The notes beneath the pieces were generated by a model. That model had not been told where the DNA came from. It made no database searches and was given only the letters and a program-made list of their open reading frames with translations. From the IMG/VR virus record IMGVR_UViG_3300017911_001692, positions 1-45,599 of that record: a stretch of DNA of 45,599 bases, one strand, 5' to 3'. The position numbers and the translations under genes are program-made. Positions 1-45,599 of this stretch are shown here, one piece after another. Origin of the DNA: a virus. Taxonomy: Duplodnaviria > Caudoviricetes. Position 1 is the stretch's first letter. The number at the start of each line of letters is the position of its first letter.

Positions 1-141
1 GCAAAGGGTATTACAAAAACAGAATTGAGCCGTGCCACTAAGAGCATGGGCAAAAGAAGACGAGACGAGGCTTTGGTGGATTTGGAAATAAATCAAGAGC
101 GCCTGACAACGGCAGAAGTGCCGAAGAAAAACGGGCGTCCA
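1..141. repeat. Terminal overlap, copy 1 (identical to 45459-45599); marks a circular assembly
   Basis: gcaaagggtattacaaaaacag...aacgggcgtcca occurs at both ends, 141 bp. Confidence 0.97.
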
Positions 142-168
142 GTCAAAAGGTACGTAGCAAATGAATGA
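1..168 (+). CDS. C-terminal end of the primase/helicase gene that starts at 43431 and wraps across the join
   Basis: Position 1 is in frame with ATG 43431; reads AKGITKTELSRATKSMGKRRRDEALVDLE...NGRPVKRYVANE, TGA at 166-168, overlapping the ATG at 161. Confidence 0.85.
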   Translation, partial: AKGITKTELSRATKSMGKRRRDEALVDLEINQERLTTAEVPKKNGRPVKRYVANE

Positions 169-1309
169 AAACCTGGAAGGCTTACGGCCTTTTGCAACAA
201 GCAAGGGTCAAAAGGAAATCCTTAATGCCCTTATAGAGTGTAATGGCGTGCGACGCCGGGCGGCTATAATGCTGGGCATTGAGCCGCATCATGTCCGGCG
301 AGCCATAAAATTGTTGAAGGGTCGGCAAGCCGCCGCGTCGCCAGCGACAGATGACATGGATAAGCGCATCTATCCTGACTATGGCATGGGCAAGATGACC
401 GTGCAACGCGGACCCGGCGGGGTCGAGCGTGTGTGGGAACGGCAGAGCCCACAGCGACGTGTTATAGAGACATGGATCAAAGAACAATGCGAAGCCGTCA
501 CGCCCCTGCCACTTATTACACCCCCGCCCCTGACAAACACAGAGCTTGTTAATTGCTACACCATGACGGACTGCCATGTCGGCATGATGGCTTGGCATAA
601 GGAAGGCGGCGCCGACTGGGACCTGGATATCGCCAGAGCCACGCTTGGCGGGTGCTTCAATCACATGGTCGACTCTGCCCCAGATGCAGAATATGGGATA
701 GTAGCCCAGCTCGGAGACTGGTTTCATTGGGACGGCTTGCAAGCTGTCACACCGACAGGCGGACATATCCTCGACGCAGACGGACGCCGCGATAAAGTCA
801 TGATGGCGGGCTTGGATATATTCCACGGCTTAGTGCAAAAGGCGCTTGAGAAACACAACAAGGTTATCTTGTTGATCGCCGAAGGCAATCACGATCTCGA
901 CAGTTCATTCTGGATGCGCACGTTTTTCAAGATGCGCTACGGCAATGAACCACGCATTGAGATCATTGACAGGTGCTTGCCATTCTACGCCTATCGTCAC
1001 GGCAAAACAATGGTGTGCTGGCACCATGGGCATATGAAGCGCAACGCTCAATTACCCCTTATGATGGCGGCTGAGTTCCCGGAAATCTGGGGAAGCACCA
1101 CCAAACGCTATTGCCATGTGGGCCACATGCACCACGTCGAGGAGAAAGAGCATAGCGGAATTATTGTGCGCCAGCACCCGACACTAGCGGCCCGCGATGC
1201 CTATGCCTCACGCCATGGCTGGCACGCCCTGCGATCTGCCTGTGCCATTACATACCACAGTGAGTATGGCGAAGTAGCCAGAAACACAGTTTATCCGGAG
1301 ATGCTCTAA
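161..1309 (+). CDS. Calcineurin-like metallophosphoesterase with N-terminal HTH-like segment
   Basis: Motifs DCHVG, GDWFHWD, GNHD, HHGH, GHMHH in metallophosphoesterase order; N-terminal 'GVRRRAAIMLGIEPHHVRRAI' is HTH-like. Confidence 0.8.
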   Translation: MNENLEGLRPFATSKGQKEILNALIECNGVRRRAAIMLGIEPHHVRRAIKLLKGRQAAASPATDDMDKRIYPDYGMGKMTVQRGPGGVERVWERQSPQRRVIETWIKEQCEAVTPLPLITPPPLTNTELVNCYTMTDCHVGMMAWHKEGGADWDLDIARATLGGCFNHMVDSAPDAEYGIVAQLGDWFHWDGLQAVTPTGGHILDADGRRDKVMMAGLDIFHGLVQKALEKHNKVILLIAEGNHDLDSSFWMRTFFKMRYGNEPRIEIIDRCLPFYAYRHGKTMVCWHHGHMKRNAQLPLMMAAEFPEIWGSTTKRYCHVGHMHHVEEKEHSGIIVRQHPTLAARDAYASRHGWHALRSACAITYHSEYGEVARNTVYPEML

Positions 1310-1310
1310 A

Positions 1311-1760
1311 GTGATCAGAACAATAATCGCGGCAGTCGCGGCGGCCACTGTCGCGGTTGCCCCCGCTTCAGCCTTTACGCAATACGGTATTTTTGCGCCG
1401 CCTAGCCAAGCGCTGAAACAAGATTTGCATGACTTGGTTTCGAGCGCTGGTGTGTCTGCCTCAATTTATGTGGTCAGGCGCGGCTCGCCGTACCGTGCAA
1501 TTCCAATGCTATCAGATATGCCCAGCAATGCTCTGGGATATGCGTCGCGCACCATAGATGGCGAGTGCTTCATATTTATCAGGAGCGACATTGCCGACGC
1601 ATATTATGGCCGCATGATGCTGGCGCATGAGTATTCACACTGCGTCGCCTGGGAAAGGTATGGCGTTGACATTCCCAGCCACGGTCAGCAATTTAAAAAC
1701 GTATGTCGCGGCCTCGCACCAAACAGCCGGTCATGTAAGTCACGCTTTTTTAAGTGGTGA
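1311..1760 (+). CDS. SprT-like Zn metallopeptidase with predicted signal peptide
   Basis: LAHEYSHC (HExxH) followed by SHGQQFK (SprT-type HG..F); hydrophobic N-terminus ending in ASA. Confidence 0.65.
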   Translation: MIRTIIAAVAAATVAVAPASAFTQYGIFAPPSQALKQDLHDLVSSAGVSASIYVVRRGSPYRAIPMLSDMPSNALGYASRTIDGECFIFIRSDIADAYYGRMMLAHEYSHCVAWERYGVDIPSHGQQFKNVCRGLAPNSRSCKSRFFKW

Positions 1761-1929
1761 TCAGCTACACACACAGGCCTCAGTCCGAGGCGCATTCATC
1801 CGACCGCAGCGCGGACACTCCCACGCTTCCGAGATACGCGTTTCCCTGATTTCCAGCCCCGCTTGTTTAAGTACATCCAGGCAGTCTGAAACCATGCCTT
1901 GTTTAGAGCTTTCATCACACCATAATGCC

Positions 1930-1976
1930 TTGACGAAGTGTCAAACGCAAACTATAAATTATTGACTTAGACACAA
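1930..1976 (+). promoter_or_regulatory. Sigma70-type promoter with two TTGA-N7-WCAA operator-like sites, upstream of the cro-like gene
   Basis: TTGACG(1930)-17 bp-TATAAA(1953); ttgacgaagtgtcaa 1930-1944; ttgacttagacacaa 1962-1976. Confidence 0.65.
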
Positions 1977-1988
1977 TTAGGCAGACCC

Positions 1989-2210
1989 ATGTTTCAGCAA
2001 ACTCAATTATCACATCTGTTAAAAGATACGTTCGGCACACCGTATGAGCTTGAGCGCATGCTGGTCGAGCGCGGCCACTCCATTACAGCGAACGGCATCT
2101 ATCGCTGGGGATACAACGGCACAGTGCCGACACGCTGGCTGAAAACCTTGGTTGCACTGGCTGAGGAAAACGGAAAAAAAATTGACATTGCTGACCTACT
2201 TTCCGATTGA
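1989..2210 (+). CDS. Small Cro-like HTH regulator
   Basis: 73 aa, 'FGTPYELERMLVERGHSITANGIYRW..NGTVP' resembles a Cro-type HTH; flanked by operator-like sites. Confidence 0.65.
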   Translation: MFQQTQLSHLLKDTFGTPYELERMLVERGHSITANGIYRWGYNGTVPTRWLKTLVALAEENGKKIDIADLLSD

Positions 2211-2235
2211 CACGTTGATAAAAGGTCAATATATT
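2207..2235 (+). promoter_or_regulatory. Near-consensus sigma70 promoter with an operator-like site in the spacer
   Basis: TTGACA(2207)-17 bp-TATATT(2230); ttgataaaaggtcaa 2215-2229. Confidence 0.7.
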
Positions 2236-2264
2236 GACCGCGTGTTGAGAAGAAAGGAAGTTAA

Positions 2265-2675
2265 ATGTCATTACCTAACACATACACAGCTGCACAGTTG
2301 CAGCAGTACCTAGCTGACGCCGCAGCGCATGAGCGCGAAGCCAAGCAGCTCAAGAGCTTGGTAAAGGAAGTCATCCTGCAGTCCTACGAGACTGGCAACC
2401 AGCCCGGCACATACACCTTCGAAGAACTCGGTTATGAGATCAAGGTCACGCGACCTAAGACTGTGAAGTGGGATAACGAAAAGCTGGCCGAGGCCGAGGC
2501 AAAAATCCGCGATCATTGGGGCTCTGACCCTGCTGAGTATATCACAACGAAGCGAACTGTTTCGGAGTCAAAATATAAGGCATGGCCGACAGACATACAA
2601 AAGATGTTTGTCGACGCCCGCACAGTAACAACAGGCGCAGAGCGCATCACCATTGAGGATAAAAGCAATGGGTAA
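2265..2675 (+). CDS. Hypothetical phage protein (first gene of the recombination/replication module)
   Basis: RBS AAGGAAG, 136 aa, directly upstream of the Sak4-like ATPase. Confidence 0.75.
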   Translation: MSLPNTYTAAQLQQYLADAAAHEREAKQLKSLVKEVILQSYETGNQPGTYTFEELGYEIKVTRPKTVKWDNEKLAEAEAKIRDHWGSDPAEYITTKRTVSESKYKAWPTDIQKMFVDARTVTTGAERITIEDKSNG

Positions 2676-2829
2676 GCGTCGTCAGTGGACTGTAAACGCA
2701 GAGGATTTGGCCTTCGGTGCGATGGCTGTCATCGCTGCAGGATATCTGGCCCTGTTCAGTGTAATGCTACTTACGCACGAAACAGTGTCAGAAAACATGG
2801 TATGTTTTGAGGATATTAAGAATGACTGA
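2668..2829 (+). CDS. Small single-TM protein (53 aa, not in ORF track)
   Basis: MGKRRQWTVNAEDLAFGAMAVIAAGYLALFSVMLLTHETVSENMVCFEDIKND; overlaps both neighbours and fills the gap. Confidence 0.55.
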   Translation: MGKRRQWTVNAEDLAFGAMAVIAAGYLALFSVMLLTHETVSENMVCFEDIKND

Positions 2830-3604
2830 TTTGACTTTAGACAGTCTGACCGACTGCGAAATCGAGCCCCCGCACGTCATCATATATGGCGGCGCGGGTG
2901 TGGGTAAAACCACATGGGCAGCATCAGCGCCCAAGCCCGTAATGATCAGGACTGAGAAGGTCGGCCCGATTAAAGGCGTCAAAATGTTTCCGCAGTCTCA
3001 GAGCTTTGACGACGTCATGTCTGCCCTGACCCTGCTGGCGACAGAAGATCATGATTTTGAAACACTGATAGTGGACAGCATTGACTGGCTGGAAACACTG
3101 GTGTGGAAGAACCTGATCGAGAAGCGTCCGACGAATGAGAAGGGTCGCCCTGTAAACGACATAACCGATTACGGTTTCGGCAAAGGCTTTGTGCATGCGC
3201 TCGATTACTGGGGTGATTATATCGAGGCCCTGAATTATCTGCGTGACGTCAAGAAGATGGCGATCATCCAGGTTGGCCACGCTCAGACAAAGCGGTTTGA
3301 TGATCCCACGTCAGACAGCTATGACCGATATCAACTCAAGCTTCACGACCGTGCTGCAGAGAAGCTGGCCGAGGGCGCTGACTGTGTTTTGTTTGCGAAA
3401 GCAAATCACAGCACAACCAAGGAAGATGTCGGCTTCAATAGCGAGAAGACACGTGCGGTGGGCGCAGGCGAGCGCTTCCTGCATACCGATCTTCGACCGG
3501 CGTATGACGCAAAAAATCGTTACGACTTGCCAGAGCGCATTGCGATGCCCAGAGAGAACGGCTTCTGGGAGCTGGCGAAACACTTAGAATTTTACCAAGG
3601 CTAG
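2822..3604 (+). CDS. Sak4-like (AAA_24) ATPase / ssDNA-annealing protein
   Basis: Walker A YGGAGVGKTT, Walker B-like LIVDSIDWLE, C-terminal AKNRYDLP; start moved to ATG 2822 after GAGGA. Confidence 0.85.
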   Translation: MTDLTLDSLTDCEIEPPHVIIYGGAGVGKTTWAASAPKPVMIRTEKVGPIKGVKMFPQSQSFDDVMSALTLLATEDHDFETLIVDSIDWLETLVWKNLIEKRPTNEKGRPVNDITDYGFGKGFVHALDYWGDYIEALNYLRDVKKMAIIQVGHAQTKRFDDPTSDSYDRYQLKLHDRAAEKLAEGADCVLFAKANHSTTKEDVGFNSEKTRAVGAGERFLHTDLRPAYDAKNRYDLPERIAMPRENGFWELAKHLEFYQG

Positions 3605-3615
3605 GAGAAAAATTA

Positions 3616-4077
3616 ATGGCTAATTTAGGACAAACATTCGACGCCTCACAGGTGACCCCGCAGGGCAGCTATGAGGTTATACCGGCGGGCGATTACCCCG
3701 CGATGATTACGCGCTCTGATATGAAGGACACGAAATCAGGGACAGGTAAATATCTCGAACTTGAGATCGACCTGCAGGACGGATCTGGACGCAAGCTGTG
3801 GGACAGATTGAACCTGATCAATCAGAACAGCAAGGCCGTTGAGATTGCACAACGCCAGTTGTCCTCGATCTGTCACGCTATTAACGTATTGAACGTGCAG
3901 GACAGTGAGCAGCTCCATGGCCGACTTATGACCGTGCGCGTCACTGTCAAGGAAGACCCGTCTTATGGCCCTCGCAATGAGGTTAAGGCGTACCTTCCTA
4001 CGCAAGAGACATCACCGCAACTCTCCCCATCAGCGACCCCAAGCGCTGGTGTTTTCATTCCTCCTTGGAAGCGGTGA
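3616..4077 (+). CDS. DUF669-like single-stranded DNA-binding protein
   Basis: IPAGDYPAMI...KSGTGKYLELE...NEVKAY with a PPWKR tail; follows the Sak4-like gene; RBS AGGAG. Confidence 0.8.
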   Translation: MANLGQTFDASQVTPQGSYEVIPAGDYPAMITRSDMKDTKSGTGKYLELEIDLQDGSGRKLWDRLNLINQNSKAVEIAQRQLSSICHAINVLNVQDSEQLHGRLMTVRVTVKEDPSYGPRNEVKAYLPTQETSPQLSPSATPSAGVFIPPWKR

Positions 4078-4084
4078 TTTAACT

Positions 4085-4129
4085 GGCCGCCAGCGTCTTT
4101 CCTCCTTTGGGCGCTGGCGGTCTTTTTTT
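4085..4129 (+). terminator. Rho-independent terminator
   Basis: Stem ggccgccagcgtc / ggcgctggcggtc followed by T7. Confidence 0.8.
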
Positions 4130-4143
4130 CGGGAGAGATAAAC

Positions 4144-4971
4144 ATGGTCGAGATACCAACACCACAACAACAAACACGCGATAAAATATATGCGTGGGAA
4201 GAACAGAACCAGGAAGACAGCAGACGCGAACATCTGGGCGGTTCACTGATAGGTCGGGAGTGTGAACGCCAGCTCTGGTATGGCTTCCGCTGGGCATCAA
4301 ACAAAAAACATGACGGGCGGTTGTTGCGGCTGTTTCGTCGCGGACATGAGGAAGAAGATCGTTTTGTTAAAGCATTACGCGGAATTGGGTGCGAGGTCCA
4401 TGAGGTGGATGATAGTGGCAATCAGTATCGCATGCGCGATCTTGGCGGGCATTTTGGCGGCTCCATTGATGGCGCTGTGTTGGGTCTGCCTGAAGCTCCA
4501 AAAACTTGGCACCTGACAGAGTTCAAGACACATAACGATAAGTCCTTCAAAGCGCTTGAGAAGGCAGGCGTGCAGGAGTCGAAGCCAGAACATTATGCCC
4601 AAATGCAGGTCTACATGCATTATACCGGGCTGACCCGCGCACTATATATGGCCGTCAACAAGAACGATGACGCCATATATACCGAGCGCATTAAGTACGA
4701 TGTAGCGCACGCCACAACACTGATTGAGAAAGCCAGACGCGTTATCACACGCGGCACCCCGCCTGAACGCATAGGCGGCCCGGACTGGTACAAGTGCAAG
4801 TGGTGCGACTTTAATGCCATATGCCACCAAGGCGCGGCGCCCGACAAAAATTGCCGGACATGCAGGCATTCGAAACCAAACATTGAGCAAGGCGGTTGGA
4901 CCTGCCTACAAGATTGTGAAATGGGGGATGGCCGGAGCGAGCTTCCGTGCTATGAGCCCAGAGAAATGTAA
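4144..4971 (+). CDS. Cas4-like PD-(D/E)xK exonuclease
   Basis: SIDG, EFKT, QMQVYM motifs; one N-terminal Cys plus CKWCDFNAIC cluster, then CRTCRH. Confidence 0.8.
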   Translation: MVEIPTPQQQTRDKIYAWEEQNQEDSRREHLGGSLIGRECERQLWYGFRWASNKKHDGRLLRLFRRGHEEEDRFVKALRGIGCEVHEVDDSGNQYRMRDLGGHFGGSIDGAVLGLPEAPKTWHLTEFKTHNDKSFKALEKAGVQESKPEHYAQMQVYMHYTGLTRALYMAVNKNDDAIYTERIKYDVAHATTLIEKARRVITRGTPPERIGGPDWYKCKWCDFNAICHQGAAPDKNCRTCRHSKPNIEQGGWTCLQDCEMGDGRSELPCYEPREM

Positions 4972-6545
4972 TGAAACTCAGACCATATCAATCCGAATCA
5001 GTACAGGCGATCTATGATTATTTTAGCAAGTCAACAGGTAACCCGCTGGTCTCCCTGCCAACAGGCACAGGCAAAAGCGTGGTCATCGCGGCCTTCATAC
5101 GCAAAGCGCTGCAAGACTATCCTGACACGCGGGTGTTCGGCCTTACGCATGTTAAGGAATTAATCCAGCAAAATTACGCCAAGCTGGTGGCCATGGCCCC
5201 GGAGATCAGCGCGGGGATATATAGCGCAGGGCTTGGTAAACGAGATCTGCAGCACAATGTCATCTTCGGTGGCATCCAGTCGCTGCATCGCAAGGGCCTC
5301 AATGTCGGGCAGGTCGATCTGATCCTGGTTGATGAGGCCCACCTCATGCCGCGCAATTCCAACACTATGTATGGCCGGTTTCTGAAAGATGTTCGGGTGC
5401 ATTCGCCTCATGTCAAACTGATCGGCCTGACCGCCACGCCATACCGCATGGACACTGGCTGTCTGGTGACAGGCAAGAATGCCCTGTTTGACGAGATCGT
5501 GTATGAGATGTCGATCAGGGACGCCATCGAGCAAGGCTGGCTCAGCGAGCCCGTGCCGAAGCGCACAGATGTGCAGCTGGATGTGTCTGGCGTAGGCACC
5601 CGCGCTGGCGAGTTTATCCCCAGCCAGCTGGCAGCAGCGGTGGATATAGACGAGGTAACACAGGCCGCAGTGTCAGAGATCATTACCTATGGCCGTGACC
5701 GCAAGTCATGGCTGGTGTTTTGCTCTGGAGTGGATCACGCCTTGCATGTCAGAGACGCCATGAGATCGCACGGCATATCGTGCGAGACTGTGACGGGACA
5801 GACGCCAGCCAATGCGCGTGCGCGTATATTACAGGATTATGCGCAAGGCCGCATAAAGTGCCTGACAAATATGTCCGTGCTGACTACGGGATTTGACGCG
5901 CCCGCCACCGATCTCGTGGCGTTGCTCAGACCCACCAAGTCCCCCGGCCTGCTGGTTCAAATGATCGGGCGCGGCACCCGGCTGGCTGTTTCTAAGGAAA
6001 ATTGTCTGGTCTTAGATTTCTCAGGAAATTTTGAGCGCCATGGGCCCATCGATCGTATCAAGGTGAAACAGAAGTCTGAGCCAAGCGGGGAAGGCGAAGC
6101 CCCTGTTAAGGTGTGCCCGAAATGTCACACCATTTGTTATGCGGGTGTGTCGACCTGTCAGGATTGCGGCTTTGAGTTTCCGCCACCGGAAAAGGACATT
6201 CGCAAGCAGGCCGCAAGTGATGCGATACTGTCAAGCCAGCTCAAGCCCGCCTGGGTGGACGTCAAGAGTGTGCATTATCGCAAGCACGAAAAGCGCGGCA
6301 AGCCGCCATCACTATGCGTCGAGTATCTGTGCGGTTTCCAAGTCCATAAGGAATGGATATTCGTTGAACACACTGGCTTCCCACGGCAGAAGGCATGCCG
6401 CTGGTGGGCCAGCAAAACAGATAAGCCCGTGCCGGCAACCGTTGACGAGGCACTGAGTTTAACTCAATATTTAAATACACCATCTAGTATCCGTCTTGAG
6501 CAAGACGGCAAATATAAACGAGTAGCAGGATATCAATATGAGTAA
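4971..6545 (+). CDS. SF2 DExH helicase with Zn ribbon (RadD/YejH-like)
   Basis: LRPYQ, PTGTGKS, DEAH, TATP, TGFD, QMIGRGTR; CPKC...CQDC. Confidence 0.92.
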   Translation: MKLRPYQSESVQAIYDYFSKSTGNPLVSLPTGTGKSVVIAAFIRKALQDYPDTRVFGLTHVKELIQQNYAKLVAMAPEISAGIYSAGLGKRDLQHNVIFGGIQSLHRKGLNVGQVDLILVDEAHLMPRNSNTMYGRFLKDVRVHSPHVKLIGLTATPYRMDTGCLVTGKNALFDEIVYEMSIRDAIEQGWLSEPVPKRTDVQLDVSGVGTRAGEFIPSQLAAAVDIDEVTQAAVSEIITYGRDRKSWLVFCSGVDHALHVRDAMRSHGISCETVTGQTPANARARILQDYAQGRIKCLTNMSVLTTGFDAPATDLVALLRPTKSPGLLVQMIGRGTRLAVSKENCLVLDFSGNFERHGPIDRIKVKQKSEPSGEGEAPVKVCPKCHTICYAGVSTCQDCGFEFPPPEKDIRKQAASDAILSSQLKPAWVDVKSVHYRKHEKRGKPPSLCVEYLCGFQVHKEWIFVEHTGFPRQKACRWWASKTDKPVPATVDEALSLTQYLNTPSSIRLEQDGKYKRVAGYQYE

Positions 6546-6924
6546 TCAACTACACGCCATCTCAGCTGTGTCTCACATTACAGACTGTTTCCGGTCTATC
6601 GAGGATGATATGCCAGTCAGTTATGTGAGAGTGTTTCTGTTTGTCGCTAGGCATATGTCTGTGCATAACGAACCGCCCAGCGTGTCAGATATATCCGAGG
6701 GTATGGATATGTATAGTCCGACTGTGTCGCGCATCACAAGCGCTTTAGGGGATAGGCGTATGGGTGCAAGGCGCGTAGGACAGGAGCCCGCAAAGGGGTC
6801 TAGGAAGGCGCTAGGCTTGCTAGAACGACGCATTGATCCCAAGGATGCCCGCATAACCCGCTGGGCTCTGGCGCCCAAGGGGAAGCGCTTACTGTCCACT
6901 GTGTGTGAGCAGGTGGAACGATGA
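6538..6924 (+). CDS. MarR-like winged-HTH regulator
   Basis: PSVSDISEGMDMYSPTVSRITSAL HTH; wing GLLERRIDPKDARITRWALAPKGK. Confidence 0.75.
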   Translation: MSNQLHAISAVSHITDCFRSIEDDMPVSYVRVFLFVARHMSVHNEPPSVSDISEGMDMYSPTVSRITSALGDRRMGARRVGQEPAKGSRKALGLLERRIDPKDARITRWALAPKGKRLLSTVCEQVER

Positions 6925-7130
6925 CCGACATGGTAAACCACCCGCCTCATTACACTGGCCATCCGTCCGGCGTTGAGTGCATCACAATTACTCAGCACAT
7001 GACGTTTTGTCTGGGCAATGCTGTCAAGTATATCTGGCGCGTGGATGACAAAGGCGATCCAATCCAGAACTTGGAAAAGGCGATATGGTATTTGCAGCAA
7101 GAAATAGAGCGCAGGAAAGGTGACGCGTGA
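6921..7130 (+). CDS. DUF3310 family (T7 gp1.7-related) protein
   Basis: DMVNHPPHY...ECI...FCLGNAVKYIWR...KGDPIQNLEKAIWYL. Confidence 0.88.
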   Translation: MTDMVNHPPHYTGHPSGVECITITQHMTFCLGNAVKYIWRVDDKGDPIQNLEKAIWYLQQEIERRKGDA

Positions 7131-7467
7131 CATGGTTTACGACCGCTCACGTAATGAGCTGAATGCGTTTGACTGGAAGATGCTGGGCGTCGATCCCAAG
7201 GAACCACGCATCAAACGCATTCGGCTTGACGTGCCTTTGCCCTACGACCGCGAAGGCTTTTACATTCTGGCTGATATTTTTGAACACTTATCTATTGACA
7301 TGAAGTCAATAGGTGATAGGTTGAGTGACAGACAGCGCACGAAGATGACATCAGCTCAATGGCGCATCCGAGATTACGCTGTCGTGTTTGTCAATTTGTG
7401 GAAGAAATGGCAGGCAGAACTAACAGTCCCAGATCGGGACAGAAAAGAAGGAGATACCAAGGAATGA
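7120..7467 (+). CDS. Hypothetical protein
   Basis: 115-aa ORF coupled to its neighbours by short overlaps. Confidence 0.6.
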   Translation: MTRDMVYDRSRNELNAFDWKMLGVDPKEPRIKRIRLDVPLPYDREGFYILADIFEHLSIDMKSIGDRLSDRQRTKMTSAQWRIRDYAVVFVNLWKKWQAELTVPDRDRKEGDTKE

Positions 7468-7667
7468 CCCAGTCACTTACACAGCAGATCGCCGAGCGTG
7501 AGATGCGCCAAGCCCGCCTTGTGCGCGGACGCGTTATGGACATGAGGGACGATCTTAGTTCTGCCCAGCTGGCCGCGCTTGCGCCAGTCATGGCCCAGCT
7601 CAAGAGCCGTGAGACACACGCCGTATGCGTGGCCGTGCAAGAAGAAATTGAGGGGCAGATCCAATGA
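7464..7667 (+). CDS. Hypothetical protein
   Basis: ATGA overlaps at both ends; GGAG upstream of ATG 7464. Confidence 0.6.
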   Translation: MTQSLTQQIAEREMRQARLVRGRVMDMRDDLSSAQLAALAPVMAQLKSRETHAVCVAVQEEIEGQIQ

Positions 7668-7858
7668 ACTGGTTTCCCATAGAAACAGCGCCACAAGATG
7701 GCAGACGCATCCTTCTCTGGGCAGAAGGCTTTCCATATCCCCTCACCTGCTGGTGGAAGCGTGGCAAATGGGTGACCGATGATCACCTCAATCCTAAAAA
7801 GTCAGAGGCCCCAATATTGTGGGCGCCGCTGATGGCACCATCGAGGGCGGACGCATGA
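7664..7858 (+). CDS. DUF551-like small phage protein
   Basis: MNWFPIETAPQDGRRILLW...PILWAPL. Confidence 0.75.
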   Translation: MNWFPIETAPQDGRRILLWAEGFPYPLTCWWKRGKWVTDDHLNPKKSEAPILWAPLMAPSRADA

Positions 7859-8040
7859 ACACAGATGACGCAATCCTGGTCGCGGGCGTCCTGCTCGTGA
7901 CCGTCGCCGTCTTCTTCGTGGCAATGATTGAAGGCAGGACATTTAGCGATAGATGTGCTGAGACCTTTATTAAAGGCACGCCAGAACATACCGAGTGCGT
8001 AAAGCGCATGTTATCGGGTGCCTTACATGCAGACGAGTGA
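7855..8040 (+). CDS. Small membrane-anchored protein
   Basis: MNTDDAILVAGVLLVTVAVFFVAMI TM helix plus two Cys; ATGA overlap. Confidence 0.6.
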   Translation: MNTDDAILVAGVLLVTVAVFFVAMIEGRTFSDRCAETFIKGTPEHTECVKRMLSGALHADE

Positions 8041-8056
8041 GCCAGTCACGGCGATA

Positions 8057-8121
8057 TTCCCGAACGGGTAAATCTGCATTCAAAGTAATGGCGTCAAGAG
8101 AAACATTCCCGAGCGGGAAAA
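8057..8121. repeat. Pair of short palindromes TTCCCG-NN-CGGG
   Basis: ttcccgaacgggtaa (~8057) and ttcccgagcgggaa (~8106). Confidence 0.6.
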
Positions 8122-8158
8122 AGGACGCTCCTAATTATTACGAGAAAGACGAAAGATT

Positions 8159-8560
8159 ATGACGCACAATTTTTCATTCCCAACGATCTGGGATAAATGG
8201 ATCAAGAAGTCGGCTCATGTTGGTAGCCGAGCAACCTGTGCCCCTGCGCCCCTAAACACAGATGAAGACCACCTGATACTGGTCGGCTCATTTTGGAGTG
8301 AATGGATGCTGGGCCGAGCTATTGTGAAGCACGGCTTCACGCAGGATGTGGGCGCTGGCTACTGCCCCTCTGTGATGCCCGGCATGGACGGTATATTTAA
8401 ATCTTACCGCCTTGACGATGTGAACCTGATCGTCACCAGACAGAAGCGCTTTTTCAGGAAGTTTCTGGCAGCTACTTATGTGGCTAAGGTTTTAAACCTG
8501 ACGCGCAAACGAGATCGCGTCAGTTTGTTTCAAGCCGTGCTTTACGGTAACAGTTCTTAA
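8159..8560 (+). CDS. Hypothetical protein, possible minimal nucleotidyltransferase fold
   Basis: HVGSR...NTDEDHLILV resembles the Pol-beta-type GS...DxD signature. Confidence 0.55.
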   Translation: MTHNFSFPTIWDKWIKKSAHVGSRATCAPAPLNTDEDHLILVGSFWSEWMLGRAIVKHGFTQDVGAGYCPSVMPGMDGIFKSYRLDDVNLIVTRQKRFFRKFLAATYVAKVLNLTRKRDRVSLFQAVLYGNSS

Positions 8561-8646
8561 TGGCGACGAGATACAGAAACTACAGAAATTTCTGTAGCTA
8601 CAGGAGCAAGGCGTCCGTGAGGCTCTGATCAAGCATCGGTGTTTTA

Positions 8647-8707
8647 CGGGGATAACCACCCCTTTTTGTCCACACTACATTTTGTGGCACTGAGTAACAT
8701 CATTACG
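8647..8707 (+). repeat. Cassette leader repeat, copy 1
   Basis: cggggata-N14-tccacactacattt-N7-ctgagt-N6-attacg; same blocks at 9705-9764. Confidence 0.8.
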
Positions 8708-8793
8708 CGAAGAACGTAATTTCCTTGCGAATGTGGAAACAGCACAAAGGAGCAATTCCTAAAGCTATCAGTTTGTTATATGATTGGGATATT

Positions 8794-9561
8794 ATGATAC
8801 ATGAAGAAACAGGCACAAAGGATCGGAAATTAAAGGTCTTGGATTTGTTCTCAGGCATCGGCGGTTTCAGCCTTGGCCTTGAGCGAACTGGCGGCTTCGA
8901 GACTGTCGCCTTCTGCGAGATTGAACCATTTCCACAAAAGGTACTCAGGAAGCATTGGCCTGACGTACCGATATATGAAGATGTAAAGGAATTAGACGGT
9001 GAGCAATTCAAAGGATCAGTTGACGTTATTACAGGAGGATTTCCCTGCCAGGACTTATCAGTGGCGGGAGCCCAGTCAGGCATTAACGGCGAGCGCAGCG
9101 GACTATGGAGTGAGATGGTCCGACTGGTTAGCGAGATACGACCCAGATACGTTATCGTGGAAAACGTCCCAAACCTGCTTGCTGGCGACCGGGGGTCTTG
9201 GTTCGGAAAGGTACTCGGAGACTTGGCCGAGATCGGGTATGACGCGGAATGGAATTGCATACCAGCTTCCTACGTTGGCTCCCCTCAACTCCGAGACAGA
9301 GTGTGGCTTGTTGCCTACCCCGATGAAGGGAAGAAAAGGACCAGGAGGTTCGAATGGGTGTCGAGCAGCAAAAGAGAAAATAGGCCGAGATTGGTATTAC
9401 CCAGAAGAAGCAGAAATTCTGATGGGATACCCGACTGGATGGACAGAGTTGGAGCTTGTGGAAACTCCGTAGTACCACAGATACCCGAAATGATTGGTTA
9501 CGCCCTGCTCTCTCATGCAGCACCTACAGAAATTCCTATACCTACAGCAAAGGTAGAATAA
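8794..9561 (+). CDS. DNA (cytosine-5) methyltransferase, large subunit lacking motif IX
   Basis: DLFSGIGG (I), GGFPCQD (IV), VENV (VI), QLRDRVW (VIII), CGNSVVP (X); very short variable region. Confidence 0.9.
   Translation: MIHEETGTKDRKLKVLDLFSGIGGFSLGLERTGGFETVAFCEIEPFPQKVLRKHWPDVPIYEDVKELDGEQFKGSVDVITGGFPCQDLSVAGAQSGINGERSGLWSEMVRLVSEIRPRYVIVENVPNLLAGDRGSWFGKVLGDLAEIGYDAEWNCIPASYVGSPQLRDRVWLVAYPDEGKKRTRRFEWVSSSKRENRPRLVLPRRSRNSDGIPDWMDRVGACGNSVVPQIPEMIGYALLSHAAPTEIPIPTAKVE
8999..9472 (+). CDS. Nested alternative-frame protein, probable small subunit of the C5 methyltransferase
   Basis: 157-codon ORF inside the MTase gene; AAGGA before GTG; LLPTP and motif-IX-like YPEEAEILMGYPTGWT. Confidence 0.7.
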   Translation: MSNSKDQLTLLQEDFPARTYQWREPSQALTASAADYGVRWSDWLARYDPDTLSWKTSQTCLLATGGLGSERYSETWPRSGMTRNGIAYQLPTLAPLNSETECGLLPTPMKGRKGPGGSNGCRAAKEKIGRDWYYPEEAEILMGYPTGWTELELVETP

Positions 9562-9649
9562 CACAGAAATTACAGCACTCCTGCACCCCTACTACACCTA
9601 GACGCATAGAGCATTCCTGTAAGTCCTACCAAATTATACATTATGCGCG
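9562..9649 (+). repeat. Cassette trailer repeat, copy 1 (88 bp)
   Basis: Ungapped match to 10312-10399 with 7 mismatches in 88 bp by manual count. Confidence 0.92.
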
Positions 9650-9704
9650 TTATGGTTAATATCAAGGAATATCAATGAGTTATACAGAGAACACCAGTGG
9701 CTTT

Positions 9705-9764
9705 CGGGGATATGTGGACAGAGTATCCACACTACATTTAGGGGGTCTGAGTTCGATTATTACG
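9705..9764 (+). repeat. Cassette leader repeat, copy 2
   Basis: cggggata-N13-tccacactacattt-N7-ctgagt-N6-attacg. Confidence 0.8.
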
Positions 9765-9783
9765 TTAGAAAGGAAAGAAAATT

Positions 9784-10302
9784 ATGAGTGACATCCCACA
9801 AAAAGCATTGAGCGTTCGCCAGCCTTGGGCGTGGGCTATCCTCAACGGAAAAGATATTGAAAACCGCAGCATCGCCGCCGTTCGCCATGGCATGAAAACA
9901 GGACGGATCGCTCTACACGCATCCAAAGGCATGACGCAGGACGAATACGAGTCCGCCAGAGACTTCATGGAGTCTATCGGGATATCATGCCCCCGCCCAG
10001 ACGAGTTAATCCGTGGCGCTATTATCGGCGTTGTCACTGTCACAGAAATTGTGGCAGAGCATAAAAGCCCATGGTTTTTTGGCCCACGAGGTTTGGTATT
10101 GTCCGATCAGGTTGAAGTTTCCCCCATCCCAGCACAAGGTGCTTTAGGCTATTTTGACTGGAATTTGGGCAGCGAAATAGACGGCCCCAAGCCATGGATG
10201 ATTGCATGGCCGGAAACAGCAAAGCGAAAATCAAAAGTGACACCTATTGCTAAACCTGAACCAATGCCCCTTTTTACAGCAGCCACAGGAGTTCCTACCT
10301 AA
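9784..10302 (+). CDS. ASCH domain protein
   Basis: KALSVRQPWAWAILNG-KDIENRS...GRIALHASK...GAIIG...GALGYF. Confidence 0.88.
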   Translation: MSDIPQKALSVRQPWAWAILNGKDIENRSIAAVRHGMKTGRIALHASKGMTQDEYESARDFMESIGISCPRPDELIRGAIIGVVTVTEIVAEHKSPWFFGPRGLVLSDQVEVSPIPAQGALGYFDWNLGSEIDGPKPWMIAWPETAKRKSKVTPIAKPEPMPLFTAATGVPT

Positions 10303-10311
10303 CCTAGAAAC

Positions 10312-10399
10312 CACAGAAATCACAGCATTCCTCCAACCCTACTACACCTAGACACATAGAGCATTCCTGTAAGTCCTACCAAGATATACATTATGCGCG
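10312..10399 (+). repeat. Cassette trailer repeat, copy 2
   Basis: cacagaaatcacagcattcc...tacattatgcgcg, 750 bp downstream of copy 1. Confidence 0.92.
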
Positions 10400-10652
10400 A
10401 AATAACCGAGGCACCGTTAAAATGCCGGGTAATTTTATTTCGTCGGCACGGTAATATAATTACTTAGCCGGTTCCGTTAACCCTGTTTCTCGTGTCAAGC
10501 CCCATACTTATCCACAGCACATCTAGTAGGTCGCCTGGCAGCCTCTGGTAAAATTACTGTTAATTCTGATTGACGACTCGCCTGCCTGCAAGCCCTTATT
10601 CGCGGGCGTGGGAATGAGTGAGGGTGAGACATGTTACCGCCGACCGCAGGCT

Positions 10653-10781
10653 TTATCGCCGATCTGCAAGCGTGCCTAGATCACGCAAAGCCGTCATGGT
10701 CTTCGTGTTTTCCGTGCCCGCCTCGGCTTCGGCTTGTGAGGCGACTTGCGCTAAATCGGTTGATACTTTTGTCAGGGCCAT
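10653..10781 (-). pseudogene. 42-aa ORF, probable truncated tail-fibre gene remnant
   Basis: MALTKVSTDLAQVASQAEAEAGTENTKTMTALRDLGTLADRR; ASQAEAEAGT-N-K-MT-LR resembles a tail-fibre repeat. Confidence 0.5.
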
Positions 10782-10798
10782 GTGTCACAGTTTAATCC

Positions 10799-11188
10799 TT
10801 AATCTTTACCCAACCACAATGCGAACGACTTCCTAATCTCATTCAAGGCAGACAAGGCCGCCTTAATCTGATCGGCCCCCTGCTGAGGATTTTTAATCCA
10901 CTGAGCAATTTCAATCCCGGCAATCGCCACGACGACAATGGCTAGGCGGATGGCCCATTCGTTGAGCGCAGTCTCACGCAGAATAAAGGCCGCGCCCATC
11001 CCGAAAAGGATGCCGGTCGTCACGGCCCAGAGCTTCTCATGAAGCGTGCTGTTCAGCGTCATGGCGCCCCATCCCCCGACAAGCGCCATCAGGAAGTCAA
11101 TCACCAATATTTGTATTGGTGGGAATGGCGTGGCAACTGATATGGCTGTCACCGCGCTCCATATAACAAAGTCCCCGTCCGGCCTCAT
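10799..11188 (-). CDS. Multi-TM membrane protein, holin/antiholin candidate
   Basis: Several hydrophobic helices; ATG 11188 coupled to the upstream stop; lysis-cluster position. Confidence 0.6.
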   Translation of the reverse strand: MRPDGDFVIWSAVTAISVATPFPPIQILVIDFLMALVGGWGAMTLNSTLHEKLWAVTTGILFGMGAAFILRETALNEWAIRLAIVVVAIAGIEIAQWIKNPQQGADQIKAALSALNEIRKSFALWLGKD

Positions 11189-11592
11189 AACGTTTTCGAT
11201 CTCACTACGCTGTCCAAATGATAAAAGTTTACGGCTGTAATCACGATATAATGCGCAACACAAAACAGAAACAGGCCTTCCTGGTAAGCCCAAGCGCCCT
11301 CAGAAAACCACAGGAAGTGGGCAGCGAATTGCCACAAAGCCGCAAGCGTGCTGACCCATGGCGCTAAATAGGCGATCTCGAAACTGGTCTGCCGTTTAGT
11401 GGACGCGGTGAAAGAAAATAAGCACCCTTCCCACGCGCCCCTTAATAGGCTTCTGACGCCGTGCCTGCCCTGCTCAGATCTGGCCAATACCGCCCGCGTG
11501 GCCGCATACCCCGTGGCAATATTGGTCAGATAGCCCACTAGGATGGTGGCCGAGAACAGAAACCGGGCAAGTGTTTCGGCGTCATACATCAT
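11185..11592 (-). CDS. Membrane protein in lysis cluster
   Basis: About 3 TM segments; ATGA-coupled at both ends. Confidence 0.6.
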   Translation of the reverse strand: MMYDAETLARFLFSATILVGYLTNIATGYAATRAVLARSEQGRHGVRSLLRGAWEGCLFSFTASTKRQTSFEIAYLAPWVSTLAALWQFAAHFLWFSEGAWAYQEGLFLFCVAHYIVITAVNFYHLDSVVRSKTL

Positions 11593-11981
11593 ATCGCTGG
11601 CAAAGCGCCGCGCACTTTTGATGCGCTGCGATCCCCGAACCACCAGCCGACCGCAATCGATGCCAGCGTCGTAATCTCACTTTCGCCTGTCGCCACACCA
11701 GCCGCCACAAGCGCAATCGTCAGAGCCGGGCGCACCATGGCACGCACATCCTGCACCCATGGCGAATTGCCTTGGATCGACTTGTCGTGCTCCAAGCTGG
11801 TGGCCAAGCCTTTCCATGTCTCAAGGTCAAGCTGTTGTGAGTGCAGCAGCTTCGATGTTTCGCGCTGTTCTTTCATCAGCGCGATCTCGTGTTTGCGCTC
11901 CTCCTTCTTTGTCCAGAAGTCAAAGCCGCGATTAACTAGGCTTCCAACAAAGCCGCCTACGGCGCCCATTGCTTCAATCAT
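11589..11981 (-). CDS. Holin-like protein (3TM / GTA-release holin type)
   Basis: SPWVQDVRAMVRPALT...AVGWWFGDRS; directly downstream of the endolysin. Confidence 0.7.
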   Translation of the reverse strand: MIEAMGAVGGFVGSLVNRGFDFWTKKEERKHEIALMKEQRETSKLLHSQQLDLETWKGLATSLEHDKSIQGNSPWVQDVRAMVRPALTIALVAAGVATGESEITTLASIAVGWWFGDRSASKVRGALPAI

Positions 11982-11997
11982 AGTACCAGTCCTTTCA

Positions 11998-12375
11998 TCA
12001 ATACCCCCAGCATGCCGGACGCTTTCCCGCGTCGTTATAGGTTTCGTTCATATCGAGATGAACAAAATTGCGATGCACGCCGATGCCATAAAAGCCCATC
12101 TCAAAAGCATGCTTCAGGAGCCTGTAACGATCACTGACAAGAACGTCAGCCGCCCAGCCGCCTGTGTGGTTTCCCTTGCCGCCTATGCGCCTGTCATGGT
12201 CTGGCGTGCGATACCAGCTAGTCACATGGATCGGTGCGCCATATACTTTACGCAGCGCATCCATCTTCTGACCAAAAGGCAGATATAGCTTGACTTCGCC
12301 CGTCTCAGTGTCAGCGACTTCGTCCGGCGAAAAGTAGCGCAGTGGCCAGTTATCTCTTGAGGTTATTATGGTCAT
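11998..12375 (-). CDS. Endolysin, peptidase M15 family
   Basis: YFSPDE, VTSWYR, HTGGWAAD, GIGV...FVHLD Zn-peptidase motifs. Confidence 0.88.
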   Translation of the reverse strand: MTIITSRDNWPLRYFSPDEVADTETGEVKLYLPFGQKMDALRKVYGAPIHVTSWYRTPDHDRRIGGKGNHTGGWAADVLVSDRYRLLKHAFEMGFYGIGVHRNFVHLDMNETYNDAGKRPACWGY

Positions 12376-12385
12376 GATAAAATTA

Positions 12386-15247
12386 TTAATCCAACTGCTC
12401 TGTAATTGGCTCCACTATAAACTGGTAAATGGCCACCGCATCTGCGGCGTTTGCGCATTGCGCCTCGACAGATATGGTCGTGTCGCTCTGCATCCCTGTT
12501 GCAATCAAAGACAAACTTTGAGCGTCTACGGTTGTCCCGTTATAAGCAACAGACGAAGCGTGAACAGCATCTGTCGAAGTTCTTACATTTAATGTAGACT
12601 CTATTCGCCAAGCGCCCGTGTCTGATGCGCCGTAATTAACTTGAGCCAATGACGTTGACCCCAGTTTTAGAGTGACAGTTTTCGTTGATGCGGTGCCAGA
12701 TCTAGCGCCTGCCGCCGTGACCCGGAAACCGCGAATAACACTTGTAGTCCCTTTAATATTGGCGCTTTTCAGCGTCGTGACAGAAGTCCCGCTAGTCTGA
12801 GCGTAGCCAGCCCAGCACATTCGCCCTTTGCGAGCCTCATGCTCAATATAGCCTGTGTTATTATATATATGGGCGTTTGCAGATTGCGCCGTTTGTTGCT
12901 GAAACCGGTCCCGCGAAGTATAGCCACCCTCAGTACCAAACTCGTTATCATGAACATACAGAACATCCACACCCGCCGTCGCATAAACGCTTTGGTAGGT
13001 TGCGTTTGTTGCTGGGATACGGCACCCACTCACCCTGTGGCGTTCTCCTACAATTTGGACACCGTTCTTGTGCTGGCTCAATACGTGGCAATTAATTGCC
13101 TCGCAATCATCGCCATAACCAAGCAAGATGGCCTCGGTCGACGAGCTGTCTGACGCAGACCCGGAGTCAATAATATAGCAACGCTCAAATCGCCCCCGAA
13201 AAATCTTGGTAAGCGAAAACCGCCCCCAACCGTCAAGTGTGCAGGTAATGTTTCGGAATATATTGTCCGCGCCGTTATTATTGCTAAGTCCGATCCTGTT
13301 CAAACTTGAATTAGCCGCAAAGCGTGTCCCGTGAATATTCTCCACAAGAAGATTGTTTTGCCATTCAGCAAAATCAAGAAACCCCGCTTCAAACCGCCCC
13401 TGTATATTTCTGAATGTACTATGCGCCAGCCCGTTAGACCCGACTAATGTAGATGCGTCATCCATCCATATATTTTCGTAATGTTGGTTAACGCCGCAAG
13501 CAAATATAGCGTACCAGCCAGAACTAAGCCCAGTTGATTGGGTGACACGTAAATTTAATGCGCCGCAGTTCTTATTAGCAAACAGCGGGTCGCCGTCATA
13601 ACCATTAATGTTCCCAGAGATTGCACGTATTGTGGGCCGCGCCCCACCAGTCGAGGCCAAGCTATCTGGCAGCGCGTACCGCAGTGTAATTACACCAGAG
13701 CTGACCGTCTCTACCTCGTTGAGGTTTAGGTACTTTTCGTGTGTACCAGCTGGCGCTGACCACGTTTCAAAGCTGGCAATCGCGACAATATCACCGACCG
13801 CAAAATTAGTATCTTGGCTTGCTGTGATTAGAGTAACGGATTTATCGCCCGCCGCGACTGTATCAATATCATAACCCGTTTCGTCGAATAAGCTGTTTGC
13901 ATTTCCGGGGTCGCCAAGGTTGCCTGTAATAAGTGTGCATTTTGCAAAGCCGCTTAACGCTTCGTTACGGACGTGAGACGCGTACCCATCTCCAACCAAG
14001 AAAACATTACTTTTTATAATAATATTGTCTAGTGTTTTGTATATCCCCTTTGGGACTCGCACCACGCCGCCGCCAGCCAGATTTGCAGCATCAATGGCCC
14101 GCTGTATATTTGATGTGTCGTTTGTTGTGCCATCGCCGACAGCGCCGTACCATTTGACATCATAGGCGCCGTTAAAGATCCTATTCCAAGATCCGCTCGC
14201 GCCCGTCTTATCCGCTGCTGGCGCAATCCAGACTCCCCCATCGCCTTGCGACGCAGTAACTTCATCAGCCGAAACGCTCGAAGATTGGTCGCCAGACACC
14301 CAACGGAAAAGGCCTCCGCCGCCATCGCCAGCGGTTGCCCTGCCCTTCATTTGCACGGCCTCATTTACGCCGCCCGTGAGCGCCTGCAGCTCAGCCAGCG
14401 TATCAACTAAACCGATCTCATTAGCCGCCGCCGCAGCACTGGCGGCACTTGCAACAGCTATGGCCTCGCTGGCCGCCGCATTCGTCTCAGACGCAGCCGC
14501 CGCCGTAGCGCTCGCCGCCGCCGCATCAGCCGTCCCAACTGTCAAGACAACAAGCTCGATATTAACGCCCGAACCTGGCGCTGTGTCGAATGTGATGTTT
14601 GAGCCAGAGACAGACCAGTTTGCATTGTCCTGGTTTACACCGTCAAGATAGGCAAACACGACATCAGCCGTCCATGGCGCAGATGGCAGGGCAAAGGTGA
14701 CTGTGGAACCGTCGCCCGTATAGCTATTGCGCTTCACACCCGCCGCCGCCTGACTGGCGACAGTCTCAATGTCCGAAATGTTACTGGCCAGCGTGACAAT
14801 ATCGGCGCTGTCAAGTGTCGTTGATGTGCCGGACTCGTCAGACACCGGTATTTTCAGAGAGCGGTCAAACGCCTCTTTCAGTTCCAGAACCATCATGGTC
14901 AACTTATCAAAAGCATCCTCATGATTTTCTGACAAGAATGACCCTTGATTGGTGAAGTCAAACGACTGCAGCATGGGAATGCGCCGTGTGATCGTCAGCT
15001 TCTCGCCGCTTGCCAATGCCGTGCCACCAGCCGCCGGATAGGTAACCGTGCCGCCTGCCTCGCCATTGATCGTGACAGAATAATTGATTGAGCCACTGCC
15101 TTCCGAAAGCGTGCTCTCATTGCCATCCGCGTCGGTCTTGACGACCTCGATATCCGTCGTGGCAAATATCCTAAACGTGAATGGGAAGGCCGTGGTGGCG
15201 CCATTGCCGTTAAGTATCACTCGGCTCTGTTCGGATGCTACGGTCAT
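12386..15247 (-). CDS. Tail fibre / tailspike with beta-helix (pectate-lyase-like) depolymerase domain
   Basis: Podovirus anchor N-terminus (NGNGATTAFPFTF), GDGGGGLFRW head, VKWYGAVGDGTTNDT..IQRAIDAA beta-helix start. Confidence 0.88.
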   Translation of the reverse strand: MTVASEQSRVILNGNGATTAFPFTFRIFATTDIEVVKTDADGNESTLSEGSGSINYSVTINGEAGGTVTYPAAGGTALASGEKLTITRRIPMLQSFDFTNQGSFLSENHEDAFDKLTMMVLELKEAFDRSLKIPVSDESGTSTTLDSADIVTLASNISDIETVASQAAAGVKRNSYTGDGSTVTFALPSAPWTADVVFAYLDGVNQDNANWSVSGSNITFDTAPGSGVNIELVVLTVGTADAAAASATAAAASETNAAASEAIAVASAASAAAAANEIGLVDTLAELQALTGGVNEAVQMKGRATAGDGGGGLFRWVSGDQSSSVSADEVTASQGDGGVWIAPAADKTGASGSWNRIFNGAYDVKWYGAVGDGTTNDTSNIQRAIDAANLAGGGVVRVPKGIYKTLDNIIIKSNVFLVGDGYASHVRNEALSGFAKCTLITGNLGDPGNANSLFDETGYDIDTVAAGDKSVTLITASQDTNFAVGDIVAIASFETWSAPAGTHEKYLNLNEVETVSSGVITLRYALPDSLASTGGARPTIRAISGNINGYDGDPLFANKNCGALNLRVTQSTGLSSGWYAIFACGVNQHYENIWMDDASTLVGSNGLAHSTFRNIQGRFEAGFLDFAEWQNNLLVENIHGTRFAANSSLNRIGLSNNNGADNIFRNITCTLDGWGRFSLTKIFRGRFERCYIIDSGSASDSSSTEAILLGYGDDCEAINCHVLSQHKNGVQIVGERHRVSGCRIPATNATYQSVYATAGVDVLYVHDNEFGTEGGYTSRDRFQQQTAQSANAHIYNNTGYIEHEARKGRMCWAGYAQTSGTSVTTLKSANIKGTTSVIRGFRVTAAGARSGTASTKTVTLKLGSTSLAQVNYGASDTGAWRIESTLNVRTSTDAVHASSVAYNGTTVDAQSLSLIATGMQSDTTISVEAQCANAADAVAIYQFIVEPITEQLD

Positions 15248-15311
15248 GTGTGTCCTGCTGTGTCAATCTGGTGTTGCGGTTATACCATGGTGTTGCGATA
15301 ATGTCACGGGC

Positions 15312-18300
15312 CTAGTTATCATCATCAGGCCCCGTGATCAGTGCCTCGATGATTGTCGGATCGTCATCTTTCAGAAGCGTGCGTTCGAGCTTGTTAAGCT
15401 GTACCGTGCCCGGTACACCCGCTGCAAATCCAAGCGCCTCAAAAGTTCTCAGCAGCGCCTTGCCCGCCTGCTCGCCATCAAGTTCACCGTCTTCGAAAAA
15501 TGTCTCGCCTGTCTTGTAGTAAGCGTCAGCCGCTTCGACGACGCTTGTGCCTGCAGAGAAAGCCGCCGGGCGTGCATCATACCGAGAGAAGAACGTGCCA
15601 GCCCCAGGAAGGACACCGATAGAGTTTCGCCACATCATCTTGAGCCAGTTGACGACATACGGATCTTCTTCGTCTCCAAACCCGTTGCGCAACAGGGCCT
15701 CAATCGCTGAGGAAATAACAACGCTCATGGCAATAAACTTGACCATGGCCAGTGTCTTGCGCTTTGCCCCTTCTTGGCCCAGCTCGGCGCGTGTGTTGCC
15801 ATAGACGCTCGACACGTAGCCCCACATAAAGGTGACAAGGCGCTCCATCTCATTACCGCCCTGCAGGACGCTCTGATCCATCTCAAGCCCGGAGCCCTGC
15901 GTGGTGGACACGGCCCTGTCCGCTTCTGCGACTGCGACCGCCTCGCTCTTGCCTTCCATGATTGCCTGTTCATAGACGCCCATCCACAATGGCCCCGACA
16001 CTGTTGCTTTTTCTATCGACGCCATTAACCAGAAACCGCTACCCTGAAAACGTGAATACGCGGAACTAAATGGCTGTTTCGTAATGCGCTCGTGAGCCTC
16101 CCGGTTGATGTTCTGCGTCCGCTCACGCATAAAGGAAGACTTTTCGTTTATGAGCTTGTTTGCTCTCACGACATTGCCGTAATAGCTTACCATGCCGCGC
16201 CCGACCGTGATGGCGCTGTAACGCGTCAGGACAGTCTGTGTGTATGATATGGGCGCCAGCACCGCCGTCACCACATTGTTACCGAGGATCGCCACGGTGG
16301 CGTTTACCCGCGCCCCGCGCAGCAGCTTCTCGACATCAGATGTCGGCGGTTGCGTGCCCGCAGCCGTGCGCTTGAGCATGGTCTCCATTGCCTTGAGATA
16401 TGCCCCGCCAAATGTGCTTTCGACAGCGTTCGCGAATTGCTCACGCTTGAGCACATCCCATATCTGTGTGATCGGCTCACGCAGATAGATGTCTGTCGTG
16501 GCTTCCTGGAAATGCTCCATGGCCACACTAAGCGAGAGATGCAGTGGGCGCTCACTATTGGCTTCCCGCTCTTTCAGGAAACCCTGTTTCGTTTGCGCCT
16601 TGGAAGCCACACCTGCCACACGCTGCGCCCACATTTCCTTAGCATTCTTTTCCGTGATGTCGCGGTTTAACTCAGGGTCATAGCGCAGAGGATAGTAACC
16701 GCCCGCATAGGTGCCGTGTGATGTGACCAGTGCCGTAGGGTCGACACGCTTCGGCGTGACGCCTGTCAGTTTGCGTTCCTGCTCGAAGGCAGGAGCGCGC
16801 AGCGTGTCGATCAGCGCCCAGATTTCCTGAGCCGCATCAAAGTGGCGCTTCTCAAGGTGTTGCTCCAGCAACGCAATCAAGTCTTCTTTTTTATCGATTG
16901 CAATCATGCGATCACCCAGAAGCCGCGACACGTTGCCGTCAGAGCCCATATTAAGCAGCACGGCCAGCAGGGCCTCAAACTTGACATCGCCCACTGGCGT
17001 CAACTCAGGGACCGACACAACCCGGTGCAGCTCCGACTGTGTGATATTGTGGCGTTCCAATATCTCGACATATTGCCGGTCAAGGTCGGCCATGTGCTTA
17101 TTACGCTGGCCCATGGCCATACGCAGCTTGATGTCGAAAAAGTCAATCAGCTTGCCCTTTTTGCCGCCCTGCCACATCTCGGCAATAAACGGTATACGCA
17201 TGACCTCCGCATCCTTGCGGCGCACCCAGTCGCGGATTTTCTCGCCACGTGTCTTGACTGTACGCTGGCCACCCATGCGCTTGAGATTGCGCGATCCCCA
17301 TGTCTTGACCACCTCGTCACCCAGCTCAGCGGCGACCTTGACCTTGGCCACCCTCGCCTCCTCGCTCATGTCGCGCCCGACCTTGGTCAGGTTTTTGACA
17401 TTGTCGCGATAGTCCCGCAGCTGGTCCATCGACATGTCACGCAGATCAGGGATCGGCTTATCGATACCAGAAAGCGACACTGGCTTGCCGTCAGCCTGCT
17501 GGGCTTTCTCGAAGGCCTGCAGCTGTGACAAAACCTCGGACTGTTGTGGCTGTCCGGGCAGGTTTAGTAACGCAATTATCTGCTCACGATACTTAGAAGC
17601 GATACGCTTTTCAGCGCCCTTTTTCTGCATAGATCTCTGTGAGCGCTTGAGATACGCCTTGACGCGCCGGACTTCGTCTTGCGCCTTGAAAGCACGCCTT
17701 GCCAGTTCATGCTGCAGCATGGCCTGGTGTGTCTCACGCAGGGCCTGATCCCATTTACCGTTTGCCGCAGACCTAATAGAGCGCTTGTGCAGATCACGCG
17801 CCTTGATCGCATAACGCCCCGGCTTGATGACATCCTTGATCGGCATGGTGCGAATGCGCCGCTCAGCCTCTTGCTTAAACACTTCCAGAGGGATCGGCTG
17901 TTTGCCCGCCTGCTGTGCAAGAACGTCGCGCTCAGCTTCCATCATCTTGATTGATGGCTCATTGAACACCGCCGCGATGGCCTCACGTTGCGCCGTGCCG
18001 TCATTCTCGATATCGCCAAAGCGCCGTTTCAGCTCTGCCTCGACTTCCGCCGCAATGGTTTCCTTGATCGGCCTCAGACCGATCAGAGCTGTCAGCATGG
18101 CATCGCCGGAAGTGAAGCCGTATTTGCTCGCCACAAAGTCGGGATGCGCCCCGCCCTTCTTATGCACGCCGCGCTTACTGCGTGGTATTTTTGCAACAGC
18201 GCTCTTGCCGCGCATTTGCTCGATCACTTTGGTGTCGATCTGTTCATCTGTCGTGGTCAGGGCGATGAAGGCGCGATAAGGCGGGCGTGCCTCGACATCG

Positions 18301-21300
18301 GCCCGAACTTGCTCTTCGACTTCTTCCCTGGCGGCCTTGTATTCCTTGCTATTGCGCTTGTTGATCTGGTCTATAAATTTGCGATACAGCTTTTCTCTTG
18401 CCAGCTCGCCAGCCTTGCGCGCCTGATCTTCGTATTTCGCCACAAGCTCCTCGTCCATGAGGCCGCTCATTGTGCTGGATAGGTTGCGTGTGTATTCCTG
18501 CTGCGCCGCGCTGATCTCGTCATCCGTAGCCAACATGGCGTCAAAGACTTCACGGGCTTTAGAATTGAGCTTAGGCAAAGGAAGATTGCGATAGACGTCA
18601 GTGAACCAGGCCTTGAACGTCCGGAACACGGCACGCATGCCACGCGTGGGCGCCTTGCCTTCCATGAGATACACTTCGAAGCTCTCGGCAAAGGTCTCGT
18701 GTTGCTGCGTGGTAAATGGCTTGCCTTCCTCGGCCCCCAGCCATTCGCGGATGTCTTTCATCTGCTGTGTGATAAACGCGTTCTGGCCGTCATCCAGAGA
18801 CCGGTATATCTCTAGGAAGATGTGAGCGCTTTCATGCAGGAAGGATGTCTTGTCAGCCGCCTCAGTCAGCCGGACAAGGACATCTTTGTCAGATAGGATA
18901 TCAGCAGGATCGAAGGTGACGGAAGCGCGTGGGCCTTGGCCTTCCTGCTGGAATAGTGTAAAGCCCTCACGCTTGACGCGACCGCGCATCTCTGGCGTCA
19001 GCTCAATAATCCAGTAACCTTCTGTGTCTGACCAGCCACCAGCTTCAGCCCACGCCTCAAGCTCTTGAACAAAGTTATCAGCTATTTCGCCCGTGTGGTT
19101 CCGCTTAACATCTTCTGTGCGCCACACTACGTCCTCAATGTTATTGGCTTCCAAATCTGCACGAAGGTCCGCCCCATCCTCGCCCAAAGCCTCATAAGCC
19201 TTAACATACATGTCTGTTCGGGTTTTGCGGCTTTCTATCGGCTCACCGTCGAAGTCCATGTGCTTGGCCTTGGCGCCGAGCAGCTTCTGAGCGGCCTTGA
19301 CCATCTTCTTGTCATACATGTTTTCATACAGCTCAGAATAGCGATCAGACCAGCGGTTTTTGACCACCTGTGCATCAGCCCAAGCAATGGCGTCCTTGCC
19401 CTCGCCGACCGCTTGCAGGATCATTTTCTTAATGAGCAGATTAATCCATGCGTCACCTTTGAATGGGGCATCTGGGACTGGTCTACTCAGCGCTGTTAAG
19501 CCCTTCTCCGCCGCCTGCGCCTTTTTATCCATCATGCGGTGGACATTTAGACGTTCAACAACAGCGCTGATATAAGTTTGCATGTCCGCGCTCAGGCTTA
19601 TGTTTGTACCGGAAAAAACATGCGAGAGGTCTGCGCGATGACCAAATCGAACAGGATCTGTAAAATTCTCAGCGAATGATTCGAATGTAGCACGGTCTGT
19701 CCAGAGCGCCAGTTCGAACTCATCCAGTGTAGCATCGGTTTCCGTATCATTCAGAGGCACCCCGTTTACAAACTCAACGCCCATATCCTTCAGGGCATAA
19801 GAAAGTAAATTTTCTTTTTTGCCATACTCCACGGACAACCGCTGAAAAGCAGCTTCTGATTTCTCTCGCAGCGCCTCAGACCTTTCCTTCAGCTCCCCCA
19901 TGGCCCGCTTATTCAGTTCCACCATCGCTTGCGCTTTGGCCCGATCTTTTTCATTATCATAAATGCCCCTGCGCCCCTGCTGATGCCAGTCGGATTGGGC
20001 TTCGTCGATGAAGAGAGCGTCAGCATCGTTTAGCCACCGATCAGTCGTTCGCGCCCACGCGACAATATTAGGATCAGCAAAGTGAGATTTTTCAACAAAA
20101 TCGCCCGGCACATCGGGAAGCGTTATCTTAAATTCACGGTAATTCTCATAGTCACCTTTTGTTACATAGTCCTCCCACTGAGCGCGCTCACCAACGCCTT
20201 CTTCGTCACCTATAAGACCTTCTTCTGAGGCCCATTCACGGGCTTGAATTTCTGCCTCTTCTTGAGACCAAATATCACTTCGTACAACGCTATTGTCCAT
20301 CATGTTTGTTCGGACATCCCAGCCTGAATCATCATTTCCAAACAGCATTGCGATCTGATAACCGTCTCCGTCCCTTACGGATATGATTTTTATCGGATTT
20401 CCAAGATATTCTTCTCTTGCCTCGCCTTCGGCACGATCTGACAAAATTACATCATGCCTTTCCTCAATCTCGTCAGCAAAGTTCTCACGAGCATATTCGA
20501 GGATTGCCTCCCCGCTGGCGTCTTCGCCAAGCGCGTTTTTAATATATTCCTGTTCCTCATCGGCAATTTCTTTTGCCGCTTGTTCAGATAGCGCTGGTTC
20601 GCCAAGCAGGTATTGATAATGACCTTCAATCAGCCATTCCCACGCTTCAGGATCATCCCATGTTTCAGCCTCGCCAAAAGTGACGATGCCACCCCCGCTA
20701 TCCCCATCTGTTGTGGCCTCTATTGTTTCGACGCGAACACCCCTTTTCTGGATAGCGCTAACAATGTCCGCTTTTTCAAAAACAAGAGGGCCATCAATTT
20801 CAGCTGCTTCGTGTTCTTCTTTGCGGGCTTGAAGCATATCCAGGATGCCTGTCCACTCAAGCTCCTCCCTTTTAACGCCTTTCAAGTTTTCAATCGTTTT
20901 GACCCATTGATCGACAGGTGCCCGATCCATGTTAATTTCGGAAACCTTGCGCTCAAGAGCTGAGTAAAAGCCGTCACTTATAATGTCCTGCTGGAATAGT
21001 GTCAGCATATCACTGGTCAGCGGTGGCAGTTTCTCGCCGCTTGCGATGGCCTTTTCGATACGCTTGGCCATATAGTCCCGCGTGATCTGGTCATTCGCCA
21101 GAGCCGACAAGGCGGCGTCAATCTCGTCACGCAGATAGAACTTGCCATCAGAGCCCACAAAGCCTGATTGGCCATCCTCGCCATTGATATTGCGCAGAGG
21201 CCGCCCGATGGCCTTCTCGGCCTTGATCGCCGCCTCGCCATGATCTCTGCCAGTGTAGACCTGTCCTTCGACACGCACGGCAGCATAACGCAGGCTTGGA

Positions 21301-24300
21301 GCCTTGCCGCCCTGAAATAGTTCTCTTTCTTGGCTTAATTTTTCTTCAATGTCTTCTGCGACTTCTCTTGTGCCGCTTTCAGTACCAATCGCATCGAGGC
21401 CGAGTTCAGACCCTCCCAGGGTTTTCTCTGTGGCAGAACCTCGATCACCTTCGATGATTTTTCTGGCTGTTTCTTCATAGCTAATATCCGCAGTCGCCCG
21501 CGCCCCTAGTTCTGCATAAAGTCGTTTTTCATAATACCACAACACAGCTTGTATGTCAGCAAGCGTAAGGTCAACCCCACGTTCTGACAGCTTTTCTTGC
21601 GCACGAATAGTGGTGTTGACCATAAACTCTCTATCAGACGCATTAAATGGCTGATCTTCCAGTCCCTCAAATGCAGCTTTATATAGCGTGTTCGCAGCCT
21701 TTTCGATCTCGGTTCCGTTCTTGTACCCCTTAGCCTTGTACGACCGAACGTAATCCACAGTACGTGCAAGCGCCTCGTCATCTGTCATAAGCTCTGGCGG
21801 TTCGCTTAGGCGCTGATCTTGGCTGACCAATATTTTAAACCGCGCAAGTCCGGCTTCAGTTGGTTGAGTTAAAAGCGTACCGCGATAACGGTTAAATGTG
21901 CGCGACCACCACCGGTCCATTGTCAGGTAGCCCGCCTCACCCATTAGGTTGGCGTAAAATGCGCCCAGTTTCGGACCAAAAACTACAGCAGCATATGGTA
22001 GTTCCATATTTGCTTTGTAAGCGGTTGAAAATGATTGTCCGCTTTCCTTGGCAATTTTTTTCAGATTGGAAATCGTGTCTGTCTTAAGCAGTTGCGTTGC
22101 CAGATTGTCTGGGCCAAGATCATCCAACGCAGTTTGAATATTTTTCAAGTTGATCTGCATAGACTTGTTTCGCTCGCCGCCAAATGTAACCTGGTGGTCA
22201 ATTCGGCCCGTTTCGCGAAAGCCGCGCATCACATCCACGGCAAAGCGGAAATTTTGCTCCACTTTTGCGCCATCGGACGTGATCGCGATCAAAGCTGTAA
22301 AGAAATCACGGGCATTCTGCTGCGTGCCTAGCAATTTCACGCCTGGCTTGGAAAAATCCATATCCCCAACAAGCTCAGGAAAAACATCACCAAACACGTC
22401 TAAGGCGGTCTGAAATTTTTGGCTATACCAGCCGACCGCTGACTTTTCTGGATTTAGTGCGGCCTGCTCAACCTCAAACATGACCTCTTCCACAGCGAAG
22501 TCAGCAATCTTTTCAGACGCTTCATCAGAATAATCACCGCGCTCAATAGTGCCATATTTTTCTCGCTGTCGGCGCTCAAGCGCCAAGGCAACGTCGCGTG
22601 TCTTGGGTATGCGCTCTTTTGACGGGACATTTAAAACTTCCTCCCCGCGACGTATTGCAGCGCTCTGAAATAGTATCCTTGGATCATTCGGATCAAACGT
22701 GCCGCGATTGTTGACTGATTTAATTTGTGTGGGGTCGAAAGCGACAATTTCACCGCCTGTATCGATCCCGTCATAACCTTGAGATTTGAGTATATCTATA
22801 GAAGAAACACCGCTTGCCGTAGCCTCGGCCTCGGCTTCAGAAGCAATGTTTTCTGGCGCAGGATTTTTGATATTTACATATACCGGGTAAACCGCGCCGA
22901 CAGTTTCATCAGCAGGGTCAGCATAAAAAGACGCTTCGTTAGCGTCCCTTGTTAAATAAATTCCTTGGCCATACGTACCGCCTTCAGACACTTGGAAAGC
23001 GTCAATATCTGCTCTTGTCCCATGATAAACCACTAGTGGCTCACCAGCTTCGTCGACAACCTTGCTATCTCCAAACCACCGCTTAAAGTTTTCGTCCCGG
23101 TTGATCACGCCAGACTGGTCATAGGTGATGCCATCTTCGTCTATCTCAGTCGTAAAAGCCCTGTCTTTTGCCCCTAACTGACTTTTTAAAGTCTTTACTT
23201 TTTGAGGGAACGCACTTCCATTTTCCCCTATAAGCAAAACAGGAATTTTTTTTATCCCTAATCGCTTTGCCGCCAAAGCTCTATGCCTGCCATCATGGCT
23301 ATCAATTTTCCCGTCCTGCATAACGCTTAACCGTGGGGGGTCAATTTTGCGCCCGCTAAGCATTATTTCAGCAATATCGTCTATATTTTCTTTAGAGTCT
23401 TGATCAATATATAATTCAGCAGATAAACCCAAAAACTGATCTGGCGTCATCTCTACAAACTTGCCGCCAATCTCTTTATAGTTAGAAAATTCATATTCAG
23501 GCGGGATGGCCGCAGGATATTCTTTTAATTGTTTATCTTCTGGTTTTTTTGTTTCTTTATTTTTAGATGCTTGCTTTTTGCCCCACTCGATCAATTCTTC
23601 TAATTCTTCCAAGTCTTGAATATTGACTTGAAATAATTCAGCCTCAGGCTCGGCTTGTGTCTCCTCGGCCATGAGCACCTTGACGATCTCGTCATTCGTC
23701 ATGGTGTTGAGATCAAGGCCGCGCTCGTCTAAACGGTTCTCCAAGTCGAGCAGCGTCTCACGCCGCGCCGCACGCCTCTCGTCGCGGTTCTCTGGCCTGT
23801 AATATGGCTGACCGCTTGTCAGGATTGCCTCAAGCTCGTTGAGGCTTGGCCGCTCCTGGAAAAAGCCCTTGTCCAGCGCCATACCGCCAAACTCGTCAAG
23901 GGGCCCATCCTCTTTCACGCCGCGCTTGAGAAAGCCCTCTTTATCGTACAGGCCAGCCGTGCGCGCCATGCTCTGCAGTGTGCTGCCATACGACGCCCGC
24001 TCTGACGGGATCGCACCGCGGCGCAGATCATCCAGATCAATGTCAAGCTGACCCACTTGGCGACGCGGCTCAGGGCCTCGCATTTGCAATCTGAGCTTTT
24101 CAAAGATTTGCTGTTCATCAAGCCCAGCCTCAGACAGTCGCTTGTAAAAAGCGCCCCAGAGCTTGCCAGCCTTCGCCGCCACTTCGGGTGGCTGGTTTTG
24201 CTCTTGCATCATCTGAGTGACTTGGCGCTCGACATTCTCAAAGCCCTCAAGCGCCAGATCTTCTTCGTTTAGACTGGCGATCAGTTCATCATGATCGACC

Positions 24301-25778
24301 TGCAGCGCTTCATTGAAGGCTTCATTCGCAGCCTCGACCAGCGTCAGCTCGCCTTCATGCGTGCGAGTGATAGACACGATCTCGTCAAAGTTATTTTTGA
24401 CCACAAGGATTTTTGCGGCCTCGACTTCAATATCATTGCCCGCCAAGGCTTGCTGGATCTGTTCATCAGTCAGACCCATGTCGCGTAAGGTCTGCAGGCC
24501 CTCAGCCGACTGCATAAGCTCGACAACACCCGCATCATCGAGCAGGACAGTCTCGCCATTTGTGGCCTGACGGATAAACTGTTCGACAGTCTCACGCTTG
24601 CGCTCATAGGCTGGTGTGGCCTCAACAGCCTCGCGCAGATCAGACATATTTTTCTGAAAGTTTTGTGCGTTCAGTTGTTTCTGACGGCCCGGCAAGGTCG
24701 CCTCGACCAAGGCCTGAAACACCGCCGCAGATGTGCCAGCTACTGTCGCGGACTCAATCGCGCCTTCAAACAGCCTCGCCTCTGGATCATACCCCTGTGC
24801 CACCATGTTCTGGGCGATATTCTCAAACGCCTCTTGAATAGCTTCCTCGCCCGCCTGCCCGGCAATGCGAGACATGATGCCGCCCGCAAGACGATTGCGC
24901 ACAGAGCGCGGCAACACCTTCAAGACAGAGCCAAGACGCAAGGCCTCAGAGCCGCCCGTGATGCCCGCGCCCATAGCAAGGTCCATCGGCCTGCTGGCTG
25001 GATCGATGCCAAGCGCCCGCATTCTCTGGGCCTGCTGATCAGCACCGGCACCCGCAAACAGGGCCATCGTCGCAGCCTGCCCGCCCGGCAAAAACGAAAT
25101 ACCCACCGCGCCCGCAATCTGGCCCAAGCCCTCGGCGACCTGATCGACAAAGCCCTGCTCCTCTGGCCGGATAATATCAGCCAGCTCCGCAACGCCGCCG
25201 CCCACATCCATAAGAATATTGTCCCCAGGGGCTTCGTATGTTTCCTCCAGCCCGCTGGCTATGCCGAGCGTTGCTTGTATCTCCTCGGCTGTTCTATATG
25301 TCTCACCAATACCCCGCACGCCCGTGCCCACCAAGCTGGCAGCGCCCGCAGCGACAGAGCGCGGAACGTCAGTGATCTCTGCCAAAGCACCCCGGCCCGG
25401 CGACAAATCCTGCAATCTCCTCTCAAGCTCAGCCAGCTCAGCCACGCTATCAGAAGTCATGATTGCATTTTGGGGATCGGCCATAAATGTGGACAAGGCG
25501 GTCGAATTTATAAGCGCTTCTTGCTGGCGCTTGCGAGCCCTCTCAGCCTCATATTCTTTTTGCTTCCGCAATGTATATGGCAGCGGCACACCGAACTCTT
25601 GCGAGCTTTCGATGGCGCTTACCCCAGCCTCTGGCGTGACATCCCGGAAGACTTTCAGATTAGTGATCGCCTCTCTCTGGCGCTCAAGAGCCAGATCGGT
25701 GAACATTTCATCCACAGTAGGAATTTTTTCTTTTTTCTCTGCCTGTAATTCGGCGAATAGATTATCAATTTTCGACAC
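15312..25778 (-). CDS. Giant (~3,490 aa) internal virion / ejection protein, polyvalent, with multiple enzyme-like domains
   Basis: Position of T7 gp16; DGRHR ParB-like, VVYHGT/GIYLT ART-like, GPK/TMDRW glycosylase-like and LHESAH zincin motifs; GTG 25778 is the likely start (ORF open from 25814). Confidence 0.85.
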   Translation of the reverse strand: MSKIDNLFAELQAEKKEKIPTVDEMFTDLALERQREAITNLKVFRDVTPEAGVSAIESSQEFGVPLPYTLRKQKEYEAERARKRQQEALINSTALSTFMADPQNAIMTSDSVAELAELERRLQDLSPGRGALAEITDVPRSVAAGAASLVGTGVRGIGETYRTAEEIQATLGIASGLEETYEAPGDNILMDVGGGVAELADIIRPEEQGFVDQVAEGLGQIAGAVGISFLPGGQAATMALFAGAGADQQAQRMRALGIDPASRPMDLAMGAGITGGSEALRLGSVLKVLPRSVRNRLAGGIMSRIAGQAGEEAIQEAFENIAQNMVAQGYDPEARLFEGAIESATVAGTSAAVFQALVEATLPGRQKQLNAQNFQKNMSDLREAVEATPAYERKRETVEQFIRQATNGETVLLDDAGVVELMQSAEGLQTLRDMGLTDEQIQQALAGNDIEVEAAKILVVKNNFDEIVSITRTHEGELTLVEAANEAFNEALQVDHDELIASLNEEDLALEGFENVERQVTQMMQEQNQPPEVAAKAGKLWGAFYKRLSEAGLDEQQIFEKLRLQMRGPEPRRQVGQLDIDLDDLRRGAIPSERASYGSTLQSMARTAGLYDKEGFLKRGVKEDGPLDEFGGMALDKGFFQERPSLNELEAILTSGQPYYRPENRDERRAARRETLLDLENRLDERGLDLNTMTNDEIVKVLMAEETQAEPEAELFQVNIQDLEELEELIEWGKKQASKNKETKKPEDKQLKEYPAAIPPEYEFSNYKEIGGKFVEMTPDQFLGLSAELYIDQDSKENIDDIAEIMLSGRKIDPPRLSVMQDGKIDSHDGRHRALAAKRLGIKKIPVLLIGENGSAFPQKVKTLKSQLGAKDRAFTTEIDEDGITYDQSGVINRDENFKRWFGDSKVVDEAGEPLVVYHGTRADIDAFQVSEGGTYGQGIYLTRDANEASFYADPADETVGAVYPVYVNIKNPAPENIASEAEAEATASGVSSIDILKSQGYDGIDTGGEIVAFDPTQIKSVNNRGTFDPNDPRILFQSAAIRRGEEVLNVPSKERIPKTRDVALALERRQREKYGTIERGDYSDEASEKIADFAVEEVMFEVEQAALNPEKSAVGWYSQKFQTALDVFGDVFPELVGDMDFSKPGVKLLGTQQNARDFFTALIAITSDGAKVEQNFRFAVDVMRGFRETGRIDHQVTFGGERNKSMQINLKNIQTALDDLGPDNLATQLLKTDTISNLKKIAKESGQSFSTAYKANMELPYAAVVFGPKLGAFYANLMGEAGYLTMDRWWSRTFNRYRGTLLTQPTEAGLARFKILVSQDQRLSEPPELMTDDEALARTVDYVRSYKAKGYKNGTEIEKAANTLYKAAFEGLEDQPFNASDREFMVNTTIRAQEKLSERGVDLTLADIQAVLWYYEKRLYAELGARATADISYEETARKIIEGDRGSATEKTLGGSELGLDAIGTESGTREVAEDIEEKLSQERELFQGGKAPSLRYAAVRVEGQVYTGRDHGEAAIKAEKAIGRPLRNINGEDGQSGFVGSDGKFYLRDEIDAALSALANDQITRDYMAKRIEKAIASGEKLPPLTSDMLTLFQQDIISDGFYSALERKVSEINMDRAPVDQWVKTIENLKGVKREELEWTGILDMLQARKEEHEAAEIDGPLVFEKADIVSAIQKRGVRVETIEATTDGDSGGGIVTFGEAETWDDPEAWEWLIEGHYQYLLGEPALSEQAAKEIADEEQEYIKNALGEDASGEAILEYARENFADEIEERHDVILSDRAEGEAREEYLGNPIKIISVRDGDGYQIAMLFGNDDSGWDVRTNMMDNSVVRSDIWSQEEAEIQAREWASEEGLIGDEEGVGERAQWEDYVTKGDYENYREFKITLPDVPGDFVEKSHFADPNIVAWARTTDRWLNDADALFIDEAQSDWHQQGRRGIYDNEKDRAKAQAMVELNKRAMGELKERSEALREKSEAAFQRLSVEYGKKENLLSYALKDMGVEFVNGVPLNDTETDATLDEFELALWTDRATFESFAENFTDPVRFGHRADLSHVFSGTNISLSADMQTYISAVVERLNVHRMMDKKAQAAEKGLTALSRPVPDAPFKGDAWINLLIKKMILQAVGEGKDAIAWADAQVVKNRWSDRYSELYENMYDKKMVKAAQKLLGAKAKHMDFDGEPIESRKTRTDMYVKAYEALGEDGADLRADLEANNIEDVVWRTEDVKRNHTGEIADNFVQELEAWAEAGGWSDTEGYWIIELTPEMRGRVKREGFTLFQQEGQGPRASVTFDPADILSDKDVLVRLTEAADKTSFLHESAHIFLEIYRSLDDGQNAFITQQMKDIREWLGAEEGKPFTTQQHETFAESFEVYLMEGKAPTRGMRAVFRTFKAWFTDVYRNLPLPKLNSKAREVFDAMLATDDEISAAQQEYTRNLSSTMSGLMDEELVAKYEDQARKAGELAREKLYRKFIDQINKRNSKEYKAAREEVEEQVRADVEARPPYRAFIALTTTDEQIDTKVIEQMRGKSAVAKIPRSKRGVHKKGGAHPDFVASKYGFTSGDAMLTALIGLRPIKETIAAEVEAELKRRFGDIENDGTAQREAIAAVFNEPSIKMMEAERDVLAQQAGKQPIPLEVFKQEAERRIRTMPIKDVIKPGRYAIKARDLHKRSIRSAANGKWDQALRETHQAMLQHELARRAFKAQDEVRRVKAYLKRSQRSMQKKGAEKRIASKYREQIIALLNLPGQPQQSEVLSQLQAFEKAQQADGKPVSLSGIDKPIPDLRDMSMDQLRDYRDNVKNLTKVGRDMSEEARVAKVKVAAELGDEVVKTWGSRNLKRMGGQRTVKTRGEKIRDWVRRKDAEVMRIPFIAEMWQGGKKGKLIDFFDIKLRMAMGQRNKHMADLDRQYVEILERHNITQSELHRVVSVPELTPVGDVKFEALLAVLLNMGSDGNVSRLLGDRMIAIDKKEDLIALLEQHLEKRHFDAAQEIWALIDTLRAPAFEQERKLTGVTPKRVDPTALVTSHGTYAGGYYPLRYDPELNRDITEKNAKEMWAQRVAGVASKAQTKQGFLKEREANSERPLHLSLSVAMEHFQEATTDIYLREPITQIWDVLKREQFANAVESTFGGAYLKAMETMLKRTAAGTQPPTSDVEKLLRGARVNATVAILGNNVVTAVLAPISYTQTVLTRYSAITVGRGMVSYYGNVVRANKLINEKSSFMRERTQNINREAHERITKQPFSSAYSRFQGSGFWLMASIEKATVSGPLWMGVYEQAIMEGKSEAVAVAEADRAVSTTQGSGLEMDQSVLQGGNEMERLVTFMWGYVSSVYGNTRAELGQEGAKRKTLAMVKFIAMSVVISSAIEALLRNGFGDEEDPYVVNWLKMMWRNSIGVLPGAGTFFSRYDARPAAFSAGTSVVEAADAYYKTGETFFEDGELDGEQAGKALLRTFEALGFAAGVPGTVQLNKLERTLLKDDDPTIIEALITGPDDDN
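18943..21002. repeat. 17-bp perfect direct repeat tcctgctggaatagtgt (18943-18959 and 20986-21002) bounding a 681-codon module
   Basis: Identical sequence at both sites, each encoding TLFQQ on the minus strand. Confidence 0.9.
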
Positions 25779-27456
25779 GGTTTTTTTCCATTTGTGCCCG
25801 CACAAATTCACCAACGCGGTTTGGCGGTATAAGTTTGCCTTCTTCTACGGACCTAGACATGACCGCTTGATAGGCCTTCTCGACTTCTCTTTCGTCAAGC
25901 TGGCCATCGAAGACCAACTCAGTCACTATATTTCTGTGCTCAGGCAGGATGTCATCAAATTCAACAAGGCCAACAATAGTTGTCTTGTCGTTAAACAAGC
26001 CAGGCCTTGTGACGCGGACCTCTTTAGCAAGTCCGTTCATTACGTCTTGTTCTTCTTCATTGGTCAGAGGCGCGCCCTTCTCGGCCTCAGCCTGCTCAAG
26101 CAATGTGGTGGCACGCAAACGGAACCGCCCGCGTTCGTCCTTGTCTTCAATCCCTTGCTCGTCCATTAGCGCATTGATGACTGTATTTGTACCAATGGCA
26201 GGGTCTGGCCTACGATTTCGCTCATTAAGTACCTTGCTCTCAAGCCGACGATAATCATCTTCCGCCAGCTGCGAGCGCGCTTCCGTCAAGTCGACCTCTG
26301 CCAGATCGCGGCCCTGCAGGCTTATCTTGTCTTCGTAATAGGAAAAATTTGTTGTCGTGGCCAAACCCTGCCCACGCTCATAAGTAGCGCGCAGATATTT
26401 CCGGCTTTCATCACTCAGCGCCATATACACGCTTGGCGGCAATTCGTCAGGCGGCACGCCCTGACTGACCAAGCCGAAAGCCTGATCAAACACCGCTTCT
26501 GTGTTCTGCACCTTCTCGACTTTGCGCTCACTGACCAGCGTCTTGTATCGGGAGACAGCCTGATCCTGCAGGTCCTGATCACCTTCAAACTGGTCACGAA
26601 TGGCAATCGTTGCCTTGCGCACATCATCGCCATGCGTCCCATACATCTCAGTCGCGACCTCTTGCGAGCGCTGGCCTATCGTCGCCCGGTCGATCAGCTC
26701 GACTGCATTGGCGCGGTCAACGCCGGTCAGCTCGACTGTGTTCAGCAGACGTTGCGCAGTTTCAATGTCGTTCGTGTCAACAGCCGCGCTGATCGCAGTC
26801 AAACCAGTTTGAGATTTATATGCCTCAATCGCCGCGCCAATGGCTTGGGCGCTTTGCCCGACATTCGCCGCCCGTATGGCGCCGACACCCCGCGCAATAC
26901 TTTCACTGTAAGCCTCCGGATCGGTCCGGTTCTCGACAGCAGTCGTGGCAGCAGATACCGACATACCCTTAAAGGCGTTCTGATTGTAAGCCTCACGCTC
27001 GTCAAATTTGTGCGCCGTCATCTTATTGAGCACGCTGCGCCTGCGTGGCCCCCACAGTGACTCAAAAGCCGTCCGAGCACCCGGCGACATGTCCGCGACA
27101 ATGTCGTCGCCAATCTTCTTTAATTGCTCAGAATAATTATCGTATGACGTTTCAGGGTCGATGCCGTTCAATGCCAAATAGCCATTATCTCCGCGCAGAA
27201 GTTCCCGAACTTGGCCATCTGCTAAGTCATAAGCCGCAGCCGCGTCAGCCGCGTCATTCGTTTGCTGTATCTCCAAGGCCCGCCGTTCGATGGCCTGAGC
27301 CCGTTCGTCAGCCGCCCGGCCCACCGCCATGAGGCCCTCACCCGCAGCCGCCAAGCCACGAGCCTGAGCAGCGCCAAAAGCATCCGGCGACGCCTGCAGG
27401 TTTTGCCGCGCCTGGCTGGTCTGGATTGTCGCCGAGGAGAGTGGAACCTGTGGCAT
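25765..27456 (-). CDS. Internal virion / ejection protein (T7 gp15 position)
   Basis: Helical Ala-rich 563 aa; start MPQVP after AGGGG; gene order. Confidence 0.7.
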   Translation of the reverse strand: MPQVPLSSATIQTSQARQNLQASPDAFGAAQARGLAAAGEGLMAVGRAADERAQAIERRALEIQQTNDAADAAAAYDLADGQVRELLRGDNGYLALNGIDPETSYDNYSEQLKKIGDDIVADMSPGARTAFESLWGPRRRSVLNKMTAHKFDEREAYNQNAFKGMSVSAATTAVENRTDPEAYSESIARGVGAIRAANVGQSAQAIGAAIEAYKSQTGLTAISAAVDTNDIETAQRLLNTVELTGVDRANAVELIDRATIGQRSQEVATEMYGTHGDDVRKATIAIRDQFEGDQDLQDQAVSRYKTLVSERKVEKVQNTEAVFDQAFGLVSQGVPPDELPPSVYMALSDESRKYLRATYERGQGLATTTNFSYYEDKISLQGRDLAEVDLTEARSQLAEDDYRRLESKVLNERNRRPDPAIGTNTVINALMDEQGIEDKDERGRFRLRATTLLEQAEAEKGAPLTNEEEQDVMNGLAKEVRVTRPGLFNDKTTIVGLVEFDDILPEHRNIVTELVFDGQLDEREVEKAYQAVMSRSVEEGKLIPPNRVGEFVRAQMEKNRVEN

Positions 27457-27466
27457 TGTTTCGCCC

Positions 27467-27994
27467 CTACTTCTTCTTAAACGGATTGCCGTATTTGTCG
27501 AATAGTCCAGCCGTGCGGCTTGCACCCGTCAGCACCGTGCCGCCCGCAGCCAGAAAACCCTGTGTCCGTGCGGCTCGTCCCTGCTGTCTTGTGAGCACAG
27601 ATTGTGACCTCAAATTTTCAGCCTCAAACTGCAGATCTCTGGCGCGTTGTTCTGCATTGGCGCGGATAATCTCAGCGTCAAGTGCGCCCTGTTCTTCTGT
27701 GGCAACAAGCACATCAAGCGGCGAACCGGAAGCCAGCTCGACACCGCTTGCACCTATACGCGCCTCCATGTCACCCACACGCTGCGCCGTTTCTCGCTGC
27801 CTGCGCACGACATCAGTCACGCCCTTTTCGCGCTCCTGCTGAGCCTTGCGGTCGGCAAGTATGGCGTTATTGCGCTGCACAGCGGCGTTATACTTGGCCG
27901 CCTCATTCGCCGCCATGCCCGCTTGGATTTGTGAATATCCCGTCAGCGCTGTCCCGGCGACGGTTGCGGCGATTGCGATAGTAGGGTCACACAT
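27467..27994 (-). CDS. Internal virion protein (T7 gp14-like)
   Basis: MCDPT start with Ala/Gly-rich N-terminus; GASGVELASGSPLDV motif. Confidence 0.8.
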   Translation of the reverse strand: MCDPTIAIAATVAGTALTGYSQIQAGMAANEAAKYNAAVQRNNAILADRKAQQEREKGVTDVVRRQRETAQRVGDMEARIGASGVELASGSPLDVLVATEEQGALDAEIIRANAEQRARDLQFEAENLRSQSVLTRQQGRAARTQGFLAAGGTVLTGASRTAGLFDKYGNPFKKK

Positions 27995-27995
27995 G

Positions 27996-28454
27996 TCAGG
28001 CTCTCCACTCGAAACGACGAAAAGGCTTGTTTGCAGCGCCGTAAGGAGCCGGATCGTCAAGTGTAAAGCCTAACCAGCCGAGCCAATCTTTTGCTGTTGT
28101 GTTCCTATCGTCAACATAATTGAACAAGTAATTATAATCGTTTTTCCACGCCGCGACAACATCTTGACTATGTCGACCAAACTTGACCTTGTAATCGGCG
28201 ATGTAATTCGTACCCACCATCCACGGCACGCCCACGCTTTCAACCGCTGAGACAGGCACAACGCCATAAACCGCGATTGGCTTGTCATCAATATAGCTCA
28301 TGATCGCATCGCTTGCACCGATACCGCGTGCGATAACCATGGAAGACAGCACGCCCGTAGCGTCCTCAAGCTCGACGCGGTCAGCCTCACGGATATGGGC
28401 CATGATGTGGTATACATGCGACACTCTGGCAGGTTCAAATCTGACTTCCATCAC
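27996..28454 (-). CDS. T7 gp13-like (DUF2833 / GNAT-fold) virion assembly protein
   Basis: IREADRVE...GVPWMVGT...LFNYVDDRN...WLGWLGF. Confidence 0.8.
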   Translation of the reverse strand: MMEVRFEPARVSHVYHIMAHIREADRVELEDATGVLSSMVIARGIGASDAIMSYIDDKPIAVYGVVPVSAVESVGVPWMVGTNYIADYKVKFGRHSQDVVAAWKNDYNYLFNYVDDRNTTAKDWLGWLGFTLDDPAPYGAANKPFRRFEWRA

Positions 28455-30745
28455 GATCCCCCCATCGCCAAGTCTGGCATAATTGACAGTATCTCAGCCG
28501 GTAACGGCTCCTGTGACTGAATAAACACGCGGCCCTTTTCGTCCCAGCCAGTCTCTGGGACGATCTCTGCTATGCCGCTTCTGAGCGCAATGGGGTCCGT
28601 GTAATTCTCACGCGCCAATGGTTTCAGCTCGACCAAGTTTGCGTCCGCATTCTGACCGACAAACAAACCCCGCGTGTCCTTTAGGTCAAGGAAGACTTTT
28701 GCGATGGCCCGCTTGCGTGGCCGCAGAGCGCCGCTATTCGTGTCCACATTGATATCAAGCGTCTCAAGGTCAGCTGTGTAGCCAAGCCCGACGCTTGCCT
28801 TGCTGGCCGCATTAGTGAGCGTTATCGCGCCATTGGTGACAGTCTTGTCAGGCAGAACATTGCCATCGGCCAGCACCTTCACAGTCTCGCCTTCCAAGTG
28901 CCACAATCCCGTCAGCGTGGACGTCGCCGCGCCGTTATAGGTCAGGCCGCTATCTACGAAGAAAGCATCCTTCTGATCAGTAAAGTGACGGCTTGCCATG
29001 CGCTCAATGAAACGATAGTCCTGACCACCCAATGTGCGCTTGACCACAAAGTAGACAGCGTTTTCACTGCCTTCCGAAACAGTCGCCACATTCTCAAATA
29101 TGCCGTCCGCAGTGTCGTGACGATGCCAGCCCCACACCTCATGCTCTCGCACATATGTGAGGCCAAGCAGCGAGCCATCAGAGCGACACGCCCAGCAAAT
29201 TGAATGTGGTACTTTGGCAAATCCCCAATCCCGTATCGTATAGCCTTCGAATAGATGCCTGCTCATAATCGACAAATCAGAGCCTGTATACTTGTCAGAG
29301 CTGAACTGATAGTAAAGATCACGGATCGCCTGTGCTTTATCCTCGACGTATAGGATTGTGTCCGAGATCAGGATAGGTGGCACATCCGCGCAGCCGCTAT
29401 AGGATTGCACGTCAACCTTGATCGATGCAGGCGAGATAGGCTCATTCTCACCTTGACCGCCCGCGCCCCAGACAGCCCCAGATGTCAGCAGGATTAAATC
29501 GCCAAGCGGCACCATGTGCCGGATCTTGTTGACCTGCCTAGCGTTGATCGTAAACTCGATGGCGTCGCTCGCCTTCGGTACGCGTGAGCTGTCATGGTTT
29601 GCATAGTTTGCAGTCTGACTGAGCCACACGGTTTGCGGGTTGTCATTACTGGCGCTCCAAGCCAGCCTGTCCTGGAAAAAGGACACGTTCGAGGGATACT
29701 TGTCTGCACCGCTGAATGGATTGTAATTCTCAGGCGGTGTGTCAGTCGTGTCAGGGATATAGTTGACATCTGTGAACGTAGTCGTGTCAGACGTGCCGAC
29801 AAAGCCAAATATCCCACCATACTTGCGATAGATGTTATAGGCATCGGCACCCGTGGCAGCGCTCCAGGTTACTGTCATCTTCTCGCCCTGCTCCCAGTAA
29901 TTGTGGAAGTCAATGGCCGAAACAGGTGTTGACGCGATGCTCTCCTCATTGCCGTCTATAGTGGTGATAACATAGGACTCGACTTGAGATGAGTCCGTGC
30001 CGGAATAGGTGGCAGACGTGGGCACGGGCGCGGTGGCCGCCGAGGCAATAGAAAAGGTCGAGAGTGTCCAGCTTGTGTCAGACGTCCGCGACAGTTTGCG
30101 TGGCGCATGGCTAGGGTGTGCTATATATAACACATCCGCAGACTGGGCGAACTTGATGTCCTGGGCATCGCTTGCGCTGTATGGCGTGGCGATCTCGTAC
30201 ACACGGGCGACAGTCCCGCCAGATGTATAAGCCGTGTAGTTTGTTGTGTCGACGGCAACGCCCTTGACTGTGGTAAGCGTAAAGGTGTTTGTTGTCGCGT
30301 TTGCCACGATCAGCGTGCGTTGATTAAGCTCAGTCATGCCACCGACGCCGCTAACATAGACATGGTCGCCATTAGTGTAACTATGACCTGTAACAGTAAC
30401 AACGCCAGGGTTAGCGTTCGTAATCCCTGTTATGTTTTGACTGGCCTCAAGCACCTGCCCGCCATCCTTGATGACACGCATATACTGATCGCCGAACTCA
30501 AGGATATAAGTCTGCGTGGTCGAGAACTCGAAGGGGATGATCCGCGTCTCGTCAGCGTGGTCCTTCACCTCGCAAATAAATTGCGTACCGGCACGCTTCG
30601 AGACGCCGCCTTCCGGTCGTATGAAAAAGTTACGACATGTGCGCAGAGACGAAATATAACGCGACAAGTCCACGCGTCCGTAAAGCGACGGGGACACCTC
30701 ACCACCGGTAAAGGATGTCTGCTGCAGTGTGCCCTTCTGTGGCAT
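28451..30745 (-). CDS. Tail nozzle (tail tubular protein B)
   Basis: QTSFTGGEVSPSLYGRVD...GGVSKRAGT; YPS.V.FFQDRL; 764 aa. Confidence 0.88.
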   Translation of the reverse strand: MPQKGTLQQTSFTGGEVSPSLYGRVDLSRYISSLRTCRNFFIRPEGGVSKRAGTQFICEVKDHADETRIIPFEFSTTQTYILEFGDQYMRVIKDGGQVLEASQNITGITNANPGVVTVTGHSYTNGDHVYVSGVGGMTELNQRTLIVANATTNTFTLTTVKGVAVDTTNYTAYTSGGTVARVYEIATPYSASDAQDIKFAQSADVLYIAHPSHAPRKLSRTSDTSWTLSTFSIASAATAPVPTSATYSGTDSSQVESYVITTIDGNEESIASTPVSAIDFHNYWEQGEKMTVTWSAATGADAYNIYRKYGGIFGFVGTSDTTTFTDVNYIPDTTDTPPENYNPFSGADKYPSNVSFFQDRLAWSASNDNPQTVWLSQTANYANHDSSRVPKASDAIEFTINARQVNKIRHMVPLGDLILLTSGAVWGAGGQGENEPISPASIKVDVQSYSGCADVPPILISDTILYVEDKAQAIRDLYYQFSSDKYTGSDLSIMSRHLFEGYTIRDWGFAKVPHSICWACRSDGSLLGLTYVREHEVWGWHRHDTADGIFENVATVSEGSENAVYFVVKRTLGGQDYRFIERMASRHFTDQKDAFFVDSGLTYNGAATSTLTGLWHLEGETVKVLADGNVLPDKTVTNGAITLTNAASKASVGLGYTADLETLDINVDTNSGALRPRKRAIAKVFLDLKDTRGLFVGQNADANLVELKPLARENYTDPIALRSGIAEIVPETGWDEKGRVFIQSQEPLPAEILSIMPDLAMGGS

Positions 30746-31350
30746 TACGCCCTCGCCGCTATGTGGTCAGCTTCCCACTCGTCAGGTTGCTCATAGGCTT
30801 CCTGATTATTGGCAAGCTGCGCCGCTGACAGTTTCAGTTGATACCATTGGTTAAGTCGCTCAGTCAGCTGCAGGTCTTTTGTCATGGGCATGGCGATCTC
30901 AGACGCAATTTTCAGCGCCAGCGCATCGACGACCAGCTCAGGCAGAATTGCCTCATCCCGGATGACACGCGTGTAAACGGCCTGCGCCGTCTCAGTGTCA
31001 GTCCAGATCAGCTTGGTTTCGCCATCATTTGTGCCCAGCTCATAGGGGTAAGAACGATTTGTTTGTGGGTCATAGGCAGCATCGAAGATATAGCGGATAG
31101 CCAGCGCCTCGGATGGCATGGCGTAGCTATATGACCAGTGGCCCGGCGCAGTACCAGAGAGTGCAAGTGTCACGCTGGTCCGTGCGAAATTCCAGTCGAA
31201 GGATCGGATCAGGCTGTCACGCGATTGCTCATAAACCAGGTTGCAGCGTATGGCAGCCGTGCTGTTTTCGCTCAAACTCTGGATCGTATTCGCGTGACCA
31301 ATATAACCCAAAGCGAGGTTACAGATTTGCACTTGTGATGAAACAGCCAT
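30745..31350 (-). CDS. Tail adaptor (tail tubular protein A)
   Basis: VQICNLALGYIG...WNFA; 201 aa; precedes the nozzle. Confidence 0.88.
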   Translation of the reverse strand: MAVSSQVQICNLALGYIGHANTIQSLSENSTAAIRCNLVYEQSRDSLIRSFDWNFARTSVTLALSGTAPGHWSYSYAMPSEALAIRYIFDAAYDPQTNRSYPYELGTNDGETKLIWTDTETAQAVYTRVIRDEAILPELVVDALALKIASEIAMPMTKDLQLTERLNQWYQLKLSAAQLANNQEAYEQPDEWEADHIAARA

Positions 31351-31365
31351 TCTGTAACCTTACGT

Positions 31366-31581
31366 TTAGTGTTTGGGCAGTGCGCCTGCGTCAGCTGCCT
31401 CTTTCAGGGTCATCGGTTCTTGTGGTTTAGCAGGGCGTCTCGCCCGCTTCTTAGCCTCAGGCTCAGTGAGCACCTCAGCAGATGAGGGCAAGCGGCTCTT
31501 GTATTTATCAGGAACCTCTTGCACCCCTTTCTTGAACTGATAGCCCTCGATGTAGAATGAATTTTTAAAATCGACTTTCAT
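31366..31581 (-). CDS. Small hypothetical virion-operon protein
   Basis: RBS AAGGAG; fills the gap between cement and adaptor. Confidence 0.7.
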   Translation of the reverse strand: MKVDFKNSFYIEGYQFKKGVQEVPDKYKSRLPSSAEVLTEPEAKKRARRPAKPQEPMTLKEAADAGALPKH

Positions 31582-31594
31582 CGAGGGCTACTCC

Positions 31595-32047
31595 TTAGTT
31601 GGTGGCGTCCGCGTAGGCCTTCCAGCCTTCGGGATCAGTGGTCAGGAACGCATTCACAGCGCCTGCAGTCAGTGCGGCAGTGCCGACGTTCTGCAGGATG
31701 CCGAGATAACGCTCATAGGCCTGGCCTTCGCGTGGCAGAGCGATGACAGTGGCGACATAGCCAGATGTCAGTGTTGCCTTGCCAATAGCAGAGGTGGCGT
31801 GGTGAACAGTGGCCGAGCCATCAGTGGCGATAGCCGCTGCAGCATCTGAGGCTAGCTCAAATGATACAGTAGCAGCACCAGCAGATGTGACAGCTGTGGT
31901 CACCTGAACAACCAGATAAAGCTGTTCGCCTTGGCCAATGTCACGGGCTGTGCCCAGATCGATTACGTCGCCAACCAGAGCACGGCCTGTGCCGGAAGTG
32001 CTCAGAGCGGTGGCGTCCGCGAACTCAAGTCTTTCGTCGAGAAGCAT
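31595..32047 (-). CDS. Capsid cement/decoration protein (BPP-1 Bbp16-like)
   Basis: MLLDERLEFAD...DVIDLG...DIGQG...RYLG...TAGAVNAFL; follows the major capsid gene. Confidence 0.8.
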   Translation of the reverse strand: MLLDERLEFADATALSTSGTGRALVGDVIDLGTARDIGQGEQLYLVVQVTTAVTSAGAATVSFELASDAAAAIATDGSATVHHATSAIGKATLTSGYVATVIALPREGQAYERYLGILQNVGTAALTAGAVNAFLTTDPEGWKAYADATN

Positions 32048-32061
32048 TATTATCTCTCCTA

Positions 32062-33054
32062 TTAAGTGATTTGAGCTTCGTCGCCAGCAAGGGCGTCGCA
32101 GCGTTTGATCGGAATGTCATGCCAGCGGGTCTGCATTGTTCCGCCTACATTGTCGATAGACAGAGTAGACTGAGAAACAGCAGCAGAAGTCTGACGGCGA
32201 AGGAAGCCAAGCATTGAGCGATCCATGTAGAAACATGCACGGCCAGCACCCAGGTTCGGGATCTGAGTGACAGCTTGGTGCATCAGATCGTTCAGATCTG
32301 GGCCAGTAGCTGCATCAGAAGTCCGGGCAGAGCGGTCGATGTTCGCAATACGAACAACATAACGCCAGTCAGGAACAGCGATACCCACATCAAAGCGATA
32401 GTGAGTGCGGTAAACCTGATACATAGATCCATCAGAGTTTACCTTCGTGTCCTCGCCCAGGTCGCGCACCTGCATCCCGGCAGTAGAGCCTTTCGGGATG
32501 ATGCCAAAGCATGTGCGCGGTGACCAAACGATCAGCCAGATAGAGCCGTTATCTGAACCTGTGCCGCCCGCGTCGATGATGTTCTCAGCATTGTTAGCGG
32601 AGAGATCGTTGAAGCGTGGAGCCAGACCCTTGAACTTCTCAGGTGTGGTGGCTGTGTCGTTATAGAAGATGCCGTTAGCAACTTCCTGCGAAAAGCCTTC
32701 GATAATCGCACGATCCTGAGACAGGCGATAAGCGGCTTTGTTGTTAGCCAAGTCAGCCAGACGCTTGTCAATCTCTGAGTAGTTCTCAAGGATTGCAGTG
32801 GTGTCTGTTACAGCGACGGTTGTGCCTTTAGTAGGTTGAACGCCACCATAAAACTTGGTGTAGGTTGGATCAGGAATACCTGTGCGGACAGTGTGCTGGT
32901 GACCTGTCAGAAGGTTGCCTTCCTGGAAAGTGATGTCATCCATCACTTCGTTTGTTTCGTTGAGGATTTCAACGATATCAGCTATCGCGCCGTCCGGGTC
33001 CTTGAGCTTAGCAAGGTCCAGCAGGGTCGGATTGCTGGCTGTCAATGTAGCCAT
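32062..33054 (-). CDS. Major capsid protein (BPP-1-like)
   Basis: PTLLDLAK..DPDG..IVEIL..TNE; DWRYVVRIANID; IPIKRCDAL; RBS AGGAG. Confidence 0.92.
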   Translation of the reverse strand: MATLTASNPTLLDLAKLKDPDGAIADIVEILNETNEVMDDITFQEGNLLTGHQHTVRTGIPDPTYTKFYGGVQPTKGTTVAVTDTTAILENYSEIDKRLADLANNKAAYRLSQDRAIIEGFSQEVANGIFYNDTATTPEKFKGLAPRFNDLSANNAENIIDAGGTGSDNGSIWLIVWSPRTCFGIIPKGSTAGMQVRDLGEDTKVNSDGSMYQVYRTHYRFDVGIAVPDWRYVVRIANIDRSARTSDAATGPDLNDLMHQAVTQIPNLGAGRACFYMDRSMLGFLRRQTSAAVSQSTLSIDNVGGTMQTRWHDIPIKRCDALAGDEAQIT

Positions 33055-33065
33055 GATCTAATCTC

Positions 33066-33674
33066 CTATGTTCTGGCCATTGAGGGATAGAGCTTTTCTT
33101 CTAAGGATTTTTCATTGCGAATAGGGGCAGACTTGCCGTCCATCGCATCCTCAGAAAGTGAAGCCCCGACGCGATGCATAAACTTGATCATTTCAGGGTT
33201 GTTTCCCATTCCAGTCTCAAGCAGCATTTTGCTGAAACCCTCGCCAGCATACGCAACGGCTTTCTTGGCGATCTCGACATTAGTATCGAACTGATTGCCC
33301 CATTCCGTTTTGATCTCACTGGTCCAGTTTTCAGCGACTTCTTTTTGAAGCGCACCTTGGCTCTCAGCCATCTTGAGCTGGTAATCAGAGAAGAAACTCA
33401 CGAGCTTCTGCGCCTGATCCTGGCTCAGCTTGAGGTCTTGAAACAATGGTTTCGCTTCATCCAGTAATGCGGCGTCAAGCTCGATGCCTTCCGGCGTCTC
33501 GAACTCTCCATATTCTACGGCATCACCTTCGTTGCTCTCGGCTGTGGCCTCGGCCTCAGCTTCGGGCGTGGCATCTACGGTCGCGTCATTTTCCGCAGGG
33601 GCCTCAGTGGATACATCACCAGCGTCCGCGTCAGTGGTCTCTTGTGCGGCCAGAACAGTGTCAGTTTCCAACAT
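33066..33674 (-). CDS. Capsid scaffolding protein
   Basis: Acidic; LSQDQAQKLV, EWG, GNNPEMIKF...G...SED; directly before the major capsid gene. Confidence 0.82.
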   Translation of the reverse strand: MLETDTVLAAQETTDADAGDVSTEAPAENDATVDATPEAEAEATAESNEGDAVEYGEFETPEGIELDAALLDEAKPLFQDLKLSQDQAQKLVSFFSDYQLKMAESQGALQKEVAENWTSEIKTEWGNQFDTNVEIAKKAVAYAGEGFSKMLLETGMGNNPEMIKFMHRVGASLSEDAMDGKSAPIRNEKSLEEKLYPSMART

Positions 33675-33768
33675 TCTTACTTAATCCTTCTTTACGCGCA
33701 TTGTGCGCCTGTTGCTTTTCTATCACACCAGTGACATAAGCGCAACACACGCATTTATTGATCTGTCG

Positions 33769-34101
33769 TCAATCCTGTCCGAGAAATTCCATGTCATCAG
33801 GCTTGCCGTCTTTTTGTTTGATGTCGAAGTCGTCGATATTGGCGTGCTCATTCTGCATCTGCAGGAACAGCTTGGGCGTGATCTGCGTGTCACGCAGGAG
33901 CATCAGGCCCACCGAGCGCCTGCCTTCGTTATACATGCCCCATGCATTGCCGGTCGCGGTCGTGGAGTAAATGCCACACTTACACAGCACGGCCCAGATC
34001 AGACGCCTGCCCTCATGCGTATCAAGCACGGCCTTCAAGTCCTCGAAATACTGATCGCGTTTAGATACCGCCGGTAAGTCGCTGGATTGCACTATCTTCA
34101 C
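33769..34101 (-). CDS. Bbp19-like small head-operon protein (start uncertain)
   Basis: DLKAVLDTHEGRRLIW...YNEGRRSVGL; lies between portal and scaffold. Confidence 0.75.
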   Translation of the reverse strand: MKIVQSSDLPAVSKRDQYFEDLKAVLDTHEGRRLIWAVLCKCGIYSTTATGNAWGMYNEGRRSVGLMLLRDTQITPKLFLQMQNEHANIDDFDIKQKDGKPDDMEFLGQD

Positions 34102-35707
34102 TCACGTTAATTTCACTGGCTGTCTTCGCGGCCTGAGCGCCTTGCGCCGCCATCTCCATGGCCTGGGCCTGCTGTGCCGCTTGAGCGCGGGCAGAGCGCA
34201 TCTGGGCCACTTCTTCGTCAGGCCTGATCACGCGACTCGGCACGCCAAGGATTTGCGCATATTCGTCGAGCGCCTCGTCATAGTTCACCTTGTCGATGAC
34301 ATCGGGGTTCATAGCCGCCATGCCACCCGCTGCGTTGATCAGGCGTTCAATAGAGCTGGCGCCGACACTCTGCTGAGCCTGAGCCAGCATAGAAATATAC
34401 TCGACACGCAGATCTATACCTTCCAAGTCAGACGGCGCTTCTGGCAGCATTCCATTGCGGGACATAATCGCAAACACGCGGTCGATGCAGGGATCGAGCA
34501 ACTCAGTTTGCACACGCTGCAATGCGGGGCCCAGCACTAGGAGTTTTTCTTCGTTACGAAGCGCCACCTCGGTGGCAGTCCTGACATCATCTTGCTGGCT
34601 GATCATTAGGAACATGTCGACGAAATAGGTCTCATTAATGCGACGCTGCACCTCGGCGATGTCCTGGTTCATCTCAATCAGGCGCGGCTGCAGCTCATAC
34701 AGCGGGCGAATGCCCTGCTGACCATTCGTGATATCGTAATAGTTCACGTCACCCGGCAGAACACTCAGCGGCCCACTAGCCTTGATCGAGCTGGGTGCCT
34801 GCAATGGCGGGTTGACCATTTTGTCGATGGCCTGAGCCTTGCGCTTCTGCTGGAATTGTAATTGTTTGACGCCGCCCAAGGCTATCATGCCCGGACAATC
34901 GACGCCATAATCGTCCATTGCGGTCGCGGACCAGCGAGGGCACATAGATGGAAACTCCATAAACCCCCGCCTGCCGAGATACCTTTTCTGTTCACCCCCT
35001 TTCTCAAACCACACCGAACGATACGGCATGTTTAGGAAATCATTGCGCCCAGGCACCCTGTCGTCATTCGGCTCAATGCCCTGAACCAATTCGATGCGGG
35101 TCTCAAGCTGATCATTCTTGAACAGATTGCGGACGTTCTGAGAGACGTTATCCTCGCCATACAGCCGCACGATCTCGCCCACTTTCTTTGTGGTCCGGCG
35201 ATACATCGTGTCAACGATCATGCGTTCATTTGTCGAGATATAGAACTCACCGACGGGGTGATGATAGAACCAGACGCCTGTGTTGATGTCCTCAAGCGCC
35301 GACATAGACGCCGTGCCAAACGTGGCAAGATCGTCATAGATATTGGCGATGACTTGGTAAAAGTTTGACCGCGCCAGCAGAATAAATATGCGACGCTCGA
35401 CTTCCTCAAGCCACAGTTTGATGGCGTAGTTTTCCATCATATCGGCATCTGGTGTGACCAACTTAAGCCATGGCCGGGCTGGCGATGTCATGCCACTGAC
35501 AAAGCCGGACACCAGAACGCGGCGCGCCCGGATCGCAGTCTCGTCGACTATTTTGTTATATTTCTTCTGGCCGTCATTTTCTTCATCCTTCGACAGGCGA
35601 AGGCGAGAAGGAGCGATATAATCATTGATATCCTGCCAGTGTGACTCGAAGTCGGAGCGGATATTCTCAAGCTGATTGAGGCGCTTGTGATAGGCCGTGC
35701 TGGGCAT
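34061..35707 (-). CDS. Portal (head-tail connector)
   Basis: SGMTSPARPW, DLATFGTA, RTATEV..R.EEKL..LGP, EYISMLAQAQ. Confidence 0.93.
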   Translation of the reverse strand: MPSTAYHKRLNQLENIRSDFESHWQDINDYIAPSRLRLSKDEENDGQKKYNKIVDETAIRARRVLVSGFVSGMTSPARPWLKLVTPDADMMENYAIKLWLEEVERRIFILLARSNFYQVIANIYDDLATFGTASMSALEDINTGVWFYHHPVGEFYISTNERMIVDTMYRRTTKKVGEIVRLYGEDNVSQNVRNLFKNDQLETRIELVQGIEPNDDRVPGRNDFLNMPYRSVWFEKGGEQKRYLGRRGFMEFPSMCPRWSATAMDDYGVDCPGMIALGGVKQLQFQQKRKAQAIDKMVNPPLQAPSSIKASGPLSVLPGDVNYYDITNGQQGIRPLYELQPRLIEMNQDIAEVQRRINETYFVDMFLMISQQDDVRTATEVALRNEEKLLVLGPALQRVQTELLDPCIDRVFAIMSRNGMLPEAPSDLEGIDLRVEYISMLAQAQQSVGASSIERLINAAGGMAAMNPDVIDKVNYDEALDEYAQILGVPSRVIRPDEEVAQMRSARAQAAQQAQAMEMAAQGAQAAKTASEINVSEDSAIQRLTGGI

Positions 35708-35710
35708 CGC

Positions 35711-35917
35711 TTAGCCTCCCAGCAATGTACGGCCTGCAGTGTTGCCAGAATAAGCGCCACCCATCGGACTGGTCAGGATAGTCGATTGCCTGCCTGAGCC
35801 CGCACGGCGCTGTCGCGCACGCTGGCCGACACGGCTTACATTACCGCCAGTTGGTTGCGGAACAGCAGCCGCAGTAGGCGGAGCGGGCGGAGCGGGTGAT
35901 CGTGGCGCAGTACACAT
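35711..35917 (-). CDS. Small Pro/Arg-rich virion protein upstream of portal
   Basis: MC start, GRQSTILT...TLLG C-terminus typical of this gene position. Confidence 0.7.
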   Translation of the reverse strand: MCTAPRSPAPPAPPTAAAVPQPTGGNVSRVGQRARQRRAGSGRQSTILTSPMGGAYSGNTAGRTLLGG

Positions 35918-35965
35918 ACTGATTTAATATCATGGACGTGGCAGAATTGCAACACTGTAAAAATA

Positions 35966-36003
35966 TTGAGTTTACTTCAATTATATTATTGACTTTACTT
36001 CAA
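35966..36003. promoter_or_regulatory. Tandem TTGA-N7-TCAA operator-like sites
   Basis: ttgagtttacttcaa 35966-35980 and ttgactttacttcaa 35989-36003 in an AT-rich divergent gap. Confidence 0.7.
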
Positions 36004-36072
36004 TTAGGTGCAATCTGTCACGTATTGGAGCCATCCAATAGTTATTTGACATTTACGAAGGGGGACCGCGAC

Positions 36073-36741
36073 ATGCGGACTTTACTCACCAGCGCAGGGG
36101 TGGCCTGCGCAATCGCTCTCGCTCTTTGCTTCTCGGCGTTATCTGCGTCATTCTGGATCATCGAGCTTACAGGACAGCACAGAGCTGTGATCGCCATTGC
36201 GGTGATCGGCTCTGTCTGCGTCTCGCTTCTGGGGCCAGCCTGCGCATTCCTATCGCGCTCATACAGCTGGGCTCTCCTGGTACCAGCCGTTATCTTCATC
36301 GGCGCGGACTGTTACCAGAACACACTCGGCTATCAAACCTTCAAAGGCCTGACAGTCAGCAGCGAAGTCGAAGCCGCTGAGGCCCGGCTCGCCACCGCCC
36401 AGAAGGCGCTTGACGATCTGCCACTGCCAAACGCTAGTGGTCAAATCAGACAGCTAAGCACCTGGACAGCGTTAAATCTGGCACTCACTGAGCGCCGCGA
36501 CACTGCCCGCGCAGACCTGCAAGCTCTCGCACCCACCGACACCAGCTTCTGGATTGTCGGCGTGGTGATGGCAGTAATCCAGTTTGCCCTCAGCCTGATC
36601 TTCGGCTGTCTCGGCAAGCGCAGAACACGGGCCATGCCTCTCCGGTCACAGCCCAGACATAAACGCACAGAACACCTGCCATACGATCCTGAGATCGTGA
36701 ACATCATGGACAGGATCAACAAAAAGATGACAGCGGTTTAA
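36073..36741 (+). CDS. Moron-like membrane protein (about 4 TM plus coiled coil), antisense to the late operon
   Basis: AAGGGGG RBS before ATG 36073; three N-terminal and one C-terminal hydrophobic helices; own terminator. Confidence 0.75.
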   Translation: MRTLLTSAGVACAIALALCFSALSASFWIIELTGQHRAVIAIAVIGSVCVSLLGPACAFLSRSYSWALLVPAVIFIGADCYQNTLGYQTFKGLTVSSEVEAAEARLATAQKALDDLPLPNASGQIRQLSTWTALNLALTERRDTARADLQALAPTDTSFWIVGVVMAVIQFALSLIFGCLGKRRTRAMPLRSQPRHKRTEHLPYDPEIVNIMDRINKKMTAV

Positions 36742-36745
36742 ACTC

Positions 36746-36775
36746 AAGCCCTCAGTTTTTGCTGGGGGCTTTTTT
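36746..36775 (+). terminator. Rho-independent terminator
   Basis: aagccctcag-loop-ctgggggctt followed by a T tract. Confidence 0.8.
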
Positions 36776-36779
36776 GTGT

Positions 36780-37001
36780 CTACTCGTCAGACATCACCAC
36801 GTCATACTCGGCGCGCCTGAGCAGCATCAGGTTCGTGCCCGCATCAGGAATAGATGTGACAAAATACTCATCACCATCCTTATCGATGCCCAGAACAAAC
36901 ACAGCATCGAGCTTGCCCATGGCATCCTGCAGCACGCGATCAGCCGCATCGCCTGGGTCTCGTTTGTTTTTGTGCAGCTCAAATATGTTGCTCATGCTCA
37001 C
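36780..37001 (-). CDS. Small hypothetical phage protein
   Basis: 73 aa directly after terL; LDAVFVLGIDKDGDEYFVTS. Confidence 0.7.
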   Translation of the reverse strand: MSMSNIFELHKNKRDPGDAADRVLQDAMGKLDAVFVLGIDKDGDEYFVTSIPDAGTNLMLLRRAEYDVVMSDE

Positions 37002-37004
37002 CCC

Positions 37005-38309
37005 TCAAAATGGATCATAATCGTGCGATGCCCTGCCATAGCCTTTAGCTGGCCTGTCGAGCACCGACACCTTCGGCGCCACGGGTGCAGCAAACGTCAG
37101 AGCCAGAGCATCAGCCAAGTCAGGCGAGCGCATCCCGCGTTCCTTGATCTTCTCTTTAGGCTCCAGGACCAGCTTGCCAGCCTCGTTGAACTTGTATGTC
37201 GGCACACTGAGATCAGTCTTGAGATCGCGGTGATTAGGGATTGCCCCGCCTGACTTGATCCAGTCTGCCATCTCACACCACATCTCTGTGCGCTTGTTGA
37301 GATAGCGCTGATTGGCCGCCTTGCCGCCAAAGTTCACCTCGACCACAGAATGCCCCAGCTGGCGCAGTCGATCGATCACGCCCTCGCCGCGCCCGGCATC
37401 GACAAACACTGCATCCGGTTTCCACTCGTTAATGAAATGCCCGACCCGGTTCGCCAGATCCATGTTATCGATATCGTCATACACAGCAGGCTCATGCGCT
37501 TGCAGGCCCTGACGCTTGAAGATCACGCTCCTGTCATCGCCAAAGCGGGCCACATCCACGCCCATAACCTTGGCCGATAGGTGATAGTCCATCGCATCAA
37601 TATGCTTCCCAGCGGCGTCCGTGATCGCGTCAATCGGGATCAGCACATTCTCAGCCGAGGCCGAGAAGTCGCACAGCATTTCCTGGCGATACTGGTTTTC
37701 CGTCATCATCTTGCGCGCCAGCTCAAGCTCATCCGGATCAAGCGCGTCAGTGTCAGTCACGTCATAGCACGCCGCAAACCAATCATCATCACGCACAGCC
37801 AGATCATAGATTTCCTTGAACTGGTTCATGCCCTTCGGCGTGCCGATAAACAGGGCCCAGCCCATGCGGTCAGCAATCGCAGGACGAATAACCTCGCCCC
37901 ACGTCGATGCCTTCATGTCGGCATACTCGTCAAACACCACACCATCGAGATACAGCCCGCGCATGCTGTCTGGATTGTCAGCGCCATAAAGCTGGATGCG
38001 AGCGCCATTGTGCTTGAAATCAACACGAAGCTCGCTCTCATTGTAAGCCACGCCTGGGATCATATGCGTAAATTCTTTGAGATACCCCCACGAAATCTGC
38101 TTGGCCTGCGTCCGATAAGGCGCAATGTACGCAAACCTTGGAGCCTTCTTTTTTGACCTCAGCGCCGCATCCACCAGCGAGTTAATCGCAAGAACCGTCT
38201 TACCACCACGGCGATGAACGACCAGCACGCTGAAGCGCTTCATACTCTTGTGGATGTTTGCCTGCCACGGTCTGGGCTCATAACCGGTGCTAATCGTCCT
38301 GACTGCCAC
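37005..38309 (-). CDS. terL: Terminase large subunit
   Basis: PRPWQ, HRRGGKT, RGLYLDGVVFDE, IGTPKG, GVDVARFGDD, SPDLADAL. Confidence 0.95.
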   Translation of the reverse strand: MAVRTISTGYEPRPWQANIHKSMKRFSVLVVHRRGGKTVLAINSLVDAALRSKKKAPRFAYIAPYRTQAKQISWGYLKEFTHMIPGVAYNESELRVDFKHNGARIQLYGADNPDSMRGLYLDGVVFDEYADMKASTWGEVIRPAIADRMGWALFIGTPKGMNQFKEIYDLAVRDDDWFAACYDVTDTDALDPDELELARKMMTENQYRQEMLCDFSASAENVLIPIDAITDAAGKHIDAMDYHLSAKVMGVDVARFGDDRSVIFKRQGLQAHEPAVYDDIDNMDLANRVGHFINEWKPDAVFVDAGRGEGVIDRLRQLGHSVVEVNFGGKAANQRYLNKRTEMWCEMADWIKSGGAIPNHRDLKTDLSVPTYKFNEAGKLVLEPKEKIKERGMRSPDLADALALTFAAPVAPKVSVLDRPAKGYGRASHDYDPF

Positions 38310-38572
38310 TAGGCATCACCGGGTGCATTACCAATACCTGTCACGACGTTCAAACTGAGATCACCCTCGACTGTTGTTTTGACCTCAGTGGGTATGATCT
38401 TCGCCACCAGTGCAGCGTAGGCCTTCGGTTGCGTCTCGGCCAAATTCCTTAACCAAGCCTTGCCACCGACCTCATCAAGGCTTTCACGCATAAGCTCACG
38501 CATGCACTGAGTGACCTTGTTCTTCGAACCCTTTGGCCGACCAGGGCCCGGCTTGCCTCTGTTGCCTGCCAT
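38309..38572 (-). CDS. Probable terminase small subunit
   Basis: GPGRPKGSKNK N-terminus; directly upstream of terL. Confidence 0.7.
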   Translation of the reverse strand: MAGNRGKPGPGRPKGSKNKVTQCMRELMRESLDEVGGKAWLRNLAETQPKAYAALVAKIIPTEVKTTVEGDLSLNVVTGIGNAPGDA

Positions 38573-38625
38573 TTCGTTTAAATCCGTTTCTTAATTTTTA
38601 CCCTATTGACTAAATATCACGGATA

Positions 38626-38991
38626 TCAGCTCAATTCAAGGCCGGTTTTATTGAGATCTTGCTCCAACAATTTCAGCGCCAGATCATCCGTATCGAATAC
38701 CCGGTTCAAAACATCGGCACACGTCTCGCCATTCTGCTCTGCGATCTGCTTCACCTGACGCAATGACCTGCGTGACAGTTTCTTCGTGATAGCTGGCAAA
38801 ACAGTACCAGGCTTGAGCATCCATAGCAGATATTTCGCAGGCCCAATCTTTTGTTCCTTCGCCCGTAAGCCATTCTCCCTCGCCCACACTCTGGCGCTGT
38901 TAATCCCCGCAATCTCGACCACAACAAAATCACCCGGCGTAATCTCCCACCATGGATATCGACCCTGCTTATTCGTTTTGAACATTTTCAT
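38626..38991 (-). CDS. Hypothetical protein, possible DNA-binding regulator
   Basis: GAGG RBS before ATG 38991; GRYPWWEITPGDFV motif; C-terminus may be ribbon-helix-helix-like. Confidence 0.55.
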   Translation of the reverse strand: MKMFKTNKQGRYPWWEITPGDFVVVEIAGINSARVWARENGLRAKEQKIGPAKYLLWMLKPGTVLPAITKKLSRRSLRQVKQIAEQNGETCADVLNRVFDTDDLALKLLEQDLNKTGLELS

Positions 38992-39327
38992 TTTCGTTGC
39001 CTCGCTAAAAAACAATATTCCCAAACACTAACAACGCGCCCAAACAACAACAACCCCAAACATTGAGTTATCCACAGCATCGTGTGCCACGCTACCACGG
39101 CAGTAGTTTTTTTGCATTTGGGAAATTTTAAAAAGGTAATTAATGCGAAAAAATCAACATCCCTGAACCCCAACAGCCATAAGGGATACAGAGAACTATA
39201 TATTAAAAAAAATAATTATTTTACTAATTTCCTTACTGTGTATGTTCTTGTTCTCAGTGTTGGTCTGCTTCCCTCTCTCTATTACGGTGCCCGGAAATTT
39301 AGAAAATAATTCCCCTATGCCCCACAA

Positions 39328-39610
39328 ATCGCCCGCCATCATTGAGATGTAGAAGAATAGTATTCGGCAAAAAAAATCTTTCCCAAATGCAATTATGGAA
39401 AATAACCCCCCCTCCCGTTGACAGAACCTCAATACGTAAGTCTCTCCCCATATTATACAGCACAGAAATTTGTAAAATAACTCGGCTCCTATCTCAGATC
39501 GCCCGCCATCATTACGATCTGGAATTTTAGTAAAATTACTTTTTCAATTTTCCCAAATGCAAAAATGTAAAAAGTGCTGCCTACCCCGTTGACATGAACT
39601 CAATACGCAG
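39328..39610 (+). repeat. Degenerate ~170-bp-period tandem duplication in the AT-rich divergent control region
   Basis: atcgcccgccatcatt (39328/39498), tcccaaatgcaa (39381/39551), ccgttgaca-N-ctcaatacg (39418/39589). Confidence 0.85.
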
Positions 39611-39646
39611 TATGGGTGGTCAGGCACAAAAAAATAAAGGTGGAAC

Positions 39647-39970
39647 ATGAATAACCCTACAATCGCCCAGGTAAAGCGTGCCGTCATGGATGTATTTGGC
39701 ATCACGCGTGACCAGTTGGAGAGCAAATCACGCACTCAGAAAGTGGTCAGACCGCGCCATATTGCTATCCATATGTGCCTGCTCAGGACCCTCAGATCGA
39801 CGACACAGATCGGCCTGAGCTTTGGCCACAACGATCATACGACAGTTCTCTATGTGAAGCGCAAGATGCCGAAATGGACGGCACGCGATGCCAGATTGGT
39901 CGAGGAGATTGCCAGCGTATCGAGGCGCTTGGATGAAATCATGGGGGCTGGCGATGCAGCTTCTGCCTAA
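39647..39970 (+). CDS. DnaA domain IV-like HTH protein
   Basis: V..VFGITRDQL.SKSR...VVRPRHIAI..C...T..S...IG..FG..DHTTVLY. Confidence 0.85.
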   Translation: MNNPTIAQVKRAVMDVFGITRDQLESKSRTQKVVRPRHIAIHMCLLRTLRSTTQIGLSFGHNDHTTVLYVKRKMPKWTARDARLVEEIASVSRRLDEIMGAGDAASA

Positions 39971-40256
39971 ATTACGTTTCTTTATCCCGATTGAGGAAGC
40001 CGCCACACCCACGATTGGCGAAGTGGTACGCAATCAATACTGGTCTGTGCATCCTGAATATGGACTGGTGTTCTCAGACGATGGCGCTTTGTTGCCGCAA
40101 TATGCCGAAAGCAAATACGCTGCCCGCATGACCATTGAGCTTTTCAACCCCGACTGTGAGACACGCAAAATCCCAGAGGTGTATCTGGAACATGCTTACA
40201 TTGCAGCCCACAGGATGCGCATTGAACAGATGTTTGAGTCAGGTGAGCTGATATGA
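39954..40256 (+). CDS. Hypothetical protein
   Basis: GGGGG RBS before ATG 39954; coupled to the next gene. Confidence 0.6.
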   Translation: MQLLPKLRFFIPIEEAATPTIGEVVRNQYWSVHPEYGLVFSDDGALLPQYAESKYAARMTIELFNPDCETRKIPEVYLEHAYIAAHRMRIEQMFESGELI

Positions 40257-40495
40257 AATTTCGCCCCCCATATGTCAGAAGAAAGGAAACCAACATGTAC
40301 ACAGTTACATTAGAAATAGACGTAAACACTGAATATAAATTGCAGGGCACACTCCCTGCTGAGTGTGTCGAGGCGTTCTGCCGCGGCGTAATGCGTGACG
40401 GCATTGAGCTGGCCGACGATGAAAATCATACGTGGTTCGGCAGAACATTCGTGCGGCCACAGGCTGTTTATCTAAAGGGGCACAATAAGTTATGA
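40253..40495 (+). CDS. Hypothetical protein (MKFRPP start; alternative start at 40295)
   Basis: ATGA-coupled ORF; AAGGA precedes the internal Met. Confidence 0.6.
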   Translation: MKFRPPYVRRKETNMYTVTLEIDVNTEYKLQGTLPAECVEAFCRGVMRDGIELADDENHTWFGRTFVRPQAVYLKGHNKL

Positions 40496-40689
40496 AATTT
40501 CGCCCCCCAACTGTAGCCAAACTAAGGGAGGATGTTATCCTTATGGATAATCATGGATTTGTATATAGAGGCCGACGCATTGACGGTGGTTGGTCAATTT
40601 ATGGCCGGAAGGCCTATGTCCCCACCTTTGACGATGACGACCTACATGGATGGATACCGCTGCCGCCACAGGAGAACGAAAATGAGTAA
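40492..40689 (+). CDS. Small hypothetical protein with DUF551-like C-terminus
   Basis: MKFRPP start; ends HGWIPLPP. Confidence 0.6.
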   Translation: MKFRPPTVAKLREDVILMDNHGFVYRGRRIDGGWSIYGRKAYVPTFDDDDLHGWIPLPPQENENE

Positions 40690-40864
40690 CGTCCCTAATT
40701 GCACAGAGTGCGGTAAGTTTATGCCGTGGGCTCGTTATGAAGAAAAGTATGTATTTGGTCAGTGTTATTGGAACGGACCTGACGTAATCGAAATAGGGAT
40801 TTGTGAAAAATGCGAACGAAAGATGAGTTCTGATGGTAAATCGGAATCGGAGCACGCCGCATGA
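40682..40864 (+). CDS. Small Zn-finger protein
   Basis: AGGAG RBS; CTEC...CEKC. Confidence 0.6.
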   Translation: MSNVPNCTECGKFMPWARYEEKYVFGQCYWNGPDVIEIGICEKCERKMSSDGKSESEHAA

Positions 40865-41052
40865 CTTGGCAACCGATAGAAACAGCGCCTTGGGACAAGT
40901 TTGTGCTGCTGTGCGTAGATAGCGGGTACAAAACCCCAGATAAAGATTTTGTGCAGTGTATTCGGCATTCGAACGCTTACAAAAACGGGTCTTGGGTAAC
41001 GGCACAGAAGGTGTGTATCCCGTACGCATACGTTGATTTTAACCCCGCCTAA
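40861..41052 (+). CDS. DUF551-like protein, possibly truncated
   Basis: MTWQPIETAPWDK; lacks the usual W.PLP ending. Confidence 0.55.
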   Translation: MTWQPIETAPWDKFVLLCVDSGYKTPDKDFVQCIRHSNAYKNGSWVTAQKVCIPYAYVDFNPA

Positions 41053-41101
41053 ATGCGATTCATGACTTACGAATTGTTCTGGTTTCTCTTTGGATTAAAA
41101 A

Positions 41102-42007
41102 ATGACGTTGGCCCCACAGGAACTAAGCGAACATCGACTTGAGCTTCATATGGATATTACCCGTCCGGTAGAGCTTACTGATTTGACACTGTCATTTATG
41201 GCATTTGGGCGCGAATACAGACGCCACCTGTCCCAAACCGTCAGAGCCAAGGGTGGGACGATAAAAGACGCAGAAATCAAGCTGTATGTTACTCGCCTTG
41301 AAACCGGATCGATATGGGCCGAAATTGCTGGAGCTTCTGAGTTTCTTGGAGCCCTAGTGGCCGTCATGGATTACCAAGTAATTTTCTTGGACTATCTCAA
41401 TCACCTAAAGACCGTGACCGCCTACTTTAAGGGTATCGGAAAGAAGGGTAAGGTGGACCCTTCAGATGTTCCATACAACAAAGCACAGTGCGATAGCATC
41501 GCGGATATTTTCAAAACTGTCTCTGAAAACACGGATGGCAATCTTAATCTGAGCGCAATTGAGTATAGCTCGACTAAGACGAAGGCCACAAAAAAAACAA
41601 ACCTTACAATTACTTTTGGATCGGAAGAAAGCATTGAGATTCGGCGCGGTGCTATGATTGCGAAACAAGCGCTTGAATATCGAGGAAGCGCCCAACACGA
41701 AAATGTGCTGATGTACTACTACCAGACCAATACAGATGAGCCAAAATCGGAAGGACGAACCGGAGATAAGGTAGTAATTTCATCTGTATCTGAGCAACCG
41801 CTGCCAGTGCATTTTCTGTCAGAAATTGATAAGGCCCGCATCCAGGCGTCTTGGGATGATCCAGCCTTTAACCCATTTAAAGCGTCATATCGCGTCGATG
41901 TTAATGTAGAGCAGGACCGCAATTCGAAGCCTCGCTACTATCGGGTTGTTCGTTTGCATGAGATATTACCTGATGAGGCAGATCTAGTTGACGCCGATGA
42001 GCTCTAA
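41102..42007 (+). CDS. AT-richer moron-like hypothetical protein (301 aa)
   Basis: Long clean ORF, compositionally distinct; PVELTDLTLSF...KLYVTRLETGSI N-terminal domain and beta-rich C-terminus. Confidence 0.75.
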   Translation: MTLAPQELSEHRLELHMDITRPVELTDLTLSFMAFGREYRRHLSQTVRAKGGTIKDAEIKLYVTRLETGSIWAEIAGASEFLGALVAVMDYQVIFLDYLNHLKTVTAYFKGIGKKGKVDPSDVPYNKAQCDSIADIFKTVSENTDGNLNLSAIEYSSTKTKATKKTNLTITFGSEESIEIRRGAMIAKQALEYRGSAQHENVLMYYYQTNTDEPKSEGRTGDKVVISSVSEQPLPVHFLSEIDKARIQASWDDPAFNPFKASYRVDVNVEQDRNSKPRYYRVVRLHEILPDEADLVDADEL

Positions 42008-42364
42008 AACCTGATCAATCCCATCTTTAGGAGATCGTGCCACCACGACGTGAACTTCATGACCCAGCAATTTCAGAACAGCATGCCAGTCAGCCTGGGC
42101 AGTCGAGACCCGGCCACCCTTGCGCTTCAATTCGATTTGGACTGTACGCCCGCCCCTGAGATAAATTTTCAGGTCGCATTTCCCTCGATCCATGCCAGCG
42201 GCCTTGGCCTTACCTGCTTGTCCTTTTGTCAGCTTTACGCCGTCGAGCCCGACCTCGAAAAGGATGTTTTTCTGACGGAGTTCTCTTACGATGGCGGCTT
42301 GGATATCAGCTTCGAGCCAATTAACTGTCTCGTCAGCCCAATGGTGTTTTAAAAGTTTTGACAT
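41984..42364 (-). CDS. VRR-NUC domain nuclease (resolvase-like)
   Basis: LEADIQAAIV...GMDRGKCDL...IELKRKGGRVSTAQ..W...L..LG..V.V. Confidence 0.88.
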   Translation of the reverse strand: MSKLLKHHWADETVNWLEADIQAAIVRELRQKNILFEVGLDGVKLTKGQAGKAKAAGMDRGKCDLKIYLRGGRTVQIELKRKGGRVSTAQADWHAVLKLLGHEVHVVVARSPKDGIDQVLELIGVN

Positions 42365-42369
42365 GCATA

Positions 42370-42426
42370 TTGATATAGCGACAATTTGACGTTGACGAAA
42401 GAGTATATTAATTGATATGATGTCAA
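42370..42426. promoter_or_regulatory. Divergent promoter region with two TTGA-N7-WCAA sites
   Basis: ttgatatagcgacaa 42370-42384; ttgatatgatgtcaa 42412-42426; TTGACG hexamers between them. Confidence 0.65.
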
Positions 42427-42442
42427 TTACGGAGTATAATTC

Positions 42443-42796
42443 ATGGCCAGATATTACATCGATTATTATTTACGCCATGAAACAATGAAACGTGAGCCAG
42501 AAGCCGCCGACTTCCCGATCTGCGACGAACACAAAATCATTGGCTATGCCTCGGGAGAAGATGAAGCCAAGGCATGTGTCGAGGCCCTGAACAAAATGGA
42601 GAGTAATAAAAAAATGGTAGATCCTACAGACGAAGAAAAGCACCTTCTCGAAACCGCCAGCAGAAATGGCGGCGAGTATCTTGAGTCGATTGGAAAGACA
42701 GACTTGGCTCAAATGACAAAAGATGAATGGATGACATTTATTGAGGTTGTGGTGACTGGTTATATTGAGCATTACGAAACGTATGTACCGTTTTAA
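42443..42796 (+). CDS. DUF6511-like phage protein
   Basis: GGEYLESIGKTDLAQMTKDEWMTFIEVVVTGY...VPF; GGAG RBS. Confidence 0.7.
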   Translation: MARYYIDYYLRHETMKREPEAADFPICDEHKIIGYASGEDEAKACVEALNKMESNKKMVDPTDEEKHLLETASRNGGEYLESIGKTDLAQMTKDEWMTFIEVVVTGYIEHYETYVPF

Positions 42797-42801
42797 TTGT
42801 T

Positions 42802-43434
42802 ATGAAAAAGTTTGCTTTATTTTTGTTCGATTACACAACGAACGTCGCCCGGCCTTGGCGTGAGGCCGGTTATGAAACCCTGTCTATAGACATACAGCAC
42901 CCCCTGCGTGAGCGAGGTTCGCACATCCTGAATGTTGATCTGACGACAACGGGACCGCTACTTGTAGAACTGAAGCGCCGCGGCATCGGACTAGATGACA
43001 TCGCTTTCCTTGGTTGCTTTCCTGTATGCACGCATGTGGCGGTCAGCGGGGCGCGTGATTTTAAAATCAAGGGCCTCCGGGCATTGGCTCAAGCTGTGCA
43101 ATTTTTTGCCACTTGCAGAGAGATGGCTGAGCTGGTTTCGTGCGAATGGTTTATTGAAAACCCTGTTTCTAGCATGGCCAGCCATTGGCGCAAACCGGAT
43201 CACTATTTTAATCCGTCCGATTATACGGGCCTGTGCGCAGAGGATAATTACACCAAAAAAACCAGCCTGTGGACTAGTCCGGGCTTTGTGATGCCACCGC
43301 CTGTCAGAGACACAACACTCGGACCGCCTGACGACCGCATACACAAAGCGCCACCGACAAGCGACAGGGGCGACGTCAGGTCTGCATTCCCAGCTGGTTT
43401 TAGCCAAGCTGTTTTCGAGGCGAACAGGTTATGA
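42802..43434 (+). CDS. Short phage Dcm-like cytosine methyltransferase
   Basis: LFDYT...PWREAGY, FPVCTHVAVSGARDF, IENPV, YTKKTSLW, RSAFPAGFSQAVF. Confidence 0.75.
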   Translation: MKKFALFLFDYTTNVARPWREAGYETLSIDIQHPLRERGSHILNVDLTTTGPLLVELKRRGIGLDDIAFLGCFPVCTHVAVSGARDFKIKGLRALAQAVQFFATCREMAELVSCEWFIENPVSSMASHWRKPDHYFNPSDYTGLCAEDNYTKKTSLWTSPGFVMPPPVRDTTLGPPDDRIHKAPPTSDRGDVRSAFPAGFSQAVFEANRL

Positions 43435-45599
43435 AAAACCACGCTATTCTTTACGCCCAGAAATTTGGCTGGGCAGTGTTCCCGGTTCACGGGATACACC
43501 CTGACAAATTGACATGCACGTGCAACCAGCTCGATTGCGGCTCGCCAGGTAAGCACCCCGTGCAAATGGGTGGATTTAAGCAGGCAACCAAAGATCAGCG
43601 CCTGATCAATATGCTGTTCAAGGACCATTACAATATTGGTGTGGTGACGGGCGAGACGTCAGGTATATGGGTGCTGGACATTGATGGCGCCGAAGGCGAG
43701 GCCAGTCTGACAGCTTTGCAAAAGGCTTATGGTAACCTTCCTGCTACATTAATCCACCGTACGGGGAAAGGACGTCACCTTATCTTCCGGATGCCTTCCG
43801 ACGATATCCGCAATTCGACCAGCAAAATTGCACCCTCGATAGACGTGCGCGGGAATGGCGGGTATATCGTCGCCGCCCCGTCTCGTCATTCCTCTGGCGT
43901 CAGCTATAGGTTCGACGATATTGACCAGCCTATCGCAGACGCACCGCAATGGCTTCTGGATATGGTCGTCAGGAAGAAGGAAAAGCCTCAGTCCACAATC
44001 CTCTACACTGCCCCGGACACCAGCTCAGAGGCTGATATTATCTCAGCGCTCGACAGTCTGGACCCTGATATGCCGTATGATGATTGGGTCAAGGTGGGCA
44101 TGGCGCTGCATAGCGGTGGCCACAAGTTGGCGATCTGGGATCAGTGGTCAGCCAAAGGCGAGAAATACCATAACGGAGATTGCCGGAAGCGCTGGGGCGG
44201 TTTCAAGCCGAACGGCGACGTGTCAATGGGCACATTCTGGGACATGGCTTATTTGGCTGGCTGGGAGCGACCTTCCCCAGATGGCCCGCACCCGGCTCAG
44301 AGCTTTATCGACAAGATCAGGGCTGAGTATTATTCAGCCGACGAAGACCTTGCCGAAGACACACTCAGCGACACATTGCCAGACTTCCCGATTAGCCCGC
44401 TTGAGATTCCCGGACTGGTGGGGGATACGGTAAGAGATTGCTGTTCAAGCGCAATCAAACCCCAGCCCGTCATGTGTTTACTCAACACAATCGCCGCACT
44501 GGGTGCGGTGTTTGGCAGACGCTATGCCAGCCCATGGAAGACCCGCACAAACATTTACACAGTCGGACTGGCAGGCACGGGCGAGGGCAAAGATCACAGC
44601 CGTAAATACCTCAAGACACTTATGGTCAAAGCCGGGCTTAGCGAGTTTATCGGATCGGACGCCGTGGTTTCTGGCCCTGGTTTGCTGAAAAGCATATCAA
44701 ACAGCCCGGCCCAGATTATGATGCTTGATGAGATGGGCATGGTTCTTGAAGCTGTGGCTGATCGCAATGGGCCAAGCTATATGCGAGCCGTCAGCAAAAT
44801 ACTGACTGAGATGTACAGCTCGGCAAACTCTATCTATACAGGCGGACAGTACGCCAGTGACGCACAGGAACAAATCATTATCGAGTCACCCAATCTGTGC
44901 GTTTATGGGACATCGACAGTCGAGAAATATGCCGAGGCAATATCACGCAGCTCTATCGCATCGGGTGAATGGAACAGGTATATCGTCGCGCCAGGCGGTT
45001 CCCCGAAGCAAAGCCGGAACGTCAACACGAACGATCAACCGCCAGCCCTAGTTGCTGCGTGGGCGGCCCTGACGAAGGACAGCGCCGAGCCGAAGGGCAA
45101 TTTGCAGGGGCTTATCCCGACATCAGCACCAGAGCCGATCACCGTTAAATGGGACAGCGTCGAAGATCGGATCTACGATCTGGGCGATCTGGAAGACGAT
45201 CTGAAAGAGAAGCACAAGATCGACGGCACCGGCGCACTGTGGATGCGCATGCGTGAGAACACGATCAAGGTGGCCATGATCATGGCGATCAGTCGGAACC
45301 CCACATTCCCGGAGATCACAGAAGACGATCTCACTTTTGCCGAGCAGCTGGTGCAGTGGTCTGTCAGATATATGATATATCTCTCCCGTCAGCACATGGC
45401 AGACAGTCAGGCCGAGCAGGATTGCAATTTCATCATGACGATTGTAAGGCGAGCTGGTGCAAAGGGTATTACAAAAACAGAATTGAGCCGTGCCACTAAG
45501 AGCATGGGCAAAAGAAGACGAGACGAGGCTTTGGTGGATTTGGAAATAAATCAAGAGCGCCTGACAACGGCAGAAGTGCCGAAGAAAAACGGGCGTCCA
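43431..45599 (+). CDS. Bifunctional primase-polymerase fused to PriCT-2 and DUF3987-type P-loop helicase (~731 aa, continues to position 168)
   Basis: GWAVFPV, CTC...CGSPGKHP, NIGVVTG, VLDID, TGKGRHLIF, IDVRGNGGYIVAAPS.H; YDDWVKVGMALH; AGTGEGKD, MLDEMG. Absent from the ORF track because its stop lies across the join; frame spot-checked, not read in full. Confidence 0.88.
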   Translation, partial: MKNHAILYAQKFGWAVFPVHGIHPDKLTCTCNQLDCGSPGKHPVQMGGFKQATKDQRLINMLFKDHYNIGVVTGETSGIWVLDIDGAEGEASLTALQKAYGNLPATLIHRTGKGRHLIFRMPSDDIRNSTSKIAPSIDVRGNGGYIVAAPSRHSSGVSYRFDDIDQPIADAPQWLLDMVVRKKEKPQSTILYTAPDTSSEADIISALDSLDPDMPYDDWVKVGMALHSGGHKLAIWDQWSAKGEKYHNGDCRKRWGGFKPNGDVSMGTFWDMAYLAGWERPSPDGPHPAQSFIDKIRAEYYSADEDLAEDTLSDTLPDFPISPLEIPGLVGDTVRDCCSSAIKPQPVMCLLNTIAALGAVFGRRYASPWKTRTNIYTVGLAGTGEGKDHSRKYLKTLMVKAGLSEFIGSDAVVSGPGLLKSISNSPAQIMMLDEMGMVLEAVADRNGPSYMRAVSKILTEMYSSANSIYTGGQYASDAQEQIIIESPNLCVYGTSTVEKYAEAISRSSIASGEWNRYIVAPGGSPKQSRNVNTNDQPPALVAAWAALTKDSAEPKGNLQGLIPTSAPEPITVKWDSVEDRIYDLGDLEDDLKEKHKIDGTGALWMRMRENTIKVAMIMAISRNPTFPEITEDDLTFAEQLVQWSVRYMIYLSRQHMADSQAEQDCNFIMTIVRRAGAKGITKTELSRATKSMGKRRRDEALVDLEINQERLTTAEVPKKNGRP
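45459..45599. repeat. Terminal overlap, copy 2
   Basis: Identical to 1-141. Confidence 0.97.

Follow-up and report, generated by a model that had tools for sequence, protein, structure and literature searches.

The giant gene and its conserved chassis

The window, i.e., the whole 45,599-nucleotide stretch of viral DNA analysed here, carries a giant gene on its minus strand (15312..25814, an open reading frame of 3,500 aa), whose database copy starts 12 codons later and has 3,488 aa. The product is a polyvalent protein of the IVP-D type (LPD22, ART-PolyVal, HExxH zincin) from a BPP-1-like podophage, which matches PHROG 9880 (E 6e-97 and 5e-87) and the Bbp10 protein of BPP-1 (26.6%, E 2e-35, tblastn), and its gene is both the last and the largest of the IVP block. 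The order of the genes, that is, nozzle, IVP-A, IVP-B, a lysozyme-bearing IVP-C, the giant protein and the tail spike, is the same as that set out for the epsilon15/BPP-1 group in the text of Hardies et al. (PMC4819975), where IVPs are described as known hosts of passenger domains. Several unrelated effector or LPD domains (LPD22, ART-PolyVal, ParB-like) are found in the one chain, together with a zincin-like HExxH domain and its downstream Glu, and the domain architecture differs among the homologues. Given the synteny and the homology with Bbp10, the protein is likely packed in the head and then injected into the host cell, and co-injection ahead of gene expression would be plausible by homology. 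The source phage is marine.

All of the features of this gene given below lie on the minus strand. The N body includes an LPD22 domain (aa 49-139, 25398..25670; Pfam PF18834, E 6e-9) and the tripeptide LMQ (aa 433-435, 24510..24518), a copy of the joint motif described below which was absent from the list of the earlier note. Its L433 and Q435 are nearly invariant among 35 homologues, and its equivalents are LMQS in Bbp10 and LFQS in Carin1 gp32. Beyond the cargo lies a zincin-like metallopeptidase domain (18525..18929; HESAH at aa 2327-2331, E2373 and E2380), the candidate processing enzyme, in which H58, E59, H62, E104 and E111, comprising the general-base Glu and all of the zinc ligands, are invariant in 79 sequences. 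The structural model of this domain (pLDDT 87.5) has the strand and helix layout described for MPTases; no significant match was obtained for it by PDB sequence and profile search, by Foldseek of the model or by VIA-align, where the weak zincin rows serve as leads only. The remainder is a conserved helical C body (15312..18524), and C bodies have no excess of the motif, with 46 occurrences of [LF][FYN]Q against 67 in shuffled sequences.

Cargo modules

Five modules are found between the two bodies. M1 (23145..23642, a 498-bp segment) is a ParB/Srx-like module (PHROG 1033, E 5e-5), and M2 (22675..23114) is an ART-PolyVal ADP-ribosyltransferase (PF18760, E 5e-25) that is present in 36 of 108 relatives. 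The third module, M3 (21322..22664), is DUF7178-like (Atlas 0.95 to DUF7178 clusters), with a model of pLDDT 93.9 and 118 confirmed viral matches; neither Foldseek of the model nor a PDB profile search was significant, and its weak likeness to AGOG/HhH glycosylases (AGOG, E 0.39) is a lead only. No family was found for M4 (21003..21311, about 105 aa) in profile, PHROG or Atlas-type searches, and its relatives are in P0016 and L096, while M5 (18960..20985, about 680 aa), present in 20 of the 108 relatives, had no family in profile searches and no named Atlas match. The earlier note had left room for a fixed domain set in the homologues, and this is not what is found, given that the cargo ranges from 256 to 2,682 aa across 109 relatives, that M2, M3 and M5 occur in eight combinations, and that M5 is absent from a related strain by a break between two 17-bp repeats.

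The base composition switches at the joints, as claimed earlier, with GC3 values of 0.63 in the N body, then 0.34 (M1), 0.40, 0.46, 0.65 (M4, which is body-like) and 0.49, and finally 0.67 in the C body, with the caveat that the steepest fall (0.78 to 0.25, at aa 723) comes a few codons ahead of the AELFQ joint.

The joints: peptide, codons and repeats

The joints that the earlier note had placed along the cargo are real, and all of their coordinates check. The tripeptide LFQ occurs five times in the whole 3,500-aa protein (aa 727, 1048, 1499, 1606 and 2287), always in the variable middle, where shuffles of aa 701-2295 gave a mean of 0.18 and at most 3 (3,000 shuffles). Joint 1 (23628..23636, TTA TTT CAA) has M1-like, AT-rich codons and lies within the M1 indel described below. 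Joint 2 (23115..23123) is YDQ at aa 898, taken previously as degenerate, and it is a true variant of the motif, since homologues have YDQ at joints of this kind. Joints 3 (22665..22674, at the conserved end of ART-PolyVal) and 4 (21312..21321) both encode LFQ as ACTATTTCAG. Joint 5 (20986..21002, T-L-F-Q-Q) and joint 6 (18943..18959, from cargo to chassis) are the two copies of the 17-bp repeat, and Q2289 of joint 6 is at least 90% conserved in 79 sequences. The conserved ends of several modules (ART-PolyVal, M5) include the motif. The joints have low confidence in the model (pLDDT 57 at residues 11-20), and their flanks are rich in Pro and have few hydrophobic residues.

The DNA of these joints is unusually uniform. 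There are four copies of ACTATTYCAG in the 45.6-kb genome, every one at an LFQ, with none of the reversed control. The Leu codon CTA is, as had been suggested, uncommon in the flanks (6 of 170 Leu codons), and in the cargo, joints excepted, it accounts for 11 of 111. The probability that at least four of the five joint Leu codons would be CTA is about 0.0008 when drawn from the cargo pool, and that at least four would share any one codon is 0.03. The 17-bp pair (18943-18959 and 20986-21002, 2,043 bp apart) was confirmed by direct measurement, as the 20 largest of at least 60 families of the repeat finder did not include it, and 143 of 20,000 synonymous permutations gave a repeat as long as this. 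Given that this gene ranks first of 77 genes for the excess of shared junction codons, it is an extreme case and not the rule.

Natural insertions and deletions

A strain of about 95% identity lacks the 2,043-bp M5 segment, with the break running exactly from repeat to repeat (joint 18942-20986, 17 shared letters), and also lacks the 498-bp M1 segment (joint 23144-23643), where the 5-bp overlap, CTGAG, is beside the motif and not in it. After both absences, one motif is kept at each joint, and joint 2 is retained without M1. These two differences represent gain or loss, in either direction. The same strain has 771 more bases at joint 3, which would correspond to an extra 257-codon module accompanied by a 15-bp duplication. 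In a second lineage, an in-frame indel breaks exactly at LFQ, with only TTCCA common to its breaks, and an M5 stub keeps both of its motif-bearing ends despite the loss of 507 codons. In total, three of six indel events (one of them inferred) lie at the motif and three away from it, so that the breakpoints do not all fall at one position of a site. The in-frame gain or loss of modules that was proposed in the earlier note is upheld, with a break exact at the 17-bp repeat for M5 and at LFQ in the second lineage; a single short site is not, as three breaks are off the motif. No relative was found when viral contigs were scanned with one protein at a time (the peptidase region, the N body or the 202-aa protein discussed below), and an exact 20-nt scan found one locus, which was unrelated.

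Conservation of the peptide across relatives

The modules vary and are gained or lost in frame. The motif is found at their joints, accompanies this chassis and is unconstrained in its codons. Among 109 dereplicated relatives, 102 have [LFY]-x-Q in the 42 residues that lead up to HExxH, behind many different upstream modules, compared with 27.7 of 108 for random windows, and [LF][FYN]Q occurs 220 times in the cargo against 52 in shuffled sequences. Of 39 M3-bearing proteins with this chassis, 36 have the motif at the start of M3, where 6.3 would be expected, and the 39 together contain 132 copies against 68 ± 8, whereas the 13 M3-bearing proteins with other HExxH chassis show no enrichment (17 against 21 ± 3). 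Alignments end near the motif in 35 of 105 cases (16.6 expected) and start near it in 25 of 106 (15.7 expected, a borderline difference). The middle position of the motif is occupied by F, Y, N, E, D, A, H or other residues. A reading of the motif as a β-clamp-type site, QxxLF, was dropped, because the fixed Q comes behind the hydrophobic pair here and the middle position is unconstrained.

The earlier note had proposed a conserved DNA site, ACTATTYCAG, at which a dedicated recombinase would swap the cassettes, while allowing that freely varying codons at LFQ would speak for a linker at the protein level, and the codons do vary freely. Within this gene, the proposal draws on the four copies, all at joints, on the exact absence of M5 at the 17-bp repeat and on the presumed 15-bp duplication at joint 3; elsewhere, CTA is mildly enriched at LFQ (9 against 4.0, i.e., 2.2-fold, z 2.6, six codons tested), compared with 1.34-fold at LF without Q. 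However, the 10-mer encodes only 1 of 74 LFQ in other genomes, where all six Leu codons are used (CTG 38, CTA 9, TTG 9, CTC 8, CTT 6 and TTA 3, n = 73), and only 1 of the 36 motifs at the M3 starts, which use 10 different codons for the first residue and 14 for the middle one. The nucleotide site is therefore not conserved across genomes beyond the coding need. Same-codon pairs among the joints within a gene number 1,203, against 1,275 ± 34 expected, and no general homogenisation of the joints within genes was found (39 genes above expectation and 36 below). The M1 break outside the motif and the mere TTCCA shared by the breaks of the second lineage also count against such a system, as does the result that no Tyr, Ser or other site-specific recombinase or integrase was found among the scanned ORFs (27, 13 and 33 proteins in overlapping sets, at least 80 aa). 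Across the family, the proposal is largely refuted, and we give it hardly any credence; the joint motif is not a new DNA recombination system.

It is also very improbable that the motif has no function as a peptide and is the remnant of a recombination handle, which insertions have copied and which persists because modules with like ends recombine more easily. This would fit the presence of the motif in the conserved ends of ART-PolyVal and M5, and the excess of exact repeats of at least 13 bp across joint pairs in other genes (6 against 1.1 ± 1.0, each of its own sequence). On the other hand, L/F/Y and Q are retained under freely varying codons, the opposite of what would be predicted for a DNA handle, and the chassis joint and the N-body copy are retained down to about 30% identity, while the M5 stub has preserved both motif ends.

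The motif as a candidate self-cutting signal

Given that the peptide is kept across relatives and the DNA is not, the motif probably directs the cutting of the protein, and not the recombination of its gene. Our preferred reading, to which we assign a probability of roughly 0.55, is that of a variable string of cargo in a conserved chassis, with [L/F/Y]-x-Q joints that are cut by the zincin of the protein itself, which would free the cargo modules. A recurrent motif at flexible joints, tied to a protease-bearing chassis, is the pattern of a self-processing polyprotein. This reading accounts only partly for the enrichment of CTA at LFQ elsewhere.

Alternatively, the motif may be bound and not cut, as a docking or threading handle for folding, packing or feeding the modules through the ejection channel, which we consider unlikely. 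All of the chassis-specific conservation of the motif would be explained in this way, the conserved N-body copy included. At 17 of 102 chassis joints the Q is followed by Pro, which fits poorly with cleavage behind the Q; were the chain cleaved in front of L/F/Y instead, the products would begin with N-degron residues. A handle that is only bound would not account so readily for a peptidase with an invariant general-base Glu and zinc ligands, and the motif is short with one fixed residue, as protease sites are. The published cases point both ways. Autoproteolysis by the zincin-like domains of polyvalent proteins has been proposed, and P1 DdrB is reported as processed, according to the main text of PMC5512222. 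Against cutting, N4 vRNAP has an HExxH domain and is nevertheless packaged and purified at full length, as described in PMC5512222 and PMC13492108, and the virion proteomics of phiRIO-1, from another lineage, are given in the text of PMC4819975 as showing no clear processing, IVP-D included. A search mainly of freely available literature found no paper that describes a motif at the junctions, or processing, for these proteins.

An enzyme other than the zincin, either a host protease or the 202-aa product of 33066-33674 (PHROG label 'protease'), is an improbable cutter. The 202-aa protein matches PHROG 458 (E 5e-40), has a protease or peptidase label in 8 of its 25 listed relatives and itself contains one LFQ, at aa 77, but it is acidic and sits between the portal and capsid genes like a scaffold. 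Moreover, the motif tracks the zincin-bearing chassis and shows no enrichment in 11 other virion genes, which have 0 to 2 copies each.

How modules may enter

Recombination at short shared stretches, of 5 to 17 bases in the events seen, may bring in new modules, probably through the Sak4/SSB annealing system of the phage. A Sak4-like annealase, an SSB and a Cas4/RecE-like exonuclease are encoded outside the array (2807..4971, plus strand; PHROG 124 at E 1e-35, PHROG 6015 and PHROG 1990/434), and they are the candidate machinery for exchange at short homology. Because every joint encodes a similar peptide, the joint codons would be a frequent crossover point, and an insertion there would leave the resident joint on either side and would survive if the frame and one motif per joint are kept. 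The four CTA-TTY-CAG joints and the single 17-bp repeat would then have arisen by descent through repeated insertion, and recent insertions at short homology have probably left the shared CTA codons of this gene as copies. The M5 of L001 has other codons at both ends, and therefore the 17-bp repeat looks like the joint of the recipient.

A broader reading, possible rather than probable, is that BPP-1-like podophages carry a self-templating cargo magazine, in which the zincin cut site would be both the release signal and, via its codons, the preferred crossover, so that any module that comes in would already be in frame and cleavable, and would duplicate the joint for the next. Each peptidase clade would have its own code, so that giant virion genes, by the thousand, could be split at the motif into the individual effectors that are injected.

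Comparison with known systems

A close likeness is with the phage-type polyvalent proteins bearing a zincin-like MPTase of Iyer et al. (2017, PMC5512222), whose main text describes many effector domains in one late-gene polypeptide and shares with the giant protein LPD22, ART-PolyVal, a ParB/Srx-like domain and an HExxH+E peptidase. That paper already put forward self-processing, and its main text does not appear to specify a motif at the junctions, a site of cutting or any rule for breakpoints, whereas a chassis-specific motif and exact natural indels are found for the giant gene. This protein group now has an exact, testable motif, present also in cultured phages (Carin1 gp32, Bbp10), which provides module boundaries for the mining of candidate injected effectors, such as M3, M4 and M5, and the strain pair gives a direct view of whole-module gain or loss in frame. 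Where the giant protein has five modules, Bbp10, similar in sequence, appears to have a stretch of about 160 aa bounded by two copies of the motif, and gp32 of the Cobetia phage Carin1, with motifs at aa 572, 901, 1490 and 1603, a pair of modules bounded by three copies.

Self-cutting viral polyproteins with Gln sites, such as those of 3C/3CL and potyviral NIa, also have a short motif with a fixed Gln at the module joints and the protease in the same chain; they differ in that the enzyme of the giant protein, a candidate cutter, is a zincin. Integron attC, shufflon sfx and polymorphic-toxin cassettes are DNA-site systems that resemble the giant gene in the in-frame exchange of effector modules within a fixed gene; the last are mentioned in the main text of PMC5512222. 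The giant gene differs from all three: it lacks a conserved site and a silent cassette array, a dedicated recombinase was not found in the ORFs scanned, and its crossovers use 5-17 bases, which differ from one event to another.

Phage and giant protein

The window, 45,599 bases long and ending in direct terminal repeats, is an entire virus record found in seawater metagenomes. By the family matches of its proteins, it belongs to a podophage of the BPP-1/epsilon15 type, in which terminase, portal, GP7 capsid, Bbp16 cement, adaptor, nozzle, IVP-A, IVP-B (T7 gp14 family), lysozyme-like IVP-C, tail spike and a giant gene (15312..25814, minus strand; 3,500 aa) were recognised. The giant protein matches BPP-1 Bbp10 (26.6%, E 2e-35), an IVP-D homologue according to excerpts of PMC4819975. 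Given its LPD22 (aa 49-139), ART-PolyVal (aa 921-1039) and zincin signature HESAH, it fits the polyvalent proteins defined in PMC5512222, which, in the portions consulted, already describes this family together with its passenger domains and a self-processing proposal.

Other features of the record include two DNA methyltransferase genes (8725-9561 and 42802-43434, both plus strand), one of C5-cytosine type, and an AT-rich segment (39001-39500; GC 0.39) that adjoins the terminase genes and at which the coding strand switches. Between portal and capsid lies a 202-aa protein (33066-33674, minus strand), labelled "protease" in PHROGs and several records, of acidic, scaffold-like appearance and with one LFQ at aa 77.

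Cargo variation

The best 120 of 1,520 database matches, the window's own record included, are 1,932-3,816 aa long. From 228 proteins, 109 representatives were drawn (peptidase region below 70% identity, at least 900 aa ahead of HExxH), in which the cargo between the conserved N body and the zincin, which together with the helical C body form the chassis, spans 256-2,682 aa. Module M2 (22675..23114, minus strand, as are all modules) is present in 36/108 representatives, M3 (21322..22664) in 29/108 and M5 (18960..20985) in 20/108, in eight combinations, and thus the modular, non-fixed cargo proposed in the earlier note was borne out. M1 (23145..23642) and M4 (21003..21311) were found in 0/108.

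M1 is ParB/Srx-like, M2 is ART-PolyVal, and family searches returned no match for M4 or M5; an anti-host role of the cargo is assumed from the protein family. M3 is DUF7178-like, with a confident helical model for which the fold search gave no significant match, the highest-probability Foldseek rows being non-significant AGOG 8-oxoguanine glycosylases. M3 also carries invariant D-R-W and D-x-Q-A-x-x-W blocks, and is a widespread cargo across several unrelated chassis (stored viral loci L102-L181).

A conserved peptide at the joints

LFQ occurs five times in the giant protein, always within aa 727-2289 (0.18 expected), and all four genomic copies of ACTATTYCAG lie at an LFQ. The 17-bp repeat (18943-18959 and 20986-21002) was reached in 143 of 20,000 permutations, and GC3 switches module by module; the features given in the earlier note hold. 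The use of CTA at 4/5 LFQ is improbable from the cargo codon pool (P ~0.0008), but sharing of any one codon by four of five has P 0.03. A seventh motif copy, formerly overlooked, is LMQ at aa 433-435, almost invariant across 35 homologues; it lies in the N body (24510-24518, minus strand), some 300 aa upstream of the cargo, and reads LMQ-S here and LYQS or LFQS in relatives. This copy may be the ancestral site or may serve as an inbuilt zincin inhibitor.

Among the representatives, [LFY]-x-Q occurs within 42 residues upstream of HExxH in 102/109, against 27.7/108 in random windows, regardless of the preceding module, and [LF][FYN]Q is found 220 times in cargo (52 when shuffled) versus 46 in the C body (67). 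The nucleotide site itself, which had been proposed as the conserved element, did not hold, as ACTATTYCAG stands at only 1/74 LFQ in other genes and Leu codons vary freely; the 73 LFQ in 80 other genes use all six (CTG 38, CTA 9, TTG 9, CTC 8, CTT 6, TTA 3). CTA, one of six codons tested, is mildly enriched there (9 vs 4.0, z 2.6) and 1.34-fold in LF without Q, an excess that leans towards the DNA-site view and is only partly explained otherwise. Motif pairs within genes share 1,203 codons against 1,275 +/- 34 by permutation, in a set diluted by some non-joint matches, and the window is the top outlier among 77 genes. Exact repeats of at least 13 bases across motif pairs number six (two being one pair seen in related loci) against 1.1, a count reached in 0 of 1,000 permutations, and each has its own distinct sequence.

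The motif follows the chassis. M3 was taken from 80 loci (71 distinct frames, 68 with sufficient upstream sequence), whose relatedness makes the counts non-independent, and it begins at [LFYM]-x-Q in 36/39 proteins of the window's chassis (6.3 expected), with 10 first codons, 14 middle codons and ACTATTYCAG once. A further 14 proteins have an HExxH upstream of M3 but no match to this chassis; the motif appears in four of them (1.8 expected), each time within M3, whose boundary there is R/S-S/T instead; 10/15 unclassified frames carry the motif. Over whole proteins, the strict motif numbers 132 vs 68 +/- 8 in the 39, and 17 vs 21 +/- 3 in 13 proteins built on other chassis, after removal of one duplicate. 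Enrichment of alternative joint peptides in these other chassis is weak with the patterns tried. Apparent F/Y-S-R, R-S-T-V and L-S-T-R joints were seen at L109, L122, L154, L157, L164, L170, L174, L177 and L179.

Possible processing by the zincin

The zinc ligands and general base of the zincin are invariant in 79 sequences, and its domain model is confident, the preceding joint being of low confidence. In the likeliest reading, the zincin would cut at the [L/F/Y]-x-Q joints and so release the modules, either while still in the head or once injected. Pro directly follows Q in 17/102 chassis joints, so the cut possibly falls before L/F/Y, where zincins often favour cleavage. Against cutting, N4 vRNAP retains an HExxH domain yet is full length (portions of PMC5512222, PMC13492108 and PMC13434306), and excerpts of PMC4819975 report no clear processing in phiRIO-1. 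The literature searches brought up no paper that names a junction motif in polyvalent phage proteins, and the main-text portions consulted of preprints on phi24B and the Cp2 relative PhiXacm4-11 do not mention giant-protein processing. Cultured phages allow an exact test of the joint motif.

Gain and loss of modules

Contigs of three sequencing runs (X3, X4 and X5, the last two with near-identical tables and possibly a single data set) contain a strain that matches the window at ~95% identity, with 158 differences over 3,030 bases. In this strain, M5 is absent, 2,043 bases being skipped exactly between the repeats, with 17 letters fitting both sides. M1 is also absent, through a 498-base skip with a 5-letter overlap, CTGAG, which breaks some three codons ahead of the first LFQ and some seven ahead of YDQ, outside the motif; GC3 falls there from 0.78 to 0.25, the first LFQ is part of the insert and shares its AT-rich codons, and a single motif per joint remains in the strain. 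One contig has 1,105 bases against the window's 334, which makes it longer by exactly 257 codons, with a 75-base piece on a joint's short side that would span 22665-22739, ending at the joint 3 Q codon. This suggests a further module, bordered by a duplication of 15 bases.

Among 349 close pairs of stored loci, 13 indel rows reduce to three events: a 203-codon module with its left break exactly at LFQ and right end FFQ, only TTCCA being common; a 192-base replacement off the motif; and an internal loss of 1,521 bases from M5. The last, between L148 and L149, is in frame and leaves a stub of ~30 aa with both motif-bearing ends. Recombination at the motif, as the earlier note had it, therefore stands in part: all six events are in frame and three lie at the motif (the 257-codon surplus among them, by inference), but three lie off it.

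No site-specific recombinase was found among the ORFs scanned, which speaks against a dedicated enzyme. The phage has genes for a Sak4-like annealase, an SSB and an exonuclease. Sak4 tolerates as much as 20% divergence when it anneals oligonucleotides (PMC5928155, in excerpt), and it might act on the 5-17 shared bases for module exchange. In L001, the locus with the closest M5 relative, codons at both M5 ends differ from those of the window, and M5 GC3 is below that of M4 and the body, which favours insertion of M5 in the line leading to the window, the joint already there being duplicated, with a deletion in the related strain as a possible alternative. Serial insertions that duplicate the joint would give, by descent, the CTA codons that the window's joints share. 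M5 of L001 also has an additional stretch of ~105 aa within the module, without the motif at its bounds.
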